Virus record (IMG/VR): IMGVR_UViG_3300025141_000016
Location: 233,105 to 297,104 of that record
DNA: 64,000 nucleotides
Strand: one strand, 5' to 3'
Under the pieces are notes generated by a model that saw nothing but the letters and a program-made list of their open reading frames with translations, was not told the origin of the DNA and did not search any database. Made by a program: the position numbers and the translations under genes. Shown piece by piece: positions 1-64,000 of the stretch; the first letter of the stretch is position 1, and every line of letters starts with the position of its first letter.

Positions 1-2
1 TG

Positions 3-2144
3 ATTCCGGGGCGTTCTGACACATTACTGGAACTGATTGAGGGGGCGGGGTTCCAAGGACGCGCAGCACAGCGTTACGCCGACCGATTCCGTGAAACCCT
101 CGCTCAACAAAGCCGAGAGGTTGCCGCCAGCGCAAGTCGAGTCGCTGCCCGCTACCTCGTCGCAGACTGCAATCTGCGGCTTCCCTCTCATTCATGGATT
201 GACCCCAAGGGGAAGGTTCATTTGGTTCCCCTTATGCACGATGTCTGGGCCGAGGAAAAGATACGATCTACGCCCTCGATGCTGCGTTCGTTTGTGAAAC
301 GCTACAGGGAATACTATCCCGATGAACTCTATGAGATCGACCATCCGTGGACCAGTTTTCTGGTTGACCAAGGTTGGGTGAGGGTGGCGAACTTTCTGAA
401 CTTTGAGGGGAGAGATCACCTTGTTTCCCCGCACGCTTGGGAGTCAGCCGCAGACCTCATCATCAACTGTGTGGTCAAGAAGCAGCTTGACCCCGAGACT
501 ACTGTCGTGACGGTCGCTGGATATGGGAAGCAGCGATACTCGGTGTCCCAGATCGTCAGGGAATGGGGTGGGCGCAAGGCCGAGGATCGGTTGTTTGGGG
601 CACTCATGGCCCGCACCGCTGCCCGACTTTGGTATCACGGGACTGAAAAGCGTTTTGAAGAGTTCAAGACCTTTGAGAGCCACACGTTTGGGTCTGACCC
701 CTCCGAAGTGCCTCTGTTCTTCTCGCCCTCCAAGTCCTTTGCAAAGATGCACGCCCAAGGACCGAAGGGGGTCATCTACACGGCGCGGCTGAAGTGGCGC
801 AAGGTGTTTGATAGCGCCAACTTGTATCGGGAATCTCGGTACTGGCCCCCCGAACGTGACGCTCTGACCCAAGAGGGGAAGGCCCTGTACGACGACCTCG
901 TAGGGGGCAAGGTGTTTCCCGGCATTGATGAAGACGATCTGCTTGACGGGTATCCGAGTCTTTGGTCGCAGGTGCTCCGTATGGATTACGATGTGATTGA
1001 AACGACGGAGTTCAAGCGGTGGCTCAAAAAGAACGGTTACGACGCGGCTTATGTCACGGGAGATGGTGAGCAGAACGTGTTTGTCTTCTCCCCGAGACAG
1101 GTCGAGGTTGTGGGCGTGCAAAGGGCCTCCGCATCCGTTTCTGCTTCCCGTGTCGCTGCTCGCCATCCCGTCGTGGACATTGACCCCAGCAAAGTAAAGT
1201 TCAAGATCCGATCCAGTAGCGATGCTGTGGCTGTGGAAATGCGGTATGGCGGTAAGCGCATTGGCGGCATGAACGCCCACAAGGTCCGTTATCCAGAAGA
1301 GAAGGACTGCCCTCGGGACGTTACCGCGTTGGCTGAACGCTTCCCCGAGTTGGTGACGGGAGAATGGAAGCGCAGCGATGGTGAGGTGTGGCGATACATC
1401 ACCGCGCTGGCCGTCTTCAAAGCGTTCATCACCGAGGAGGAGTTTCGGGGGTATGGGCTCGGCAAGAAGATGTATAAGGCACTGATGGGGGCTTGGTTCA
1501 AGAAGGTCGGACCATTTCTTTTCATGCCCTATAAGTGTGACGGGGGTTCGGGCACGTCACCAGACGCGATGCGGGTTTGGCACTCTTTAGCCAAGGAGTT
1601 TCCATCAAGTGGCGACGTGGTTGCGGTGATGAAGAATCCGCGTGTGGCTCGGGGGCAGTTACCCCAGTACCGAAAGAGGGCACACACCCCCGACTCCAGC
1701 GAGGAGGTCGAGAACTGGGTGGATGACTTTGGGCGGGAAAACAACTACACGCCTGGAACCTGTGACCTCAACCGTGGCGACTGCGACATGATGTCAAACG
1801 TCTTCGCGGACTGGTTTGAGGACCAGACTGGCGTGGGGCTTCAGATATGGGCCGGTCAGGGGTTCATCCCTCCTCTCGGGAAGGATGCCAATGACCTCTG
1901 GGTCATGCTTTCGGGGGACAAAGCCCACAAGAAAGGCGAGAAACCCCTCTCCCATGTGGTCGTCGTCTGGGGGGATTGGGTCATTGACCTTACAGGTCGT
2001 CAGTTCGGTTCCAAGTACAAGGCCCCTGTGTACTCTCTTTCGGAGTTCAAGAAGCGGTGGGCCACCGTTGGGAAGGCCCGTCGGGCTGACCGAGGGATCA
2101 ACAACCTCCGACGGATGATGCTCCAGAACTCCAGCGATTGGTAG
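3..2144 (+). CDS. Tag-B polyprotein, 5'-truncated: unknown domain + ART-like + GNAT + transglutaminase/papain-like domain
   Basis: Frame of ORF 222..2144 is open back to the window start and includes ASASRVAARYL (129-158). ART-like: WYHGT..FFSPS..GYDA..VFSPRQV. GNAT: EFRGYGLGKKMY. C-H-D triad: GDCDMMS..SHVVV..IDLTGRQF. Confidence 0.75.
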   Translation: MPGRSDTLLELIEGAGFQGRAAQRYADRFRETLAQQSREVAASASRVAARYLVADCNLRLPSHSWIDPKGKVHLVPLMHDVWAEEKIRSTPSMLRSFVKRYREYYPDELYEIDHPWTSFLVDQGWVRVANFLNFEGRDHLVSPHAWESAADLIINCVVKKQLDPETTVVTVAGYGKQRYSVSQIVREWGGRKAEDRLFGALMARTAARLWYHGTEKRFEEFKTFESHTFGSDPSEVPLFFSPSKSFAKMHAQGPKGVIYTARLKWRKVFDSANLYRESRYWPPERDALTQEGKALYDDLVGGKVFPGIDEDDLLDGYPSLWSQVLRMDYDVIETTEFKRWLKKNGYDAAYVTGDGEQNVFVFSPRQVEVVGVQRASASVSASRVAARHPVVDIDPSKVKFKIRSSSDAVAVEMRYGGKRIGGMNAHKVRYPEEKDCPRDVTALAERFPELVTGEWKRSDGEVWRYITALAVFKAFITEEEFRGYGLGKKMYKALMGAWFKKVGPFLFMPYKCDGGSGTSPDAMRVWHSLAKEFPSSGDVVAVMKNPRVARGQLPQYRKRAHTPDSSEEVENWVDDFGRENNYTPGTCDLNRGDCDMMSNVFADWFEDQTGVGLQIWAGQGFIPPLGKDANDLWVMLSGDKAHKKGEKPLSHVVVVWGDWVIDLTGRQFGSKYKAPVYSLSEFKKRWATVGKARRADRGINNLRRMMLQNSSDW

Positions 2145-2366
2145 CTACCGTTTGAGGAAGGCGGCGGCGACACCCCATCCCTTCGACGTGAGCCGACGGG
2201 GCTCTTTCTTGGTGATCCAGCCCTTTGTCAGTGCATGGTGGTGGTAGGGGCAAGGCCCCGAAACCGGGATGGAACCCAGAGGGTTTTTCAAGCAGTGGTC
2301 GGCCCACTTGATCATCACCTTCCGAGTCATCTGGTTGATGAACGCCTCTTCGCCTTTCGATCTCAT
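2145..2366 (-). CDS. Small hypothetical protein
   Basis: ATG at 2366 preceded by AGGAG; stop abuts the stop of the convergent gene. Confidence 0.55.
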   Translation of the reverse strand: MRSKGEEAFINQMTRKVMIKWADHCLKNPLGSIPVSGPCPYHHHALTKGWITKKEPRRLTSKGWGVAAAFLKR

Positions 2367-2416
2367 AGGTATCTCCTGCCCCACTATACCGAGGGGGTGC
2401 GCTTCATCTGTACCCC

Positions 2417-2431
2417 CGGTACTCATGCTAT
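2417..2431 (+). promoter_or_regulatory. Class I (late-type) motif, variant
   Basis: CGGTAC-tcatg-CTAT, before ATG 2461. Confidence 0.6.
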
Positions 2432-2460
2432 GGGCACACGAGAATGAGAGAGCACCGCCT

Positions 2461-3474
2461 ATGTCCGAACTTCACCTGTATGACTTCGACGGAACACTGT
2501 TCCGAAGTCCCCATGAGCCTGCGGTGTGGGATGGTCAGTGGTGGAACGACGTGCGCTCCCTGATCCCCCCGTGTGTCCCACAGAAGCCGGGGGCTGATTG
2601 GTGGGTCAACCAAACTGTCAGCAGTGCCAAGCAGTCGATCTCCGACCCAGACGTGTTTGCCATGATGATCACAGGGAGGAATGCAAACTCGGGTCTTCGG
2701 TTCCGGGTGCCAGAACTCCTCAAACAGCGAGGGCTCAACTTCGATGAGGTCCATCTGACCCCCGTTAGCAGCACCCTGGGGTACAAGAAGAAGCTGCTGG
2801 GGAATACGTTGGGGCGGTATCCCCTCATCGACACCGTGCGGATGTGGGACGACAGACCCTCACACCTCCGAGCCTTCGCGCAGGTTGCGGAGAAGATGGG
2901 GATTGACCCCGAAAACATCCATGCCACCCAGGTCCGGGCCAAGTCCAAAGACCCCGAGTGCGAAGAAGACAGCCCAGCAGGGGGTGGTTTCCTGTCAGAC
3001 CCCCCTCCAATCGGAGACGTGTGCCGATATGTAGGGGTTTTTCTTGATGCTTCTTCCAAGGCAGCCCTGTCACATGCGTTCCCTTTTGCCCACAACAAGA
3101 TCAAGAACGACCATGTGACCCTCTGCCTTGGCCCCGCTCTTGGGGGAAACATAGCGGAGGGTGCCCTCGATCTCCTGGGAACGAAGGTACGCATGAAGGT
3201 GATTGGCTACGCCGAGGATGAGGATGGGCAAGCAGTAGTGGTTTCTGTTCCCCCCGGACTCATCTCGGACGCTTCCAGAATCCCTCATGTCACCTTGTCC
3301 ATCTCGGACTCGGTGCAGTCCAAGTACAGCAACACTCTCCTCCGCAAAGGGTGGGAGCGTGTTCGCGGCCCCGCCATCAGTGGGGTGATTGATATGTTTC
3401 CGCGCTCCATGCGAAGGCAAGCAAGTGCAGTTCGGGTAGCCTTCCTGCATTCTCGCTTGGGCCGTAGCGGGTAG
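2461..3474 (+). CDS. HAD-family (Swiss-army-knife type) phosphatase fused to 2H phosphoesterase; RNA end-healing enzyme; C-terminal tag B
   Basis: YDFDGTLF..ITGR..WDDR (HAD) and two HVTL motifs (2H). Start moved to ATG 2461, 30 nt after a class I motif. Confidence 0.8.
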   Translation: MSELHLYDFDGTLFRSPHEPAVWDGQWWNDVRSLIPPCVPQKPGADWWVNQTVSSAKQSISDPDVFAMMITGRNANSGLRFRVPELLKQRGLNFDEVHLTPVSSTLGYKKKLLGNTLGRYPLIDTVRMWDDRPSHLRAFAQVAEKMGIDPENIHATQVRAKSKDPECEEDSPAGGGFLSDPPPIGDVCRYVGVFLDASSKAALSHAFPFAHNKIKNDHVTLCLGPALGGNIAEGALDLLGTKVRMKVIGYAEDEDGQAVVVSVPPGLISDASRIPHVTLSISDSVQSKYSNTLLRKGWERVRGPAISGVIDMFPRSMRRQASAVRVAFLHSRLGRSG

Positions 3475-3483
3475 CCTCTCTAT
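3469..3483 (+). promoter_or_regulatory. Class I motif
   Basis: GGGTAG-cctct-CTAT, before 3513. Confidence 0.7.
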
Positions 3484-3512
3484 CAAGGCTCCCACCGTAG
3501 AGGTATTCGTTT

Positions 3513-4838
3513 ATGGCCCATGACGACGATGCAAAGAAAACCAGTGAGACTCCGTTTTCTCTGACGCAGAACCCCGCTCCGAACCCTGTGACGGGGTTGG
3601 CGTACAAGACCCAGAAACGGGATCTTGTAGAGAAGATCCTGGCGACGTTCCGGTCTGTGCTGCCGAGCAACTATGTCGCACAGGTCAATGGCCCCTGGTA
3701 CTCGTTGCAGTTTCAGGCGATGGCCGAGCAGTTGGCCGAGATCCAAATCTTGGGGACCGAGGTCTACAAAGACTCTGATTGGGACTTCACGCGCACAGAC
3801 TTCTTGTGGCAAGTGCTGGGGTCACTCGTTTTTCCAGGGGCGACTGACCGCTCGGGCATCCCGGCCATCGACGGGGACACCGCCTATCGGCAGTTCCTAC
3901 ATAAGATGGTGTTGTTTCTGTTGGACGGAGCCACCAAAGCCAGCCTGGAAAGAGGGTTAGAGGCCCTTGATCCCGATGTGGTGGCCACCATCACCGAGAG
4001 GTATCTGGAGTCCCCCCCTCGTGATGAAGATGGGGCCTTCACCATTGATGACCAGTTCGTCATCGACGTTTTCATCGAGGGGGCAGCACCCAACACCTTC
4101 CCTGCTGACCCCTTCGTTCTCCAGCAGAACGCGGAACTGGTGCTGGCAGCCTTGAAGCCAGCGCACGTCATCTATTCGTACTCCTACTTGTTCCGCGATG
4201 CCTTCGACAAGATCGCGGATGACAGTGGGGGCCTTTCCCTTGATCTCGACTCCTATTACTACGCCGACCTGCGGAAGTGGTGTCTGGGTGCCCAGCGCAT
4301 CACCGGATCCGGGGACACCCTCACCAACCGGATGCACTTTTCGGACCCCACCAAGTCCTTCCAGAACGTCCGGGCTGGGGCAATCCTCACCTTATCCGCT
4401 GGTGCTAACAAGGGTCGCTATCGGGTGGTGTCAAAGAGGGTTCTCCTGGGGGGCATCGACCCAACATCAGTGACCTACACCCTCTCCACGTCCCTTGTTC
4501 TCACAGGGACTCTGACCGCTCCTGGCGTGGATACGGTGACATTGAGCGCGGCCCCTGATTGGAGCCTCATCCCAGTGGACACCACCATCACCATTGGAAG
4601 TGGGATCAACGCTGGGACGTATCGCTTGGACACAGTGCTGGGGCCAACGGGAGGACCAGTGGGAACTGTTGGGATCAGTGGCGCACAGGTGCGCCTGTCC
4701 CCCAGCATCCTTCAGGTGGAACGCCGAATGTTGAGCACGTTGAATGCTCAAGCCTATGAGGTCGGTGTGGATCGACTCGGGGTACAACTCCCCCACGTTG
4801 TTGCTGGTGAGAACGTCTCCACCCAGTTCCTTTTGTGA
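3513..4838 (+). CDS. Probable baseplate wedge / tail-formation protein
   Basis: DTAYRQFL..GATKASLE..ALKPAHV pattern typical of baseplate protein I-like proteins; beta-rich C-terminus; class I promoter. Confidence 0.6.
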   Translation: MAHDDDAKKTSETPFSLTQNPAPNPVTGLAYKTQKRDLVEKILATFRSVLPSNYVAQVNGPWYSLQFQAMAEQLAEIQILGTEVYKDSDWDFTRTDFLWQVLGSLVFPGATDRSGIPAIDGDTAYRQFLHKMVLFLLDGATKASLERGLEALDPDVVATITERYLESPPRDEDGAFTIDDQFVIDVFIEGAAPNTFPADPFVLQQNAELVLAALKPAHVIYSYSYLFRDAFDKIADDSGGLSLDLDSYYYADLRKWCLGAQRITGSGDTLTNRMHFSDPTKSFQNVRAGAILTLSAGANKGRYRVVSKRVLLGGIDPTSVTYTLSTSLVLTGTLTAPGVDTVTLSAAPDWSLIPVDTTITIGSGINAGTYRLDTVLGPTGGPVGTVGISGAQVRLSPSILQVERRMLSTLNAQAYEVGVDRLGVQLPHVVAGENVSTQFLL

Positions 4839-4845
4839 GGCGGCG

Positions 4846-5667
4846 ATGACCCCTTCAAGCCAACGTGTAGCTTCCCGGTGGGCGAAGTCCCAAGCCAACT
4901 GGACGCTGCCCTATCTGGAAAAACTCATCAAGGCAGCCGAGGGTGACCCCACAGGGTGGGGGGAGAGTAGTCCTGCCGCCCGCGTCCTGCGGCAGATGAT
5001 CAAGTCCTCCGGGTTCGGGAACCTTGACCCGTTCCCAGTAGGTGAACTGTGGGACTACTTGACCTCATACGATGTGGACTCCGACGAGATCGCGGTGTTG
5101 AAGAAAGTTCGACCCCCCCGAGCACGGAAAAGGAAGGTAGGTCCGACATTCTACGAAGCACTACGCGCCTTTGAGCAGGCAACGGGGAAACACACGACCA
5201 CATCCCGCATTGACTGGGACAACGACCACCACTTGGCCCCGGCATTGTTGGCGATCACCAAAGCCGTCTCCAAGTTGCCCAAGCGGGCTGCCCGCCTCTG
5301 GCAGTCGGAAGTCAAGGAGGTGATGCTGGTCGGGCGCAACAAGAGCACCGAGGATGCCTCTTGGCGGGCCGGTGGCGTGATGCGTTTAGTGCTCGGAAAG
5401 AGTGGTTTCCACTCTGTGTCCCAAAGCGTTCCCCCCTGGCGCTCCCACATTGTCCATGAACTCGGGCACGCACTGGAGGACAAGTTGAATCTGGTGGTGA
5501 CCGCTTGGTCCTCGGACCCCTACGGCCATGAACCATACATTTCGGCATACGCGGACACGAACGCCTCGGAGGACTTTGCCGAGACGTTTCAGGCTTTGGA
5601 GATGGAGCCGAGCCGCCTACGACGAGTAGCCCCTGCCAAGTATGAGGACATGAAGGCTCGCTTTTGA
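4846..5667 (+). CDS. Tag-B protein with zincin metallopeptidase domain
   Basis: HELGH followed by SAYADTNASEDFAE; N-terminal SSQRVASRW; start moved to ATG 4846. Confidence 0.75.
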   Translation: MTPSSQRVASRWAKSQANWTLPYLEKLIKAAEGDPTGWGESSPAARVLRQMIKSSGFGNLDPFPVGELWDYLTSYDVDSDEIAVLKKVRPPRARKRKVGPTFYEALRAFEQATGKHTTTSRIDWDNDHHLAPALLAITKAVSKLPKRAARLWQSEVKEVMLVGRNKSTEDASWRAGGVMRLVLGKSGFHSVSQSVPPWRSHIVHELGHALEDKLNLVVTAWSSDPYGHEPYISAYADTNASEDFAETFQALEMEPSRLRRVAPAKYEDMKARF

Positions 5668-5673
5668 GGGGTG

Positions 5674-5688
5674 CGGTAAGTCCTCTAT
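5674..5688 (+). promoter_or_regulatory. Class I motif
   Basis: CGGTAA-gtcct-CTAT, before 5720. Confidence 0.75.
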
Positions 5689-5719
5689 TGATTGGTGTGG
5701 CGTAGAGGAGACTTCTCGT

Positions 5720-6097
5720 ATGTCTGACCAACCCAGTACCCGGCGAGTGGCCCGTGCGTTCCAAGCGGCACGAAACACCCGCCGCCTCAAAGAAGCCCTG
5801 GAGGCATACCTCCACTCCATCCAAATCGAATCCGAGCAGATGATGGATGACCCCAAGTGGGGGAAGGGGGGCAAGTATGACCCCGTAGCGGATGCCGGTG
5901 TTTGGATCGGGGACCGGGCCAAGGACGAAGCGGGGGCCGATGTGGTGCTCCACTTTGATGGGGCTGGGTATGACTATTTCTACTACGGGTCACGCATGGC
6001 TGAACCTCACCGCAAGGCGGTGAGGGCCATCGCCAAGAAGCTGGGCTACGAGATGGAAGACAACACCAACTGGAACATCGGCTTCTACCCGAGATAA
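5720..6097 (+). CDS. Tag-B hypothetical protein
   Basis: N-terminal STRRVARAF; RBS and class I motif upstream. Confidence 0.7.
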   Translation: MSDQPSTRRVARAFQAARNTRRLKEALEAYLHSIQIESEQMMDDPKWGKGGKYDPVADAGVWIGDRAKDEAGADVVLHFDGAGYDYFYYGSRMAEPHRKAVRAIAKKLGYEMEDNTNWNIGFYPR

Positions 6098-6134
6098 CCG
6101 CTAAAGGAGAGGCCAATGCCCACCAACGACGGAC

Positions 6135-6527
6135 CTACGCCGAGTCAGATACAGCGGGGGTAGCCAGCGCACCCACCCGAACCAGAACTTCCTCACACGC
6201 CGCATCTATGAAGGTGTCGGTCATCCGAAGTAGTCGTAGTCGGACTCGTTCGGCCAAGTCCTTCCGGTCCAGGGGCTCTGCGGATCCATTCTCCCGCTCG
6301 GAAATCGTGACGAGAGCCAAGAGATAGGCTTCATGCCGAAGCATCTCCACGAACAGAGAATGACCTGCTTGGGCCAGACCCCCAGAGGGCCACCCCCCCA
6401 TCACTTCTGCATCAGTGTCCGAGGCTGGGCGATGTGAGGTCTGGAGGGAACCGTCGTTGAGGTTGTGCCTCATCTCCAAGATGAGACGCACGACTTCCAC
6501 ATCAGCTTCGGGGGTTTTGTTTTCCAT
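6135..6527 (-). CDS. Hypothetical protein
   Basis: ORF; start moved to ATG 6527, just downstream of a class II motif. Confidence 0.65.
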   Translation of the reverse strand: MENKTPEADVEVVRLILEMRHNLNDGSLQTSHRPASDTDAEVMGGWPSGGLAQAGHSLFVEMLRHEAYLLALVTISERENGSAEPLDRKDLAERVRLRLLRMTDTFIDAACEEVLVRVGALATPAVSDSA

Positions 6528-6536
6528 GCTGCACCT

Positions 6537-6564
6537 TACCCGGAGGGGTCGCCTTTCAGACCCC
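6537..6564 (-). promoter_or_regulatory. Class II (early/middle-type) motif
   Basis: GGGGT-N18-GGGTA, before ATG 6527. Confidence 0.6.
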
Positions 6565-6600
6565 TGTGGCCGCTCGCGCAATCATCACGGACACCGCTGT

Positions 6601-8631
6601 TTAGGGGGTGCTGGCGTGGGCATCGAAGTCAATCTCGCAGGAACCCCCCATGCAAGCAAGGGTCTGTGCGCCCTGGCCCATGTCCTCTGTCTCGTAGCGG
6701 GAGAGGAGTCCGTAATCGACGGTGGGAAAGTCCTCACTCAACCGTAGGTATTCTTCCTCGGTGATCTTCGTGTAGGGGGCGAGTTCGTAGTTGCCCCCAT
6801 CGTAGGGGAGAAACGAGAGGCCGGTCACTTCATCGAAGTGCGTGTAGAGCCAGTTCCCTACCTCGTCCCACTCATGGTCACGAACGTAGACGGTGGCACT
6901 CTGGTTGTGGCCGCGCCGAGAGCACCACGTCTGCATGATGTGAAGGTAGCGTCCAAGCTGTTCCAAAGCAGTCTCATCGTCGCGGGTCATGCACCCCTTG
7001 GGGGCCTTCACGGGGAACTCGACCACCCATGTAGGACATTCATCATCAGGTCCGTCCTTGTATTTCACGTCCTTGTGGACAGGAGCACCCGAGTCGCGAA
7101 TGAGGTGGAAGAGAGGATCGGTGGCACTGACCCGCACGCGACGGATGTAGAACGGTGACCACCGTGTGTGGAACCCGCTCGCACAATCCACAGCCTGTGA
7201 ACTGTTGCCACTCGGCTTCCCACAGGCCACCGAAGCGGGCATCGGAATGTTGAGGTGAGCCGAGGCTGCGGCAGCAGTTTCCAGGGCCACGCGGTTGAAG
7301 TAGGTCATGGCCTTGGGGTCATTGGACAGGGTGGGGTTGTCACAGTGCCCGGTAATGTCCACTCCCAGGAGCCGGTCCTCATCACAGTGCTTCTTCCAAG
7401 CCGGACGGAGGTACGGGAAGTGGGTGAAGGACGCTTGAATCGCGCCGATCCAAGTAGCCACCTTGACCTTTTCAGCGAAGGAATGAACAGTGTCGTCGGC
7501 TCGCATGACAGCAGCCGAGAGATTGCAGAACTGGCCTCCACCCCCTTCGCCGGTCCAGGGGTCTTCCGCTACCGCGTAGCGGAGTAGGATCTCCCCACAC
7601 GGGTTGGAGCGCATGTCTCCACGGCGTTCTCGACGCTTGGCGCTCGGGATCATGTAAAACCCACGCTCACCGCTGCCGCTGTTCCGTAGGGCGGCCCACT
7701 CTGCATCGAAGGTCTGACGGTCAGGCTTATCGCTCCAGAATGCAGACAGGTTCGCCATGTATCGGTGCTCGGGAAACTTGCCTCGGCTCCAGTCTTTCGC
7801 GTGGCGCATCTCCTCGTCGTCAGGGTCAGAGAAGCAGATGAGAGCAGCACGACGCACACCCCCTGCCTTGACGATCTCTCCGATCATGCAGCAAATGTCG
7901 CTGACCTCCAACGAGGTCAGGTGTCGGCCCGAGGCCCCGTCGATGACCTCCTGGCAGAACTCCAAGAGAAGACGTAGAGGTTTTGGCCCGGAAGCCCTGC
8001 CCCCTTTCGTCATGCACCGTGAACCTTCAAGTCGGATCAGGGAGTAGTCGAACTCGACCGTATAGCCCTTCCACATGGAGGTGAGTCCGTGGAACACCGC
8101 GTCGGCCCAACCCTCCGTTGAGTCTGGGATCAGGTACGAGACTGTCTTCCCGTTACGGGGGGCAACCAACGGTAGATTGCTGACGAACTTCCGTTCGACG
8201 GAGTAGCCAACGCCAGTGCCCATCATCAAGATGTAGAGCATCTCCGCGAAGGCCCGCAGGTTGTCCATCGGCAGGAAGGAGCAGTTGTAGATCATCGTGT
8301 TGTCGCGCTCTGCCGCAGGACCAGCCGACCACAATGCCCGCATCGACGGCAGCGTCCCCATCTCCAGCATCCCCTCACGCACTGACTTCAACACCGCTGA
8401 TGGAATGTCCCGATTCCGGTCGATGAAATCCACATATCGGTCCACCGCTTCGGGGTAGACCTCACGCCGAGAGTCCTCTTCCCGCCATCGCAGGTAGGAG
8501 CGTGTGATCACGAACTGGGAGAGGGGGTTGGCGAAGGAGAAGGTAGGTTTGAGGTCCGCATGGAAAACCGTCCCCGGAAGCGTCTGTAGGCCATCTGTAT
8601 TGTGTGCGGCGGGGGGGCGTGGTTGGTCCAT
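6601..8631 (-). CDS. nrdJ: Class II (adenosylcobalamin-dependent) ribonucleotide reductase
   Basis: PSMR..YNC, GGVRRAA, NPCGEI, FCNL, KPSG motifs; C-terminal CxxxxC pair. Confidence 0.92.
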   Translation of the reverse strand: MDQPRPPAAHNTDGLQTLPGTVFHADLKPTFSFANPLSQFVITRSYLRWREEDSRREVYPEAVDRYVDFIDRNRDIPSAVLKSVREGMLEMGTLPSMRALWSAGPAAERDNTMIYNCSFLPMDNLRAFAEMLYILMMGTGVGYSVERKFVSNLPLVAPRNGKTVSYLIPDSTEGWADAVFHGLTSMWKGYTVEFDYSLIRLEGSRCMTKGGRASGPKPLRLLLEFCQEVIDGASGRHLTSLEVSDICCMIGEIVKAGGVRRAALICFSDPDDEEMRHAKDWSRGKFPEHRYMANLSAFWSDKPDRQTFDAEWAALRNSGSGERGFYMIPSAKRRERRGDMRSNPCGEILLRYAVAEDPWTGEGGGGQFCNLSAAVMRADDTVHSFAEKVKVATWIGAIQASFTHFPYLRPAWKKHCDEDRLLGVDITGHCDNPTLSNDPKAMTYFNRVALETAAAASAHLNIPMPASVACGKPSGNSSQAVDCASGFHTRWSPFYIRRVRVSATDPLFHLIRDSGAPVHKDVKYKDGPDDECPTWVVEFPVKAPKGCMTRDDETALEQLGRYLHIMQTWCSRRGHNQSATVYVRDHEWDEVGNWLYTHFDEVTGLSFLPYDGGNYELAPYTKITEEEYLRLSEDFPTVDYGLLSRYETEDMGQGAQTLACMGGSCEIDFDAHASTP

Positions 8632-8688
8632 GTGGTTCCTCTCGGCAGAGCGTGGAGATGATAGGGATTCAGTGCATAAGGGTAAGGG

Positions 8689-9690
8689 CTATCGACCCGT
8701 TACCGAACGGCAACCTTGAAGGAGAGAGGCTACACAAGCCACCCATGGGGCAGGGATGCCTTTGAGTAGCCCTCGGTCGGTGAAGGCAAGATTTCTTACG
8801 AGTTGCTGGAGGGATTTTACCCCCCATTTTCTCGCAGCGGGGATGTGGTCACGACGAACGGCCCATTCGGGCACACCAATGCCGGAGGCGATCCTTTGCC
8901 CATCCCAACCTCGGGCCAGGAGCAGGGACACGCGGAGCCATTGATAAGCCAGATCAGCGGGGCCACCCCGAGCCCGCAATAGGAGCATCGTGGGGTCAGT
9001 GACACTCTTTGCTCGGATCTTGGCGAGGGCTTTCGCAACCCTTACCTCGTCTGCGTTGGCCAATGCTTCCCGTAAGGGTTGCATGTCGGCATCGGGGGAT
9101 CCCCGAACGGTAGCGCGTACATGCTCCACTGTGATGGTGGGTGTTCCCTCTGACCTTGCCAGTGCAGATGCCTTGGCCACTTCAAACGCCAACGTCCCGA
9201 GATCGGTGCCCACCGCTTCGACCCAGCGTTCCCCGAGACGTGGATCGATAGCGTTCTTCTGGCCCATCAGACGTGCCGATTCGGCCACCATAAAACGACC
9301 TGCCAACTTACGTTGGTCCTTACGTTGGGTGGGCCATTTGAAGATGGTCTGGTAAGCCCCGTGGATGGGGGCTGTGGCGGGAAGTTTCTTCTCATCCACG
9401 GCCCCCCTTGCGGTGAGGAGCAAGCATGTCTGGGAAGGCTTCCCCTCGACTTGGACTTTGACCGTCTCGGGGTTCGCGTTCTTGGCCTCGGCTACGACAA
9501 AGGTGGGGAGTCCAAAGGTTGCCCCCATGGAGAGCGCAGCACAGATTTCATCGTCGTCAGCGGCATGAACCACCTCAAACCCGGCGACATGCGCTCCGAG
9601 TATCGCCTCGCGAACCCAGCGCCGTCGCACAAAAGCATTGTCCCCTCCCACAACCATGGCTGCGGGAGGCTTGGCCCAAGACAGCTTCAC
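8689..9690 (-). CDS. holA: DNA polymerase III delta (HolA)-like clamp-loader subunit
   Basis: VVGGDNAF N-terminus, VGTDLGTLAFEVAK, ITVEHV, DRGLLKG; adjacent to a delta-prime-like gene. Confidence 0.65.
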   Translation of the reverse strand: MKLSWAKPPAAMVVGGDNAFVRRRWVREAILGAHVAGFEVVHAADDDEICAALSMGATFGLPTFVVAEAKNANPETVKVQVEGKPSQTCLLLTARGAVDEKKLPATAPIHGAYQTIFKWPTQRKDQRKLAGRFMVAESARLMGQKNAIDPRLGERWVEAVGTDLGTLAFEVAKASALARSEGTPTITVEHVRATVRGSPDADMQPLREALANADEVRVAKALAKIRAKSVTDPTMLLLRARGGPADLAYQWLRVSLLLARGWDGQRIASGIGVPEWAVRRDHIPAARKWGVKSLQQLVRNLAFTDRGLLKGIPAPWVACVASLLQGCRSVTGR

Positions 9691-10301
9691 GGCATGGCCT
9701 CCATCAACGCGGAGGCTGCCACCAAGTGTGATCCCTTGCCGTCGAGGAGAGGGCGGATTGCAACCCAGGCACGCACCATCGCAGCATCTTCCGTGCCTCG
9801 TCTGGCCATGACCTCACTGAACCCCACCAAGAGGCCACCCCACTCTTTCTTGCGGTCATGCAGGATTTCCAGACAAGTAGCTGCGTCCCCTGCTTGGAAC
9901 GCATCGAACAATCGCTCGGCGTGCTCATCGAGGAAGGGTGAAGCCCACTTTGCGTCTGGGGGGCACCATCGAGGGAGGGTGCGGGATTGGATGGTGCCCG
10001 TGACCCCGCCCAGGTAGTCAGCCCAGAGAATGACCCCCAGAGGTCCGTCTGCCAGATCCTCCAGGGTCTTCAAGAGAGCGTCGGAAGCCTCGGGGGTGGC
10101 ACGGTCGATGGGACCAAGCACTACTACGGGAGGTCGGTCCCCAACCCCAGAGTTCCCAGCCAGTTCCACAACCCGTCGGGAGTCATCCACTTTGAGCCCA
10201 TCGTCTCCGATGGGGTCGAGGATCATCCGTCCTGTCTCCCGTGCATGGGAGATGGCGAGCCCTCTGGCGAGGGGTCCATGAAACAAGATCGGAGTGCTCA
10301 T
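9687..10301 (-). CDS. holB: Degenerate DNA polymerase III delta-prime (HolB)-like subunit
   Basis: ILFHGP, LKVDDSR, EASDALLKTLED, TIQSR motifs; Walker A lysine absent. Confidence 0.7.
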   Translation of the reverse strand: MSTPILFHGPLARGLAISHARETGRMILDPIGDDGLKVDDSRRVVELAGNSGVGDRPPVVVLGPIDRATPEASDALLKTLEDLADGPLGVILWADYLGGVTGTIQSRTLPRWCPPDAKWASPFLDEHAERLFDAFQAGDAATCLEILHDRKKEWGGLLVGFSEVMARRGTEDAAMVRAWVAIRPLLDGKGSHLVAASALMEAMP

Positions 10302-10483
10302 CAGAACACAATCTGGAAGAGGCGCTTACACGTCAAGCACCGATAGCGGAGGGTCATCGGATTGATGCCCTTGGGGGGCTTGAAGACTTGGATGAGTTCT
10401 GATTGTCGGCCTTCACACGCTGCAACCGCTCGACAAGCGATCCATTCCACCTTGCCTACTACTGGTCCTTTGCGCTGTGCCAT
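10301..10483 (-). CDS. Small zinc-ribbon protein
   Basis: CxxxxxC..CLTC; RBS and class II motif upstream. Confidence 0.6.
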   Translation of the reverse strand: MAQRKGPVVGKVEWIACRAVAACEGRQSELIQVFKPPKGINPMTLRYRCLTCKRLFQIVF

Positions 10484-10505
10484 TTGCCATCCTCGTGAGC
10501 ACTAC

Positions 10506-10532
10506 TACCCAGATGCGGTGCGGGCCAACCCC
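10506..10532 (-). promoter_or_regulatory. Class II motif
   Basis: GGGGT-N17-GGGTA, heading the Zn-ribbon/holB/holA operon. Confidence 0.7.
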
Positions 10533-10534
10533 CC

Positions 10535-11071
10535 TCAATAGCCCGCGTTTTCAGCTACGACCTGAATGATGCCAGCCATCGCCTCGATGTACTCTTTTGA
10601 TGCGTACAAGGGGGATGGCAGTTGGCGGGAGACGCGGGCCATTCCTGCATCGTCTCCCTCGGAGTAGACAACCTCTCCGTCAGGACCGACCACATCATTG
10701 GGGAGAGGCAACGGCTGACCCCATCCGCCGTCAGGTGAACTCACAACCACCCCATCGGTGACAGTGCGGGGAGAGAACTGCTTTGCCCACTGGAGAGTCC
10801 TCGCGTCAGACATGATGGGAACAACGACGTTCTCCCACTGGGTCCAGTGGACCCATATCGGGAGTGCCGACTCCAACGACTGTAGGGCTGGGGGCAGTTC
10901 CGCCAAAGGGATGACCTTCACCGCCAAGGAAGGAGCAGGTCGCCCGTTATTGGGAAACAACGGGCCAGCAAGACCTGTGGCTAACAGGTAGATGGTTCCA
11001 GGGAGGAGTTCTGCCAGTTCTGTGGCAGAACGGATCGGAGCCCTGCCCTTACGGTAGTCAGCCCTGCCCAT
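10535..11071 (-). CDS. Hypothetical protein
   Basis: ORF with strong AGGAGG RBS. Confidence 0.65.
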   Translation of the reverse strand: MGRADYRKGRAPIRSATELAELLPGTIYLLATGLAGPLFPNNGRPAPSLAVKVIPLAELPPALQSLESALPIWVHWTQWENVVVPIMSDARTLQWAKQFSPRTVTDGVVVSSPDGGWGQPLPLPNDVVGPDGEVVYSEGDDAGMARVSRQLPSPLYASKEYIEAMAGIIQVVAENAGY

Positions 11072-11719
11072 GGTGAACCTCCTTTACAGGAGGGGACGAT
11101 AGACGATCTACGGAACGAAGGCGCAGTTGGACCCGGACAGCGAGTCCGTGATCGGAAAAGCGGAGTGGGATGGATAGGTGTAGGTGTATGGGTGGTGTTG
11201 CTACTACTACGGGAAGGAGTCTTTTGATGAAGGATCGGAGGATCATTATTGAGTGTCTGATTTATTTTGAATCGGTCAACCTAACGGTTTCCCTCTCCTA
11301 AACAGAGTCTATTGAGTCTGTCGTCCCCCTCCTGCGCCAGTGAGGGGGTAGAGGATGCCGAAGGTGAAGGATCCGATTTCCGAGCAGCACGCCTTTTGAC
11401 TCCCTCTCTCCTTTCCCGAGGTGAGAGGGGTGGTGTCAAAAGGGCCGAGCGAAGACTGATCCCGAGAACCCGTCCCCTTTACAGGGGGGTGGGTCAACCC
11501 TTGAAGTTCCGAATGGGAAAGAGCGAGCAAGCGGGGGTGTTCCTTACCCCTCGGGTTTCCCCGATCAAACAACCCAAAGATTCAGTCAAGCACCGATCTG
11601 GCGACCGGCCTAAATGTCCCGTGAGTTTCTGACACCCCCTCCGAAGAGGGGGACTTACCGGGTAGGGTCTACTCGGATCGGGGGGTCTTCGCAACCCCCC
11701 TTCTCCGGGGAGGGGCGCT

Positions 11720-12031
11720 GTGTACCGATTATGGATTGTGGACCGGGATCTGAAACCGACCGTGCTGAGTGCGGCTTACCTGACCGTCCATGAGGCGATG
11801 GGGTCGGCAGCGCGTTTGATGAAGGGGTTTGGTGCCCCGGCGTTGGATGCCAGGAACATTCTGATGTGGGCAGGGAAGCCCAGCCTTGTGGTCTTTGACC
11901 CCACCTTTTCGGTCGTTGTGTCGGCGGTCATCGAGGGAGGTCAACTGGTGTCGAGTGGTGACGATCCTGTCCCCCTTGATCCTGACGACAACGTGGGTCC
12001 ATGCCAGACGACCCCTTCAATCTCCGAGTAG
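11720..12031 (+). CDS. Hypothetical protein
   Basis: GTG start with GGAGG RBS. Confidence 0.5.
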   Translation: MYRLWIVDRDLKPTVLSAAYLTVHEAMGSAARLMKGFGAPALDARNILMWAGKPSLVVFDPTFSVVVSAVIEGGQLVSSGDDPVPLDPDDNVGPCQTTPSISE

Positions 12032-12046
12032 CGGTAGGAGCCCTAT
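12032..12046 (+). promoter_or_regulatory. Class I motif
   Basis: CGGTAG-gagcc-CTAT, before 12075. Confidence 0.75.
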
Positions 12047-12074
12047 AGGTTCCGAGGGGTCAGGAGCCCTCATC

Positions 12075-13097
12075 GTGAATCACCCGGACCCCAAACGAGT
12101 TGCTATCGCTGTGTCTCCGCAGCATCAGGCGGCTCGGGTAGCGGCTCGCTACGCCTCCTCCCCTCTGATAAAGGAGTTGGAGGAAGACTACCATTCCCTC
12201 TGGCATGACAAGCATGAAAGGGAGGACGGAAAGCCTCGGCTGTGCCCACTGAAAGCTGGGGTGCCCGATTGTGAGAAGATGACCCTCAAAGAGTTCGTTG
12301 CCAAGTGGAAGAGGCACGGGCTGAAGGCGGTAAAGGTCCAACGGCTTCCTACCACCTACTCCTACTATGACTGTGGGAGCCACGCCACGCTGCGGACGGA
12401 ACAGATCCATGGCAGCCGACTTTACCCCCAAGGCGACATCACGGTTGACTTGAACACCCCCATTCCTTGGAGCAAGGCGAAGAAAGGCGACTGGGTTCAA
12501 TGGCCATGGCACCACGGAGTGGTGATTGATCCCAAGCGCAAGATTGTGGAGAGTTGTTGGGGGGTAGACGGATGGGTGTTTCAACACCCCGTAGACCTTT
12601 CTACTTATGGGGCGAAGCCTACGGTTCATTCCGTGCATCCAAAAGAGAAGACCAAGACCGCCAGTTCTGATGGTCAGTGTATCGTCGGAGGCCAGTGCTT
12701 CCGCTACGCTGTCATGTGGGATGGCAAAGGCCCAGGATCATCCCCTGACGACATTGTTGTTCACGGGAACGTGCATGGCTTGGTCGGTCCTCACGCCTGG
12801 GTCGAGCGGAAGGACGGTCGCGTATTTGACTGGCAGACGGTTGAGGGGATCTGGGAGACGCTTGGCCGTCAACCTGACCCCAGCTACACCAAGCGCGGCT
12901 GGCCGAAGCGTGAGTTCTACGCGGAGTTCAAGCCGCGCAAGATGAAGCGGTACACCGCCGAAGACGCGCTGATCAACGGGATACGGAACCGGCACTACGG
13001 TCCCTGGGACGCGGATGAGGAGTACCGTCCTCCAATCCGATCAGCATCGCGGGTTGCCGCTCGCTACTTGATGGCTTCTCGGCGGCAACGCCGGTAG
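12075..13097 (+). CDS. Tag-B polyprotein: NlpC/P60-papain-like domain + transglutaminase-like domain
   Basis: YDC..HHGVV..ESCWG..HP..YG domain; KTAS linker; QCFRYA..HAWVE..FDWQ domain; tag B at both ends. Start GTG 12075 after AGGAG. Confidence 0.7.
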   Translation: MNHPDPKRVAIAVSPQHQAARVAARYASSPLIKELEEDYHSLWHDKHEREDGKPRLCPLKAGVPDCEKMTLKEFVAKWKRHGLKAVKVQRLPTTYSYYDCGSHATLRTEQIHGSRLYPQGDITVDLNTPIPWSKAKKGDWVQWPWHHGVVIDPKRKIVESCWGVDGWVFQHPVDLSTYGAKPTVHSVHPKEKTKTASSDGQCIVGGQCFRYAVMWDGKGPGSSPDDIVVHGNVHGLVGPHAWVERKDGRVFDWQTVEGIWETLGRQPDPSYTKRGWPKREFYAEFKPRKMKRYTAEDALINGIRNRHYGPWDADEEYRPPIRSASRVAARYLMASRRQRR

Positions 13098-13106
13098 CTT
13101 CTTTAT
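13092..13106 (+). promoter_or_regulatory. Class I motif, variant
   Basis: CGGTAG-cttct-TTAT, before 13140. Confidence 0.65.
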
Positions 13107-13139
13107 CTCTCCGATAAGGTCAAGTACCGGAGACAACCC

Positions 13140-13589
13140 ATGTCCAAGACCCTTACTGGATCTGACCGTAAACGCCTCATCCGCCTTGCTTCTACCCTCC
13201 CCACGGGGTCAGATGAGCGGAAGGCTATCCTTGCTGGGCTTCACCATGTCGCCGTCCACAAGACCGCCTCCAAGAAGACCACCCTCTCGGCAGATTTGAA
13301 GTTGAAGGACGGGACCGTGTACGCGAAGGGATCGCGTGCAGAGGTGTTCTTCTCGGAGCGCAACCCCTCCATGTCCGAGGTGGAGATTGAGGGTAGGAAG
13401 ATCAAACTCCGCACGGTCAGTCTCCACAAGTACCTCCGTGGTTTTCCAAAGCCCCCCTCCACGAGAGCCTTGCAGAAGATGGACAGTGAGGCTTCCGGGC
13501 CAACGGTCAGTGGGGTACGCAACGTCGAGATGGACGGCTATGGTCCCGATGGGTCACCCTCGTGGATGCTGGCCATGGGGCTCATCTGA
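13140..13589 (+). CDS. Tag-A protein, unknown cargo domain
   Basis: N-terminal LIRLASTLPTGSDERKAILAGL, then KTAS. Confidence 0.75.
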   Translation: MSKTLTGSDRKRLIRLASTLPTGSDERKAILAGLHHVAVHKTASKKTTLSADLKLKDGTVYAKGSRAEVFFSERNPSMSEVEIEGRKIKLRTVSLHKYLRGFPKPPSTRALQKMDSEASGPTVSGVRNVEMDGYGPDGSPSWMLAMGLI

Positions 13590-13621
13590 CCCTGTGCGCC
13601 TCGGTGGTCGCTCCGTGAAGG

Positions 13622-13636
13622 GGGTCAACCACCTAC
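13622..13636 (+). promoter_or_regulatory. Class I motif, degenerate
   Basis: GGGTCA-accac-CTAC, before 13670. Confidence 0.35.
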
Positions 13637-13669
13637 CGAATGTCCGTAGAGGGCACAACGGAGAATGGT

Positions 13670-14125
13670 ATGAGCGCATCCCCCCAGAAAGTAGCCGAGC
13701 GGTGGGCCTCCGAAGCCAAGTTCTTCCGTGGCCTCCACAGTCGCAACAAGGGCATCTTCTTTCGTGGGGCCAAGAACCCCGGTGCCGGTGGCGGGGCTGG
13801 CTTTGGTGCTCTGGGACGTGGCCTTTATCTCGCGTGGGACAAGGGGATCGCCCAGTTCTTTGCTGACCGAGCCGGGGGTCAGGTATACGCCTACAAGATT
13901 CCGTCCAGCCTCAAACTGCTCGATGCCCAGAGCAGCGAGATGGCGACGATCAAGGAAGGGATGGGATTCAAGCCCTGGCAGTATTCAGACGATCCCATGT
14001 ACGCCGCTGTCGTCACAGCCGAGGTAAAAGACCTTGGATACGACGGGGTGATCTCCGACAAAGCGGCAGATGGCCTTGTCTTGTTCGATCCCCGTAAAGC
14101 GAAGCTGGTGGACCTACCGGAGTGA
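13670..14125 (+). CDS. Tag-B protein with ADP-ribosyltransferase-like domain
   Basis: FFRG..LGRGLYLA..AQFFA..GYDGVI..VLFDP; N-terminal SPQKVAERW. Confidence 0.65.
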   Translation: MSASPQKVAERWASEAKFFRGLHSRNKGIFFRGAKNPGAGGGAGFGALGRGLYLAWDKGIAQFFADRAGGQVYAYKIPSSLKLLDAQSSEMATIKEGMGFKPWQYSDDPMYAAVVTAEVKDLGYDGVISDKAADGLVLFDPRKAKLVDLPE

Positions 14126-15280
14126 TGCAGCGACGGCGTAGGACTCGCCGGGAGCCTCGTCCAGAAGCCCCTGCTCACAGAGGTATGCGATTGCGCGGCG
14201 GGTGTCGGCAGCGTCGAGCCGGAGGTCTGACTGGATTTCCTCGCGGGTTGACCATGGCTCATCGGCCACGAGCCGCAGGATGCGTTCGGCGTTTCCAACG
14301 GTGACTGGACCGTCACGAAGAGACTTGCGAACTCGTCCGGCAAGGTGGGCTGCTCGGAGGGTGGAGACACCTTCGCTGGCAGCGATCTCATCGCGGGTAG
14401 CCCCAGCGATCAAAGCGTCGTAGACCCGCTGATAACGCTCGGCGGCTCCTCGGTGGGCAGCACGGACGAGAGCACGACCGCCTGTGGTCTGGATTGTGTC
14501 TTCGTCGGTGAGGATGAGCATATCTTCCGGGCTCGGGCTCCGAGAGATGATCACCTCATGGAGATCATCCTCGTCTCCCTCGTAGGCGACTTCCCACTCG
14601 GTCCCCTGGTTGGCCCGCTGGCAAACGTACTCGGGGGATTCTGTCTCGACGCGAACTCGGATCTCGTGCTGGGTCCGTGCCCCACGCATCCGAGCGAGGG
14701 GTTCTGCGCCTCGGACGAAGACGCTGGAGAAGTGCTTGCGCTTCAGAAACTTGTAGAGCGTGGAGAGCGATACGGTGCCTTTCTCGGCCAGTGCCTTGTC
14801 GAAGGTGCCACCTGCGGCCCATTTGGCGATCCAGAGCCCCGTCAACGAGAGACATTCGGCGTAGTCTTCGGAGGGGTAGTCGCGGGAGAGCAGCGCGGCG
14901 AGTCGGCGGTCCAGGGCGCGGTCGCGCAGTTGGGCTTCCAGCCATTCTGATGAGGTCAGCGGTGCGGCTTCATCGACCAGGGAGGAGAGGTGGGTCGTCA
15001 CCGTCTCGTGGTCGTCTGACCGGAGGTGGGAGAGCAGCCCAGCCGCGTCACCCTGGAGAGCAGACCAGAGGTCAGCGCAGAGGAGGGCTTGTGAGCCGGT
15101 GCCCCGGTAGCCGTTCTGGTTCACGGAGTCGCGTCGAACGATACTCCGTTTGCGGGCCGTGGCTTTGGCGAGGTCGGTGATCCCGGCTGCGACCAGCGAT
15201 TCAACTTCGCTGGGAGTCTGGGGGGAAGCACCGTGGATGAGATCGAGCAGGGAGAGCAGGTATGAGAGTCGTCGGGTCAT
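14114..15280 (-). CDS. Sigma-like / HTH transcription factor with C-terminal winged helix
   Basis: SPEDML..GATRDEIAASEGVS..RVRKSLR (region 4-like), then RILRLV..TREEI..LCEQGLL (wHTH). Confidence 0.55.
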   Translation of the reverse strand: MTRRLSYLLSLLDLIHGASPQTPSEVESLVAAGITDLAKATARKRSIVRRDSVNQNGYRGTGSQALLCADLWSALQGDAAGLLSHLRSDDHETVTTHLSSLVDEAAPLTSSEWLEAQLRDRALDRRLAALLSRDYPSEDYAECLSLTGLWIAKWAAGGTFDKALAEKGTVSLSTLYKFLKRKHFSSVFVRGAEPLARMRGARTQHEIRVRVETESPEYVCQRANQGTEWEVAYEGDEDDLHEVIISRSPSPEDMLILTDEDTIQTTGGRALVRAAHRGAAERYQRVYDALIAGATRDEIAASEGVSTLRAAHLAGRVRKSLRDGPVTVGNAERILRLVADEPWSTREEIQSDLRLDAADTRRAIAYLCEQGLLDEAPGESYAVAASLR

Positions 15281-15521
15281 GGGATTCCTTGGAGTTCCGA
15301 TGCCAGCAAGCTGGACAGGATGGGTGAGTGGTTTTTGGTCGAGGACGGGGACGGTGCTCTTACCGAGCGGGTCAAGGTCTGCGACTTCTCAACATCCTAT
15401 CCGCCGTGACCCTATGGGTCAACCCCACCTTGGCCATCAAGTGGATCGAAGTGGGCCAGATGCGGCCCCGTGCCCCATGCTTATTTTTTGGCGGGGGGAT
15501 CACCCCTGATCAGGGTGGTGT

Positions 15522-15536
15522 CGGTAGGTCGTCTAT
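15522..15536 (+). promoter_or_regulatory. Class I motif
   Basis: CGGTAG-gtcgt-CTAT, before 15581. Confidence 0.75.
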
Positions 15537-15580
15537 CTGGGTAGTGGGGGTAGAAGAGAAGTCCCTTTGGAGAGATCCCC

Positions 15581-17017
15581 ATGAATCGCTACGCTGCCGC
15601 TTTGGTTCGTTTGGCGGTATCCCTGCCGTCAGGGAGCCGTGACCGCCGAGTGATCCTTGCTTTGATCAAAGAGGCGGGAGCCCGTGAGGATTTTCTGGCT
15701 CGCTACGAGTTCCTTGGGGGGCTCACCGGCAAGTCGGGTGATCGGGTCAAGAGTGATCTGAAGCAGGGCGACTACGAGCCGTATGTGAAGGCACTTGCCG
15801 CTAATGGCTGGGACGAGGGCACCGCACAGCGCCCCGGAGAGGCCCTTACGTTCGTTGACCCCACGGCCAACATGGGGCTGTGGACGGCTTTGGTGAGGGG
15901 CGGAAACTCGGCCTTGGGCCGTGCCGTGGACGAGGTGGCCAAGTGGCAACCTGCCCTGTCAGGAATCTCTGGTGAGGATGTTGCCCAGGTACTCTCACAC
16001 GGGGGTCAACACTGGCCTGGGATGCGCTTCGACTCTCGCGTGAAGAATGAGAAAGGTGGCTTTGGTGATTATGTCGAGCGCGTGAGCGGCGAGGAGCCCT
16101 ACGCGACTGGAGACAACATCTTCCGGTCTGTCGGGAAGGAACTGAAGTCCAAGAAGTTCAACCTCGCTTTCATTATCAAGAGGTTGATGGGGATTGCCCG
16201 CAACAAGACGAAGGATTGGGTCCGCTCGGTGGATGCCGGGAAGTGGGAGGGACCATTCCCCGAAACCGAGGAAGGCCAGCAGATTGTCCCGAGGGGATAC
16301 ACACCCCCGGACCCTGCTGACATGCTCACCAAGGAGTTGTATCTGAAAGCCATCGATCCCGTGATGAAGCGGGTGTTGGCTGATGCCCCTGCACAGGCTC
16401 GGATTTGGGAGGCTCTGTTGGCTTCCGTCCAGGCCAACAAGAACTTTCTTGGGGTATCCGCGAGAGGAAAGGGGGAGGGTGATGTGACCCTGGAGGGCAC
16501 GAAGTTCCGTCCCTTCATGGAGAAGTATTTTGAGGGGCAGACGGATGAAGACGACAACCCCATCCGAATCCCCACCACCCAGAAGATCGCCGCAAACTTC
16601 CAGAAACTCCTGAAGAAGATGAGGGCTGCGTTGGCGGGTCTTTCCGACGCAGAGTTGGCCAAGGGGCTCCCGAGACAAGACCGTGAGATCCTGAAAGACC
16701 GTGACATAGCGAGTGTCTACTGGTCGGAGGTCCATCGTCGCCGTCGGGCTTTGCTCATTCGTATGGCTTCCACGTTCCCCGTGGGGTCAGAACACCGCAA
16801 GGTGTTGCTCCGGCAGGCATCGGATGTGGGGGCGAAGGACGTGTTGACCGAGAAATCGCTCATCAAGTATTTGAAGGCGACGGGGGATACTGTCTCGGCT
16901 TCAACGCTGGCCTACGGCTTTGGGGGCAACCCCCAGCAACACACGAAGTTCCTTCAGCGGCTTGTGGCCAAGGGTGTGCTTGATAAGGACGGCAAAGAGT
17001 ACAGCCTCGCCCTCTGA
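15581..17017 (+). CDS. Tag-A polyprotein: ECF-sigma-like domain + winged-helix domain
   Basis: Two tag-A copies; GEDVAQ and LMGIARNKTKDWVR resemble ECF region 2; C-terminal wHTH LQRLVAKGVL..YSL. Confidence 0.5.
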   Translation: MNRYAAALVRLAVSLPSGSRDRRVILALIKEAGAREDFLARYEFLGGLTGKSGDRVKSDLKQGDYEPYVKALAANGWDEGTAQRPGEALTFVDPTANMGLWTALVRGGNSALGRAVDEVAKWQPALSGISGEDVAQVLSHGGQHWPGMRFDSRVKNEKGGFGDYVERVSGEEPYATGDNIFRSVGKELKSKKFNLAFIIKRLMGIARNKTKDWVRSVDAGKWEGPFPETEEGQQIVPRGYTPPDPADMLTKELYLKAIDPVMKRVLADAPAQARIWEALLASVQANKNFLGVSARGKGEGDVTLEGTKFRPFMEKYFEGQTDEDDNPIRIPTTQKIAANFQKLLKKMRAALAGLSDAELAKGLPRQDREILKDRDIASVYWSEVHRRRRALLIRMASTFPVGSEHRKVLLRQASDVGAKDVLTEKSLIKYLKATGDTVSASTLAYGFGGNPQQHTKFLQRLVAKGVLDKDGKEYSLAL

Positions 17018-17057
17018 CCTTCCCGTGGGTAGGGTGGGGGAGCCAGGAGCCCTGTGT

Positions 17058-17438
17058 ATGCCCACCTACGAATACCGCTGCGATGCCTGTGAGGAGCACT
17101 TTGAAAAGCTGCTCCCGATAGCACGCTACCGAGAACCCCAAGATTGTCCGGCGTGTGGGCACACCCCCGCTACGAAGTTGGTTTCGGGAGGATCAGGATT
17201 TATCCTGCGGGGTGATGGATGGGCTGGGAAGAACAACCGGGTCCGGGGTCAGATGAGAGCGAAGAATCGTCGTCTGGATGCGGCCCAAGCTGAACGAGGC
17301 CAAGACGCGGGGGGCAAGCTGGCCCCGAATGTTGAGGGCGAGAGGGTGGGGTCATGGAGCGAGGCAACCAAACTGGCGAGGTCCAAGGGCAAGGACACCT
17401 CTGGCTACGAGGCGCGGGCGCGGAAGGAAAAGAAGTGA
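17058..17438 (+). CDS. FmdB-family zinc-ribbon protein
   Basis: MPTYEYRCDAC..CPACG..FILRGDGW. Confidence 0.85.
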   Translation: MPTYEYRCDACEEHFEKLLPIARYREPQDCPACGHTPATKLVSGGSGFILRGDGWAGKNNRVRGQMRAKNRRLDAAQAERGQDAGGKLAPNVEGERVGSWSEATKLARSKGKDTSGYEARARKEKK

Positions 17439-17650
17439 AACGCCTGCCTCCTCCCGATGAGGAGCAGCCGCTCTCCGCGCAGTTCGCAGGCAACTTTCAG
17501 AGGGCGTTCACGTTTACCTTCGTGCTGACCGTTACGACGCTCGCTGTGCTCGGGGTCGTTTTCGTCCGGGCGGCACGGCGATTGCGTCTCCAGAAAGAGC
17601 GAGGGAAGAACATCATCGACGTAGAGGTAGTGGAAGTGGACCCTCAATAG
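17435..17650 (+). CDS. Small single-pass membrane protein
   Basis: GTGA overlap with the upstream stop; hydrophobic segment followed by basic residues. Confidence 0.55.
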   Translation: MKRLPPPDEEQPLSAQFAGNFQRAFTFTFVLTVTTLAVLGVVFVRAARRLRLQKERGKNIIDVEVVEVDPQ

Positions 17651-17659
17651 GTCGCCTAT
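17645..17659 (+). promoter_or_regulatory. Class I motif, variant
   Basis: CAATAG-gtcgc-CTAT, before 17687. Confidence 0.6.
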
Positions 17660-17686
17660 CGGCAGCGCCCCGGTAGGAGAACAAGC

Positions 17687-18370
17687 ATGGTCATTCCGAA
17701 TCTGATTGGACGATCTCGCGGGCTGATTGATTTCAGCCTTCGGTCTGATCCCTTGGTCGCGGCATACCAGTTCCGTGCTGCCATGACGCTAACGGCAGCC
17801 TTCGCTGGAGGGACCACCGCGTTCACGGTTGGCAGGGGCCGCACCCTGGAGTCTCCGACTATCCAGCGGACGGGTCGAGGACGAGATGAGTCTTCCCTCC
17901 GTGGGCTGACCCGAGTGTCCATTGATCTCAATGACTACTCCAACGCCACCATCCCTGGTGATGCGGCTATGTCCTTTTGGCGTATCCGAGAGATAGACGC
18001 GGCAGGGACAGTCTTACCGGCAGGTCCGGTGCTGGTTGTTCCCCCCACACAGACCGAAGGGTTCCTTACTCTGTCGGGTGCGGCTCCCGCCGTGGCTGCC
18101 ACGGCCACCGGGCTCCCCCCACTCGGGGCAGTGGCGATTGCTTTTCCCCGTGAGGTCACCTCTCTGACGATCCACAACGATAGCGGTGCTGACCCTATGG
18201 GGATCAGCACCTCGGCAGGTGACCCCGAAATGCTGATCCCGCCGTCAGTGGCGGGACAGTCTTCTCTGACTTTCGATCCCACCTCTCTGTCCCTGCTTTA
18301 TCTGCATGGGATCGGTGGAGCAGTCCCTTTCCGCATCACGGCGTTCATGCCGGGTGGACCACCTCGATAA
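17687..18370 (+). CDS. Probable virion structural protein
   Basis: Beta/Pro-rich composition; class I motif upstream. Confidence 0.55.
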   Translation: MVIPNLIGRSRGLIDFSLRSDPLVAAYQFRAAMTLTAAFAGGTTAFTVGRGRTLESPTIQRTGRGRDESSLRGLTRVSIDLNDYSNATIPGDAAMSFWRIREIDAAGTVLPAGPVLVVPPTQTEGFLTLSGAAPAVAATATGLPPLGAVAIAFPREVTSLTIHNDSGADPMGISTSAGDPEMLIPPSVAGQSSLTFDPTSLSLLYLHGIGGAVPFRITAFMPGGPPR

Positions 18371-18379
18371 TCATTCAAT
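18365..18379 (+). promoter_or_regulatory. Class I motif, variant
   Basis: CGATAA-tcatt-CAAT, before 18434. Confidence 0.5.
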
Positions 18380-18433
18380 ACCCACATCTTATGTGCAGGG
18401 TCCACCCCGCTCATCACTCTCGGAGAAACGAAC

Positions 18434-19132
18434 ATGGCTAACGAAGCATACGTCTACCGTATCCGCACTGACCTGGGCGCAGGTGCCCATCAGATCACGG
18501 ATCTACTCCCCAACACCTCCCGTCGTGCCTTTTCCTATCAGGCATACCCCCAGAGCGGGTATATCCCGGCTTACCGGGAGAACGACACCATCGTGGGCAA
18601 TACCGCTGCCAACGTGACTACCGCTGCCCTGTCGGGCCTCGGTCCTTACATCGGTGCCGTGACCAACGACGAGGCTTCTGGAAACCAGATTTCCGAGGCC
18701 AACGCAGACGCGGCTGCTCTTGCGATCATCGCTCTGCTGGATGCTGGCGCGGCGGTTACCGAAACTGCCCTCAACAACATCCTCGTGACCACGCTCGGCA
18801 TGGGCGCAAACACGATGCCATTCCCGACGAATGTGTTGGGAAGTGTGGCGGGTCAGGCTTCCATCGGAACGCAGGCCAATCTTATGAAGGTTGCGACGGG
18901 TGGTTCTTACACCCTTCCTGCTGGCTCAACCTACAACACCGCAGCCCCCATCGCTGCGGACAACGGCTCTTTTGACGATGACGGTTGGCGACAGATGTAC
19001 CAGAGCGGTTCCTTCACCATCTCGGCCACCGTGGGCGACATCGCTCACTACGCCGCTGCCACCTACACCTACGTCGCCGTGACTGGCGCAGCCGTAGCCG
19101 CTTACAACGTGGACGGAAGCGTCGTCAGTTGA
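18434..19132 (+). CDS. Probable virion structural (decoration-type) protein
   Basis: Ala/Thr/Gly-rich; class I variant upstream; hairpin downstream. Confidence 0.55.
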   Translation: MANEAYVYRIRTDLGAGAHQITDLLPNTSRRAFSYQAYPQSGYIPAYRENDTIVGNTAANVTTAALSGLGPYIGAVTNDEASGNQISEANADAAALAIIALLDAGAAVTETALNNILVTTLGMGANTMPFPTNVLGSVAGQASIGTQANLMKVATGGSYTLPAGSTYNTAAPIAADNGSFDDDGWRQMYQSGSFTISATVGDIAHYAAATYTYVAVTGAAVAAYNVDGSVVS

Positions 19133-19162
19133 TGGGTGATGTGGGGTAGTGGACCCCTCCTT

Positions 19163-19203
19163 CAACAGCCTCGGGTAGAGTCCCCTCTACTCCGAGGCTG
19201 TTG
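19163..19203 (+). terminator. Long stem-loop after the structural gene
   Basis: CAACAGCCTCGG-GTAGAG / CTCTAC-T-CCGAGGCTGTTG inverted repeat; no clear U-tract. Confidence 0.5.
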
Positions 19204-19217
19204 TGCGTGGGGATGAA

Positions 19218-19460
19218 GTGGAAGACAATCTGTATCGGACCAGCGACCTGTATTTCGCCAGCTATCTCCGGGTGGCTGGGGTCACCCTTGTAGGTACGGA
19301 GCGGGAGCGGGGCCGGGTTGTCTTCCTCTTTGAGTCCGGTGGGGTCGCAGTGATGCGTGACCTCAAGCGAGATTACTTCACGGATCGGGCGAAAGTGGCC
19401 GCCCTCTCCTTTGTCCAGATGATTCGCACGATGAAGACGCTCACCCACAAGACGGAGTAG
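19218..19460 (+). CDS. Small phage protein (DUF5659-like)
   Basis: YRTSDLYFASYL..VVFLF pattern. Confidence 0.6.
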   Translation: MEDNLYRTSDLYFASYLRVAGVTLVGTERERGRVVFLFESGGVAVMRDLKRDYFTDRAKVAALSFVQMIRTMKTLTHKTE

Positions 19461-19487
19461 GGGGTTCGCGCCCCCTCCGAGCGGGTA
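19461..19487 (+). promoter_or_regulatory. Class II motif
   Basis: GGGGT-N17-GGGTA, before 19497 and recD2. Confidence 0.7.
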
Positions 19488-19496
19488 AGGGGGGTT

Positions 19497-19976
19497 ATGT
19501 CTTCCCCCATCCTGATCTTGGAAGGGATTTTCGTCCCGGCAACGTCCTCCGGGGACTCCCTGGTCGTGTCACGGCTTGGGGATCCCGATGCGGATCTCGA
19601 TGAGATCCTTTCTGAGTACGTCGGCAGTGCCGTGGAGGTAAGTCTTCACCACTACCCTGAATCTGTGGACAAGACGCAGCCGGGAGGGGGCTCGTGTCTG
19701 TGGGGTGGCTTTTGCCCGCACGGGCACCGTGAGAACCCAGGGTGGTTGTTCCACCAGAGGCTCACCGGAGAACTGTCCCAGGAGAGTTCGGGGTGGTCCG
19801 TGGGTGGCACGGCGCTTGGGTTCTCCAAGATGCCGGGGCATCGGGGTCGGCTCGTCATCATGGACGTGCAAGCCCTTGAGAGTCCGGCCCCCGATGCTTC
19901 TCCAGACGACCTTATCTGTGAGGCAGGCGACCTTGCGGATCTGCTCACCGAACTTCAGAAGGTGGTGAAACCATGA
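19497..19976 (+). CDS. Hypothetical protein
   Basis: ORF coupled (ATGA) to recD2; class II motif upstream. Confidence 0.65.
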   Translation: MSSPILILEGIFVPATSSGDSLVVSRLGDPDADLDEILSEYVGSAVEVSLHHYPESVDKTQPGGGSCLWGGFCPHGHRENPGWLFHQRLTGELSQESSGWSVGGTALGFSKMPGHRGRLVIMDVQALESPAPDASPDDLICEAGDLADLLTELQKVVKP

Positions 19977-22228
19977 GTGAACAGACATATAGTGGTCGGG
20001 TTTCCTCGGTCATGTTCCAGCGTGAAGATTTCCGCATCGCCAAAATCCTCCTCGATGATGACAACCCCCTCCCGGTAACGGTTGCAGGACACTTCCCCGC
20101 CCAGGCTGTGGACGTGGGGTCATGGGTGTCCTTCGCAGGGAAGTGGGTGAGACACCCCCAGTATGGCAAGCAGTTGAAGGTGACGCGGAGCCCAATCTCC
20201 GTCAACTGGACCGAGGACCGGGTTCTGTCGGCGCTTGCGGCTAACGATGTTGGCCCTCGTCTCCGGCGCAACCTGCTTGATCTCGCCGCAGAAAAAGGAA
20301 CGGAACTCGCAGACCTGTTGGACGGAGGATCCCTCGATGGCCTTGCGGGGTCCGACGAGATCACTCGCCTGTACGTCATCCAACGGTGGCGGGCTTTGCG
20401 TACACAGTTGGATGCAGCCAAGTTTCTCTCGGAGGCTGGGGTTCCCGCACGGGTAATCGGCAAGGTGTGGGGAGCCCTCGGGGATGAACTGGAGGAGAAG
20501 ATCACCGAAGACCCCTGGATTCTGGTCCGTGTAGGGGGGATTTCCTTCAAGGAAGCGGATGAGGTAGCGATGAAGCTGGGGGTTTCCCTCGACAACCCCG
20601 GACGAATCAATGGCGCGGTCCTGACGGCGGTTCAAGAGGTGGCTTCCGACGGGCATGTCTATGCTTCCACGGGGCAGGTCGTGAGAGCGGTTTCACGCTT
20701 GATCCCTGGCCCTGATGTGTCCCCTGAAAAGGTAGCCTCCGCGATTGGAACCCTTGTCACCCACAAGCAGTTGGTTGTGGAGCGTGGGTTTCGCGGTGGG
20801 TTGGTGGCTCTCTACGAGCCCTGGTCGGCCTCCATGGAAAAGGGGTGTGCCGACTTGCTCCACGTTCGACAGACCGAAGCGGTGATGGGCCTTGACCCAG
20901 ATGAAGCGAAGACGGAACTGGAGAAGTGGGCCATCGGCCACAAGGTCACCCTCACCCCTACCCAGATGGATGCCGCTCTCCGCGTGTTGACGGAACCGAT
21001 CTCGGTGCTCACCGGGCTTCCGGGGACCGGGAAGACCACCACCCTACAAGCGGCGGTGGCAATCTTGCGGGAGATGGCGGTCCCCTTTCTCTTGGTGGCT
21101 CCTACGGGGATCGCTGCCAAGCGTTTGTCCACCGTCACCGGAACCAAGGCTGCGACGGTTCATCGGGCTTTCTCGGCCAAGGGGTTTGAGACTCGGGAAC
21201 GTGAAGCTACCTATGTGGGGGTGGTGGGAGACACCGCTGCCAAGGGCAGCACGAATACGAAGGGGGAGGATTGGGGCTATGGCCCGGAGAACCCCCATCC
21301 CGCGCAGGTGGTGATCGTGGATGAGTCCTCGATGCTCGACCTCCACATGCTCTACCGGGTGTTGGGCGGGACGCTGGAAACGTGTCGTCTCGTCTTTGTG
21401 GGTGACCCCTACCAGTTGCCGTCGGTGGGAGCCGGAGATGTTTTGCGTGATCTCGTGTCTTCGGGACGCTTCCCCCACACCCACCTCACCCAGATTTTCC
21501 GTCAGGAAGACACTTCCAGCATCATCACCGCAGCCCACGCTGTTCATGCAGGGAAAACCCCAGACATGGAAGACAGAGATTTCTTGCTAATCCCCGCTGA
21601 TACCGAGGATGAGGCAGCGTTCACCATTCGCGGTATCGCCCAACGCCTCTACGCCAAGCGGGCAAACTTCCAAGTGCTCTCCCCCAGGCATAAGGGTGGT
21701 GCTGGGGTCACGGCTCTGAATGAGTTGCTGCGGATGGCGCTCAACCCCCCTACCCCTGGACTTGCCGAGCGCAGGATCATGGGGGATGTGATTCGGGAAG
21801 GGGACCGCATCATGGTCGTCAGGAACGACTATGAGCATGGGGTGTTCAACGGGGACATAGGGAAGATTAGCCGCATCGACCACCGAGCCAAAGAGTTGGA
21901 GATCAAGGTGTTTGGTGGGGAGATGGACAGGATGGTGCGCTACAACGTGGCGAAGCACACACCTCCGATTCGGTTGGCATACTGTCAGACCATCCACAAG
22001 TCGCAGGGGCAGGAGTACGACGTGATCGTCGTTCCTATGTTCCCGTCATTCGGAAGGCAGCTTCAACGGAACCTGCTCTACACCGCAATCACCCGAGCGA
22101 AGAAGCGGGTGTTCATCGTTGGGTCTGCCGCTGCCGTGAGTAAGGCAGTCGCCAATGATAGGGCTGACCGGCGTAATACTCTCCTGGCTGATCGTATCGG
22201 GGCTCTCTGTGGTGCTTCCGAGGAGTGA
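19973..22228 (+). CDS. recD2: RecD2-type SF1B helicase
   Basis: N-terminal OB fold (HPQYGKQ), HhH, GLPGTGKTT, APTGIAA, VDESSM, GDPYQLPSVG, TIHKSQG, YTAITRA. Confidence 0.95.
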   Translation: MSEQTYSGRVSSVMFQREDFRIAKILLDDDNPLPVTVAGHFPAQAVDVGSWVSFAGKWVRHPQYGKQLKVTRSPISVNWTEDRVLSALAANDVGPRLRRNLLDLAAEKGTELADLLDGGSLDGLAGSDEITRLYVIQRWRALRTQLDAAKFLSEAGVPARVIGKVWGALGDELEEKITEDPWILVRVGGISFKEADEVAMKLGVSLDNPGRINGAVLTAVQEVASDGHVYASTGQVVRAVSRLIPGPDVSPEKVASAIGTLVTHKQLVVERGFRGGLVALYEPWSASMEKGCADLLHVRQTEAVMGLDPDEAKTELEKWAIGHKVTLTPTQMDAALRVLTEPISVLTGLPGTGKTTTLQAAVAILREMAVPFLLVAPTGIAAKRLSTVTGTKAATVHRAFSAKGFETREREATYVGVVGDTAAKGSTNTKGEDWGYGPENPHPAQVVIVDESSMLDLHMLYRVLGGTLETCRLVFVGDPYQLPSVGAGDVLRDLVSSGRFPHTHLTQIFRQEDTSSIITAAHAVHAGKTPDMEDRDFLLIPADTEDEAAFTIRGIAQRLYAKRANFQVLSPRHKGGAGVTALNELLRMALNPPTPGLAERRIMGDVIREGDRIMVVRNDYEHGVFNGDIGKISRIDHRAKELEIKVFGGEMDRMVRYNVAKHTPPIRLAYCQTIHKSQGQEYDVIVVPMFPSFGRQLQRNLLYTAITRAKKRVFIVGSAAAVSKAVANDRADRRNTLLADRIGALCGASEE

Positions 22229-22230
22229 GG

Positions 22231-22257
22231 GGGGTTCCCTCTGTTCCTGGGTGGGTA
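22231..22257 (+). promoter_or_regulatory. Class II motif
   Basis: GGGGT-N17-GGGTA, before 22277. Confidence 0.7.
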
Positions 22258-22276
22258 TGAGCGGGGGGAGGTTCCT

Positions 22277-22684
22277 ATGGACCGAAAGACACTCGACAGA
22301 ATCCGAGTGGCCGTCAAGGAGACACGGAGTCGGCTCCGAGTCACCAAGGTCGTGGCTACTCGGGCGGTCAAGACCTCTCGCGGCGAGTTCTTCTGTGGCA
22401 TGTCCGCAGCCTGGGACTCCGTTCAGACCGATGCGGCTGGAGCAACCGACCTTGATCTTGTCCTGGGGACCGCCGAGGAGGCAGCCTCGGGCATGACCAT
22501 CGAGGAAGCGCGGGTTTCGTACCTCCTCCTTTCACTGGAAGCCAGTATCGGAGCGTGGCGGGCCGCTTTGAGTGAGGGGGCGATCACTCCCGAGCAGTTT
22601 GAGGCGAGGGTGCGTGACCTCAAACGCAACACTGTGGCCCATCTGGAGCGCATCTTGCCCCCCGAAACCGATCCCGAGGAATAG
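22277..22684 (+). CDS. Hypothetical protein
   Basis: ORF with RBS and class II motif. Confidence 0.7.
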   Translation: MDRKTLDRIRVAVKETRSRLRVTKVVATRAVKTSRGEFFCGMSAAWDSVQTDAAGATDLDLVLGTAEEAASGMTIEEARVSYLLLSLEASIGAWRAALSEGAITPEQFEARVRDLKRNTVAHLERILPPETDPEE

Positions 22685-22692
22685 GAGCCCGT

Positions 22693-23577
22693 ATGTCGGA
22701 GACTGCACCCGAGTTGCCCCAGGTCAATGCCGAAGCCATTGATGCCGTTTTCGCTACGTTGACGCGCATGGAGGTCGAACTGGACGACGACCCGCTCCAG
22801 TTTGGACCCAAGCGTCTTCAAGGAAAGGTAGCCCAGACGCGGCGGATGCTCACCGAGTGTGAGGGTCTGTTCCTACGGGTCAGCCATTGGCTCCAGAAAT
22901 ACCGGGCTGCACACCGCACCTTGGACGTGGAACTGGACTTGGAGAAGAAAGACCTCTTTGCCAATGATCCCGAGGTCAGGGCTGGTCGGAATGTGGCAGA
23001 CCGGGAAGCCCTGGCGACGATGAAGTTGCGGGAGAAAGCCCAAGCCCTCGCCAAAGTTGCCCAGTCCCAAGCGGATTTGGAGGCGATGCTCATTGTCATC
23101 AAGGCCAAGCGTAGTGATCTCAAAGACGTTCAAGGTCGCATCAGGGACCAGATGAAGCTGTGCAACGAGGAGATCGGCCTCGGAGGATTCTGGGGGAGCA
23201 AGCCTGCCCCTGGGTCGCAGGCTCCTGACCTTGAAGCCTCGCCCGACGTGGACCGCAAGACCTTGCGTGATCTCCATGAGATGTTCACCGGGACAGGGGT
23301 GGAAGAACCGGACCTTGCCGCTGTCGCACCGCTCATTGACCCCGAGCCCGAGCCCGAGCCCGAGCCGGAGAGTTCCACGGGGGACACCCCTGCCGAGAGC
23401 GTGGGTGATCTCCTTGCTGATCCCGAGACGGAGGAAGACCCCTTTACGGTAGAGTCCCTTGGTCCTACAGGCTCGGACGAGGAGTCCGACGAGTTCCTGT
23501 CGGCCATCGGCGGGGAAGATGAGGTGGCCTTGAAGCCCCGTTCAATCGAATCTTTGCTCGATGACCTCGACATTTAG
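22693..23577 (+). CDS. Coiled-coil protein with acidic tail (possible recombination mediator)
   Basis: Helical N-terminal half, (PE)5 repeat, acidic end; precedes ssb-ruvC-recA. Confidence 0.55.
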   Translation: MSETAPELPQVNAEAIDAVFATLTRMEVELDDDPLQFGPKRLQGKVAQTRRMLTECEGLFLRVSHWLQKYRAAHRTLDVELDLEKKDLFANDPEVRAGRNVADREALATMKLREKAQALAKVAQSQADLEAMLIVIKAKRSDLKDVQGRIRDQMKLCNEEIGLGGFWGSKPAPGSQAPDLEASPDVDRKTLRDLHEMFTGTGVEEPDLAAVAPLIDPEPEPEPEPESSTGDTPAESVGDLLADPETEEDPFTVESLGPTGSDEESDEFLSAIGGEDEVALKPRSIESLLDDLDI

Positions 23578-23586
23578 TGGGGAGGG

Positions 23587-23612
23587 GGGGTGTTTCCTAT
23601 CCCCGTCGGGTA
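23587..23612 (+). promoter_or_regulatory. Class II motif
   Basis: GGGGT-N16-GGGTA, before ssb. Confidence 0.65.
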
Positions 23613-23689
23613 AGACCTCTTGGCGCACAACACCAAACACCGCCGAAACGGCATTGAAATGAACGCGCCTTCACACACTGGAGACTGAC

Positions 23690-24409
23690 ATGACAGACGG
23701 ATTTATGGACTTCACCGTTGGGTCTGGCGATGAGAACATCGGCCAGACCAGCAAGCGATTCAAGGGAGAGACGGGGCGCACCTATCGCGTTTCCTTCCCC
23801 TGGCTCACCGGACTCGATGGCGACGGGCATCCTACGGATGATTCCGCCCCTCGCTTCACTGGCTGTGAGCGGATCTACAAGCAGGGGTTGGGCTACGTCC
23901 TGATCACTGATAGCAACCGCAGTGCGGTGCTCAACTACCTTGGTGCGACCCCCAAGCAGGCGATTGCCACGGTGGTCGTCGTTTGGCCGACCAACAAGGA
24001 CGGCGAACTCGACGTGGAGTCGTTCAAGGCTGGCAAGGGCTGGTCGGTGCAGCCGTGGGTCTTTGATCCCGGCAAGTACCGCGAGATTGGTCGTAGCCAC
24101 AAGCGGTTCCCTCTCGGGAAGCACGACCTCTCGATGGCTTGCTCTGATGGGCAGTTCCAGAAGATGAGTTTCACCCCCGAGGGTGACAACCTGCTTCGCA
24201 AGCTGCTTGGGGCCAAGTCCGAGGCACTTCGGGAGGTGGGGGCACAGATCCTCCAGAAAGCCGAGCGTGTGGCCGAGGGCATCCGTCGTGATCTCGCTCG
24301 GGAACTCACCCTGGATGAGATGCGCGAAAAGCTGGGCGACGAGGTTGCCAGCCCGACTGGTAACCACTCCGCGAAGAACGTGGACGACCTGCTCGATGAC
24401 GTGATTTGA
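23690..24409 (+). CDS. Probable single-stranded DNA-binding protein (gp32-like)
   Basis: Size, aromatic-rich core, acidic C-terminus (VDDLLDDVI), context. Confidence 0.6.
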   Translation: MTDGFMDFTVGSGDENIGQTSKRFKGETGRTYRVSFPWLTGLDGDGHPTDDSAPRFTGCERIYKQGLGYVLITDSNRSAVLNYLGATPKQAIATVVVVWPTNKDGELDVESFKAGKGWSVQPWVFDPGKYREIGRSHKRFPLGKHDLSMACSDGQFQKMSFTPEGDNLLRKLLGAKSEALREVGAQILQKAERVAEGIRRDLARELTLDEMREKLGDEVASPTGNHSAKNVDDLLDDVI

Positions 24410-24412
24410 CTC

Positions 24413-25075
24413 GTGTTGGTGCTTGGCCTTGATCCGTCGCTGACGAACTACGGCTGGGCACTTCACGATACAAACGCCCCCGTCGGTGATGCCTCTCGGT
24501 GTCCCGCTCGGGGGCGTTTTCGTACATCTGCGAAGGAGGAGTTCGTCACCCGCTACATGGCCCAGCGGGAGTCCTTGCGGGCCGTGATCCGCGAGCACCG
24601 TCCAGACAGGGTGGGGATTGAGTTCCCCATCTTCGACCAAATGTGGTCCGAGGGCATGTACGGCCTGTTCCTCTATTCTTGCGAGGCTTTGAGGGCCGAG
24701 TGTATGGACGTGGTGTTCTGGTCGCCCCTCCAAGCGAAAGCACATGCTCGCGACACCCTCGACCGCCCGAAGGGGTGGAAGATGGACAAAGTGGACATGT
24801 GCGAAGCCGCGAAGCAGGACGTAGGTGGGGGACGCAACTGGAATCACAACGAAGCCGATGCGTACCTTGTGGGGGTGCTGGCCGGTCGCTTCTGGGACTT
24901 CTTTGATGGGAGGCTGGGGGAGGGGGGTCTGACCCCTACCGAGAGTCGGTACTTCACCAAGGTCCACACATTCAAGCGTGGGCGGAAGGCTGGTCGGACG
25001 GTCAAGAAAGGCGTGATCCACCGGGAACAAGACAGATTTTTCAGATGGTCCCGACTACGGGAGGAGGGTGAATAA
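24413..25075 (+). CDS. ruvC: RuvC-like Holliday junction resolvase
   Basis: VLGLDPSLTNYGWA, GIE, K..DK, HNEADA. Confidence 0.85.
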   Translation: MLVLGLDPSLTNYGWALHDTNAPVGDASRCPARGRFRTSAKEEFVTRYMAQRESLRAVIREHRPDRVGIEFPIFDQMWSEGMYGLFLYSCEALRAECMDVVFWSPLQAKAHARDTLDRPKGWKMDKVDMCEAAKQDVGGGRNWNHNEADAYLVGVLAGRFWDFFDGRLGEGGLTPTESRYFTKVHTFKRGRKAGRTVKKGVIHREQDRFFRWSRLREEGE

Positions 25076-26291
25076 GATGCCGAGAGCAAAGAAGCCGAAA
25101 TCAAGTGGAGGTGGGGTTGACCTCACGAGCCTGGGGAGTGATCCCTTGTCCAAGGTACGGGATTACCTCGTGCGGAAGAAAGGCAAGGAGTACACGAACA
25201 TCCGCGTACCTCTCGATGATGCTGCTATCCGGCGTTCTCTCCCACACATCCCAACGGGATCTGATGTGGTGGACTACCTCATCGGCGGGGAGCCGAACAG
25301 CTTTGGGGTTGCTCCGTGTCCTGGGTTCCCCCGAGGTCGAGTCACCCAGATTTGGGGCCATGAAAGTTCGGGCAAGACGACCCTGTGTCTGGAAGCAGCA
25401 TCCAAGGTCTGCCAAGCAGGAGGGTCGTGCGTTTACATCGACTGGGAAAACGACATTGTTCCCGACTACGCCGCTGCTCTTGGCGTTCCGGTCACTGACC
25501 CCACCCGGTTTGAACTGCTCCAGCCCGAGACGTTGGAGGATGGCATCAAGTACGCGATGGCTTACGCCACCGCTGGGGTTGACCTCATCATCTTCGACTC
25601 GGTGGGCGCGGGCGTTCCCCGTCGGCTTGCCGAACGCGATGCTCTCGATGTAGCGGAGCAAGGCAAGGTAGCCGAACTCCAGTCTGTGTGGAGCCAGGAA
25701 CTCCCCAACATCAAGAAGACCATCGCCCGAAGCGGCTCTGCTGTCGTGGGGATCAGTCAGGTCCGGGCCAACATGAACACTGGTCCGGGGGCCAAGAGCA
25801 AGCCGCAGGGAGGCAACGCCTGGAAGTTCTACGCATCGGCACGGTTGGAACTTCGGCGGGTGCAGAATGAAAAGGCCCGAGAGCACAATGTTCTGACCCA
25901 CAAGACCGACGAGAGGGTCGTGGGCGGGATCATCAAGGTCAAGGCTGTGAAGTGCAAGCTGTCTCGGTCGCAGGGCCGTGAGGAAATCTTCTACATCCGA
26001 TGGGGGGAGGGTATTGACAACCACCGCACCATGATGGAGATCGCCAGCGCACACGGCATCATCAAGAAAGGGGGGTCATGGCTGACCTGGGAGGGTGCCC
26101 CCAGCGGTCCCGTGAAGTTTCAGGGATCGGAGAAGATGCGGAAACACCTCTTGGACAATGATGCTGACTACCAAGCCCTTCGTGAGCGGGTGCTCCCTCT
26201 CCTTGGATCTGGAGCAGCCTCCAACTTCGTGGATGAAACAGATGAGGATGAGGTGGGTGTGGCGATGAAAGCCGCAGGCATTGACGTGTAG
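25068..26291 (+). CDS. recA: RecA recombinase
   Basis: IPTGS, GHESSGKTT, IIFDSV, ISQVR, GGNAWKFYAS, KKGGSW. Confidence 0.95.
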   Translation: MNKMPRAKKPKSSGGGVDLTSLGSDPLSKVRDYLVRKKGKEYTNIRVPLDDAAIRRSLPHIPTGSDVVDYLIGGEPNSFGVAPCPGFPRGRVTQIWGHESSGKTTLCLEAASKVCQAGGSCVYIDWENDIVPDYAAALGVPVTDPTRFELLQPETLEDGIKYAMAYATAGVDLIIFDSVGAGVPRRLAERDALDVAEQGKVAELQSVWSQELPNIKKTIARSGSAVVGISQVRANMNTGPGAKSKPQGGNAWKFYASARLELRRVQNEKAREHNVLTHKTDERVVGGIIKVKAVKCKLSRSQGREEIFYIRWGEGIDNHRTMMEIASAHGIIKKGGSWLTWEGAPSGPVKFQGSEKMRKHLLDNDADYQALRERVLPLLGSGAASNFVDETDEDEVGVAMKAAGIDV

Positions 26292-26292
26292 G

Positions 26293-26319
26293 GGGGTGGA
26301 GTTCTCTCCCTTTCCGGTA
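26293..26319 (+). promoter_or_regulatory. Class II motif
   Basis: GGGGT-N17-CGGTA, before the SbcC N-half. Confidence 0.65.
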
Positions 26320-26332
26320 GGGGGAGAGGGAG

Positions 26333-27574
26333 GTGGCGATGGCTGTCCGGGTCCGAGTCCAGAACTTTCAGTCCATTGAAGATGCCGAGGTCATTATCGA
26401 CGGCATGACCGTCGTGACTGGTCCTAACAACAGTGGCAAGACGGCTTTCATGCGGGCCATCCGAGGCGTGTTTACCAACGCCCCTGGTGGTCCGCTGGTG
26501 CGTCATGGCACCGCTCACCTGACGGTCACACTGACTTTCGATGATGGCACCGAGATCATCTGGCAGAAAGGATCGGAGAAGCCCAACGGGAAGGGCAAGA
26601 AAGTCAATCGCTACTCCATCAATGGGGTGGGGATCTCCAATGTCGGACGAGGGGTTCCACCCGAGGTCGAGGCATTGGGGGTGCGGGAGATCAGCGCGGC
26701 TTCGGATCGTCTCTGGCCCCAGATTGCCCAACAGTTCGATGGGACGTTGTTCCTCGTCAACCGTCCAGGGTCCGCTGTGGCAGAAGCCCTCTCGGATGTG
26801 GAACGAGTGGGCAAGCTGACCTCTGCTCTCAAAGCCTCGGAGAAAGACCGGCGCACCGTGACCTCGGAGTTGAAGGTCCGTCGTAAAGACGTAGATGCCC
26901 GCAAGGTTGAGGTCGCCAAGTACGACGGCCTCGACGGTGTTGTGGGCCAAGCCCGCGCACTTCAAGGGGATCAGGATGCCCTCGCTCAAACACAGGAAGA
27001 AGCGAGGGTGGTGGAGTCTTTTCTCGCTCGGCTTTCCACGGTGCGGGGTCGCGTAGAAGCCCTTGATGGTTTCGACCCTGATGGGGTTCCTGACGGAACC
27101 AGGGTGGAGAAACTGTCGGTGGGGGTGGAACGTGTCTCTGGATACCGAGATCGGTTGGTCGAGGCCCAGGGGGTATCTGATGCCCTCCGGGGGTTCCAAG
27201 AGCCTACCTTCCCTGACCCCTCCTCGATGGGGGAACTCCGAGAGCAGATTCGGGAGGCAGGGGGGCTGGCTTCTCGCCTCCGCACAGCACGGGACACCGC
27301 CCAGACGTATGCAGAGATCCCATCATTGAACCTCCCTGACCCCACTCGCACCCAGCGGACTCAAAAGGCGATTGCAACAGTCACCGCTCTCCAAGACCGC
27401 TACGCCGAAGCACATGCTGGGGTCAATAAGCTGGTCGAGGAACAGGAGCGTCTGGACAGAGAGGTGGCTGAGGCCGAAGTTGAAGTCACCAGACTGCTCG
27501 GAGATCGTGGGGTCTGCCCCACCTGCAACACTGTCCATGAAGGAGAGAGACATGGCATCGCCATCAACCATTGA
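26333..27574 (+). CDS. SbcC/Rad50 N-terminal half (Walker A, coiled coil, Zn hook)
   Basis: VQNFQS, GPNNSGKT, Q-loop, ends with CPTC; no Walker B. Confidence 0.85.
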   Translation: MAMAVRVRVQNFQSIEDAEVIIDGMTVVTGPNNSGKTAFMRAIRGVFTNAPGGPLVRHGTAHLTVTLTFDDGTEIIWQKGSEKPNGKGKKVNRYSINGVGISNVGRGVPPEVEALGVREISAASDRLWPQIAQQFDGTLFLVNRPGSAVAEALSDVERVGKLTSALKASEKDRRTVTSELKVRRKDVDARKVEVAKYDGLDGVVGQARALQGDQDALAQTQEEARVVESFLARLSTVRGRVEALDGFDPDGVPDGTRVEKLSVGVERVSGYRDRLVEAQGVSDALRGFQEPTFPDPSSMGELREQIREAGGLASRLRTARDTAQTYAEIPSLNLPDPTRTQRTQKAIATVTALQDRYAEAHAGVNKLVEEQERLDREVAEAEVEVTRLLGDRGVCPTCNTVHEGERHGIAINH

Positions 27575-27860
27575 GTGCCGCTTCTGTGGAAGGACTAACG
27601 GCAAACACGGTGATGATTGCCCCGACTGCGGGTGCCCGAAGTGCGGGTTCCCTGGAGGTTGCCATATTGGGTCTGATGGGATCGTGAGGGGGTTTTGCCC
27701 CGACTGCGGGTGGGAAGTTGCCCCCGGTGCTTACGCAGCGTGGAAGGCGAAGCAGCCCAAGCTGACGACGCACCAGATGTACCGAAAGATGATGGGGATG
27801 CTGGGAGCAGACCTGCCACCCGATGACGAGGTGGGTGCGCCCATCGTGGAGGAACTGTGA
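27552..27860 (+). CDS. Small Cys-rich zinc-binding protein
   Basis: CRFC, CPDC, CPKC, CPDC; RBS upstream; overlaps both neighbours. Confidence 0.55.
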   Translation: MASPSTIECRFCGRTNGKHGDDCPDCGCPKCGFPGGCHIGSDGIVRGFCPDCGWEVAPGAYAAWKAKQPKLTTHQMYRKMMGMLGADLPPDDEVGAPIVEEL

Positions 27861-28822
27861 GCATCAATCTTGTCTGGCGTACCGACGTTCACCTGTCCGA
27901 TAGGGCACCTGCATCCCGTACCGATGATTGGGCCGACACCGTGTTCGACAAGCTGGGTCAGGTCCGTGACCTTGCCCGTGAGGTCAACGCTGCCGCTATC
28001 CTCGATGGCGGCGACTTCTTTCATGTGAAGTCCCCAGGTCGGAACTCTCATGCTCTGGTCAACCGCACGGCAGAGCACCACAGCACCTATCCGTGTCCGG
28101 TCTACTGCACTCCGGGGAATCACGACGCGGTGTACGGAGACTATGCCTTCCTGCCCCAGCAACCTCTTGGAGTCCTGTTTTCTACGGGGGTCTACCACCG
28201 GCTCTACGATGAGCACGAGGTGGTGTTCACCCAGGATGGGGTCACCGTCCGTGTGGTGGGTATTCCTTACCATGGCACCACTTACGATATGGATCGGTTC
28301 ACCAGCATCGTGAAAGGCGACGAGGACATTCTCATCTGCGTAGCCCACGTTCTCGCCTCCAAGAAAGGCGGGACGATGTTTGAGGGGGAGGACATTGTGA
28401 AGTACAAAGACCTCCTCGATACGGCTCCCGATCTGTTCCTGTTCGGGCACTGGCACAAGGACCAGGGGGTCGCGAGCATGGGCGGCAAGCAGTTCGTGAA
28501 CATCGGATCCTTGACCCGAGGATCACTCTCCCAGGACGAGGTGGAGCGAGAACCCGCTGCGGCTGTTCTGCGGTGTTCCTCGGAAGGGGTCAAGGTCGAA
28601 GTCCATCGCATCAAGGTCAAGCCTCCAAAGGAAGTCTTCGACGTTGAGGGCCGAGCCCGTCAGGTCAAGCGACAGGTCGAGATGGATGCCTTCGTTACCA
28701 ACATCCGAGATGCCCTCCAGCCAAAGGCTGATGATGAGACGTTGGAGGATGCCTTGAAGGGGATTGAGGGGGTGCCAACGGAAGTCCGTGAACGAGCCCT
28801 CGCCTATTTGGAGGGCGCATGA
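27857..28822 (+). CDS. sbcD: SbcD/Mre11 metallophosphoesterase nuclease
   Basis: TDVH, GGDFFH, GNHD, GHWH, NIGSL. Confidence 0.9.
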   Translation: MSINLVWRTDVHLSDRAPASRTDDWADTVFDKLGQVRDLAREVNAAAILDGGDFFHVKSPGRNSHALVNRTAEHHSTYPCPVYCTPGNHDAVYGDYAFLPQQPLGVLFSTGVYHRLYDEHEVVFTQDGVTVRVVGIPYHGTTYDMDRFTSIVKGDEDILICVAHVLASKKGGTMFEGEDIVKYKDLLDTAPDLFLFGHWHKDQGVASMGGKQFVNIGSLTRGSLSQDEVEREPAAAVLRCSSEGVKVEVHRIKVKPPKEVFDVEGRARQVKRQVEMDAFVTNIRDALQPKADDETLEDALKGIEGVPTEVRERALAYLEGA

Positions 28823-29763
28823 ACCGGCAATCGACGCTCTACTGGAGCCACTTGAAGGCGTATGAGGAGTGCCCCCAACAGTTTCTTTGGTTGAAGGGAT
28901 GGGATGGGGTTGACTGTGGGAATGGTCCTGGCAATCCCAAGCCGCGCCCTCCCCAGAGATCACGGCACCATGCCGTGATGGGGATCGCTATCCAGTTCGC
29001 CATCGAGAAGATGTACAACGATGAACTCTACCGTGACCCCAAGAACCTCTCACGGGTTCTGCTCGACCTCGTGGAGCGGGAGTTCGACCGGCTGGCATCC
29101 AAGCCCCGGAACAAGATCGACTACTCCGAGGCACGGATGACCCGAGCCGACATGATCGAGGTCTGCCGTGAGGGAGTGGCCGGATACCTCCAGACGATGA
29201 AGGAGCACCGTCTCCTTGGTCCTTACGCCAAGGCGGAAGTTGACCTCCTGGGCTGGATCGACAAATGGAACCCTATCGGCGGCAGGGCTGACACCATCGT
29301 TCGTCGGGACGACACTGGGGTCACCATCATTGATGGCAAGAACACCAAGCACAAGATGAGGTTCACCGACCCGGACCAGTTGCGCTGGTACGCGCTCCTG
29401 TTCAAGCTGGCCTACAAGGTTCTCCCCGCCCGGTTGGCCTACGTCTGGTATCGCTTCCCCGCAGGGAAGGTGACCCATGACGAGAGTGGGGGTGAGGTCA
29501 TCGAGACAGGGGTGGAGTGGATCGAGTTCGATGAGGAAGACCTACGGGGTCTGGCCCAACGAGCCCTTGATGCCAAGAAAGCGATGTGGAAAGAAAAGTT
29601 CGCCCCGACCCCGACCCCTCCCGTTTGTAAGTTCTGCGCCTTTGAGGATGTGTGCGAGGAACGGAAGGTCCAGAGACAGGCCAACGCAGCGAAGCGGGGA
29701 AAGAAGACCAAAGTACAAGAGATCACCGATGCGGCTAACGGCTTCGCGGACTTCACCCTTTGA
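28819..29763 (+). CDS. PD-(D/E)XK Cas4/AddB-like exonuclease
   Basis: ECP..GRAD..IIDGK..QLRWY..CKFCAFEDVC. Confidence 0.85.
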   Translation: MNRQSTLYWSHLKAYEECPQQFLWLKGWDGVDCGNGPGNPKPRPPQRSRHHAVMGIAIQFAIEKMYNDELYRDPKNLSRVLLDLVEREFDRLASKPRNKIDYSEARMTRADMIEVCREGVAGYLQTMKEHRLLGPYAKAEVDLLGWIDKWNPIGGRADTIVRRDDTGVTIIDGKNTKHKMRFTDPDQLRWYALLFKLAYKVLPARLAYVWYRFPAGKVTHDESGGEVIETGVEWIEFDEEDLRGLAQRALDAKKAMWKEKFAPTPTPPVCKFCAFEDVCEERKVQRQANAAKRGKKTKVQEITDAANGFADFTL

Positions 29764-29766
29764 GGG

Positions 29767-29793
29767 GGGGTCAGCGACCCCTCTGGTCGGGTA
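29767..29793 (+). promoter_or_regulatory. Class II motif
   Basis: GGGGT-N17-GGGTA, before 29816 and dnaN. Confidence 0.7.
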
Positions 29794-29815
29794 CAGACCC
29801 CAACAGGAGAGTTCT

Positions 29816-30088
29816 ATGAGTAGTGGACTGGATACCCGGCTGAAGACTGCCGTGGCCTTGCGTGACCGTCTGTCTGCGGAGTCGCAGAGAATCGCTGGAC
29901 GGAAGGAGGCCGCCGAAAAGGCTCTTGCTGATGTGGAAAAGGAGATCCGAGGAAAGAAACTCGACCCGGACACCCTCGACCAGACCCTTGATACGCTCAA
30001 CGCTGCATACGAGCAGGCAGTCGAATCGTTTGAGCAAGCCCTCGATGCTGCTCGTGAAGCCCTCGCCCCCTACATGGAGAACCCCTGA
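29816..30088 (+). CDS. Small coiled-coil protein
   Basis: ATG 29816 with AGGAG RBS and class II motif. Confidence 0.7.
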   Translation: MSSGLDTRLKTAVALRDRLSAESQRIAGRKEAAEKALADVEKEIRGKKLDPDTLDQTLDTLNAAYEQAVESFEQALDAAREALAPYMENP

Positions 30089-31242
30089 TGAAGATCGAAA
30101 TCGCCAAGGACGACCTTTGTGCCGCCCTCAAAGTAGCCTCCCTCACCGTCGGCAGCGGATCAGACCTGTCGAGTCATTACCTCTTTCGCGCCCTGCCTGA
30201 TGACGGGCCGTCATTTGAGGTCTTGTCCTACGACATGCGGGTGTTCTCTCGTGCTCCTCTTGGGGGGGCCTCGGGCGACGTTCTCCCAGAGTCCCGTAAT
30301 GCCTTTACCGTAGAGGCGTGGCGGCTGGACAAGTGGGTGTCCTCGGTGGGCGATGGGGTTCTGACCTTGGCGAGTGACGGCAACGGAAGTGTGGTGGCCA
30401 AAGGGCCTCGGAGCAAGATCAAGTTGCGTTCGTTGGACCCCTCCAAGTTCCCCTATTGGGACGGGCTCCTGGGAAATGCCCAGGAAGTGGGGGCAGTAGA
30501 CCCGGACCTGTTGTCGCGTGCCCTCAATCTCTCCCAGTATTTCGTCAGCACGGACGACACGAGCCGCCCGGAAATCTGTCAGACGGAGGCTACCGAAGGG
30601 GTGCTTCAGGCTACCAACCGTCGGGCGGTGTCCTCCATCAAGGTCCGTGCGCTGCCCGCACTCAACCTCCGCATCTCGGGGAAGGATCTCCCGGCTGTGC
30701 TTCGGTTCCTCGGGGACAAGAACACCCAGGGTTCCGAGGTTGTCGTCCAAGAGGCATCGCGTTCGGAGGGGGCAGGTTCCTGCTCCATCTTCCTACGACC
30801 CGATGGCTCCTACATTGGGGTAAGCCGTCCGACTGCGACGATGCCCAAACTCGATGTGGAGCCGGAGGAGACTCCCAGCAACATCGTGCTCAACGTAGAT
30901 GAGTTCAGCGGGGCGATTGATGTGTTGCTGGCTTCTGCCCCCAAGGGCCATCAAGCTGTGACCTTCCAGGCGCAGGATGGCGCTTTGGTGCTGTCGATGC
31001 CCTCGGAAGCGGGGGGTGACGACATGTACCCCTTGGTCCAGTCCACCGAGACAGAACTCGGAGACACCTCGTTTTCCTTTGACTACGGGTACGTCCGGTC
31101 TATTGCGGACCTGTTTGACCTCGACTCCGTGACCTTTGGGGTCCATCCCCGCAAGCGTGGGGGATACGTTTCGTTCTCCCATGAGGACGCAGAGGAGAAT
31201 GACGGGAACCAGTATTACACTGTGATCGTGTGGCGAACTTGA
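30088..31242 (+). CDS. dnaN: DNA polymerase III beta sliding-clamp-like protein
   Basis: MKIEIAKDDL..ALK start, DPSKFP, VSTDDTSRPEI, ATN; about 380 aa. Confidence 0.75.
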   Translation: MKIEIAKDDLCAALKVASLTVGSGSDLSSHYLFRALPDDGPSFEVLSYDMRVFSRAPLGGASGDVLPESRNAFTVEAWRLDKWVSSVGDGVLTLASDGNGSVVAKGPRSKIKLRSLDPSKFPYWDGLLGNAQEVGAVDPDLLSRALNLSQYFVSTDDTSRPEICQTEATEGVLQATNRRAVSSIKVRALPALNLRISGKDLPAVLRFLGDKNTQGSEVVVQEASRSEGAGSCSIFLRPDGSYIGVSRPTATMPKLDVEPEETPSNIVLNVDEFSGAIDVLLASAPKGHQAVTFQAQDGALVLSMPSEAGGDDMYPLVQSTETELGDTSFSFDYGYVRSIADLFDLDSVTFGVHPRKRGGYVSFSHEDAEENDGNQYYTVIVWRT

Positions 31243-31871
31243 CCGCTTTTGAGTCCCTGTGCAGGGACGTGGACCGAACCGAAGCCCTACGGGATGCGGC
31301 GGTGCGGTCCCTCTCCGTTGTGGAGAGGCAGGTGTCATCCCTGGAGGTTGAGGGTGAGGTGTTGAGCCGGGTGGCTGACCTCTTTCGTACCCTCATCGAC
31401 CGTGAGGTGGTGGACAACGCCAAGGCGGTTGAAGCCTTGCTCACGGAAGGGCTCCAGGCCATCTTCGATGATCTGGACCTCTCTGTCAGGACCGAGATTG
31501 ATGTGCAGCGGGGTAAGGTGGCCGTGGACCTGCTCACAGTACAGAAACAGGAGGATGGGACCGTGACTGAAGGGTCCAGCACAGACGCATACGGAGGTTC
31601 AGTGTCCACAGTCCAGTCAGTGCTGCTCCGTATTGTGGTCCTCAATCGACGCGGGCTGCGGCCCCTGCTCTTGCTGGACGAGAGCCTGGGAGCCGTTGCG
31701 GAACACTATGTCCCTCGCGTGGGGCAGTTCCTTTCGCTTCTTTGCAAGCGCATGGGGCTTGACGTGCTGGCTGTGACCCACAACCCTGCTGTGGTGGAAG
31801 CCGCGCAGACGGTCTACCGACTCAAAAAGAAAGACGGGAAGGCCACCTTCCGTAAGGTGGCTGTGAAGTGA
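31230..31871 (+). CDS. SbcC/Rad50 C-terminal half (signature, Walker B, H-loop)
   Basis: Coiled coil, then YGGS, LLLLDESLG, VTH. Confidence 0.8.
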   Translation: MANLTAFESLCRDVDRTEALRDAAVRSLSVVERQVSSLEVEGEVLSRVADLFRTLIDREVVDNAKAVEALLTEGLQAIFDDLDLSVRTEIDVQRGKVAVDLLTVQKQEDGTVTEGSSTDAYGGSVSTVQSVLLRIVVLNRRGLRPLLLLDESLGAVAEHYVPRVGQFLSLLCKRMGLDVLAVTHNPAVVEAAQTVYRLKKKDGKATFRKVAVK

Positions 31872-32308
31872 GGTCCGCGAGCGCCATTCACCACAAAATC
31901 CGACAGGCGCAGTACCGTCATGTCAAGCGGGCACTACGGGCTCGGTTCCCCAAAGGGGAGGATTGGGACAAGGGTGAAGTGGCCCAGGTCAAGGCAGAGT
32001 TTCGTGAGTTCTTTGGCAAGGCCCCTCTCCATGAGATCGCTCGTGATTGCCCTGACGTGGCAGCGTTGCTCTGGGTGAGTGGAAGCCGCCAAGAGAACTT
32101 GGTGCCTGGAGGCACTTTGGTCGGGAAGATGGGAGGGGTCTTGCTGTGGGCTGACACTCCCGAGGGAGCAGACCGGGCGCGGGAGATGATTGATCTGTTG
32201 GCCGATGCGAGCAAGTCCTCCGATGAGGAGGACGCATCGCTCCCCGACAATGGGGCTGGGGTTCCCACGGCCCCCCGACAGTCGTGGTGGCAGAGGATTT
32301 TCCGATGA
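31868..32308 (+). CDS. Hypothetical protein
   Basis: Translationally coupled ORF. Confidence 0.6.
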   Translation: MRSASAIHHKIRQAQYRHVKRALRARFPKGEDWDKGEVAQVKAEFREFFGKAPLHEIARDCPDVAALLWVSGSRQENLVPGGTLVGKMGGVLLWADTPEGADRAREMIDLLADASKSSDEEDASLPDNGAGVPTAPRQSWWQRIFR

Positions 32309-32838
32309 ACGCCCACCTGCTGGGGCATGTTGAGTGTCCGGTCAAAAAAAGACCCCTGATGATCGACAATGTGCCCGCATCAACCGATCCCGATGCAGGC
32401 CCATTCTTGATCACATCGAGCAAGAGTCTGATGTGGGTGGAGCGAGCCTTTGAAACAGGGTTCCTACGGGTGGCTGTTCGTAAGGACACCCTTGACCAAC
32501 TCTACCGAGGCATTGTCGAGGAGATCGCCACAGAGGGTGTTTCCCGAGAGTGGGGAAATGTCCATCCGGGGACCAAGGATGGAGTGCTTGCTTGCATGGC
32601 GCACCTGTCGTATTACGGGCTCCCTGACCCCGTGCTTCTGTACGGCGAGGAGTTCGACATTGGGCTGGCCCCGGCTATCCAGCGTGTTCCTGCTGACTGG
32701 CTACCCCCTACCTGGGGAGTGGTCATTCCTGACGACCGTTCGTTCGTCGGGACGGCGTATGTGTTTGGTGGGGGCCACCTTGGGGCGGTGGTCCACAACT
32801 CTTCGCGGGGATTGTGCGTGATTCGGGGTGGGGCCTAA
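32305..32838 (+). CDS. Hypothetical protein
   Basis: ATGA-coupled ORF. Confidence 0.6.
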   Translation: MNAHLLGHVECPVKKRPLMIDNVPASTDPDAGPFLITSSKSLMWVERAFETGFLRVAVRKDTLDQLYRGIVEEIATEGVSREWGNVHPGTKDGVLACMAHLSYYGLPDPVLLYGEEFDIGLAPAIQRVPADWLPPTWGVVIPDDRSFVGTAYVFGGGHLGAVVHNSSRGLCVIRGGA

Positions 32839-32894
32839 ACCACCTCGGGTTTTCGCGGTTCTCACTTGTCACCTTCCCTCATGTGGGGTGGAAA

Positions 32895-33302
32895 ATGTCT
32901 CGACCGTTGATCCCGTGTGCGAAGTGCGCGTCCCTCACTACGGACCTGTACCGGGACCGCGACTTCTCTGGACAGGGCTTTCCGCGTGATGCGGTACTTC
33001 ACTGTCGGTGTTGCGGCTACCGGTTGCATGGGGCGATAGCGATTGCGTACACCGAGCGCGTTTTGAAAGAGAAGGAGAAGGCTGCAAAGGAACTTCGCTT
33101 GGGGCAACGCCGTAAGGCTGCGGAGGAGGCACGGCGCAAGGAGGAGCAGCGTCAGTTGGAGCAGTTGCAGCGATCCTGTGAGTCTCTATGTGCATGGGAA
33201 GGTTGCGAGAAGGAGGCCCGGTCCACATCGAAGTATTGTTCGCGCTCATGCTCCAACAAGAACGCTCGGGCTCGCCACAGGAAGCGGCTTCGTTGTGCGT
33301 GA
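32895..33302 (+). CDS. Zinc-finger protein (CGNR-like C-terminus)
   Basis: CAKC..CRCC; CAWEGC..KYCSRSCSNK..RHRKR. Confidence 0.65.
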   Translation: MSRPLIPCAKCASLTTDLYRDRDFSGQGFPRDAVLHCRCCGYRLHGAIAIAYTERVLKEKEKAAKELRLGQRRKAAEEARRKEEQRQLEQLQRSCESLCAWEGCEKEARSTSKYCSRSCSNKNARARHRKRLRCA

Positions 33303-33305
33303 GGG

Positions 33306-33320
33306 AGGTAATCAGTCTAT
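33306..33320 (+). promoter_or_regulatory. Class I motif
   Basis: AGGTAA-tcagt-CTAT, before 33365. Confidence 0.7.
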
Positions 33321-33364
33321 TGGATGACCTATGGGTGTAGAGGCCCCCATAGGAAGACGCGACG

Positions 33365-33772
33365 ATGACTGATGCCCTGATTTCCCAACTATTCGACTTT
33401 GGCAGTCTCGGGCTGTTTGCTGCGTTCCTTGTCTATCAGCATCTCGGGATGCAGAGGCGGCTCGATGGGCTGACCTCTGGTTTCCAGGCCCAGTTGAAAG
33501 AGATCGAGAAAGCCCATGAGGGTCGTATCGAGATCATGCGTGGTCGATATGATGTGGTGATGGATCGGGTGAGGGCAGAGGGGGCGGCGGCTCTCCAGCA
33601 CTGTATGGCCCAGCGAGATGAACTCATCGCCAAACTCGGGGAGCAGGTTGATGGGGTCGCCAAGAAGATGGATGCCTCGATGTTCAAGCAAGAGGTGGCC
33701 CTCGCAAAGATCGAGGAGGCATTGGACGAGATTCGGCGCGAGCGGGAGCGGCGTTGCTTCAGAGATCGGTAG
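33365..33772 (+). CDS. Holin-like membrane protein (N-terminal TM + coiled coil)
   Basis: FGSLGLFAAFLVY TM segment, then coiled coil; class I promoter. Confidence 0.5.
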   Translation: MTDALISQLFDFGSLGLFAAFLVYQHLGMQRRLDGLTSGFQAQLKEIEKAHEGRIEIMRGRYDVVMDRVRAEGAAALQHCMAQRDELIAKLGEQVDGVAKKMDASMFKQEVALAKIEEALDEIRRERERRCFRDR

Positions 33773-33781
33773 TTCCCCTAT
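33767..33781 (+). promoter_or_regulatory. Class I motif
   Basis: CGGTAG-ttccc-CTAT, before 33819. Confidence 0.75.
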
Positions 33782-33818
33782 GCACCAGAGAGGGTAAGTA
33801 CCCCCGTGGAGATTTCGC

Positions 33819-35057
33819 ATGGCTACCCCTACTGACCGACAACTCCTCATCCGTGTGGCCTCCACTCTCCCTGTGGGGTCAGAAGCACGTCGCGTGATCC
33901 TGGCTGGGTGCGAGAAGCTGAAGGTTCCCGCGATGCGCGAGAACTGCGAGAAGTCCAAAGAGGACGGTGTTCAACCCGGTAAGGGCAAGTCGAAGTCAAA
34001 GTCGAAGGGTGACGACAAGATGCCAGCCGAGTTGCTGGAGAAGTTCAAGGCCAAGAAGAAGGCCAAGACCGCTCGGCTGATGAAGCGGCAAGAGAAGATC
34101 CTTCGCCAGTACCTCGACTCCGCATCGAGTCCAGCGATGGACTACGACGGCCTACCCCCGCAGGTTCAGAGTGCTTTGAGGCGCGTCAAGAACCAAGAAA
34201 CCCTGCACAGTGACGTGGAACGCTGGCTCGGGGACAACGCCCAACGCTCGATGTGGGCTTCCAACCGACCAGCTTTGATTCGCCTCGCTTCCAGTCTTCC
34301 TGCTGGGTCAGATGAGCGTAGGGTCATCCTCGCAAGGATCCAGAAAGAGGCCCGAGGTGGATGGGATGAGGTCATTTCCGGTGACCTCATGCGTGCTCGC
34401 TTCGGTGGTCAGAGGGTGATGATCGAGGAGATGCCGGGGAAACCCGTCAAGCGCAAGGTCCGTCGCATCACATTTTCGACGGAGTGGGTGATGCGTGGTG
34501 GGTGGTTCCGCCCCGACGGCCCTTTCCTGATGAGCAACATCTGGAATGATGCCGGTATCACCAAGAACATGACCTATGACCGAGCAGTGGCGGCGATGAG
34601 AGGGGCTATCGAGGAGGTGGGCACCAAGGCACTGAAAGAGGCAGCCAAACTCTCCAAGAAGTATCCGGGCAACTACATGACCCCTGCCGAGATGCAGGCG
34701 CAGTTGGATAAGGTCAAGTGGCCCAAAAACTTCCTCGGGAACGAGGAAGTTGTGTCGTTCTTGGAGGTCGAGCCGCAAGACTATTCCCCGATTTCTTTCA
34801 AGGGAAAGGACTTCGCGGGAACATCGAGATGGGATGAGTTCACGTTCTACGACGAGGCAGACAAGGACGACTACATGGCCCAGATGGAAGGGATGCGGGC
34901 GTTCTACAAGTCTACGTCGAAGGGTGCCGCCCGTAAGCTGTTCAAGCTGCTGAAGGCTGACCCCGACGTGGTTCGGAACATGGACAACGGGGACTTCCTG
35001 TTGTGGCTCGGCAAGAACAAGGTCAGCCACCGATACGTCCCCACCGTCTGGCGCTGA
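33819..35057 (+). CDS. Tag-A polyprotein (two tags, unknown cargo domains)
   Basis: LIRVASTLPVGSEARRVILAG and LIRLASSLPAGSDERRVILAR; KTAR and KEAR linkers. Confidence 0.75.
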   Translation: MATPTDRQLLIRVASTLPVGSEARRVILAGCEKLKVPAMRENCEKSKEDGVQPGKGKSKSKSKGDDKMPAELLEKFKAKKKAKTARLMKRQEKILRQYLDSASSPAMDYDGLPPQVQSALRRVKNQETLHSDVERWLGDNAQRSMWASNRPALIRLASSLPAGSDERRVILARIQKEARGGWDEVISGDLMRARFGGQRVMIEEMPGKPVKRKVRRITFSTEWVMRGGWFRPDGPFLMSNIWNDAGITKNMTYDRAVAAMRGAIEEVGTKALKEAAKLSKKYPGNYMTPAEMQAQLDKVKWPKNFLGNEEVVSFLEVEPQDYSPISFKGKDFAGTSRWDEFTFYDEADKDDYMAQMEGMRAFYKSTSKGAARKLFKLLKADPDVVRNMDNGDFLLWLGKNKVSHRYVPTVWR

Positions 35058-35061
35058 CAGG

Positions 35062-35088
35062 GGGGTCTGACCCCAGCCCGAATGGGTA
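35062..35088 (+). promoter_or_regulatory. Class II motif
   Basis: GGGGT-N17-GGGTA, before the primase. Confidence 0.7.
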
Positions 35089-35097
35089 GGCCCCTCC

Positions 35098-35820
35098 ATG
35101 AGAGAGTGGTTGACCGAAGCACTGTTGTCCTCTGCCGAGGACACCCCCCAGGAAGCCGAGGGCTATGTCCTCGGTCGTGGCCTGCCGTCCAGGCTGATGG
35201 AGGAGATGCGTGTCGGTCTGTGGCGGTGTCCATCGACGCGGGCTCCAGATGGGGCCTTCGTTGATCGACACGGATCATCGGGTCACCGGGTGGACCACTG
35301 GCTTGCCATCCCCCTCTGGTCCCCTCGGGGTCGAGTTGTCGGTGTGGAGTTCCGCACCTGGGAGGGGGAGAAGAACGTCAGCAAGTACCACCTGCCCGAG
35401 TCGGCTTGGGCACCTGTGTTCGTCGGGTTGACCCCATCACACCTCGACCGCATCTGGGCCGGGGGAGATGTGTGGCTTGTTGAAGGGGTCTTTGACCTTG
35501 CCCTGGCTCATGTGACTCCCGAGCGGGATGCGGTGCTGTCTACCGGAGGGGCGAAGATCACGCCCAGGCAGGTTGCCTTCCTTCAACGGTTCATGGTTCC
35601 AAACGCTATGGTCCATGTGGTTTTCGACATGGATGAGACAGGACAGAAGATGGTCCATGGTTACACTCACCCCGAGTCAGGCCGGGAGGTCTGGGGTGTC
35701 CTTCAACGTCTGGAGAGGGCTCGCGTTCAGTGCCGCCCCGTCCAGTATCGGGGGAAAGACCCCAGCGCGGTTTGGGCAGTGGGGGGAGAGCGACACCTTC
35801 GTTCTGTCTTCGGGTTGTGA
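35098..35820 (+). CDS. DNA primase (TOPRIM domain, no N-terminal Zn finger)
   Basis: AIPL..GRVVG..R, VWLVEGVFD, FDMDETG, KDP. Confidence 0.8.
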   Translation: MREWLTEALLSSAEDTPQEAEGYVLGRGLPSRLMEEMRVGLWRCPSTRAPDGAFVDRHGSSGHRVDHWLAIPLWSPRGRVVGVEFRTWEGEKNVSKYHLPESAWAPVFVGLTPSHLDRIWAGGDVWLVEGVFDLALAHVTPERDAVLSTGGAKITPRQVAFLQRFMVPNAMVHVVFDMDETGQKMVHGYTHPESGREVWGVLQRLERARVQCRPVQYRGKDPSAVWAVGGERHLRSVFGL

Positions 35821-35823
35821 AGG

Positions 35824-35850
35824 GGGGTGCTCCCCACCCCCCGATGGGTA
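35824..35850 (+). promoter_or_regulatory. Class II motif
   Basis: GGGGT-N17-GGGTA, heading the dnaX-nusG-sigma operon. Confidence 0.7.
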
Positions 35851-35887
35851 TGGATAGGTGTTTACCACACTGAAAAGGAGAACCCTC

Positions 35888-36358
35888 ATGCCTGTGGAAA
35901 TCTGGAAAGCGAGTGACGACGTACACACTACCGTTCGTACCCTCGTCGCCAACAACCATCCCGACCTTGCCCTGGTCGTGGACGAGATCGTCGTAGTCTT
36001 CCGTGAAAGGGCCGGGAAGTCAGGGGGTCAGGTCATTCTGGGCTCCAGCAAGAAAGTCCAAGCCCTCGCCAACGCCATCGGCAACACGACCTACAAGTTC
36101 GTGGTGGAGGTGGCTGCCGACCAGTGGGAGAACGAACTCGGCTCCAAGCAGCGCGAGGCGTTGCTTGACCACCTGCTCACCGCCTGCCGGTGCGAGGAAG
36201 ACCCCAAGACGGGCGACATGAAATGCACCGTCGCCAAGCCCGACATTATGGCGTTCCGCGAGAACGTCGAGCGGTACGGGATGTGGTTCCCCCGTGATGA
36301 TCCTGATGAGTCGAGCGCACCCTCGCCTGTCGAGGAAATGTTCGGCTCCGACGAGTAG
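35888..36358 (+). CDS. Phage metallopeptidase-like protein with degenerate HExxH
   Basis: W..L..QREALLDHLLTAC..KPDI..F..VERYG pattern. Confidence 0.6.
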   Translation: MPVEIWKASDDVHTTVRTLVANNHPDLALVVDEIVVVFRERAGKSGGQVILGSSKKVQALANAIGNTTYKFVVEVAADQWENELGSKQREALLDHLLTACRCEEDPKTGDMKCTVAKPDIMAFRENVERYGMWFPRDDPDESSAPSPVEEMFGSDE

Positions 36359-36367
36359 GGGGGAGTC

Positions 36368-36724
36368 ATGTGGGGACTGGATATGATCCGCCATATCAAT
36401 GAGGAAGCCGCTACCAAGGCTCGTGGGGAGGGGGCTGTCCCTTATCGGATGGACTCTCCTGACGAACTGGGGGAGTGGCCTCCCTTCCCGTTCCCGCACA
36501 TCGGCTATGCCTGCGAGGAGGTTGATGAGACGCATGAGCGTCTGGACACCCTCTTTGTGGACTCATCGGGCTTTGGTGGGGAGGAGGAGCCAGCGTTGAC
36601 CCTGCGTGCTTTCAAGGCTCGACTGGTGGCCCTTCATAGGGAGCACGGTTCCCTCTTCCTCGCCATCGAGGAGGTAGGCCAGTTCCAAGTCTATGTCGCT
36701 ATCTGGAAGGCTGATGGCGCTTGA
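36368..36724 (+). CDS. Hypothetical protein
   Basis: ORF with GGAG RBS. Confidence 0.6.
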   Translation: MWGLDMIRHINEEAATKARGEGAVPYRMDSPDELGEWPPFPFPHIGYACEEVDETHERLDTLFVDSSGFGGEEEPALTLRAFKARLVALHREHGSLFLAIEEVGQFQVYVAIWKADGA

Positions 36725-38126
36725 TACCAAGTATCGGCCCCGGACCTATGGGGATGTGCTGGGCCAGGATGCCACCGTGGCTGTCCTTCGCCAGTTCGTG
36801 AAGGAGGGAAGGGGGCTTCACCAGTCCTACGTCTTCTGTGGGCAGCACGGATCGGGGAAGACAACCCTCGGTCGTCTTCTTGCTCGGTCGTTGCTGTGTG
36901 AGGCTCCGGTTGAGGGGGCCTCTTGCGACTCCTGTGGGTCGTGCCGGGTGCTTCTCGATGGGGGCACCCACGAGTGTTTTGAGGAACTGGATGCGGCTAC
37001 GAAGTCGGGGAAGGCAGACCTCGCCCGAATCGTTGAAGACGTGACCTACTCCACCTATTCGGGAAAGCGCAGGATCTACCTTTTCGATGAGTCCCATCGC
37101 CTGTCCAAACAGGCCCTCGACGTGCTCTTGAAGCCGATGGAGGACAACGTGTTGGGGTCAGAGGAAAAGCGGCTCGTGTGCATCTTCTGTACCACCGAGC
37201 CAGCCAAGATGGCGAGCACCATCTTCTCGCGCTGTGCCCCGGCCTTCGTGATCCGCCCCGCACCTCTCCCCGAGATTGTGGAACGGTTGACCCATGTTTG
37301 TGGGCAGGAAGGGATTGAGTACGAAGGGGATGCTCTCACTCTCCTCGTGGAGCAGAGTGAGAGCCATATCCGAGATGCCTTGAAGATGGTCGAGGGGGTT
37401 TCGATGCTCGGGGGCATCACCCGGACTAATGCAGCAGCTTACTTGCATCTGGAGGCGAACGAGGAGGTTCTGGGGCTTCTGGAGGCCCTTGGGTCGGACC
37501 TCAACCGTGTGGTGAGCGTTGCCACCTCACTCTCCGAGAGGATGAGCCCGTCGGGGGCCTATGAGCGAGTAGCGGAAGCAGCGATGCTTGTCTACCGGGT
37601 TTACTTGGGGGTTGCCTCAATCCCTACCAAGTGGGATGGTGGTCGGGTGAAGGCCCTGGCAGAGTCGGGGCCGTCTCTTCTCACCGTCGCTTCCCGTTTT
37701 GCTGCCCCACCCCACCGTCCTACGCGGCAGACCTTGATCCTTGACTCGGTTGCCTCCCATCACCTCTACGGGTCCGATGTGGGGGTTTCTGTCGGAGCCC
37801 AGATCGTTGTATCTGCCCCCGCGCCCCCCGTTGCTGCTCCCCCCACCCCCCCACTTGTTTCGGGGGCTTGCTCGGCACTTTCGGAAGGCTCGTCTCCTGA
37901 CCTTGATCCTGTGGGTAATGTCGGTCATGGATCAGACACGCCAACAGCATCAACAACCGCCAACGGGATATGGGTGGACTCCCGAGCGGTGGGTCATGGC
38001 CCTGTTTCGCGGACTGACAAGTCCCAACCCACATCCGATAAAGAATCTCTCTCGTCACCTGTTTTTCGTGAACTGGTACGTCACCATCTCCGAAGGATGA
38101 TGGGTGACCATGGACGTTCGGGATGA
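36714..38126 (+). CDS. dnaX: DNA polymerase III gamma/tau clamp-loader ATPase
   Basis: KYRP..DVLGQ, GQHGSGKTT, C-x-CxxCxxC, ELDAA, FDESH, CTTE, SRC, RDAL. Confidence 0.93.
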   Translation: MALDTKYRPRTYGDVLGQDATVAVLRQFVKEGRGLHQSYVFCGQHGSGKTTLGRLLARSLLCEAPVEGASCDSCGSCRVLLDGGTHECFEELDAATKSGKADLARIVEDVTYSTYSGKRRIYLFDESHRLSKQALDVLLKPMEDNVLGSEEKRLVCIFCTTEPAKMASTIFSRCAPAFVIRPAPLPEIVERLTHVCGQEGIEYEGDALTLLVEQSESHIRDALKMVEGVSMLGGITRTNAAAYLHLEANEEVLGLLEALGSDLNRVVSVATSLSERMSPSGAYERVAEAAMLVYRVYLGVASIPTKWDGGRVKALAESGPSLLTVASRFAAPPHRPTRQTLILDSVASHHLYGSDVGVSVGAQIVVSAPAPPVAAPPTPPLVSGACSALSEGSSPDLDPVGNVGHGSDTPTASTTANGIWVDSRAVGHGPVSRTDKSQPTSDKESLSSPVFRELVRHHLRRMMGDHGRSG

Positions 38127-38652
38127 AATCACATGGGCAGTTTTGGAACTCTCTCCACACGGAGAGCGAGTAGCCGAGGCGGGTCTGTTGGAGGAGATCC
38201 TTCGTGACTACTCCGACATGCCGGAGGGGCATCCGGTTTTCGTCCCTTATCTCACCCTCACTTACAGTGGAACGCAGTCACTCTTCTCGGTAATGGAGGG
38301 GTACGCCTTCGTGGGTTCTGGGCTTCCAGATCACTCCTACCGAGGTTTACTCAACACCCCTTATGTGCGGGGACTCCTATCGAGGGGAGGGAATGGGCAG
38401 TCGTGGGTTTTGGACACGGTGCCGGACGCATCTGTGCGCGAACTGCGCCAACGGTTGAATGAACTCGTAGCCGTTGAGATACAAGTGGATATGAAAGTTA
38501 CGGTCATTGAGGGCTCTTACTCGGGCCTGGAGGGTAAGGTAGTCAGCGTTGGGCCAAAACATGCGATGGTTTTGGTCGAGCTTCGCTCCCTACGGGCGCT
38601 GAAAAAGATGCCGCGCTTCATCCTTCGCCCCTGGGAAGAACCTAATGAGTAA
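38110..38652 (+). CDS. NusG/RfaH-like transcription elongation factor
   Basis: NGN-like (VFVP..MEGYAFV) plus KOW (VTVIEGSYSGLEGKV). Confidence 0.75.
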   Translation: MDVRDEITWAVLELSPHGERVAEAGLLEEILRDYSDMPEGHPVFVPYLTLTYSGTQSLFSVMEGYAFVGSGLPDHSYRGLLNTPYVRGLLSRGGNGQSWVLDTVPDASVRELRQRLNELVAVEIQVDMKVTVIEGSYSGLEGKVVSVGPKHAMVLVELRSLRALKKMPRFILRPWEEPNE

Positions 38653-39253
38653 CTATTGGTGCAGTCATATCGTTCTGGATCCCTCCGACATGGAGAGGAT
38701 TTTTTCAACCGAGGACACCCTCTCCAACTACCCCAGCATCTCCGAGGAGATGTCGGATGAAAGCAAGGAGGAGTTAGACCAAGTGAAGGGGGTTCTGGAG
38801 CAGATCCCCCCGCGTGAGGCTGACTTCGTGGAGTTGTACTTCTTTCAGAAACTCCGGCAGACCACCATTGCGGAGATGTTCAACATCAGCCAGCCGACGG
38901 TGTGCTACCGACTTCAACGAGCCGCAGCCAGGATCCGCTATCTCATCGACATGCCGACTTACAACGTCTGGCTGATGGAGCAGGATCTCCGAGGGGTGCT
39001 CACTGATCCCCGAGACATTGAGATCATGTTGGGGATGGTTGAGACAACCTGTCAGTCGGAAGTGGCGAAGCGGATGGGGGTGACACAGGGTTTTGTGCGG
39101 CACCGCTTCTTCCGCACTATCGACCGCCTGAAGAAGATGAGCGGCATGGATACCTATGTGCAGGTGTACGAACATGTGGCCGGGAACCTCAACATCCTCA
39201 AAGAGACACAGCGATCTCAATGGTCCGAGCCGGTGATCTACGTCGTGAACTGA
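38645..39253 (+). CDS. Sigma-70 region 4-like double-HTH protein
   Basis: IPPREADFVELYF..QTTIAEMFNISQPTV..RLQRA; second HTH QSEVAKRMGVTQGFV. Confidence 0.7.
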   Translation: MSNYWCSHIVLDPSDMERIFSTEDTLSNYPSISEEMSDESKEELDQVKGVLEQIPPREADFVELYFFQKLRQTTIAEMFNISQPTVCYRLQRAAARIRYLIDMPTYNVWLMEQDLRGVLTDPRDIEIMLGMVETTCQSEVAKRMGVTQGFVRHRFFRTIDRLKKMSGMDTYVQVYEHVAGNLNILKETQRSQWSEPVIYVVN

Positions 39254-39259
39254 TAGGGT

Positions 39260-39274
39260 CGGTAGTGCGTCTAT
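39260..39274 (+). promoter_or_regulatory. Class I motif
   Basis: CGGTAG-tgcgt-CTAT, before 39310. Confidence 0.75.
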
Positions 39275-39309
39275 CGCGAGACTTTGGTTGAGTCTTGGAG
39301 GCGCTCCCC

Positions 39310-39630
39310 ATGAAAGACCATAAGCAACTATCCGTCCGTCGGGTTGTCATGGCAAAGCGAGTTGCGACAAAGTGGCTCGCGGAACGTGCTGTGCCCGAGT
39401 ATCGCCTGCGCGTCTACCATGGCTTCGGGCGTGAGTCCCGCAACCTTCCAGGGTTGCTCCGCTCTTTCCGCGACGGAAAGGTGAAGATTGTGACCGCCAC
39501 AAGCATCCCTGACCTTGGAATCAAGCCGGGGTTCGATCATATCGACGTATGGTCCAAGGATCGCGTAGCCCTCCAAGACCTTGATGTAGCCTTGCAAAAG
39601 CTGGGCTGCGAAACAACAGGGGTGTGGTGA
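39310..39630 (+). CDS. Tag-B hypothetical protein
   Basis: MAKRVATKWL; class I motif upstream. Confidence 0.65.
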   Translation: MKDHKQLSVRRVVMAKRVATKWLAERAVPEYRLRVYHGFGRESRNLPGLLRSFRDGKVKIVTATSIPDLGIKPGFDHIDVWSKDRVALQDLDVALQKLGCETTGVW

Positions 39631-40058
39631 TGGCCGCCTCCCTCGCCCAATCGGAGTTCATTTACCGGTCTGGCACCTCGCCGGACATCTACACGTTTAC
39701 GATTGCCGTGAACTCCCAGGGCATCATCAGTGTGCAGGACATTCAAGACCCCTACGGATTCGTCCTGTCCCCTTACACCCAGATCCCGCAGAGCGTGACG
39801 ACCGACATTTCTTCTGCGATGACAACCGTGGAGACAATCTTGGCACTCACATCCGCCGTCAACGGCACCCTTACATTCACCGCATCCACTCACGAGGATG
39901 TGACCTTCGCAGAAGCGTTCTCCGACACCAACTACCGTGTCCAGATCACTGGCGACATTTTTGCCCCCTTCCGTATCACCAACAAGACCACGCTGGGATT
40001 CACCGTCCAAGCGGGGGCTACCGTCACCGGCTCGGTCGGGTACGACGTATTCGCGTAG
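39630..40058 (+). CDS. Probable virion protein (fibre/lectin-type C-terminal domain)
   Basis: VTFAEAFSDTNYRV..NKTTLGFTV pattern. Confidence 0.55.
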   Translation: MAASLAQSEFIYRSGTSPDIYTFTIAVNSQGIISVQDIQDPYGFVLSPYTQIPQSVTTDISSAMTTVETILALTSAVNGTLTFTASTHEDVTFAEAFSDTNYRVQITGDIFAPFRITNKTTLGFTVQAGATVTGSVGYDVFA

Positions 40059-40060
40059 CC

Positions 40061-40075
40061 CGGTAGCTCCTCTAT
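40061..40075 (+). promoter_or_regulatory. Class I motif
   Basis: CGGTAG-ctcct-CTAT, before 40107. Confidence 0.75.
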
Positions 40076-40106
40076 GGAGGGGGACTGGGCGACAGGAGAT
40101 TTCACC

Positions 40107-41819
40107 ATGGCTCTACTACCTATTGAACTTGCTTCCCGCACCGCCTTTGGTGAGAAGATGCAGTCGGCTACGGAGCGTGAGTACAACGCCGCCCTCGGTA
40201 ATGCCCCTCGTGCTCGTAAGGAACACATCGAGGGGGGTCCGCGCACGATGGATGTGGAGTGGAAGGACAGGGGTACTCTCGTAGCCAAGAAGACCATCCT
40301 CTATACGAGGGGCAAGGTCAGCCAGGAACTCTACATGGTCAACCCCGAATACTTGCCGGGTGGGTCGATGGCCCGACGGGCCAAGTTCCCCGAGGGGAAG
40401 AAGATGACCGTCGAGGAAGTAGCGGCTGTCGTTGGACCCGAGTTCAAGGAAATGCACGACAATCCTCCCGATTCCGTCAAGAAGATGCGGAAGGAGATGG
40501 AGGAAGCCATGGAGGCTGACCTCCTTCCGGTCGAGCGGGCATCCACACCGGGCTCGCCCTGCGGGATGAGATCAGCAGGAAGCGCCTCGGCCCCCAAGAA
40601 GTTGGAGATGCTGTCCAAGTCGAAGGCACTTGATGGATTCAAGTCCTTCATCAAGAAAGAGCGCATGAAGGCCACCTCCCCGAAAGAGATGGCTGCGGCA
40701 CTCCAGGCTTACTTTGAGTCGTTGGGGGTGTCGGACGACGACGCTGCCAAGGCTGTCGGAGGCTACTCACGCGGGGATCTCGCAGACGTGATGGGGATGG
40801 CGAAGGCCGCTTCCCAAGATGATCTTCTGCCCATCGAGCGGTACGCCTGTGGGGGCAACTGCTCCTGTGGGGGCAACTGTGAAGGGCGGTGTCAGACTGT
40901 CGGATCTCCCCCGGTTGAAAAGGCGGCGGCCTCTTGGTTCGACATGTTCTTCAAGGAGAAGAACATCCCGTCGAAGGTGTTTGAGGTCACCGACCGGCAG
41001 GGGGTCACACACAGTATCCCCAACGAGGTGGTGATCGAAGCCATCAAACAGACCCGTGGCAGCGAGAAGGCGAAGATCGAAGAAACCCTCCGCATGATCG
41101 ACTTCAAGAACGGGGACGTGAACCATTACCTCGCCCATCTGGCGAAGGGGCTGGCCGAGCAGTACAGCGGTGCTCTCCGGTTCGCTTCCGAGCAGGAAGC
41201 CGAAAAGTTGCAGGCCGAGGCCGAAGCCAACGAACAGCAAGCCGAGGCTGATCGAGCCAAGGCACAGGCAGCCCAGATGAGGGAAGGTCGGACTCGACTG
41301 ACCGGGAAGCAGAAACTCCCCGAGGAGTTGAAGAAGCACCAGTTCACCGAGGAAGACAACCCGAACCCCAAGGGCAACGATAAGGACGGCGACGGCGAGA
41401 CTAACGAGAAGAAGCCCTTTGGGGAGGAATCCAAGAAGAAGTCCTCTGGTCGGCTGGCTCTCCAGCGCAAGTGGCCCTGGTCAGTTGCGGGCTCCCTCGA
41501 TGAGTTCAACGATACGCTCGTGAAGATGGCTTTCGTTCCCGACACCCCGGATGGCGTGTTGGAGTGGGAGCAGCCTCGGGCCAAGCAGGCGGGCCGCCCG
41601 CTGCATCTGATTGCCCGTGAGATCAAATCGGACTGGGGTTCCAAGGTCAACTACGCGGCCAAGCCTTACCTCGATGCGATGCTCTCCCTGAACCGCATGA
41701 GCGATATGTACGGGCACGACAGCGCCGACATGATCGTGCGGTACTTCCTCACCAACGCCCGTTCCTGGCGGGGGCCGGTTGCCAAGGCGATCAAGGCCGA
41801 ACTGAAGCGGATGCTCTGA
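40107..41819 (+). CDS. Multi-module polyprotein with LLP[IV]E repeats
   Basis: Short modules separated by RTA/ERAS/KAAS/RFAS/KQAG; start ATG 40107 after AGGAG. Confidence 0.7.
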   Translation: MALLPIELASRTAFGEKMQSATEREYNAALGNAPRARKEHIEGGPRTMDVEWKDRGTLVAKKTILYTRGKVSQELYMVNPEYLPGGSMARRAKFPEGKKMTVEEVAAVVGPEFKEMHDNPPDSVKKMRKEMEEAMEADLLPVERASTPGSPCGMRSAGSASAPKKLEMLSKSKALDGFKSFIKKERMKATSPKEMAAALQAYFESLGVSDDDAAKAVGGYSRGDLADVMGMAKAASQDDLLPIERYACGGNCSCGGNCEGRCQTVGSPPVEKAAASWFDMFFKEKNIPSKVFEVTDRQGVTHSIPNEVVIEAIKQTRGSEKAKIEETLRMIDFKNGDVNHYLAHLAKGLAEQYSGALRFASEQEAEKLQAEAEANEQQAEADRAKAQAAQMREGRTRLTGKQKLPEELKKHQFTEEDNPNPKGNDKDGDGETNEKKPFGEESKKKSSGRLALQRKWPWSVAGSLDEFNDTLVKMAFVPDTPDGVLEWEQPRAKQAGRPLHLIAREIKSDWGSKVNYAAKPYLDAMLSLNRMSDMYGHDSADMIVRYFLTNARSWRGPVAKAIKAELKRML

Positions 41820-42244
41820 TGACCTACCGTTATTCGTGAAGCGAGGGAGAGGAGCGGTCGCTCCCCCATGAACATCCCCATCCTCCGGGCTTTGACGAGG
41901 AAGACATTGTGGTTGACGAAGAACTGAAAAAGGAAGCCTCCCAAGATCGCCGGATCCTCATCCGTCTCGCCTCCACTCTCCCTGCGGGAGATGGGATGCG
42001 CCGAGCCATCCTGGCTGGGCTCCGACGGAGAGCCGCCAAGGAACCTTGGAAGCACTGGGGGAAGACGCAAAAGGAGATGCTTGGGATAGCCAAGGCCGAG
42101 ATGAAGCGGCTCAATGTCAGGAGCCCAGATGATCTCCGCAAGGCGCGAAAGAAGCATAAGCCCAGTCTCCCGTCCGATGGGTCCAGCGGTCAATATGACG
42201 CTTGGACCGAAACGCTCGCACAGGTCTTGGAGATGGAGGAATGA
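41819..42244 (+). pseudogene. Tag-A gene interrupted by an in-frame TGA at codon 7 (or starting at GTG 41909)
   Basis: TGATG-coupled ATG 41819 is in frame with ORF 41909..42244; single TGA at 41837-41839. Confidence 0.5.
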
Positions 42245-43386
42245 ACCAGCACGAACGAGACAAGAAAGCGTACCTCACCGCGACCCCGATGCAGCGGGAC
42301 GTTGTGCGGCGGCTCTTGACCGACGTGCTTGCCTGTCTCCGTGCCCAATACCTCTCCTACCAGACGAGTCATTGGCAGGTCGTGGGGGGATCGTTCTACG
42401 GAAACCATCTGCTCTTTGATCGGCTGTATCAGTCGGTGCAGGAGCAGGTAGATCAGTTGGCCGAGAAGATCGCCGGATACCTCGGCGGGGATGCCCTTGA
42501 CCTCAACCGTCAAGTGGAGGCCATCTACAACTTTACCCTGGATTGGGGTCGGATCTCTTGCCACCACAAGCGCGGGATTCGTTCGGAGGAGGATCTTCAA
42601 GAAGCAATCAGGGTCGCCTACGAGGGGATCAAGGGTGCCAGGGCTATGACCTTGGGCCTCGATGACTGGCTCATGGCGACTGCGAACTCCCACGAGGAGA
42701 ACACCTACCTGCTTCAACAGACCCTCACGGAACCCCTCACCCAAAAGCAGGCAGGGGATCACCCGATGGTGTCCCATAAAGAGGCCCAGAAGATCGCCAA
42801 AGACCTACTGTCTCGTATCGAGGCCGTGGGGTACTTGGAAGCCTCCATCGCTGCGAAGAAGATGCGAGTGGGAGGGTTTGAGTTCGGGGATCATCGGAGC
42901 GCGATGAAGACCCTAAAGTTTCACGCGAAGGGCACCCTTCCTTTTGGGGTTGAGTCGGCTGCCGAACCACTCCACTGGATCGCCCAGGACGAACTGCAAG
43001 ATTATCAGCGGGTGTTGCGTGTGGCGGAAGGCGCGGCTCGCAAGAAGCGGAAGCGGGGGTCGGGCGCACCGACCGCCGAGGATGCCTTCTACGATGACCC
43101 CGAAAAGAAGGAAGTGCTGGAGTTCTCGCAGTCGAACGCCATCAGCAACAATCCCGAGATTGCCGAGAAAGCGTCGGAACAAGACAACATGGACGTGTCG
43201 GAAGCCAAGGCCGTAGCGGAAGCCGACGAGGCACCCCCTACCCCTGACGAGATCAAGGATGAGCCCGGTGGGGCAGCGTTCTCCACCCTCAACCGGTACG
43301 TCATTCAGACCGAAGTGCCGGGGGAAAAGAAAGTGGTCCAGATGAACAAGGACCGCATGGCACGGTGGTCCGAGGAGTTGCTCTGA
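42241..43386 (+). CDS. Dps/ferritin-like domain fused to further modules
   Basis: HWQVVGGSFYGNHLLFDRLY..DQLAEK Dps motif; KQAG linker. Confidence 0.8.
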   Translation: MNQHERDKKAYLTATPMQRDVVRRLLTDVLACLRAQYLSYQTSHWQVVGGSFYGNHLLFDRLYQSVQEQVDQLAEKIAGYLGGDALDLNRQVEAIYNFTLDWGRISCHHKRGIRSEEDLQEAIRVAYEGIKGARAMTLGLDDWLMATANSHEENTYLLQQTLTEPLTQKQAGDHPMVSHKEAQKIAKDLLSRIEAVGYLEASIAAKKMRVGGFEFGDHRSAMKTLKFHAKGTLPFGVESAAEPLHWIAQDELQDYQRVLRVAEGAARKKRKRGSGAPTAEDAFYDDPEKKEVLEFSQSNAISNNPEIAEKASEQDNMDVSEAKAVAEADEAPPTPDEIKDEPGGAAFSTLNRYVIQTEVPGEKKVVQMNKDRMARWSEELL

Positions 43387-43401
43387 CGGTAGGCCGCCTA
43401 T
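43387..43401 (+). promoter_or_regulatory. Class I motif
   Basis: CGGTAG-gccgc-CTAT, before 43448. Confidence 0.75.
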
Positions 43402-43447
43402 GAGCCAACCCCGGTAGGGTATCCTGACCCCTCCCGTCGGAGGACGC

Positions 43448-44677
43448 TTGTACGCAAATCTTACCGAGGCTTTGAAACGCCGTATGATCCAAGAGATCAG
43501 GTACTTGTGGTCGAAAGACCCGAAGTACCGGGACTCCTTGGTGCCTAACATCCAGGGGCGGTTCTCATTTCGGGAGCGCCCCCAGGAAGCCATCATCCTG
43601 AAAAGCCAGAGTGCGAGCCCCTTTCAACTGGCGGCAGATCACTTTCAGGGCACCATCATCGCGTACTGCTTCCTGACCAAAGTGTATGGGCAGAATGGAA
43701 CGAGCATCGAGTGGGTGCGTGAGAACGGTGCTGCGATCCGTGCCAATAACGGGGTCTTCCCGTCTCCCCCTGGGGTCTACTACATCGAGGTCCGCGAAGA
43801 GGTCATCACCTATCGGGGCGAGCAGACGGAAAGGCTTGTCTTCTATGTGGACCCGTTGCTGGATGTGATTGACGAGACGGCGACGATGCTTGGCCCTCGT
43901 CTATATGAGGTCGGCGCAGGGGCTTTCCACCCCGGAAGCCTTCAAGTCTACGAGATGCCGGGAAACATTCTCTTGTATGAGGGGGTCAACTACACGGCGG
44001 ATGCCACCACAGGGCAAATCACTTTGGCGGCCCCCCTCCCTTCCAACACGTCAATGTCGGTGGATTACCGCTACGCCGGGACCAGCACTGGCCCGTTCCC
44101 CCTCCCCGAGAACGGCGCTGATGTGGATGCTATCCCCGGAGTGGTTCTCGCCTTTGGGCGCAGGGCCTATGACGGGGACATTATGGCGGTGGTTGTCACG
44201 GAACGACGGGAAGATGTGGCCAAGGAGTTCGGCGGCAGGTGGGAGATGAGCATGGACATGGACATTATGGCCCGTGACGTGTACGCCCAAGGGGAGATCA
44301 CTGACCGCACCCTCATGTACCTCCACACGGAGGCACGGGAGAGGCTTTCCACCGAGGGAATCGAGATCACGTCCGTCAGCATGGGTGGTGAGGCCGAAGA
44401 AATCTACGACGAGAATGGCGACGATTACTTCTACACGGCTTCCCTATCGTTGAGCGTTATGACTGACTGGGCCATCCACGTTCCGCTCGGGAGGACCGTG
44501 ATGCGCGTGATCCCCGCCACTGTCGGACAGGAGAAGATGGCGGCAGGCTTGGACGACGCACAACTGATCGAGATGGGGTCACCTACGCGCCTCATCGCCA
44601 CAGACAACTTGGGCCTCGTGTCGATCTCGGACCCGTGGTTCCGTGATCGCACCCGCAACTACGAGGTCATTCGGTAG
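43448..44677 (+). CDS. Probable neck / tail-completion protein
   Basis: Class I promoter; DATTGQITL..VDYRY beta module also seen in the sheath. Confidence 0.5.
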   Translation: MYANLTEALKRRMIQEIRYLWSKDPKYRDSLVPNIQGRFSFRERPQEAIILKSQSASPFQLAADHFQGTIIAYCFLTKVYGQNGTSIEWVRENGAAIRANNGVFPSPPGVYYIEVREEVITYRGEQTERLVFYVDPLLDVIDETATMLGPRLYEVGAGAFHPGSLQVYEMPGNILLYEGVNYTADATTGQITLAAPLPSNTSMSVDYRYAGTSTGPFPLPENGADVDAIPGVVLAFGRRAYDGDIMAVVVTERREDVAKEFGGRWEMSMDMDIMARDVYAQGEITDRTLMYLHTEARERLSTEGIEITSVSMGGEAEEIYDENGDDYFYTASLSLSVMTDWAIHVPLGRTVMRVIPATVGQEKMAAGLDDAQLIEMGSPTRLIATDNLGLVSISDPWFRDRTRNYEVIR

Positions 44678-44686
44678 CAATCCTAT
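44672..44686 (+). promoter_or_regulatory. Class I motif
   Basis: CGGTAG-caatc-CTAT, before 44719. Confidence 0.75.
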
Positions 44687-44718
44687 GCGGAAGCCTCGAT
44701 AAAAGAAGAGAGAACCAG

Positions 44719-45543
44719 ATGCCATCTACTATCCGAAAAGGGTCCAGAGGGGCCGACGTAACGACTTGCCAAGAGAGCCTGACGAAGCACGGCTTTGACT
44801 GTGCCGCCGACGGAATCTTCGGGTCAGGGACGGAAGCCAAGGTCAAGGCGTTCCAGTCAGCCAACGGGTTGGTTTCAGATGGGATTGTGGGGCAAGCCAC
44901 CTGGGGCAAGTTGCTCTCCGATGACCCCGCGAACGCAGGAGTGGCGGCTCCGAGCCCAGTACCTCCTGTGATTCGGCAAGCCCAAGAGTTGGGCTACAAG
45001 ACGTGGGGTGATCCCTGGCGGCTCTTTCTCTTTGGGGTTCGTGCCCCGAACCGAAGTGCCAATACCTACGACGACATGTTGGGTTGCGCCTACGTCAATG
45101 ACGATGGGCTGTGGGAGGCCCATTATTGGCCCGGAACGACGGACCCAGGCACCTACTACTTGGTCAACCCGATGAACTCGGCTGGCTGCGCCGTGCTCGT
45201 GGCGGGGCAGTACCTCGACACTTGGAAGATCGATATGCACGGGGGCAAATACTTGGCTTTGTGCCAAAGGGCAGGCGAGGTGTCTGTCTATCGGGATGAT
45301 TCGGGCGACGACAAGTTGGACCTTGACCCCAGCACTATCGCGACGGGCTACTTTGGGATCAACCTCCATGCCAGCACCCGCACCCCTGACGGGGTTTCCA
45401 AGTACGTCAACAAATACAGCGCCGGATGCCAAGTCCATGCTTCGGCGGATGGATTCGCCAAGATGATGGAGTTGGCAAACGCCCAAAAGGACAAGACGGG
45501 CCGCGACACCTTCAGTTACACCCTCCTCGATCAGTGGTGGTAG
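44719..45543 (+). CDS. Endolysin-like: peptidoglycan-binding domain + L,D-transpeptidase-like domain
   Basis: PG_binding_1 (DGIFG..T..VKAFQ..GL..DGIVG..TW); GINLH..SAGCQV. Confidence 0.85.
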   Translation: MPSTIRKGSRGADVTTCQESLTKHGFDCAADGIFGSGTEAKVKAFQSANGLVSDGIVGQATWGKLLSDDPANAGVAAPSPVPPVIRQAQELGYKTWGDPWRLFLFGVRAPNRSANTYDDMLGCAYVNDDGLWEAHYWPGTTDPGTYYLVNPMNSAGCAVLVAGQYLDTWKIDMHGGKYLALCQRAGEVSVYRDDSGDDKLDLDPSTIATGYFGINLHASTRTPDGVSKYVNKYSAGCQVHASADGFAKMMELANAQKDKTGRDTFSYTLLDQWW

Positions 45544-45545
45544 AG

Positions 45546-45866
45546 ATGGACCTTCCCCTCACCACGAGGGTCGCGTTGCGGCATCAGGTCGTTCGCGATC
45601 TCCCCGTGAGTAAGGGGAAGAAGCCTCATTATGTGAGGTTGAACGTCAACATAGACCTCCCTGGCAGAGATCCTTACTTGCAGAAGATTCAGGGACTCGC
45701 TGCTCGCCAGACGAGCACCATCCCCATCATCAAGCGGGTTTCTCCCGTCACGGTCACTCTGGACCTCCCCATCGCGTTGGAGGAACGACGTGGAGTGGTT
45801 GATGCGATCCAGAAGCTACCCTTCGTGAAGGGGGTGCTCATTACGACTGGTCCACCGATTCGGTGA
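45546..45866 (+). CDS. Small tag-B-like hypothetical protein
   Basis: MDLPLTTRVALRH start immediately after the lysin stop. Confidence 0.55.
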   Translation: MDLPLTTRVALRHQVVRDLPVSKGKKPHYVRLNVNIDLPGRDPYLQKIQGLAARQTSTIPIIKRVSPVTVTLDLPIALEERRGVVDAIQKLPFVKGVLITTGPPIR

Positions 45867-46086
45867 CCTCGGCTTCCTCACCCTTGTCTTTAGGGAGGGT
45901 GCAGTGCCCGCACTCGATGAAGTGCATCGCGGTTCTTCCGAACCAGCCTTGTAGGCTCCAGGCCATGCCATTGTCGATCAAGGTCTGCCATGCAGCGAAG
46001 TAGGCGGCTTCCTTTTCTTCGTCGGTGTCGCCAGGGGGTACTTGCTCGCCCTCGCAGATGAGGACGGTATTGAGGAGAGCGGACAT
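45841..46086 (-). CDS. Small phage hypothetical protein
   Basis: WQTLIDNGMAWSLQGWFGRTA motif; RBS and class II motif upstream. Confidence 0.65.
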   Translation of the reverse strand: MSALLNTVLICEGEQVPPGDTDEEKEAAYFAAWQTLIDNGMAWSLQGWFGRTAMHFIECGHCTLPKDKGEEAEVTESVDQS

Positions 46087-46121
46087 AGGATGCTCCGTGA
46101 GGGGGTGTTCGGGGTATCTAT

Positions 46122-46148
46122 TACCGGAAGGTCTTGAAATCGTACCCC
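46122..46148 (-). promoter_or_regulatory. Class II motif
   Basis: GGGGT-N17-CGGTA, before 46086. Confidence 0.65.
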
Positions 46149-46160
46149 CTTGGGATGTCT

Positions 46161-46619
46161 ATGCCGATCTATGAGTACACCTGCCTGTCCTGTGGGGACC
46201 GCTTTGAGCATTTGTTTCGGCGCATGGTGGAAGACTCCGACACGCACCCGTGCCCCGAGTGCGGAGGGGAGGGAAAGAAGCGGGTGTCGGCCACCAACTT
46301 TGCCTTCGCCCATCCTCAAAGCCAGTTGAGAGGGGCTGCTCCCCCCAACACGGGCACCTCCGATGACTGGAACTACGACAAAGCAATCGGGCGGGATGCA
46401 GAAGCCCGTTGGGGGAAGATCCACGAGAACCGAGCCAAGAAAGCCGAGATCGTCCGCAATGAGGCCAAGAAAGGTCGTGGGATCACCATGGACCATCTCG
46501 TGAAAGAGCGAGATGGGGGATACCGCGTGGTCGAGGAAGGTGAGCGCAAGGCCATCAACCAACACCGGCAGGCGGCATTCGACATAGCCAACGCGACCAA
46601 GAAGAAGTCTGATGAGTGA
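46161..46619 (+). CDS. FmdB-family zinc-ribbon protein
   Basis: MPIYEYTCLSCG..CPECG. Confidence 0.85.
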   Translation: MPIYEYTCLSCGDRFEHLFRRMVEDSDTHPCPECGGEGKKRVSATNFAFAHPQSQLRGAAPPNTGTSDDWNYDKAIGRDAEARWGKIHENRAKKAEIVRNEAKKGRGITMDHLVKERDGGYRVVEEGERKAINQHRQAAFDIANATKKKSDE

Positions 46620-46623
46620 GGGC

Positions 46624-46638
46624 CGGTAAGTCTCCTAT
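46624..46638 (+). promoter_or_regulatory. Class I motif
   Basis: CGGTAA-gtctc-CTAT, before 46680. Confidence 0.75.
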
Positions 46639-46679
46639 CGGGAGGTTACGGGGAGAAACCCTTTTCGGAGGCAAAGACC

Positions 46680-47000
46680 ATGACTGAACCTACTCGCCGG
46701 ATGCTGATCCGATTTGCGTCCACCCTTCCTGTGGGATCAGACGAACGTCGGACCATCCTCGCTGGACTGGACAAGCAGGGTTCCGTGGAGTCCTTTGAGA
46801 AGGAACTCGCCATACAGTTACGTTTGCATACGGGCTTGGGTCCAAAGGATCAGATGGGCCTGAAGGGTCGCACCGTGTGGCTTGCCGATGGAAAGGGTGA
46901 GGTACTGATCTACGATACGACTGCCCGTGGGACGGTGCTCAACTACAAGGGCAAGGAATACAAGTCGGTAAGGGACTTGATGAAGTCCCTTTCTCGGTAG
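46680..47000 (+). CDS. Small tag-A protein
   Basis: LIRFASTLPVGSDERRTILAGL, then KQGS. Confidence 0.75.
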   Translation: MTEPTRRMLIRFASTLPVGSDERRTILAGLDKQGSVESFEKELAIQLRLHTGLGPKDQMGLKGRTVWLADGKGEVLIYDTTARGTVLNYKGKEYKSVRDLMKSLSR

Positions 47001-47009
47001 GCCGCCTAT
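46995..47009 (+). promoter_or_regulatory. Class I motif
   Basis: CGGTAG-gccgc-CTAT, before the sheath gene at 47117. Confidence 0.75.
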
Positions 47010-47116
47010 ACGACAGGGCATGATGTAAAACTCCTGCTTGTCAGGGCACCATCTCCGCGCTTGAACTACTCACGGGTAGCCCCGGTTTCCCGCTGACAAA
47101 ATAGAGGACTTCCCCC

Positions 47117-50100
47117 ATGGCTTTTCCCGGCTCCGTTTACGCACCTCCCGGTGTCTACACCCAGACTCTTTACGAAGACCCCATCCAGGGCCTCGCCGCC
47201 TCCGTTCGGCTACCCCTCATCATCGGTACAGGTTCCGAGGAACTGTTCCAGACTGCCCTGGAGTTGATCCGAGGCTCCTCCTCCTCTGTTGACCAGCGCG
47301 TCGTACAGGAAGATGAGACGGGTCGCGCAGTTGTCAGCGTCAGCGACACAGGTGTCGTGACCCTGGGCAACTTCGACGGTGACCTCACACGGTTGCAGGT
47401 GAAGAACTACCCCATCGTGAGCGGGCAGGGCACTGGCACTACCGCGACCGACGCGGCTTCGGTCAACGTGACCCTCAATGGAGCCCCGATTGTGGTCCTC
47501 GCCATTGACGGAGCCACTGGCATCTTGACCCTCTCCGTGACCCCAGAGTCCACGGACGAAGTGAAGGTGACCTACTACTTCAACAGGACCGACACCCTCA
47601 TCACCGACACCCTGTCGGACCAGATCAGCCCAGATGCCCCCGAAATCTTCGGTGCCTTGGGCGAGAACTATGTCGTCACCGCAGACGTGAATGACACCCT
47701 GGAGTTCACGGTTGACTCCGAGGACACCGTGAGTGTCACCATCACCGCTTCCCCGGTCACTGGTTGGACGGCGGCACAGGTGGCGACGTTCATCAATGCA
47801 GAGGCAACGGGCACGACCCTCATCGCTTCGACTACCGTTGACAACTTCGGCAACACTGTCCTCCACCTCACCGCAGATCGCGACATTGTGGTTGAGGACG
47901 GCACTTGCAACACCACTCTGGGCCTCACGTCTGCCTACGACACCGCTCGCAACAAGGTCTTCTACACCTTCCAGAGCCCCATCGTAGATGGAAGCGACGG
48001 CGGCGTGACCACAACTGACCCCGCTGATGTGACGGTCAAGGTCGGTGGTACGCAGGTCATCCCGACGGCTGTTGACGGCCAGACGGGTGCTATCACCCTT
48101 CCCTTCGCCCCTGAAACCGGGACAACGGTCACCTGCCAGTATTACTTCAACTCCTGGCAGGACACCTTCGATTATCTCGCGCATCGCGGGATCACCGACA
48201 TTACGCTCTGCGGCCTCACCCCTGACCGTAGCGACTACATCGACGGTGCAGACTTCATCCTGAAGGACGACAAGATCCTGTGGGGCACGAGCACCCTGAC
48301 GGCAGCGGGAACCAACACCGCTGGGTCTACCTACTTTGACGACACCCAGATCAGCACATCGCTGGTGGACACGCGGCAGTATCTCGCAGCGTGCGCGGCT
48401 GTCGTAGACACTTCGGTCACCCCTCCGGTCGAGAACCGCAAGGACTTCACCCTTCCGCTCCAGCCCACTACGGGTAACGGTCGCGACACCCCGCTTGGGG
48501 CCTCGACCTATGCCGAGGTGGCCAACGGTCGTCTGGACCTCCCGACGGATCGTCCTGACCTCGTGTACGCCTACTGGGGATACACCGTCGAGGATGCTCT
48601 CAACCGAGGGCGCGTCGAGGTGACCAAGGTGGATTCGGCCACGAGCCAGATCACCCTGCGTGAGTCGGTTCCTGTGGGAGCCAGCGTCTACGCGACGTTC
48701 TATTACAACACCCTTGTAGACGGGGACTACACCCTGACCAGCGTCACCGCTGGTGCGAGTGGTGTGGGAACCTACTCCATCATGGACGAGAACAGCGTTT
48801 CTCTCCTGACCCCCCAGTTCGGAGCCAAGTCGGCTCTCCTGGCTACGGTCACCGTGGAGTTCCCTTCCGGTTCGGAGCGCACTCCTGATTGCCGCTTTGA
48901 GCCTCCGTTCACGACCACTTCCTTCACAGGTGCGGTCGAGGAGGACGTGACCATCGAGTTCGCGGTGCAGGACGCAACCCTCGCCAAGTACGCGGTGGCA
49001 TCGGCTGGACCGTACTACCCAGTCACCGGAGCGAGCGACAACCTCCTCATCACCCTCGACGGGACTGATCGGACCATCGATCTCAACAACCCGGCACGCA
49101 CGGGGGCAACGCCAGCGTTCGCCAATCCCAAGGGCTTCCGGGCTTCCGTTGTCGGAGACGAGATCGTCTACGACGCGGCGGGCTTCGCCACGGGCACCAT
49201 CACGGTTGGCGGTACTCCCGTAGCGACTACCGCTACCCTGCTCATTGATGGTGTTACGCTCACCGAGCAAGGTGCCACTGGATGGGTCAACGACGCCACC
49301 GTTGACCTAACCGCCACAGCTATTGCTACGGCTATCAATACCTTCGTGACCACAGTGAGTGCGGTCGCCATCGGAAGTGTTGTACACATCACGGCAGCTA
49401 CGGCGGGTACGGCAGGCAACGCCATCGCCACCTCGTCACCGTCTGGTGATCCGGCATTTACGTTCTCGGCTGCCACCCTGGCTGGCGGGACCGTTCTCGG
49501 AACGGCGCTGGCGATCACTGCGGCTACCAATGCCATCGACATGGAACTTGACGGTGGTCTGGGGTCAGCGAAGCTGGTCCAGGCACAGGTCAACGCGGGT
49601 GCAGGCCAGAAAGCCGAGCACATCGTCGCGGCCATCAACCGTGCTGCCCATGGTGAGTTCGGAGCAGCCCTCGGTGGAGGAGCCGCGACCATCATCCTGG
49701 CGGCAGATGCCTCGGACGTAGACGACTACTACGTCGATTGGGAAATCAAGGTCACGGCTGGTCTTGCCGCTGGTGAGAAGAACACCATTACTGCCTACAA
49801 CGGTACGACGAAGGTTGCGACCGTTACAGCTTGGGCTGGTGGTGCCCCGGTCATCACTGACACCTACTATGTCTACGATCCCGACACCTGCCCGAGCATG
49901 ACGGGTGCGACTCGGTTCCTCAATGCCGTTACCATTGGTACGGGCGGCTTTGACGACATTATCCTGTCGTATGTGGGTGCAATCTCTGGTGTGACTGCCA
50001 TCACTACGGCTGCTGTGCCTATCGCGGCGGCTACCTACAACACGGTGGCTGATCTCGTTACCGCTGCCCAGACTGCCATGGACGCAGCCATCACGGCAGC

Positions 50101-52606
50101 GGGCTTCGCAGCGGACACCCTGGAGATCGACGTAAGTGCGGACACCAGTGGTCGGCTTGTCCTGACCATGAAACAGGCACCAGTTGATACCACAGGTGCC
50201 ACGCTGGAAGTCGTGAACAACGCGACTCCCGCCGATGACTTCATGGTTCTGGCGGGTTTCGATGCTGATGCAGTAGGAAACGACCAGACGATTCTGGTGA
50301 GTGGTCCTATCGCTACGGAGATCACCAACCTCACGGCAACCACGACGGGCGTGACCCCATACGACCGGATCTGGATCAGGAACCGTATCTGTCCGGGCAA
50401 CGCCCAGACGGCGACTCACCTGACCGATTCCGAGTTCTGTTTGAGTCAGTGTCAGTTGAAGATGCTGGGCGGAACCGGTGCTGGATTCGCGGGCCTGACG
50501 GCCAACGAGCAGGGCTACGCTGGGATCACCGGCACCATGCAGGCACCCACCCTCTTTGGTGAGGTTGGTCTGGCTGGTGGGCAGGACGCATCTGATGATG
50601 TGGTGGTCGAGTTGTTCGCGGACGGTGGAACGACCGATCAGAACAACATCTTCAAGATGACCTTTGAGGGTGAGCCCATCACCATCGAGTTCACTGACGG
50701 CGCTGGAGCGGCGATTGCTGCTGGCGGTTCGGCTGATGTTCCTCTGGGACCGCTCACTGACGCGAACAGTATCCTCGGCCAGATCGACGCTGCCATGACG
50801 ACTGCGGGAGTCACTGGCACCGTTGCCCAGGAAGGGTGCGGTATCCGTTTCCGTGGTGGGAGCACGGCTGCTGCCGCTTCCATCGTGATCGGAGATGCGA
50901 ACGCCAACGACGTTCTCGGATTCACCGAGGGCGATGTGGCCTACCGGACTGTTGTTGAGACTGAAGTGGTCGTATCCGCCATGATGGCGGCTTTCGACAA
51001 CTGGACGAACGTCGGTGGTATCGCCAAGACGGTCAACGACGAGGCCAACGCCAAGTACCTGTTCATCGAGAGCATGGGTACGGCAGGGCTCGGGACGCTT
51101 TCCTCTGTGGCCTTTGACGACGCGGCTACGGATTCCGCACTCCGTCCGGGTGTTGGGCTCGGTGTGGCTGTGGGAGACGGTAACGCGGGAGAGGCGGCCA
51201 TCGACGGCTTCTTCGTCACTTCGACGGATACCGTCAATGGTTCGGGAACGGCGAACACCTCCATTCTCAACGCTGGCACGGGCCAGGATGGAAATGTGGG
51301 TGAAACCTACCGTGATCTCGTCACTGGGTTCACAGTCTCCGTCCTTCCACGGGCTGGTGGCGGCTCCTACCCCACTGGTGGAACCATCACCTTCACGGTC
51401 AGGGAGAATGTGACCACCGACAGCAACCTGCCGGTGAACACGATTCCTGGCCTGGAACTGACGGTCAGCAACACGTCCGGGGTTGTCGCCGGAGATACGG
51501 CGGTTGTCTCTACCTACGAAAAGGGTGGAAATCAGCCGAGCGTTGGGGATGTGTACTACGTCTCCTACGACTACGCGAAGCAGGATTTCAGTGCTGCGCT
51601 GTTCACCAAGTTGTCCTCCATTCAGGCGGCCTACGGGGCGAACAGTCCGAATAACCCTGTCTCGTTGGCATCGTACTTTGCGGTCCTCAACGGTGCTGTT
51701 CTCCTCTCGGTCAAGCAGGTCCAGAAGGACACTGACTCGACGGGAGATGGGGCTTACGACACAGCCAGTGAAACCGCCTTCATCGCGGCCATTGACGACG
51801 TGGAAGGAACGCTTCCGGGCGGTCTGTACCCCGACATGTTGGTGCCCTTGAAGGGAGATAGCCTGACTCTGTTCCAGTATGTCGCCATGCACTGTGACAT
51901 TCAGTCGAGCATCCGCTACCGCGCAGAGCGTACCGCTATCTGCGGATACGGTGCCGGTACGCAGCCTCGGGACGCGGGAACCATCGCGCAGGCGGTGGGT
52001 CGTTCTCGGTTGCGCCTCATGTACCCGGACATCGCCACGTTGAGCCTTTCTCGGGCTGACGGGACGACCGACTCCTACCTTGTGGATGGCACCTACCTCG
52101 CCGCTGCATGGTCTGGAAATCGGGCTTCCCCGAACATCGACGTTGCTACTCCGTGGACGCGGGGACGCATCTTCGGGTTCGATGAACTCGCTCGGACGCT
52201 CGATGCGGTTCAGCAGAATCAGGTCGCTGTGCGCGGTGTGACGATCTTTGGCCAGCGCCAGAGCATCATCGAGTGCCGTCATGGTCTGACCACTGACATG
52301 ACCAACGTGTTGACGAAGACCCCGACCGTGGTGACCATCGCGGATGAGGTTCAGCGTCAGGCGCGGGCGACTCTCGACAAGTTCATTGGAACGAAGTTCC
52401 TGCCGAGTGTCACGGGTCAGATCGAGGGGCAGTTGGCCAACACCTTGAAGAAGCTGGTCCAGGCATCCATCATCAACGCCTTCACGGGAGTTTCTGCGGC
52501 AGTGTCAGCAGATGACCCCACGGTGGCGGAAGTGGAAGCCTACTACCAGCCCATCTTCCCGCTGCTCTACATCGTCGTGACCTTCAATCTGCGAAGCACA
52601 CTGTAG
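47117..52606 (+). CDS. Contractile tail sheath protein with large insertions
   Basis: N-terminal YAPPGVY; C-terminal sheath domain ending YQPIFPLLYIVVTF; 1829 aa. Confidence 0.88.
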   Translation: MAFPGSVYAPPGVYTQTLYEDPIQGLAASVRLPLIIGTGSEELFQTALELIRGSSSSVDQRVVQEDETGRAVVSVSDTGVVTLGNFDGDLTRLQVKNYPIVSGQGTGTTATDAASVNVTLNGAPIVVLAIDGATGILTLSVTPESTDEVKVTYYFNRTDTLITDTLSDQISPDAPEIFGALGENYVVTADVNDTLEFTVDSEDTVSVTITASPVTGWTAAQVATFINAEATGTTLIASTTVDNFGNTVLHLTADRDIVVEDGTCNTTLGLTSAYDTARNKVFYTFQSPIVDGSDGGVTTTDPADVTVKVGGTQVIPTAVDGQTGAITLPFAPETGTTVTCQYYFNSWQDTFDYLAHRGITDITLCGLTPDRSDYIDGADFILKDDKILWGTSTLTAAGTNTAGSTYFDDTQISTSLVDTRQYLAACAAVVDTSVTPPVENRKDFTLPLQPTTGNGRDTPLGASTYAEVANGRLDLPTDRPDLVYAYWGYTVEDALNRGRVEVTKVDSATSQITLRESVPVGASVYATFYYNTLVDGDYTLTSVTAGASGVGTYSIMDENSVSLLTPQFGAKSALLATVTVEFPSGSERTPDCRFEPPFTTTSFTGAVEEDVTIEFAVQDATLAKYAVASAGPYYPVTGASDNLLITLDGTDRTIDLNNPARTGATPAFANPKGFRASVVGDEIVYDAAGFATGTITVGGTPVATTATLLIDGVTLTEQGATGWVNDATVDLTATAIATAINTFVTTVSAVAIGSVVHITAATAGTAGNAIATSSPSGDPAFTFSAATLAGGTVLGTALAITAATNAIDMELDGGLGSAKLVQAQVNAGAGQKAEHIVAAINRAAHGEFGAALGGGAATIILAADASDVDDYYVDWEIKVTAGLAAGEKNTITAYNGTTKVATVTAWAGGAPVITDTYYVYDPDTCPSMTGATRFLNAVTIGTGGFDDIILSYVGAISGVTAITTAAVPIAAATYNTVADLVTAAQTAMDAAITAAGFAADTLEIDVSADTSGRLVLTMKQAPVDTTGATLEVVNNATPADDFMVLAGFDADAVGNDQTILVSGPIATEITNLTATTTGVTPYDRIWIRNRICPGNAQTATHLTDSEFCLSQCQLKMLGGTGAGFAGLTANEQGYAGITGTMQAPTLFGEVGLAGGQDASDDVVVELFADGGTTDQNNIFKMTFEGEPITIEFTDGAGAAIAAGGSADVPLGPLTDANSILGQIDAAMTTAGVTGTVAQEGCGIRFRGGSTAAAASIVIGDANANDVLGFTEGDVAYRTVVETEVVVSAMMAAFDNWTNVGGIAKTVNDEANAKYLFIESMGTAGLGTLSSVAFDDAATDSALRPGVGLGVAVGDGNAGEAAIDGFFVTSTDTVNGSGTANTSILNAGTGQDGNVGETYRDLVTGFTVSVLPRAGGGSYPTGGTITFTVRENVTTDSNLPVNTIPGLELTVSNTSGVVAGDTAVVSTYEKGGNQPSVGDVYYVSYDYAKQDFSAALFTKLSSIQAAYGANSPNNPVSLASYFAVLNGAVLLSVKQVQKDTDSTGDGAYDTASETAFIAAIDDVEGTLPGGLYPDMLVPLKGDSLTLFQYVAMHCDIQSSIRYRAERTAICGYGAGTQPRDAGTIAQAVGRSRLRLMYPDIATLSLSRADGTTDSYLVDGTYLAAAWSGNRASPNIDVATPWTRGRIFGFDELARTLDAVQQNQVAVRGVTIFGQRQSIIECRHGLTTDMTNVLTKTPTVVTIADEVQRQARATLDKFIGTKFLPSVTGQIEGQLANTLKKLVQASIINAFTGVSAAVSADDPTVAEVEAYYQPIFPLLYIVVTFNLRSTL

Positions 52607-52625
52607 GGTCAACCCAGCAGGCAAA

Positions 52626-52666
52626 CCGAGTGCCCCTTCCCGTAAGTGTCGGGAAGGGGCTCTCGG
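52626..52666 (+). terminator. GC-rich stem-loop after the sheath gene
   Basis: CCGAG-T-GCCCCTTCCCG / CGGGAAGGGGC-T-CTCGG; no U-tract. Confidence 0.55.
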
Positions 52667-52678
52667 TAGGTCGCCTAT
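52664..52678 (+). promoter_or_regulatory. Class I motif
   Basis: CGGTAG-gtcgc-CTAT, before 52720. Confidence 0.75.
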
Positions 52679-52719
52679 CTACCGCCCGTAGGTGACACAC
52701 CTTTGGCCGGAGACTCTAT

Positions 52720-54150
52720 ATGCCTACCTTCACCTCTGATGATCGCAAGATTCTGGTCCGGTACGCCTCGACGCTGCCCTCCGGGTCGCCGGAGCGGAAG
52801 GCTGTTTTGGCGGGTCTTTCCCTGACTGGTTCCGGTTCCGGTGCTGCAAACGCGAAGTATCTGGACAGCCTGCCCTCTGGCACGAAGGCCAAGATTCTGA
52901 AGAACGTGGCCAAGCATTATGGTGTCTCCGTCTCCGAGATCGAGGACGAACTGACAGATCGGGATGCAGAAGCCCTGTATGAGTACATCGCAAACGACAA
53001 TGCCTTGCGGATGCAGGTTTACCGCGACTTCAAGCAGCAGCGGTTGGCTGCAAGCAAGAACGCTGCCGGATACGCCCGTAAGTCCATGCGTGGGGGAGAC
53101 TACGGAGGGGCTGGGAGCAGCAAGCAGTTGGTGAAGGACATGATTGCCAACATGCGACGGGTGAAGACCAACGCTGAACGAAGCCATGCCGTTGAGCAGG
53201 TGCAGCACGCGGAAGCTGCGAAGTCCATCACCTCCCAACAGGCCAAAGAGGTCATGGGAGCCATTGGTAAGACCGCATCGGCCCGTACCGCCGAGGACTG
53301 GATGGAAGACGCGGTGAAGCGCCCTGGTCGCCTTCACAAGTTCTTCGGTATCCCCGAGGACGAGACGATCCCCATGTCGAAGATCGACGGTGAGATCGCC
53401 AAGTTGAAGAAGAAAGACGACCGCACGAAGGACGAGGAGTCCCTGCTCGATGCCCTCAACCTGGGCAAGACCTTCAAGGAAATGAAGAAGTCGGCTGCGG
53501 GAGAGGAACACTACATCGGGGACGAGGAAGCGGGGGTGTACTGGAGCGTCGATGAAACCCCTCGCGGATGGTTCGTCCAGGCTTGGGTGGATGGTGGTCA
53601 CTTCACACATGACTTCCCGAAGGATGGTCCTTACCCCACCGAAGGGGAAGCCATGGAAGCTGGATGGTCACAAGGGCTTGAATGGGTGGTGACCAACGAT
53701 GTGAGCCTTGCGGGCGAACCCAAGACCTTCCCCGCCTGGGCTCGCAGGAACAGATGGCAGCCTCGCACAGCCTCCTCCGATGATCGCATCGCTCTCATCC
53801 GCTACGCCTCTACCCTTCCTGTGGGGTCAGATGAGCGCAAAGCCATCCTGTCGGGGTTGAAGACTGCTGCCCTTGATTCCGTGTCTCTCGGTGAGATGAT
53901 GGTGTCGGCGGCAGCCCAGGCTCGGCTGTTCTATCGCCTTGACATGAAGCGGTTTGTGGGTGTGTACGAGGAAGTGGGTCAGAATCTTATCCGAATCGGG
54001 CATACCTCTGACCCCGATGACCGTGCGTTCCTTGTCAGCGAGGTCGATAAGGGGCTGGCCGATTTGAAGAAGCACAACATCACCGCTATGTCGGAGGCGT
54101 TGGAGCACATGACCCGTGCCTACGCACTCGTTTCCAAAGCGTATCGCTGA
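52720..54150 (+). CDS. Tag-A polyprotein with about five small modules
   Basis: Two tag-A copies; RLAA, KTAS-ARTA, KSAA, RTAS, KTAA linkers. Confidence 0.75.
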   Translation: MPTFTSDDRKILVRYASTLPSGSPERKAVLAGLSLTGSGSGAANAKYLDSLPSGTKAKILKNVAKHYGVSVSEIEDELTDRDAEALYEYIANDNALRMQVYRDFKQQRLAASKNAAGYARKSMRGGDYGGAGSSKQLVKDMIANMRRVKTNAERSHAVEQVQHAEAAKSITSQQAKEVMGAIGKTASARTAEDWMEDAVKRPGRLHKFFGIPEDETIPMSKIDGEIAKLKKKDDRTKDEESLLDALNLGKTFKEMKKSAAGEEHYIGDEEAGVYWSVDETPRGWFVQAWVDGGHFTHDFPKDGPYPTEGEAMEAGWSQGLEWVVTNDVSLAGEPKTFPAWARRNRWQPRTASSDDRIALIRYASTLPVGSDERKAILSGLKTAALDSVSLGEMMVSAAAQARLFYRLDMKRFVGVYEEVGQNLIRIGHTSDPDDRAFLVSEVDKGLADLKKHNITAMSEALEHMTRAYALVSKAYR

Positions 54151-55403
54151 TGGCTCGACGTACTGCCAAGGCTGATGTGACCCCGGTTCGACAGCGGACC
54201 CAGTACACCTGCATGAGCACCTCCCTGATGATGTGCCTCCAGGCCCTTGGGTACGACGTTGACGAGGATGAGGTCAACAAGGTCATGGGCGCACGTCCCA
54301 TGAAGGGTGCAGCGTGGGAGCAGGCTCTTGCCGCTGCCCAGCACTTCGGAGTCCGAGGAACACTCGTGACCCCTTCGACTGTGCGGCAGTTGAAGGAATG
54401 GACCGACGCGGGCAAGCCCGTGATGATCGCCTGGAATCCCGAGGGTCGAGAGTGGTCACACGCCAGCGTCGTCTTCGACGTGACCCCGTGCAAGGAACAT
54501 GGGTTCGACGTTCATGTCGCTGACCCCAACATCCCTGACCCCGACGAGACAGTCCGGGTCATGCCCAAGTCCGAGTTCTACAAGAAGTGGTACGAGAAGT
54601 GGCCGAACTACTTGGTTCGCCGTCCCGCTCTCATGCTGGACCGGGAGATCACTCCTGATGGTCGTCAGGTGATGGCCTTCAAGAAAGCATCCTCTCGTGG
54701 CTGGGAGAAAACCATCGCTTCTTGGAGCAAGGAGTACAAGACCCCAGAGGGGAAGGTTTTAGGGACCGTGGTTATCGACCGGGGCAAGGTCAACTGGAGG
54801 CCGAACCAGTTGATTGAGGGTTTCGTTCGTCCGCAGGTCATCAGTCGTTCCCGAAGTGGGGAAGAAATCCCCAGTAACGAGAAACTGACCTCTGTGGCAG
54901 ATGCCTGGGTGCGGAAGAACCATGGGAGACAAGTCATGGCTTCCGGTTCCGCTGACCCCAGCCGGGTGGCGGCCAGATATGCCTCGCGCTGTGCCAGTGG
55001 GGATAAAGCCCTCTGGGCGGGTCGGCGCAAGCCCACTTCCGGGGAAGTGGAATGGGCGAAGAATGCCAAGTGGCAGGATTGGGAGCCGCACCCACTCCCC
55101 GATGACCTCACCAAGTTTTTCAAGCGCACCCCAGATACGATTGAGGTGGGTCTTTCCGAGATCACCCCAATCCGGGCTCGGGAGAAAGGCATCGCTAACG
55201 CCAACCGATTCATGTGGTTGGCGTACTGGGGGAAGATGCCCCGGCGAAAGCCCATTTCGTTGAGAGAAAACGATGACGGCACCTACACCATCCTTGATGG
55301 GAACTCGACCTATGCCAACGCCAAGATGAGTGGGTGGAGACACATGTGGGGTCGAGTTGAAGAGTCCCCCTCTACAACGCGGCTATCGCGGAGGATCCCA
55401 TGA
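54150..55403 (+). CDS. Tag-B polyprotein: C39-like peptidase + unknown + ParB/Srx-like domain
   Basis: RQRTQYTC..SHASVV..VADP; KPI..YTILDGNSTY..GW; ADPSRVAARY. Confidence 0.72.
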   Translation: MARRTAKADVTPVRQRTQYTCMSTSLMMCLQALGYDVDEDEVNKVMGARPMKGAAWEQALAAAQHFGVRGTLVTPSTVRQLKEWTDAGKPVMIAWNPEGREWSHASVVFDVTPCKEHGFDVHVADPNIPDPDETVRVMPKSEFYKKWYEKWPNYLVRRPALMLDREITPDGRQVMAFKKASSRGWEKTIASWSKEYKTPEGKVLGTVVIDRGKVNWRPNQLIEGFVRPQVISRSRSGEEIPSNEKLTSVADAWVRKNHGRQVMASGSADPSRVAARYASRCASGDKALWAGRRKPTSGEVEWAKNAKWQDWEPHPLPDDLTKFFKRTPDTIEVGLSEITPIRAREKGIANANRFMWLAYWGKMPRRKPISLRENDDGTYTILDGNSTYANAKMSGWRHMWGRVEESPSTTRLSRRIP

Positions 55404-56911
55404 ACTTTACTGCCTCTACCTTACGTCTTGCGTCCCTGCGGGTTGCCTTTCACCACCTCAATGCTGAATGGCACCGCATCGCGAAGCCCAAATACTTGAA
55501 GACGCTTGATTGGATGCTGGGGTTGATCCGGTCCTTCGACAAGGACGGCTACCAGATTTCTGCCGACCTCTCCAATAGGAACATGCTGCGCCGGGTCATT
55601 CGTATGAGGCAAGCGGTTCAGGATGGGTTCGATCTTGCCCTGCTCATCGAAAATGACGAGATCATGGAGGGGGCTGGAGCCAAGGCTATGGGGCGGCTCC
55701 AGAAAGCTGTGAAGGAGCAGGCTCAACTCCAGCCCACCGATACCGATCTTGCTGCGTTTGTGAAGACCTACGCAGACAAGGAGGACGGTGCGCGGCGTAC
55801 CCAAGGGGAGTTTTTCAAGAAGCTGATTGCCAAAGAACTGGAACTTGGGAAAGAGGAAGTCGCCAACATGGATACGCTCGTGATGAGCGACAGGCCATTC
55901 TTTGATGCGTGCTTCAATGTCGTCAACCAGTACGTCAATGCACGGAAGAACAGGGTGGCTTCAGCCCTGTCGTCGGCTCCCGGTGAGTTCAAGATGCGGG
56001 ACAAGGCAAACACCTCAACGTGGAACAAGAGTCGGAGGGGGAAGAAACCACGCGCTTTCTACTATCTGGGTGACCTCTTGGGGTGTATGTCCGTCACCAC
56101 TTCTATCCCTGACATGGCTCATGCGTGTGAGGTGGCACAGTCTTCCATCAAGATCATCGCCAAGGACAATAAGTACCTCGATACGCAGGGTGGCTACAAC
56201 GCCGTCCACTACGCGCTCCTCGTTGACAAACTCGTCGTGGAGTATCAGGTGAAGGCGAAGGTGAGTGCCATGGAGGCTGCTATCTCCCATGATCTTGTCC
56301 ATGACGACGACAAGTTCCGGGCGAAGTTCAAGCCTACAACGAGCGCCCCCGAGGGTCGTATCCCTCTGTCTTCCGCCGAGAAAGACATGGTAAAGCGTGT
56401 GATAGACATTTCCACGCAACTCACCATGCGGGACTTTGAGCAGGCGTTTGACCTCGGGCTGATGACAGGGGGGCAGCCTATTGACCCCACCGATCTCCTT
56501 TATGGTGAAGGCTTGTCTCCCGAAGAACTCAAAGAGCGCATCCACATGGCCAGCCTCCGCATGGCTCGGTACTACCGTTTCTGGGAACCCCGGTTCGGTG
56601 GGGCCAAGGTGGGCGGCCATGACCCCTACGAGTTCTACGAGGGGATCTCTCCGCAACACCCGCCCCCAGGTGGCTGGGCGAAGTGGGAGGCCGAGGAGAA
56701 ACGGGAGGCCGAGCGGAAGGAGAAGAAGCTGCACAAGGACGTGGCCCAGTGGATGCGTCGGAACGCGAGGGGCAAGAACATCTACGAACTCATCGACGCA
56801 GCGGTCATGCACTTCGGCCTCCGTCGGCCCGATGGCTATGCCTACGATGGCGGCGAAGGCCCGAGGTGGGTCCACGTCCTGGCCGACAAATACCACAGAC
56901 CCTACGACTGA
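55400..56911 (+). CDS. RelA/SpoT-like nucleotidyltransferase (small alarmone synthetase-like) with tag-B-like leader
   Basis: RDKANTSTWNK (RxKxxxSxxxK), DLLG, GYNAVH, EYQVK, AAISH. Confidence 0.7.
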   Translation: MNFTASTLRLASLRVAFHHLNAEWHRIAKPKYLKTLDWMLGLIRSFDKDGYQISADLSNRNMLRRVIRMRQAVQDGFDLALLIENDEIMEGAGAKAMGRLQKAVKEQAQLQPTDTDLAAFVKTYADKEDGARRTQGEFFKKLIAKELELGKEEVANMDTLVMSDRPFFDACFNVVNQYVNARKNRVASALSSAPGEFKMRDKANTSTWNKSRRGKKPRAFYYLGDLLGCMSVTTSIPDMAHACEVAQSSIKIIAKDNKYLDTQGGYNAVHYALLVDKLVVEYQVKAKVSAMEAAISHDLVHDDDKFRAKFKPTTSAPEGRIPLSSAEKDMVKRVIDISTQLTMRDFEQAFDLGLMTGGQPIDPTDLLYGEGLSPEELKERIHMASLRMARYYRFWEPRFGGAKVGGHDPYEFYEGISPQHPPPGGWAKWEAEEKREAERKEKKLHKDVAQWMRRNARGKNIYELIDAAVMHFGLRRPDGYAYDGGEGPRWVHVLADKYHRPYD

Positions 56912-56936
56912 CTTGAAGACCCCCGTAGGGTTAGGT

Positions 56937-56951
56937 CGGTAGGGAGGCTAT
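56937..56951 (+). promoter_or_regulatory. Class I motif
   Basis: CGGTAG-ggagg-CTAT, before 56977. Confidence 0.75.
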
Positions 56952-56976
56952 GATCTCACAGGGATAGAGGTGTTGT

Positions 56977-57558
56977 ATGTCCAAAGTCGTTTCAGCCCAG
57001 GCCCCCTTCACGATGATTGTGGCCACTCTCACGCAGGGTAGCGACCCTTCATTGGGGCCTGCGGGCAACCCGAATGTCTCCCGGCAGACTGTCACCATGC
57101 AGTATTTCCCCGAGATCCCTGTCCCTGGTGGTCCGAACACCAACAACATCCCGTCTGCGAAGGGGGTCACTACCCATCTGGGGAACCTTGCGTACCCTGG
57201 TGCTGGGGGTGCTGTCCGAGCAACGGGAACGATTACGGTTGCGAGTGCCACCTTTCAGGGGCCGACCTCGATTCTCTTGGGGGAGTACATCATCACCTCG
57301 GATGAGCACTACACGGTTGATCCTGTCAGCGTGAACAACACGGCCACTGCGCTTGCCGCAGCCATCGACGCACTCCCAGAATACGCGGCTACCCCAGCGG
57401 GAGCCGTTGTGTCGATCAGTGGGCTTATCGGACCCCAGGGGAACATGGAAGTCTTCCGGTCAGTTGGTGTGAGTCCTGCCAACTTCACCCTGGCTCCGAC
57501 GGGTGGGGTCATGTCTGGAGCCGAGCCGGTTATCGGACCTATCACTTCAACGCCGTAG
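56977..57558 (+). CDS. Probable virion protein sharing a module with the tail sheath
   Basis: ATGTITV..TATALAAAI..GAVVSI matches a sheath insert; class I promoter. Confidence 0.6.
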   Translation: MSKVVSAQAPFTMIVATLTQGSDPSLGPAGNPNVSRQTVTMQYFPEIPVPGGPNTNNIPSAKGVTTHLGNLAYPGAGGAVRATGTITVASATFQGPTSILLGEYIITSDEHYTVDPVSVNNTATALAAAIDALPEYAATPAGAVVSISGLIGPQGNMEVFRSVGVSPANFTLAPTGGVMSGAEPVIGPITSTP

Positions 57559-57566
57559 GGGGGACC

Positions 57567-58256
57567 ATGGGAGCGAAGATGCGCCAGAGCAGGGCCGACC
57601 GTGAGTATATCCTTGGCGCTCTCCCCTCTGGGGTTCGGCGGGTTCAGGTTATCGACGGGTCGGGAAAGCAGGTTTACAAGCGGCCTGATGACGTGGACCT
57701 CATGGCTGATGAGATCGTCCTTTCCAATGACGGCTCCCCCATCGTCATGCGAGGCAAGCCAGGACGGAAGCCCAAGTCACAGTTGGTTCCTGTGAGCCCA
57801 CAGGTTGCGGAAGTGAGCAAGGCTCGGGGCGAACACATCGACCATGACCTCCTGCGTCGTGAGGCCGAGAAAGACGCGGAAGGCGATGGGGTCATCAACC
57901 GTTTGATCCTGGCGATGGCCGAGGAAGCGGCTGCCATCGAGTTTGAGCGAGAGGAAGCTGGTCGTCATGGCCAGGACACCACGAACCACTCCGCGAAAAG
58001 GGCTCGTATCCTCAAAGGGATGGCAGACACTTGGTTGAAGCGCAAGCAAACCATGGAAGGGGGTATTGTCGATCTGGACAGCCCTGCTTTCCAGGGCTTG
58101 TTCTCCTTCATCTTGGAGACATTCAAGGAAGCGATGACCGAGGTTGGCTCGCGTCCCGAGTTCGTTGAGACAGTTTTTACGAAGTTGGTCGTTGTGCTGG
58201 CAGATGATCCCTGGAAACAGGAGGCCAAGGCCCGGATGCGGGATAAACTCCGGTGA
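57567..58256 (+). CDS. Hypothetical helical protein
   Basis: ORF in the late operon. Confidence 0.65.
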   Translation: MGAKMRQSRADREYILGALPSGVRRVQVIDGSGKQVYKRPDDVDLMADEIVLSNDGSPIVMRGKPGRKPKSQLVPVSPQVAEVSKARGEHIDHDLLRREAEKDAEGDGVINRLILAMAEEAAAIEFEREEAGRHGQDTTNHSAKRARILKGMADTWLKRKQTMEGGIVDLDSPAFQGLFSFILETFKEAMTEVGSRPEFVETVFTKLVVVLADDPWKQEAKARMRDKLR

Positions 58257-58264
58257 GGTGAACG

Positions 58265-59671
58265 GTGCCAACCAATGTAGTCAAGACACCAGCCGATGAG
58301 AAGAAGTGGGAGAAGGCCAAGGCCCGTGCGAAAGAGCAGGGGAAGGCCGAGAACTATGCCTACATCATGGGCATCTACAAGCAGATGAACCCCGAGAGGT
58401 TCAAGTCAGCCCAGCGGGTCACCGCCCGGTTTCGCGATGAGGACTATGTAGACCTGCTCCAGAGGAAAATCTCCCTAAAGGAGTTCCTCAAAAAGCACCC
58501 CAAGATCAAAGCAGTTGACACCCAACGACTCGATGCCCTGCCGGAAAGCGGATTGTCCAGAGGGTACGACTACGATTGCTTTGTCCATGCAGAACTGCGA
58601 GCCGTCCAGTTGAGCGAAGCCAAATCCTACCGAGAGGTAGACTGGGAACCCATCGGACTCGACGGTGCCGGGGCCAACCCACCCAGAGGAGCCGGGATCC
58701 CGTGGAGTGAGGCCAAGAAAGGGGACTGGGTTCGGTGGCCCGGACTCGGAGGCCATCACGGCGTGGTCATTGACCCCAACCGGAAGATTGTAGAGAGTTG
58801 TTGGGGCTACAAAGGCACCGTGTTCCAGCACCCGGTTGACTACCATCCCTACGGAGGCGGTGGTGAGGTTTTCCCCGTGCGCCCCAAAGTATCAGCCCAG
58901 CGGGTCGCCGCCAGATACGCAGCACAGCTTCCTTTGATGGACCCCCTCTACAACCTGCGGGAAGCCGCCAAGGAACTGCTCTTGCTGGAGGACCATCTGG
59001 GTCATGCCCAGAAGCACTGTCCTGACTGCATCCGTAAACATCTGCTCACCACGGAGGCACTGCTTGAAGAAGCAGTGCGCCTCGACACAGAAGGGGAGAT
59101 GTTGGGGTTGCTCTCACCGCTTCCGGCACAGGTACGGGAACTGTGGACAGCCTATCAAGATGGTCGCCCGGAGCATGAGATCGGGCAAGCCGCCCGTGTT
59201 TTGCGTAAGGGACTCGTAGAGGCTTCCGCCGATGTTCGTGTGGCTGCCCAGGCTGCAAAGCAGGGGAAGTATGCCTACATCATGGGGATCTACAAGGGCA
59301 TGAACCCCAAGGCTTCTGCTTCTAAGGTTGCTGTACGGTACTTGACGGCTCGGATGTCTTCAAAGATACGAAGAGCCATAGCGAAGTGGTACAAGAAAGA
59401 GAAATACACTTCGGAGCTTTATCCTGGATCCTACAAGCACAAGTGGAACAAGGAAAACCACCCGGATGTCTTGGAGAAGCGATTCAACAAGATGTATCGG
59501 GGTTTCGGAGGGGACCAGAGAGAACACTTCGCAACCAAGGTGTTGGACTACTACGAACACCCAAGCTGGGCTCGGGGGTACGAAATCTTGGCGCAAGCGT
59601 GGGAAGATACGGATCGCTACTTCAACGAACCGGTGGAAGATCCAGACCCTTACGACGAGGAGGACTACTAA
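58265..59671 (+). CDS. Tag-B polyprotein including an NlpC/P60-papain-like domain
   Basis: Three tag-B copies, duplicated YAYIMGIYKxMNP, domain paralogous to 12075..13097. Confidence 0.75.
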   Translation: MPTNVVKTPADEKKWEKAKARAKEQGKAENYAYIMGIYKQMNPERFKSAQRVTARFRDEDYVDLLQRKISLKEFLKKHPKIKAVDTQRLDALPESGLSRGYDYDCFVHAELRAVQLSEAKSYREVDWEPIGLDGAGANPPRGAGIPWSEAKKGDWVRWPGLGGHHGVVIDPNRKIVESCWGYKGTVFQHPVDYHPYGGGGEVFPVRPKVSAQRVAARYAAQLPLMDPLYNLREAAKELLLLEDHLGHAQKHCPDCIRKHLLTTEALLEEAVRLDTEGEMLGLLSPLPAQVRELWTAYQDGRPEHEIGQAARVLRKGLVEASADVRVAAQAAKQGKYAYIMGIYKGMNPKASASKVAVRYLTARMSSKIRRAIAKWYKKEKYTSELYPGSYKHKWNKENHPDVLEKRFNKMYRGFGGDQREHFATKVLDYYEHPSWARGYEILAQAWEDTDRYFNEPVEDPDPYDEEDY

Positions 59672-60033
59672 TGGCTGCAACCCCCTATGCCTACAACGCC
59701 TATGTCGTATCGGTTTACGATGGTGACACCATCACCGTCATTCTCGATATGGGAATGGGGGTGCAGAAGAAAGCCAAATGTCGAATGTACGGCATCGACA
59801 CCCCGGAAATCCGTGGCAAGACGGTTCGAGAAAAGACCGCAGCCAAAGTCGCCAGGGATCGCTTGCGAGAGCTCGTCAACGAGAAGACGGTACTCATCCA
59901 GTCCCTTACCAAGCCCGACAAGTACGGAAGGCTGCTGGTAAAAGTGTGGATCGATGACACCTACATCAACGACCTTCTAATCGAAGAAGGGTTGGCGAGA
60001 GCCTACGATGGTGGAAAGAAGAGTCCTTGGTAG
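59671..60033 (+). CDS. Thermonuclease (SNase-like)
   Basis: VYDGDTI, RMYGIDTPE, DKYGRLL, EGLA; TAATG-coupled start. Confidence 0.9.
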   Translation: MAATPYAYNAYVVSVYDGDTITVILDMGMGVQKKAKCRMYGIDTPEIRGKTVREKTAAKVARDRLRELVNEKTVLIQSLTKPDKYGRLLVKVWIDDTYINDLLIEEGLARAYDGGKKSPW

Positions 60034-60326
60034 ACCCTAATGGATACCTGGAACTCGAATCCAAAAGCGCGGATGTGCAACCAGTGCAACCCACAATCCT
60101 TCGGGAATAGTCGCGCCGCGACCAAGTGCGATTAAGACGGACAAGTAAGTAAACGCCTCATCTTCATCGAGCCTGAGGTTCCGTTTTTCCATCCATGTTT
60201 GAGCGGTAGAATCCATGAGAAGGCAAGCCCCTCCCATAAATCTAACACAAAACCCCCCTGTTTGCGAAACAGTTTCCTGTTCGCACAAACTAAGGGGCAA
60301 AGTTTCCCCCAAAAGGGGCAAAAGTT

Positions 60327-60509
60327 TTAGCTGTTTCGGGCTTCCAAAACACCTTTCCGTACACCGTCCATCGACTTCTTGATGGTCATGGCGACTTTAC
60401 GGATACGTGTGCCGGGAGCTCCGGCCATACCCTTGTCCACCTTTTCGGCATCGGCCTTCAATGCTTGAAGGGCTTCGATGGCAGCCTCGATTTGTTCTGA
60501 AACATTCAT
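60327..60509 (-). CDS. Histone H1/Hc1-like small nucleoid protein
   Basis: DAEK..KG..A.GTRIRK pattern; GGAGGAG RBS; class II motif upstream. Confidence 0.6.
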   Translation of the reverse strand: MNVSEQIEAAIEALQALKADAEKVDKGMAGAPGTRIRKVAMTIKKSMDGVRKGVLEARNS

Positions 60510-60550
60510 GTCTATTCTCCTCCCCAATGGGGTTTGGTTATGGTTGATAA

Positions 60551-60577
60551 TACCGAACGATGAAGCATAGGAACCCC
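60551..60577 (-). promoter_or_regulatory. Class II motif
   Basis: GGGGT-N17-CGGTA, before 60509. Confidence 0.65.
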
Positions 60578-60871
60578 CTATGCTTCCCCAATGGCTTCTT
60601 CGTTAAGAACACACCCGATAAAGGTGTCCAACAATTCTCGGAGTCGAACCATCTCGGTCAAGGGCATCCGTCGGAGATCATGCACCGTATTTTCGGGCAA
60701 GACCAAGAAGTGAACCCCAGCTTCATCTGCGTTTTCTTCCAGGACATGTTGAAGAAATGCACGTCGCTCATCGGAAAGTCCTTCACACACCTCAACAAGC
60801 ACCAAATCTCCTTCCTGAACCTTGACAGGAAGAATGTTGGATACCTCATTGACTCGTGTGGGTGGGCTCAT
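60578..60871 (-). CDS. Hypothetical protein
   Basis: ATGA-coupled to the actin-like gene. Confidence 0.6.
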   Translation of the reverse strand: MSPPTRVNEVSNILPVKVQEGDLVLVEVCEGLSDERRAFLQHVLEENADEAGVHFLVLPENTVHDLRRMPLTEMVRLRELLDTFIGCVLNEEAIGEA

Positions 60872-61872
60872 TCTTCGTACTCTTGAACAGCTTGAATGAG
60901 CAATCCTTGAGCAACCGCGTTCAATGGATCACCCGCTTGACGGATTTCTGAGATCTCAAATGGGAACTTCCGCTTCTTCTTAGCGAAGACCTTCTCAAAG
61001 AACGGTAGGAAGTTTCCAGCCATCGAAGTGCCGCCACTCACAATAATCGGGATTGGTTTGGGGAGGGCGAAACGATCCTTGATCTTGATGAATTCCTTGG
61101 CCACCTGATCAATACAGTATTCAACCAAGCTCTTGTAATAGAGCACCAGTGCTTCTTCTTCCCGATTCTGAGGGTCTATAAGGTCAATGCCTTTTTCCTT
61201 CGTAGCGCACATGCGGCTCTTTGTTGAACCCATTGCTTTAGCAGCCCCAGCATCGATCCAATCCCCACCCCGAGCCACCGAAAAGGACATACCTTCCACT
61301 CCGGAAACACTCAGGGCGATGTTGCACATACCCGAACCGAAGCTGATACCCAGACCGGAAAAGCCTTCGGCGGCTGTTTCTGAATAGATGATGGCCATCG
61401 CTTCGTTGGAAGGGTAAGCCTCATAGCCGCACTCTTCTACAATTCGTTCGAAGACCCCTTGATGGTAAACCACATCCCGATCCGCATCCACAGGAGCGGC
61501 AGGCACGCTGAAGAAGCAAATCTCGTTCGCTTCTGCCGGTTCCCCCAAAACATTCTTTACCAGGACACCAAGTACGGAAAGAGCATCCATCTCGCCGGCT
61601 GCCACCAAACCTTGTGACAGGGGGCGGCGCGCTTCACGACCGAACACATTCGCCATTTCCATAGCGGCATCGCCTACGACGATGATTCCATCATCGCCAT
61701 GGTCAATGAACTGAACCCCGCTAAGCTTCAGCATCTTTTTCGCTCCGGAGTCCAAATCCAGAAAAGCATCCCGAATACGGGAAGTTTCGACTTTGGTTCC
61801 CTTACGGCGCGCCGAAACCAAATTCATAGTTCCGACATCCAAACCTACACCTAATGTCTTTTTACCAGCCAT
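60868..61872 (-). CDS. Actin-like ATPase (MreB/MamK superfamily)
   Basis: GLDVGT (phosphate 1), NEAMA, SFGSG (phosphate 2), IIVSGGTS (adenosine), PLNAVAQG. Confidence 0.85.
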   Translation of the reverse strand: MAGKKTLGVGLDVGTMNLVSARRKGTKVETSRIRDAFLDLDSGAKKMLKLSGVQFIDHGDDGIIVVGDAAMEMANVFGREARRPLSQGLVAAGEMDALSVLGVLVKNVLGEPAEANEICFFSVPAAPVDADRDVVYHQGVFERIVEECGYEAYPSNEAMAIIYSETAAEGFSGLGISFGSGMCNIALSVSGVEGMSFSVARGGDWIDAGAAKAMGSTKSRMCATKEKGIDLIDPQNREEEALVLYYKSLVEYCIDQVAKEFIKIKDRFALPKPIPIIVSGGTSMAGNFLPFFEKVFAKKKRKFPFEISEIRQAGDPLNAVAQGLLIQAVQEYEE

Positions 61873-61882
61873 ATTGACACCC

Positions 61883-62521
61883 CTATTTCTTGGAAGACTT
61901 GCGCAACGCCTTCAAAGCTTTGGCCGCTTCATCCAAGCCTCCCGAAGAAGAAGTGGAGGAATTGATGTCCAATTCCGAAGCGTCGTCTTGAACAATACCC
62001 GTAGGAATAAAGACAGGTTCTTCCGGTCCTGCTGAAGCAAAATTGGTTCCCCCCATCCCTTGTGAAGACAATGCGGCTGCGACTGCTCGCTGAATCTTCG
62101 TTTCCAAGTCCTCCTGGGGTGCTGCGGGTGCGACTTGTTGAAGCACTTGTTGAACAACCGTGTCTGCGACCAAGGCGGCCGCCTTGGTCGCAGCTTGTGC
62201 AGCCAAGGCTTCTGCTTCTTGCGGTGACATACCACCAGCTTGGGGCTTTGGTGCCGCTTGGTTGTTGCCGAAGGGCTTTTGCATCCCTCCTTTGTTGGGG
62301 CGGCTCAAACGACCAGCCCGATAGGGAACTCTGGGGGGATCTTTAGACATGGCACACCTCTTTCCAGTTGAAACCTTCAGCTTCCCGATACGAACCAACT
62401 GTGCAAGGCACATAGATTTGCGTGCTACATCCATTTCCACCCAAGTAGGGGTGCCTGGGATAACTCTAATTTTCAGGTCTTCGATGAAGATGGGTTCGGT
62501 TGATTCAATTCTCGTTTTCAT
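61883..62521 (-). CDS. Hypothetical protein
   Basis: Coupled ORF with a low-complexity middle. Confidence 0.65.
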   Translation of the reverse strand: MKTRIESTEPIFIEDLKIRVIPGTPTWVEMDVARKSMCLAQLVRIGKLKVSTGKRCAMSKDPPRVPYRAGRLSRPNKGGMQKPFGNNQAAPKPQAGGMSPQEAEALAAQAATKAAALVADTVVQQVLQQVAPAAPQEDLETKIQRAVAAALSSQGMGGTNFASAGPEEPVFIPTGIVQDDASELDINSSTSSSGGLDEAAKALKALRKSSKK

Positions 62522-63060
62522 AAAGGACTGGTCTCCTTCAGCATCGGCAAAACAATCTCATTACGAATGATTGCGGCTGCGTTCTCACGCCCTCTTTTCA
62601 CCCCTTTAGAGAGGAAGTTGTACTTCGCAAACCCTGGGTGGATCCACGCATCTTCCGTTTGAAGGGGGGCTGTACGGAGAATGGTTTCCCCGGAAGAAGT
62701 GATGATCGGAACTATTTTTACCTTGGGCTGTTTCAACCAGGTCATTTCGTAGGGGGCTTTCCCTTCCTCAAAAGCCTTTGCGAAAGGCCAGTCGGTTTCA
62801 ATTTCCACCGTTCGTGCCCCTCGAATTTTGAACTGAAAGGACTCTATAAATTCCGGGGAAACGGGCAAAGACCTGGGACTCCCCCGACCTTTCATAGAAG
62901 CGGCAAGGGCGATTGACCGACGAATCTCGTATCGGACACCTTCCAATACGGCAACACCGAGCTTTTGCATTATCGCAGGGGTAATCTCTATCTTCTTGCC
63001 CGCTAACTTAGACCAAGGAGTTGCATACACCCCGCGCACTCGAACATATTCATCACCCAT
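62518..63060 (-). CDS. Probable neck/tail-completion-type protein
   Basis: FEEGKAPYEM..RTAP..WIHPG..FL pattern; context. Confidence 0.5.
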   Translation of the reverse strand: MGDEYVRVRGVYATPWSKLAGKKIEITPAIMQKLGVAVLEGVRYEIRRSIALAASMKGRGSPRSLPVSPEFIESFQFKIRGARTVEIETDWPFAKAFEEGKAPYEMTWLKQPKVKIVPIITSSGETILRTAPLQTEDAWIHPGFAKYNFLSKGVKRGRENAAAIIRNEIVLPMLKETSPL

Positions 63061-63400
63061 AGATCACCTCTATCGCAAACTTGATCAGGGTGACTGTGAT
63101 GCCTGTAATAGACAACCCAAGTCCTATGTTGGCTCTCGTTTGTGCTTGATCTGCCCGTTCCCCAGCAGCTTTGGCCTTTTCGAAAGCTTCCCCCAGGTTG
63201 TCCCTTTTGATCTTGTAATCAAAGTGGTCCATCGAGTGCATACCAGGAATCCGTTCAAAGAAATCCCCACACTCCCGCTCTTCCCAGACATCGGTATCTA
63301 TCAACCGAATCTGATACCAGATGCACACCCCTGCGTACTTCTTTTCATGGTGCCCATCCGGATACTGGTTCCACAACCCACAACGCCCACATCTCGCCAT
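63053..63400 (-). CDS. Small Cys-rich protein with C-terminal TM helix
   Basis: Start ATG 63400 (TAATG overlap); CGRC..C..C; hydrophobic end. Confidence 0.6.
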   Translation of the reverse strand: MARCGRCGLWNQYPDGHHEKKYAGVCIWYQIRLIDTDVWEERECGDFFERIPGMHSMDHFDYKIKRDNLGEAFEKAKAAGERADQAQTRANIGLGLSITGITVTLIKFAIEVIYG

Positions 63401-63999
63401 TAGCCGCTCCCCGTTCCGGGACCCTTCCCTCCGTACATGATGTTGGCCCATACCGGAGTGCGACCCCGCTGTTCCCTTCCTTCCGGAATCTTAGGAACTT
63501 CGGTGCCCATAGGGGTGGCCTGGTAATCAAAGCCTACGGGATGTGGGTCTGACTCCACACAAGGGGAATCTTCCGGGCGCGTATAACGGGTCTCGGGCCA
63601 CGCCAAGCTTTCCAGGTTGCCCAAAGGAACCTGATACCGAATGTCCTGTGAATCCAAGTAGCCGATTTGGAAGGCTTGTTGGAGTGTCACCCCTCGCACT
63701 CCCGTTCTACGAACCGGGCCAATGGAATACCGTTCCCCATTCTGCTTCACAATGAAGTCTCGTTGGCTGAGCATAGGGCTGGGACTGGTCCACACTTCAT
63801 AGGTGTGCTCCAACCTCCGGCCGTTAACCGTCTGGGCAACCCTGCGTTCTGCATCATCCGGACCAACGATCAAGTCAATCGGACCCTCGTAGCCCCCAAG
63901 GAAACCAGTACCGAAACAAGACACACACTGGTTCACAGGCTGCTTGGTGTAGGTCAACAACCGTTCATCCCAAGAACAGTTGCACACCGTTCCCGTTAC
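63400..63999 (-). CDS. Probable head-closure/neck protein, 5'-truncated
   Basis: Frame open to the window end; CNC..CVSCFGTGF.GGY..P..SQRDFIV..RY pattern. Confidence 0.55.
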   Translation of the reverse strand, partial: VTGTVCNCSWDERLLTYTKQPVNQCVSCFGTGFLGGYEGPIDLIVGPDDAERRVAQTVNGRRLEHTYEVWTSPSPMLSQRDFIVKQNGERYSIGPVRRTGVRGVTLQQAFQIGYLDSQDIRYQVPLGNLESLAWPETRYTRPEDSPCVESDPHPVGFDYQATPMGTEVPKIPEGREQRGRTPVWANIMYGGKGPGTGSG

Positions 64000-64000
64000 T

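What the first reader, a model, noticed from the sequence alone, without database searches (positions are those of the whole stretch)
60868..61872. Phage-encoded actin-like ATPase within a neck/structural operon
All five actin-fold motifs are present, with Ser replacing the usual phosphate-2 Asp. Nucleus-forming jumbo phages use the tubulin PhuZ; an actin homologue co-transcribed with morphogenesis genes could position DNA or capsids in an analogous way (inference).
Basis: partly seen in the sequence, partly recalled or inferred. Interest (0 to 1): 0.6.

Follow-up and report, generated by a model that had tools for sequence, protein, structure and literature searches.

The report
Huge-phage actin with its own adaptor
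The gene is a real, very highly conserved actin homologue of uncultured huge phages, always found beside a small protein predicted to clamp onto it, which suggests these phages build their own actin tracks inside bacteria; the piece of DNA carrying it was wrongly joined to another phage's genome.

Summary
The ORF at 60868-61872 (-) is real. It is a full-length member of Pfam Volactin (PF25216, E 1.7e-76), and all five actin-fold motifs are present. The phosphate-2 Ser is real but not special: 143 of the 150 nearest family representatives have it.

The gene belongs to a conserved phage-only module: P699, an optional Zn-ribbon protein, gpA, gpB, then the actin. The module occurs in about 20 distinct huge-phage contigs and in the published 485-kb phage LR745208.1. 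Cellular Volactins lack these partners.

The actin is 53-95% identical across phages whose gpA and gpB are only 18-40% identical. gpB has a small N-terminal domain, a disordered linker and a C-terminal amphipathic helix. That helix is predicted to dock on the actin (ipSAE 0.78; best control 0.00).

"Neck/structural operon" has only moderate support. gpA resembles tail-completion folds at TM 0.47-0.65, and P699 hits "virion structural protein" weakly.

Important caveat: window 59246-64000 is a chimeric tail. The main genome closes as a 292,248-bp circle at 59245, so the actin lies on a fragment of a related, lower-GC phage.

No paper found describes this clade. I rate it a new variant of a known kind.

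The parts
60868..61872 (-). Actin homologue (334 aa), Volactin family. Phosphate-1 motif D12-N17 lies at 61822-61839; phosphate-2 motif S177-N184 lies at 61321-61344.
   Evidence: ORF; PF25216 E 1.7e-76; invariant motifs; nearest solved sequence is MamK 5jyg, E 0.03.
61883..62521 (-). gpB (212 aa), the predicted adaptor. It has an N-terminal beta-beta-beta-beta-alpha-alpha-beta domain (residues 1-55), a low-complexity linker, a helical hairpin (100-154), an invariant PVFIPxGIV motif (about 61991-62017) and a C-terminal amphipathic helix with a basic tail (residues 196-212, about 61886-61936).
   Evidence: Alignment A2; AF2 model with N-domain pLDDT 95-97; predicted docking on the actin with ipSAE 0.78 against 0.00 for controls; always directly upstream of the actin or within 2 kb of it.
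62518..63060 (-). gpA (180 aa), a conserved partner with an invariant W-x-H-P-G motif and a possible tail-completion/neck-like fold.
   Evidence: Alignment A1; AF2 pLDDT 76.5; atlas TM 0.47-0.65 to PF05069, PF11114 and PF04883 clusters; VIA Z 5.8 to 9mu2_P; no sequence-family hit.
63053..63451 (-). Small Cys-rich (CxxC) protein found only in the closer relatives. The true start is probably the internal Met before 'ARCGRCG'.
   Evidence: Iterative HMM search, 12 hits; the paralogue in phage A starts at that motif.
63400..64000 (-). C-terminal 199 aa of a P699-family protein, cut by the contig end. This is the conserved first gene of the module.
   Evidence: 97% identical to the L006 702-aa protein; family A4 is conserved in 19 phages; weak phrog_2806 and phrog_1004 hits; viral clusters only in the atlas.
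60578..60871 (-). 97-aa ORF overlapping the actin stop by 4 nt; found only in the closest relative.
60327..60527 (-). Hc1-type histone H1-like DNA-binding protein (66 aa).
   Evidence: PF07432 at 36.2 bits against a cut-off of 23.5, E 5.5e-9; a homologue also lies about 3.4 kb downstream of phage A's actin.
60037..60321 (-). 94-aa ORF, the last gene of the minus-strand run; convergent with the SNase gene 3 nt away.
59671..60033 (+). Staphylococcal-nuclease-like gene, convergent with the actin operon. It is part of the phage-B fragment, and continuous homology to L006 starts here.
   Evidence: PF00565 E 1.1e-14; blastn against L006.
59145..59245 (.). 101-nt stretch identical to the first 101 nt of the contig. 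The branch point where phage A closes into a circle, and where the foreign tail (59246-64000) was attached, is at 59245/59246.
   Evidence: Exact repeat, and the loose-end consensus equals G000 102 onward; depth drop and GC3 shift.

Best explanation
The gene encodes a phage actin of the Volactin family that most likely polymerises into dynamic, ATP-driven filaments in the infected cell. It works with the product of the gene just upstream, gpB, which acts as a tether. gpB's C-terminal amphipathic helix and its PVFIPxGIV motif clamp onto the actin. Judging from the residue numbers and the usual actin topology, this is at the hinge groove between subdomains IA and IIA. gpB's long flexible linker and small N-terminal domain would hold a cargo. 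Because the module always follows P699 (weakly 'virion structural') and gpA (tail-completion-like fold), the cargo is most likely a virion assembly intermediate, with phage DNA as the alternative. The system would position or move that cargo in the cell. Shown: family membership, motifs, extreme conservation, conserved synteny, and restriction of the partners to phages. Predicted in silico: gpB-actin binding. Inferred: filament formation, the identity of the docking groove, the cargo and the purpose.
For: The match to PF25216 is full-length, and no other actin family appears at E <= 0.1. The founding member, volactin, forms dynamically unstable filaments in vivo (PMC10869688). The ATP-binding motifs are invariant. 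Across phages, actin identity to the window copy is 53-86%, while gpA in the same loci is 21-82% and gpB 18-84%, mostly 20-40%. Between phage A and the window fragment the figures are actin 81%, gpA 33% and gpB 36%. The order P699-(Zn ribbon)-gpA-gpB-actin holds in every locus with upstream DNA and in LR745208.1, but not at three cellular Volactin loci. Complex prediction: median ipSAE 0.78, best of 3 controls 0.00. The tool reports that 58 of 80 solved complexes and 2 of 110 mismatched pairs reach this mark. Runs agree in at least 79% of contacts and partner pLDDT is at least 66. gpB residues 196-204, including the near-invariant A199 and the invariant L203, touch actin 163-171 and 325-330. 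Inteins with homing endonucleases sit just after the phosphate-2 motif in several members, as is typical of indispensable conserved sites. Genes overlap or abut.
Against: There is no experiment on any member of this clade. The complex score is a model's confidence, my own alignments were used, and ParM-ParR or actin-WH2 complexes may be remembered by the model. The fold matches for gpA (TM about 0.5, Z 5.8), for the gpB N-domain (Foldseek E 0.45-0.58 to lambda gpFI-C and YqbF; Z 3.7) and for P699 are all weak. The Ser at the phosphate-2 position could mean slow or altered hydrolysis. The recognisable capsid-like gene of phage A (weak PF05065 hit at 23.5 kb) lies about 100 kb from its actin module, so the module is not in the main head-gene block. 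No expression data were obtained.
Confidence: 0.55

Rival explanations
1. It is a ParMRC/AlpAC-type DNA-positioning system. gpB would bind phage DNA through its N-terminal domain or basic tail, and the actin filaments would push or anchor replicating genomes or an extrachromosomal prophage.
For: gpB has the ParR-like layout of a folded N-domain, a disordered linker and a C-terminal helix predicted to bind the actin. The adaptor-then-actin gene order resembles alpA-alpC of prophage CGP3 (PMC4446434). An Hc1-type DNA-binding protein lies next to the module in both phages. Salactin, another haloarchaeal actin, aids DNA partitioning (PMC10869688).
Against: No iteron or centromere-like repeat array lies near either module, and there is almost no intergenic space. 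The gpB N-domain is not a ribbon-helix-helix: it is modelled as four strands, two helices and a strand, and its best fold neighbours are small phage proteins, YqbF and gpFI-C. The module is invariably linked to P699 and gpA, which a partition system would not need. No ParM/StbA family hit was found.
Confidence: 0.2
2. It is a host-takeover factor. The phage actin, with gpB as a membrane tether through its amphipathic basic helix, would remodel cell shape or block division to enlarge the virus factory, without carrying any phage cargo.
For: Volactin controls cell shape in Haloferax, and its filaments are anchored to the membrane by their tips (PMC10869688). The gpB C-terminus (amphipathic helix followed by Lys/Arg) looks like a membrane-targeting sequence.
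Against: The same helix is confidently predicted to sit on the actin, not to be free. Linkage to P699 and gpA is unexplained. The host is unknown.
Confidence: 0.1
3. It is a non-polymerising ASKHA ATPase, chaperone- or kinase-like, acting in virion assembly. The phosphate-2 Ser would mark a change of chemistry.
For: The canonical phosphate-2 Asp is replaced. The neighbours may be structural.
Against: Only Volactin is hit; no Hsp70, sugar-kinase or FtsA families appear at E <= 0.1. The Ser is family-wide, and the family's founding member is reported to polymerise, although I did not check that protein's own residue. Conservation of 53-95% over the whole length fits a polymer with many interfaces.
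Confidence: 0.1

Closest known systems
Volactin (HVO_2015, Haloferax volcanii; Pfam PF25216)
   Same: Same Pfam family, matched over its full length at 258 bits. Same length class. The founding member forms dynamically unstable, ParM-like filaments (PMC10869688).
   Different: This one is encoded by huge phages, forms a tightly conserved viral branch, and always carries the phage-only partners P699, gpA and gpB. Cellular members checked are only about 42-43% identical and sit in unrelated contexts. Identity to HVO_2015 itself was not measured because I had no sequence for it.
AlpC/AlpA of Corynebacterium glutamicum prophage CGP3
   Same: A phage-encoded actin with a co-transcribed upstream adaptor that binds the filament (PMC4446434). 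The gene order of adaptor then actin is the same here.
   Different: AlpA binds a DNA consensus in its own promoter and the pair are early genes needed for replication. Here no repeats or promoter space exist, the partners look morphogenesis-like, and the actin belongs to a different family. AlpC homology was not tested.
ParMRC type II plasmid partition
   Same: An actin-like motor plus an adaptor whose C-terminal helix is predicted to bind the actin.
   Different: There is no parC-like array. The adaptor N-domain is not ribbon-helix-helix-like. The adaptor lies upstream rather than downstream. No ParM family hit was found.
PhuZ tubulin spindle of nucleus-forming jumbo phages
   Same: A phage-encoded cytomotive filament in very large phages. 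PhuZ positions the phage nucleus and delivers capsids (PMC7950403; abstract of PMC9891218), which is the kind of role proposed here.
   Different: The fold is different (actin, not tubulin). No tubulin gene occurs in the complete companion genome. There is no evidence for a phage nucleus.
MamK (5jyg), the nearest solved structure by sequence
   Same: Aligned over residues 67-217, including connect 1 and phosphate 2.
   Different: The match is only E 0.03. MamK keeps the phosphate-2 Asp. It works in a magnetosome context.

Membership tests
Volactin family (PF25216), actin/ASKHA fold | Full-length match above the curated cut-off | tested here: met
   258.2 bits against 35, residues 9-328 on profile 3-321 of 321; the same holds for relatives.
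Volactin family (PF25216), actin/ASKHA fold | Five nucleotide-binding and hinge motifs (phosphate 1, connect 1, phosphate 2, adenosine, connect 2) | tested here: met
   All are invariant in 22 phages and conserved in 150 representatives. Phosphate 2 carries Ser instead of Asp, as in 143 of 150 representatives.
Volactin family (PF25216), actin/ASKHA fold | Four-subdomain actin fold by structure comparison | not tested
   Both fold jobs went to gpA and gpB. The actin chain was folded only inside the complex job (pLDDT 88), without a fold search.
Volactin family (PF25216), actin/ASKHA fold | ATP-dependent polymerisation and hydrolysis | not testable with these tools
   Needs purified protein.
ParMRC type II partition system | Motor belongs to the ParM/StbA family | tested here: not met
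   Only PF25216 is reported at E <= 0.1.
ParMRC type II partition system | Adaptor whose C-terminal helix binds the actin | tested here: met
   In silico only: ipSAE 0.78 against a best control of 0.00.
ParMRC type II partition system | Adjacent centromere of direct repeats (parC) | tested here: not met
   No repeat array lies near either module; only short two-copy matches and coding low-complexity repeats were found.
ParMRC type II partition system | Ribbon-helix-helix DNA-binding N-domain in the adaptor | tested here: not met
   The model is beta-beta-beta-beta-alpha-alpha-beta at pLDDT 95-97. Its neighbours are YqbF, gpFI-C and small phage proteins.
AlpAC-type phage actin system | Adaptor gene directly upstream and co-oriented with the actin | tested here: met
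   The gpB stop lies 10 nt before the actin start, and the arrangement is conserved in all loci.
AlpAC-type phage actin system | Adaptor binds phage DNA | not testable with these tools
   Needs EMSA or ChIP.
PhuZ-type phage tubulin | Tubulin/FtsZ fold | tested here: not met
   The protein is actin-fold. PF00091 is absent from the 297-kb record.
Tail-completion/neck proteins (PF05069, PF11114, PF04883), for gpA | Sequence match to the family models | tested here: not met
   No Pfam or PHROG hit for gpA or its paralogue. A profile search against PDB sequences found nothing below E 1.
Tail-completion/neck proteins (PF05069, PF11114, PF04883), for gpA | Shared fold | tested here: inconclusive
   Atlas TM 0.51/0.62, 0.47/0.65 and 0.51/0.53 over 110-125 residues. 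VIA Z 5.8, rmsd 4.4, 101 aligned to SaPI1 neck chain 9mu2_P, tied with unrelated rows. Foldseek PDB gave nothing.

The most novel reading that the evidence does not exclude
A widespread clade of uncultured huge phages runs an actin-based assembly line. Dynamic Volactin-type filaments would be coupled through the gpB adaptor to virion parts (the P699/gpA side of the module), ferrying or positioning capsids or tails inside large host cells. This would be an actin counterpart of the PhuZ tubulin system, evolved independently and with its own dedicated actin-binding protein.
Probability: 0.25. Interest if true: 0.8.

Novelty: new variant of a known kind. Interest (0 to 1): 0.55.

Why it matters
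Phage-built cytoskeletons are so far known mainly from PhuZ tubulin in nucleus-forming jumbo phages, and from a few ParM/Alp-type actins on prophages and plasmids. Here an actin from a different family (Volactin) is one of the most conserved genes of a clade of huge, uncultured, largely marine phages of roughly 200-485 kb. It comes with a dedicated, phage-only partner set that includes a predicted actin-binding adaptor. If the filaments and the adaptor are real, this gives a second, independent example of viruses organising the bacterial cytoplasm. It would also provide a compact actin-plus-binding-peptide pair that can be tested in vitro without culturing the phage. The work also corrects a public record: the IMG/VR contig is a complete 292-kb circle with a foreign 4.8-kb tail, not a 67%-complete linear fragment with two actin modules.

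Tried and rejected
1. Two actin modules in one genome. An all-against-all comparison first suggested a diverged inverted duplication. I rejected this. The second module sits on a tail with foreign GC3 and 3-4-fold lower depth in two samples. The main genome closes on itself at window 59245. Five related records have one copy each.

2. Simple chimera with L006. I first argued against a chimera because L006 shares the actin-Hc1-SNase junction. That only shows the tail is internally sound, not that it belongs to the 292-kb genome.

3. The Ser as a phage-specific oddity. Rejected. My first motif table was offset by three residues and was discarded.

4. parC-like repeats: none found.

5. Promoter and terminator scan: fewer sites than in shuffled sequence, so uninformative.

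6. Sequence families for the partners. Searches for gpA, gpB, P699, the Zn-ribbon protein, the 97-aa ORF and the conserved flanking genes of distant phages gave nothing useful.

7. Atlas searches for P699 returned viral clusters without names. The structural rows to sheath and T4 gp13 were only TM 0.25-0.33.

8. Hallmark genes near the module. No sheath or terminase was found by Pfam, and only a sub-threshold capsid hit 100 kb away.

9. Literature. Hits for 'actin' in huge-phage papers were 'actinophages' or reference lists.

10. The capsid-binding idea for the gpB N-domain (lambda gpFI-C, YqbF) stays a lead only: E 0.45-0.58 and Z 3.7.

11. Not done: no phylogeny against MreB, ParM and MamK was built, because no tool-supplied sequences of those families were at hand and I did not type any from memory.

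Full report
**The observation.** A 334-aa ORF lies at 60868-61872 on the minus strand, exactly as reported. It matches Pfam PF25216 (Volactin) from end to end at 258 bits against a curated cut-off of 35 (E 1.7e-76). No other actin-type family appears at E <= 0.1. PHROGs has no family for it. By sequence alone it has no close solved relative. A profile of 22 phage homologues finds MamK (5jyg) at E 0.03.

**The motifs.** The five actin-fold motifs are all present and invariant among the phage homologues:
- phosphate 1: D12-x-G14-T15-M16-N17
- connect 1: N156-E157-A158
- phosphate 2: S177-F-G179-S-G181-M182-x-N184
- adenosine: S279-G280-G281-T282
- connect 2: around P316-G323

It is not a peculiarity of this gene, though. 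Among the 150 best representatives of the exhaustive search, 143 carry Ser at that position and 2 carry Asp (one search was mis-registered and is void). I could not check the residue in Haloferax volcactin's founding protein, HVO_2015, itself.

**What the DNA is.** The window is the last 64 kb of IMG/VR record Ga0209756_1000003 (297,104 bp, listed as linear and 67% complete). The end of this record is not what it seems.
- The genes from about 60.0 kb onward have GC3 of 0.46-0.59, against 0.66-0.75 elsewhere.
- From the SNase gene at 59669 to the end, the DNA is 81-91% identical to an independent 193-kb contig (L006) that has GC 0.53 throughout. To the left of that point nothing matches.
- I laid Logan contigs of four marine runs on 58000-62000 (4,001 letters, within the operators' limit). 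In X1, the likely source sample, the left side has depth 32 and the right side 8.7-11.2. In X2, an independent sample, the figures are 10.5 and 2-4.
- In X2, a 3,023-nt contig at the main depth matches 58883-59245 exactly and then runs into different sequence.
- That different sequence is position 102 onward of the same record, and the record's first 101 nt equal window 59145-59245.
- Closing the record there gives a 292,248-bp circle with an open frame across the junction.

So window 1-59245 belongs to a complete circular phage, which I call phage A. Window 59246-64000, including the finding, is a fragment of a related, lower-GC and less abundant phage (phage B), or of a minority recombinant. 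It was attached at a shared stretch.

Phage A has its own actin module at 121.8-132.8 kb. That region also has an Hc1-like gene and an SNase downstream, so the two modules are orthologous neighbourhoods in two phages, not paralogues in one. Five related records have one copy each. The actin tree places the two copies in separate phage lineages.

**The module.** On the fragment the minus-strand genes run as follows:
- P699 fragment: 63400-64000
- Cys-rich small protein: 63053-63451
- gpA: 62518-63060
- gpB: 61883-62521
- actin: 60868-61872
- 97-aa ORF: 60578-60871
- Hc1-like protein: 60327-60527 (PF07432, 36 bits)
- 94-aa ORF: 60037-60321

The gaps between them are -8, -4, +10, -4, +50 and +5 nt, and the run ends 3 nt from a convergent SNase gene. 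An iterative HMM search over all ORFs of 34 loci shows the order P699, optional Cys-rich protein, gpA, gpB, actin in every locus with enough upstream DNA. That covers roughly 20 distinct phages on contigs of up to 350 kb. A few have a 1-2 kb insert before the actin. The published 485-kb uncultured phage LR745208.1 has the same four genes.

**Distribution.**
- Among 50,697 GenBank phage records, only that one and a 595-kb one (31% identity) have a homologue. Both are uncultured metagenomic assemblies; no cultured phage record has one.
- Among one genome each of 185,579 prokaryote species, the pattern scan found a single hit, on a MAG contig that carries the same module.
- The wider family is large: 1,080 representatives at E <= 0.001 and 340 at E <= 1e-30.
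- The family includes cellular members at about 42-43% identity. One is in a bacterial chromosome among glycosyltransferases, one is a tandem pair beside porins, and one is in a gas-vesicle cluster of a Minisyncoccales MAG. None of these has P699, gpA or gpB.

**Conservation.** Identity of the actin to the window copy is 53-86% across the aligned phages, with a mean column identity of 70%. In the same loci, gpA is 21-82% and gpB 18-84%, mostly 20-40%. The word search returned 120 top hits, all at least 72% identical. Several members, one of them 61% identical to the query, carry an intein with an HNH or LAGLIDADG endonuclease just after the phosphate-2 motif. Both features point to a protein under very strong constraint. 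That is expected for a polymer with several interfaces, but this is an inference.

**The partners.**
- *gpB.* It has a well-conserved N-terminal domain of about 55 residues (pLDDT 95-97; four strands, two helices, one strand). This is followed by a variable low-complexity linker, a helical hairpin, an invariant PVFIPxGIV motif, and a C-terminal amphipathic helix ending in Lys/Arg.
- *gpB and the actin.* A complex prediction of the actin with gpB 160-212 gave a median ipSAE of 0.78, against 0.00 for the best of three controls. The tool reports that 58 of 80 solved complexes and 2 of 110 mismatched pairs reach this mark. Runs agree in at least 79% of contacts and partner pLDDT is at least 66. 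The counts hold only roughly because my own alignments were used. The helix (196-204, with the near-invariant A199 and the invariant L203) touches actin 163-171 and 325-330, and the PVFIP motif touches 143-148. From the canonical topology these segments line the cleft between subdomains IA and IIA, where ParR binds ParM. That mapping is my inference, and a pass may partly reflect the model's memory of such complexes.
- *gpB N-domain.* Its best fold neighbours are lambda gpFI C-domain (E 0.45), YqbF (E 0.58; Z 3.7) and many small uncharacterised phage proteins (best E 1.1e-3; two at TM 0.75). This is suggestive of a recurrent phage domain, but not significant.
- *gpA.* The model (pLDDT 76.5) has no Foldseek match. 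Its VIA best scores are Z 6.4 and 5.8, the latter to a SaPI1 neck chain. In the atlas it scores TM 0.47-0.65 to clusters carrying Phage_tail_S, Minor_capsid_2 and HK97-gp10-like. That is three related neck/tail-completion families, so the support is moderate rather than conclusive.
- *P699.* It is a virus-only family with weak PHROG hits to two unnamed families and to 'virion structural protein' (3 of 19 members, best E 9e-5). One member has an intein.
- *Other checks.* No centromere-like repeats lie near either module, and the promoter/terminator scan is uninformative. Phage A has no tubulin. Its only capsid-like hit is sub-threshold and 100 kb from its module.

**Interpretation.** The best-supported reading is a phage actin filament system with gpB as a dedicated adaptor that tethers a cargo. 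The cargo is probably a virion assembly intermediate, given the neighbours, and otherwise phage DNA (confidence 0.55). There are three rivals:
- An AlpAC/ParMRC-like DNA-positioning system (0.2). It is weakened by the absence of repeats and by the non-RHH adaptor domain.
- Host-shape takeover with gpB as a membrane tether (0.1).
- A non-polymerising ATPase (0.1).

**Novelty.** Phage-encoded actins are known, for example AlpC with AlpA (PMC4446434), and volactin itself is described (PMC10869688). I found no paper describing this huge-phage clade or its partners. The 2020 huge-phage paper mentions PhuZ but not actin. Recent reviews and surveys of jumbo phages do not mention an actin homologue. 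The library is incomplete, so this is absence in what could be searched. I rate it a new variant of a known kind, with interest 0.55.

- Read laying was given 4,001 letters.
- No other genetic code was used.
- The exhaustive protein search was used once, because the claim that the phage branch lacks close cellular relatives, and the judgement on the Ser, rest on the wider family.

Noticed in passing
window 59145-59245 and 59246-64000; G000 1-101: The IMG/VR record is a complete 292,248-bp circular genome with a 101-nt end overlap, plus a 4,755-nt tail from a related lower-GC phage. Its 'linear, 67% complete' label and its apparent second actin module are assembly artefacts.
   Followed up: yes
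P0128, P0131, P0135, P0137 (family representatives): Inteins with HNH or LAGLIDADG homing endonucleases are inserted in the actin just after the phosphate-2 motif (about residue 187-206). Many representatives of about 700 aa show the same split match.
   Followed up: partly
L043:7001-8044: A Volactin-family gene of a Minisyncoccales (candidate phyla radiation) MAG sits inside a gas-vesicle gene cluster (GvpA, F/L, G, K, O, AAA ATPases). This hints at an actin linked to gas vesicles.
   Followed up: no
L042:5903-8374: Two Volactin paralogues lie in tandem in a Gram-negative-type bacterial chromosome, next to porin genes. Other cellular members carry N-terminal extensions of 150-580 aa.
   Followed up: no
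window 33819-35057, 41909-42244, 46680-47000, 52720-54150 and at least 9 other genes of phage A: A motif of about 30-35 aa (consensus like 'T-x-x-D-R-x-x-L-I-R-L-A-S-x-x-P-x-G-S') starts at least 13 otherwise unrelated proteins and recurs internally in some. It could be a shared targeting or packaging signal, or a processing site.
   Followed up: partly
L031:1198-3813: One P699 homologue (871 aa) carries an intein (Intein_splicing, Hint, LAGLIDADG), which again marks P699 as a conserved, important phage protein. P699 also has a conserved CxC...CxxCxGxG zinc-ribbon-like motif.
   Followed up: no
L039:5830-8847 (G000 124830-127847): In phage A, a 1005-aa protein with a strong PHROG match to 'ParB C-terminal domain' (phrog_2579, E 4e-30) lies between P699 and the rest of the actin module.
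   Followed up: no
window 58265-59671 and 11886-13097: The gene at the chimeric junction contains a twice-repeated 'KxxNYAYIMGIYK' motif and has a paralogue in the window. About 850 nt of it appear identical in phages A and B (depth rises from 32 to 42-51 at 58363-59226), which is what misled the assembler.
   Followed up: partly
window 222-2144, 2269-3474, 54150-55403: Phage A encodes an ART-PolyVal ADP-ribosyltransferase domain protein, a 'Swiss Army Knife' RNA-repair HAD domain protein, and a C39-like peptidase fused to a further domain.
   Followed up: no
window 60327-60527; G000 136193-136606 and 199431-199913: Hc1-type (chlamydial histone H1-like) proteins are encoded by both phages, with three copies on the record. 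This may hint at DNA compaction or at a host from the Planctomycetes-Verrucomicrobia-Chlamydiae group. The host was not determined.
   Followed up: no
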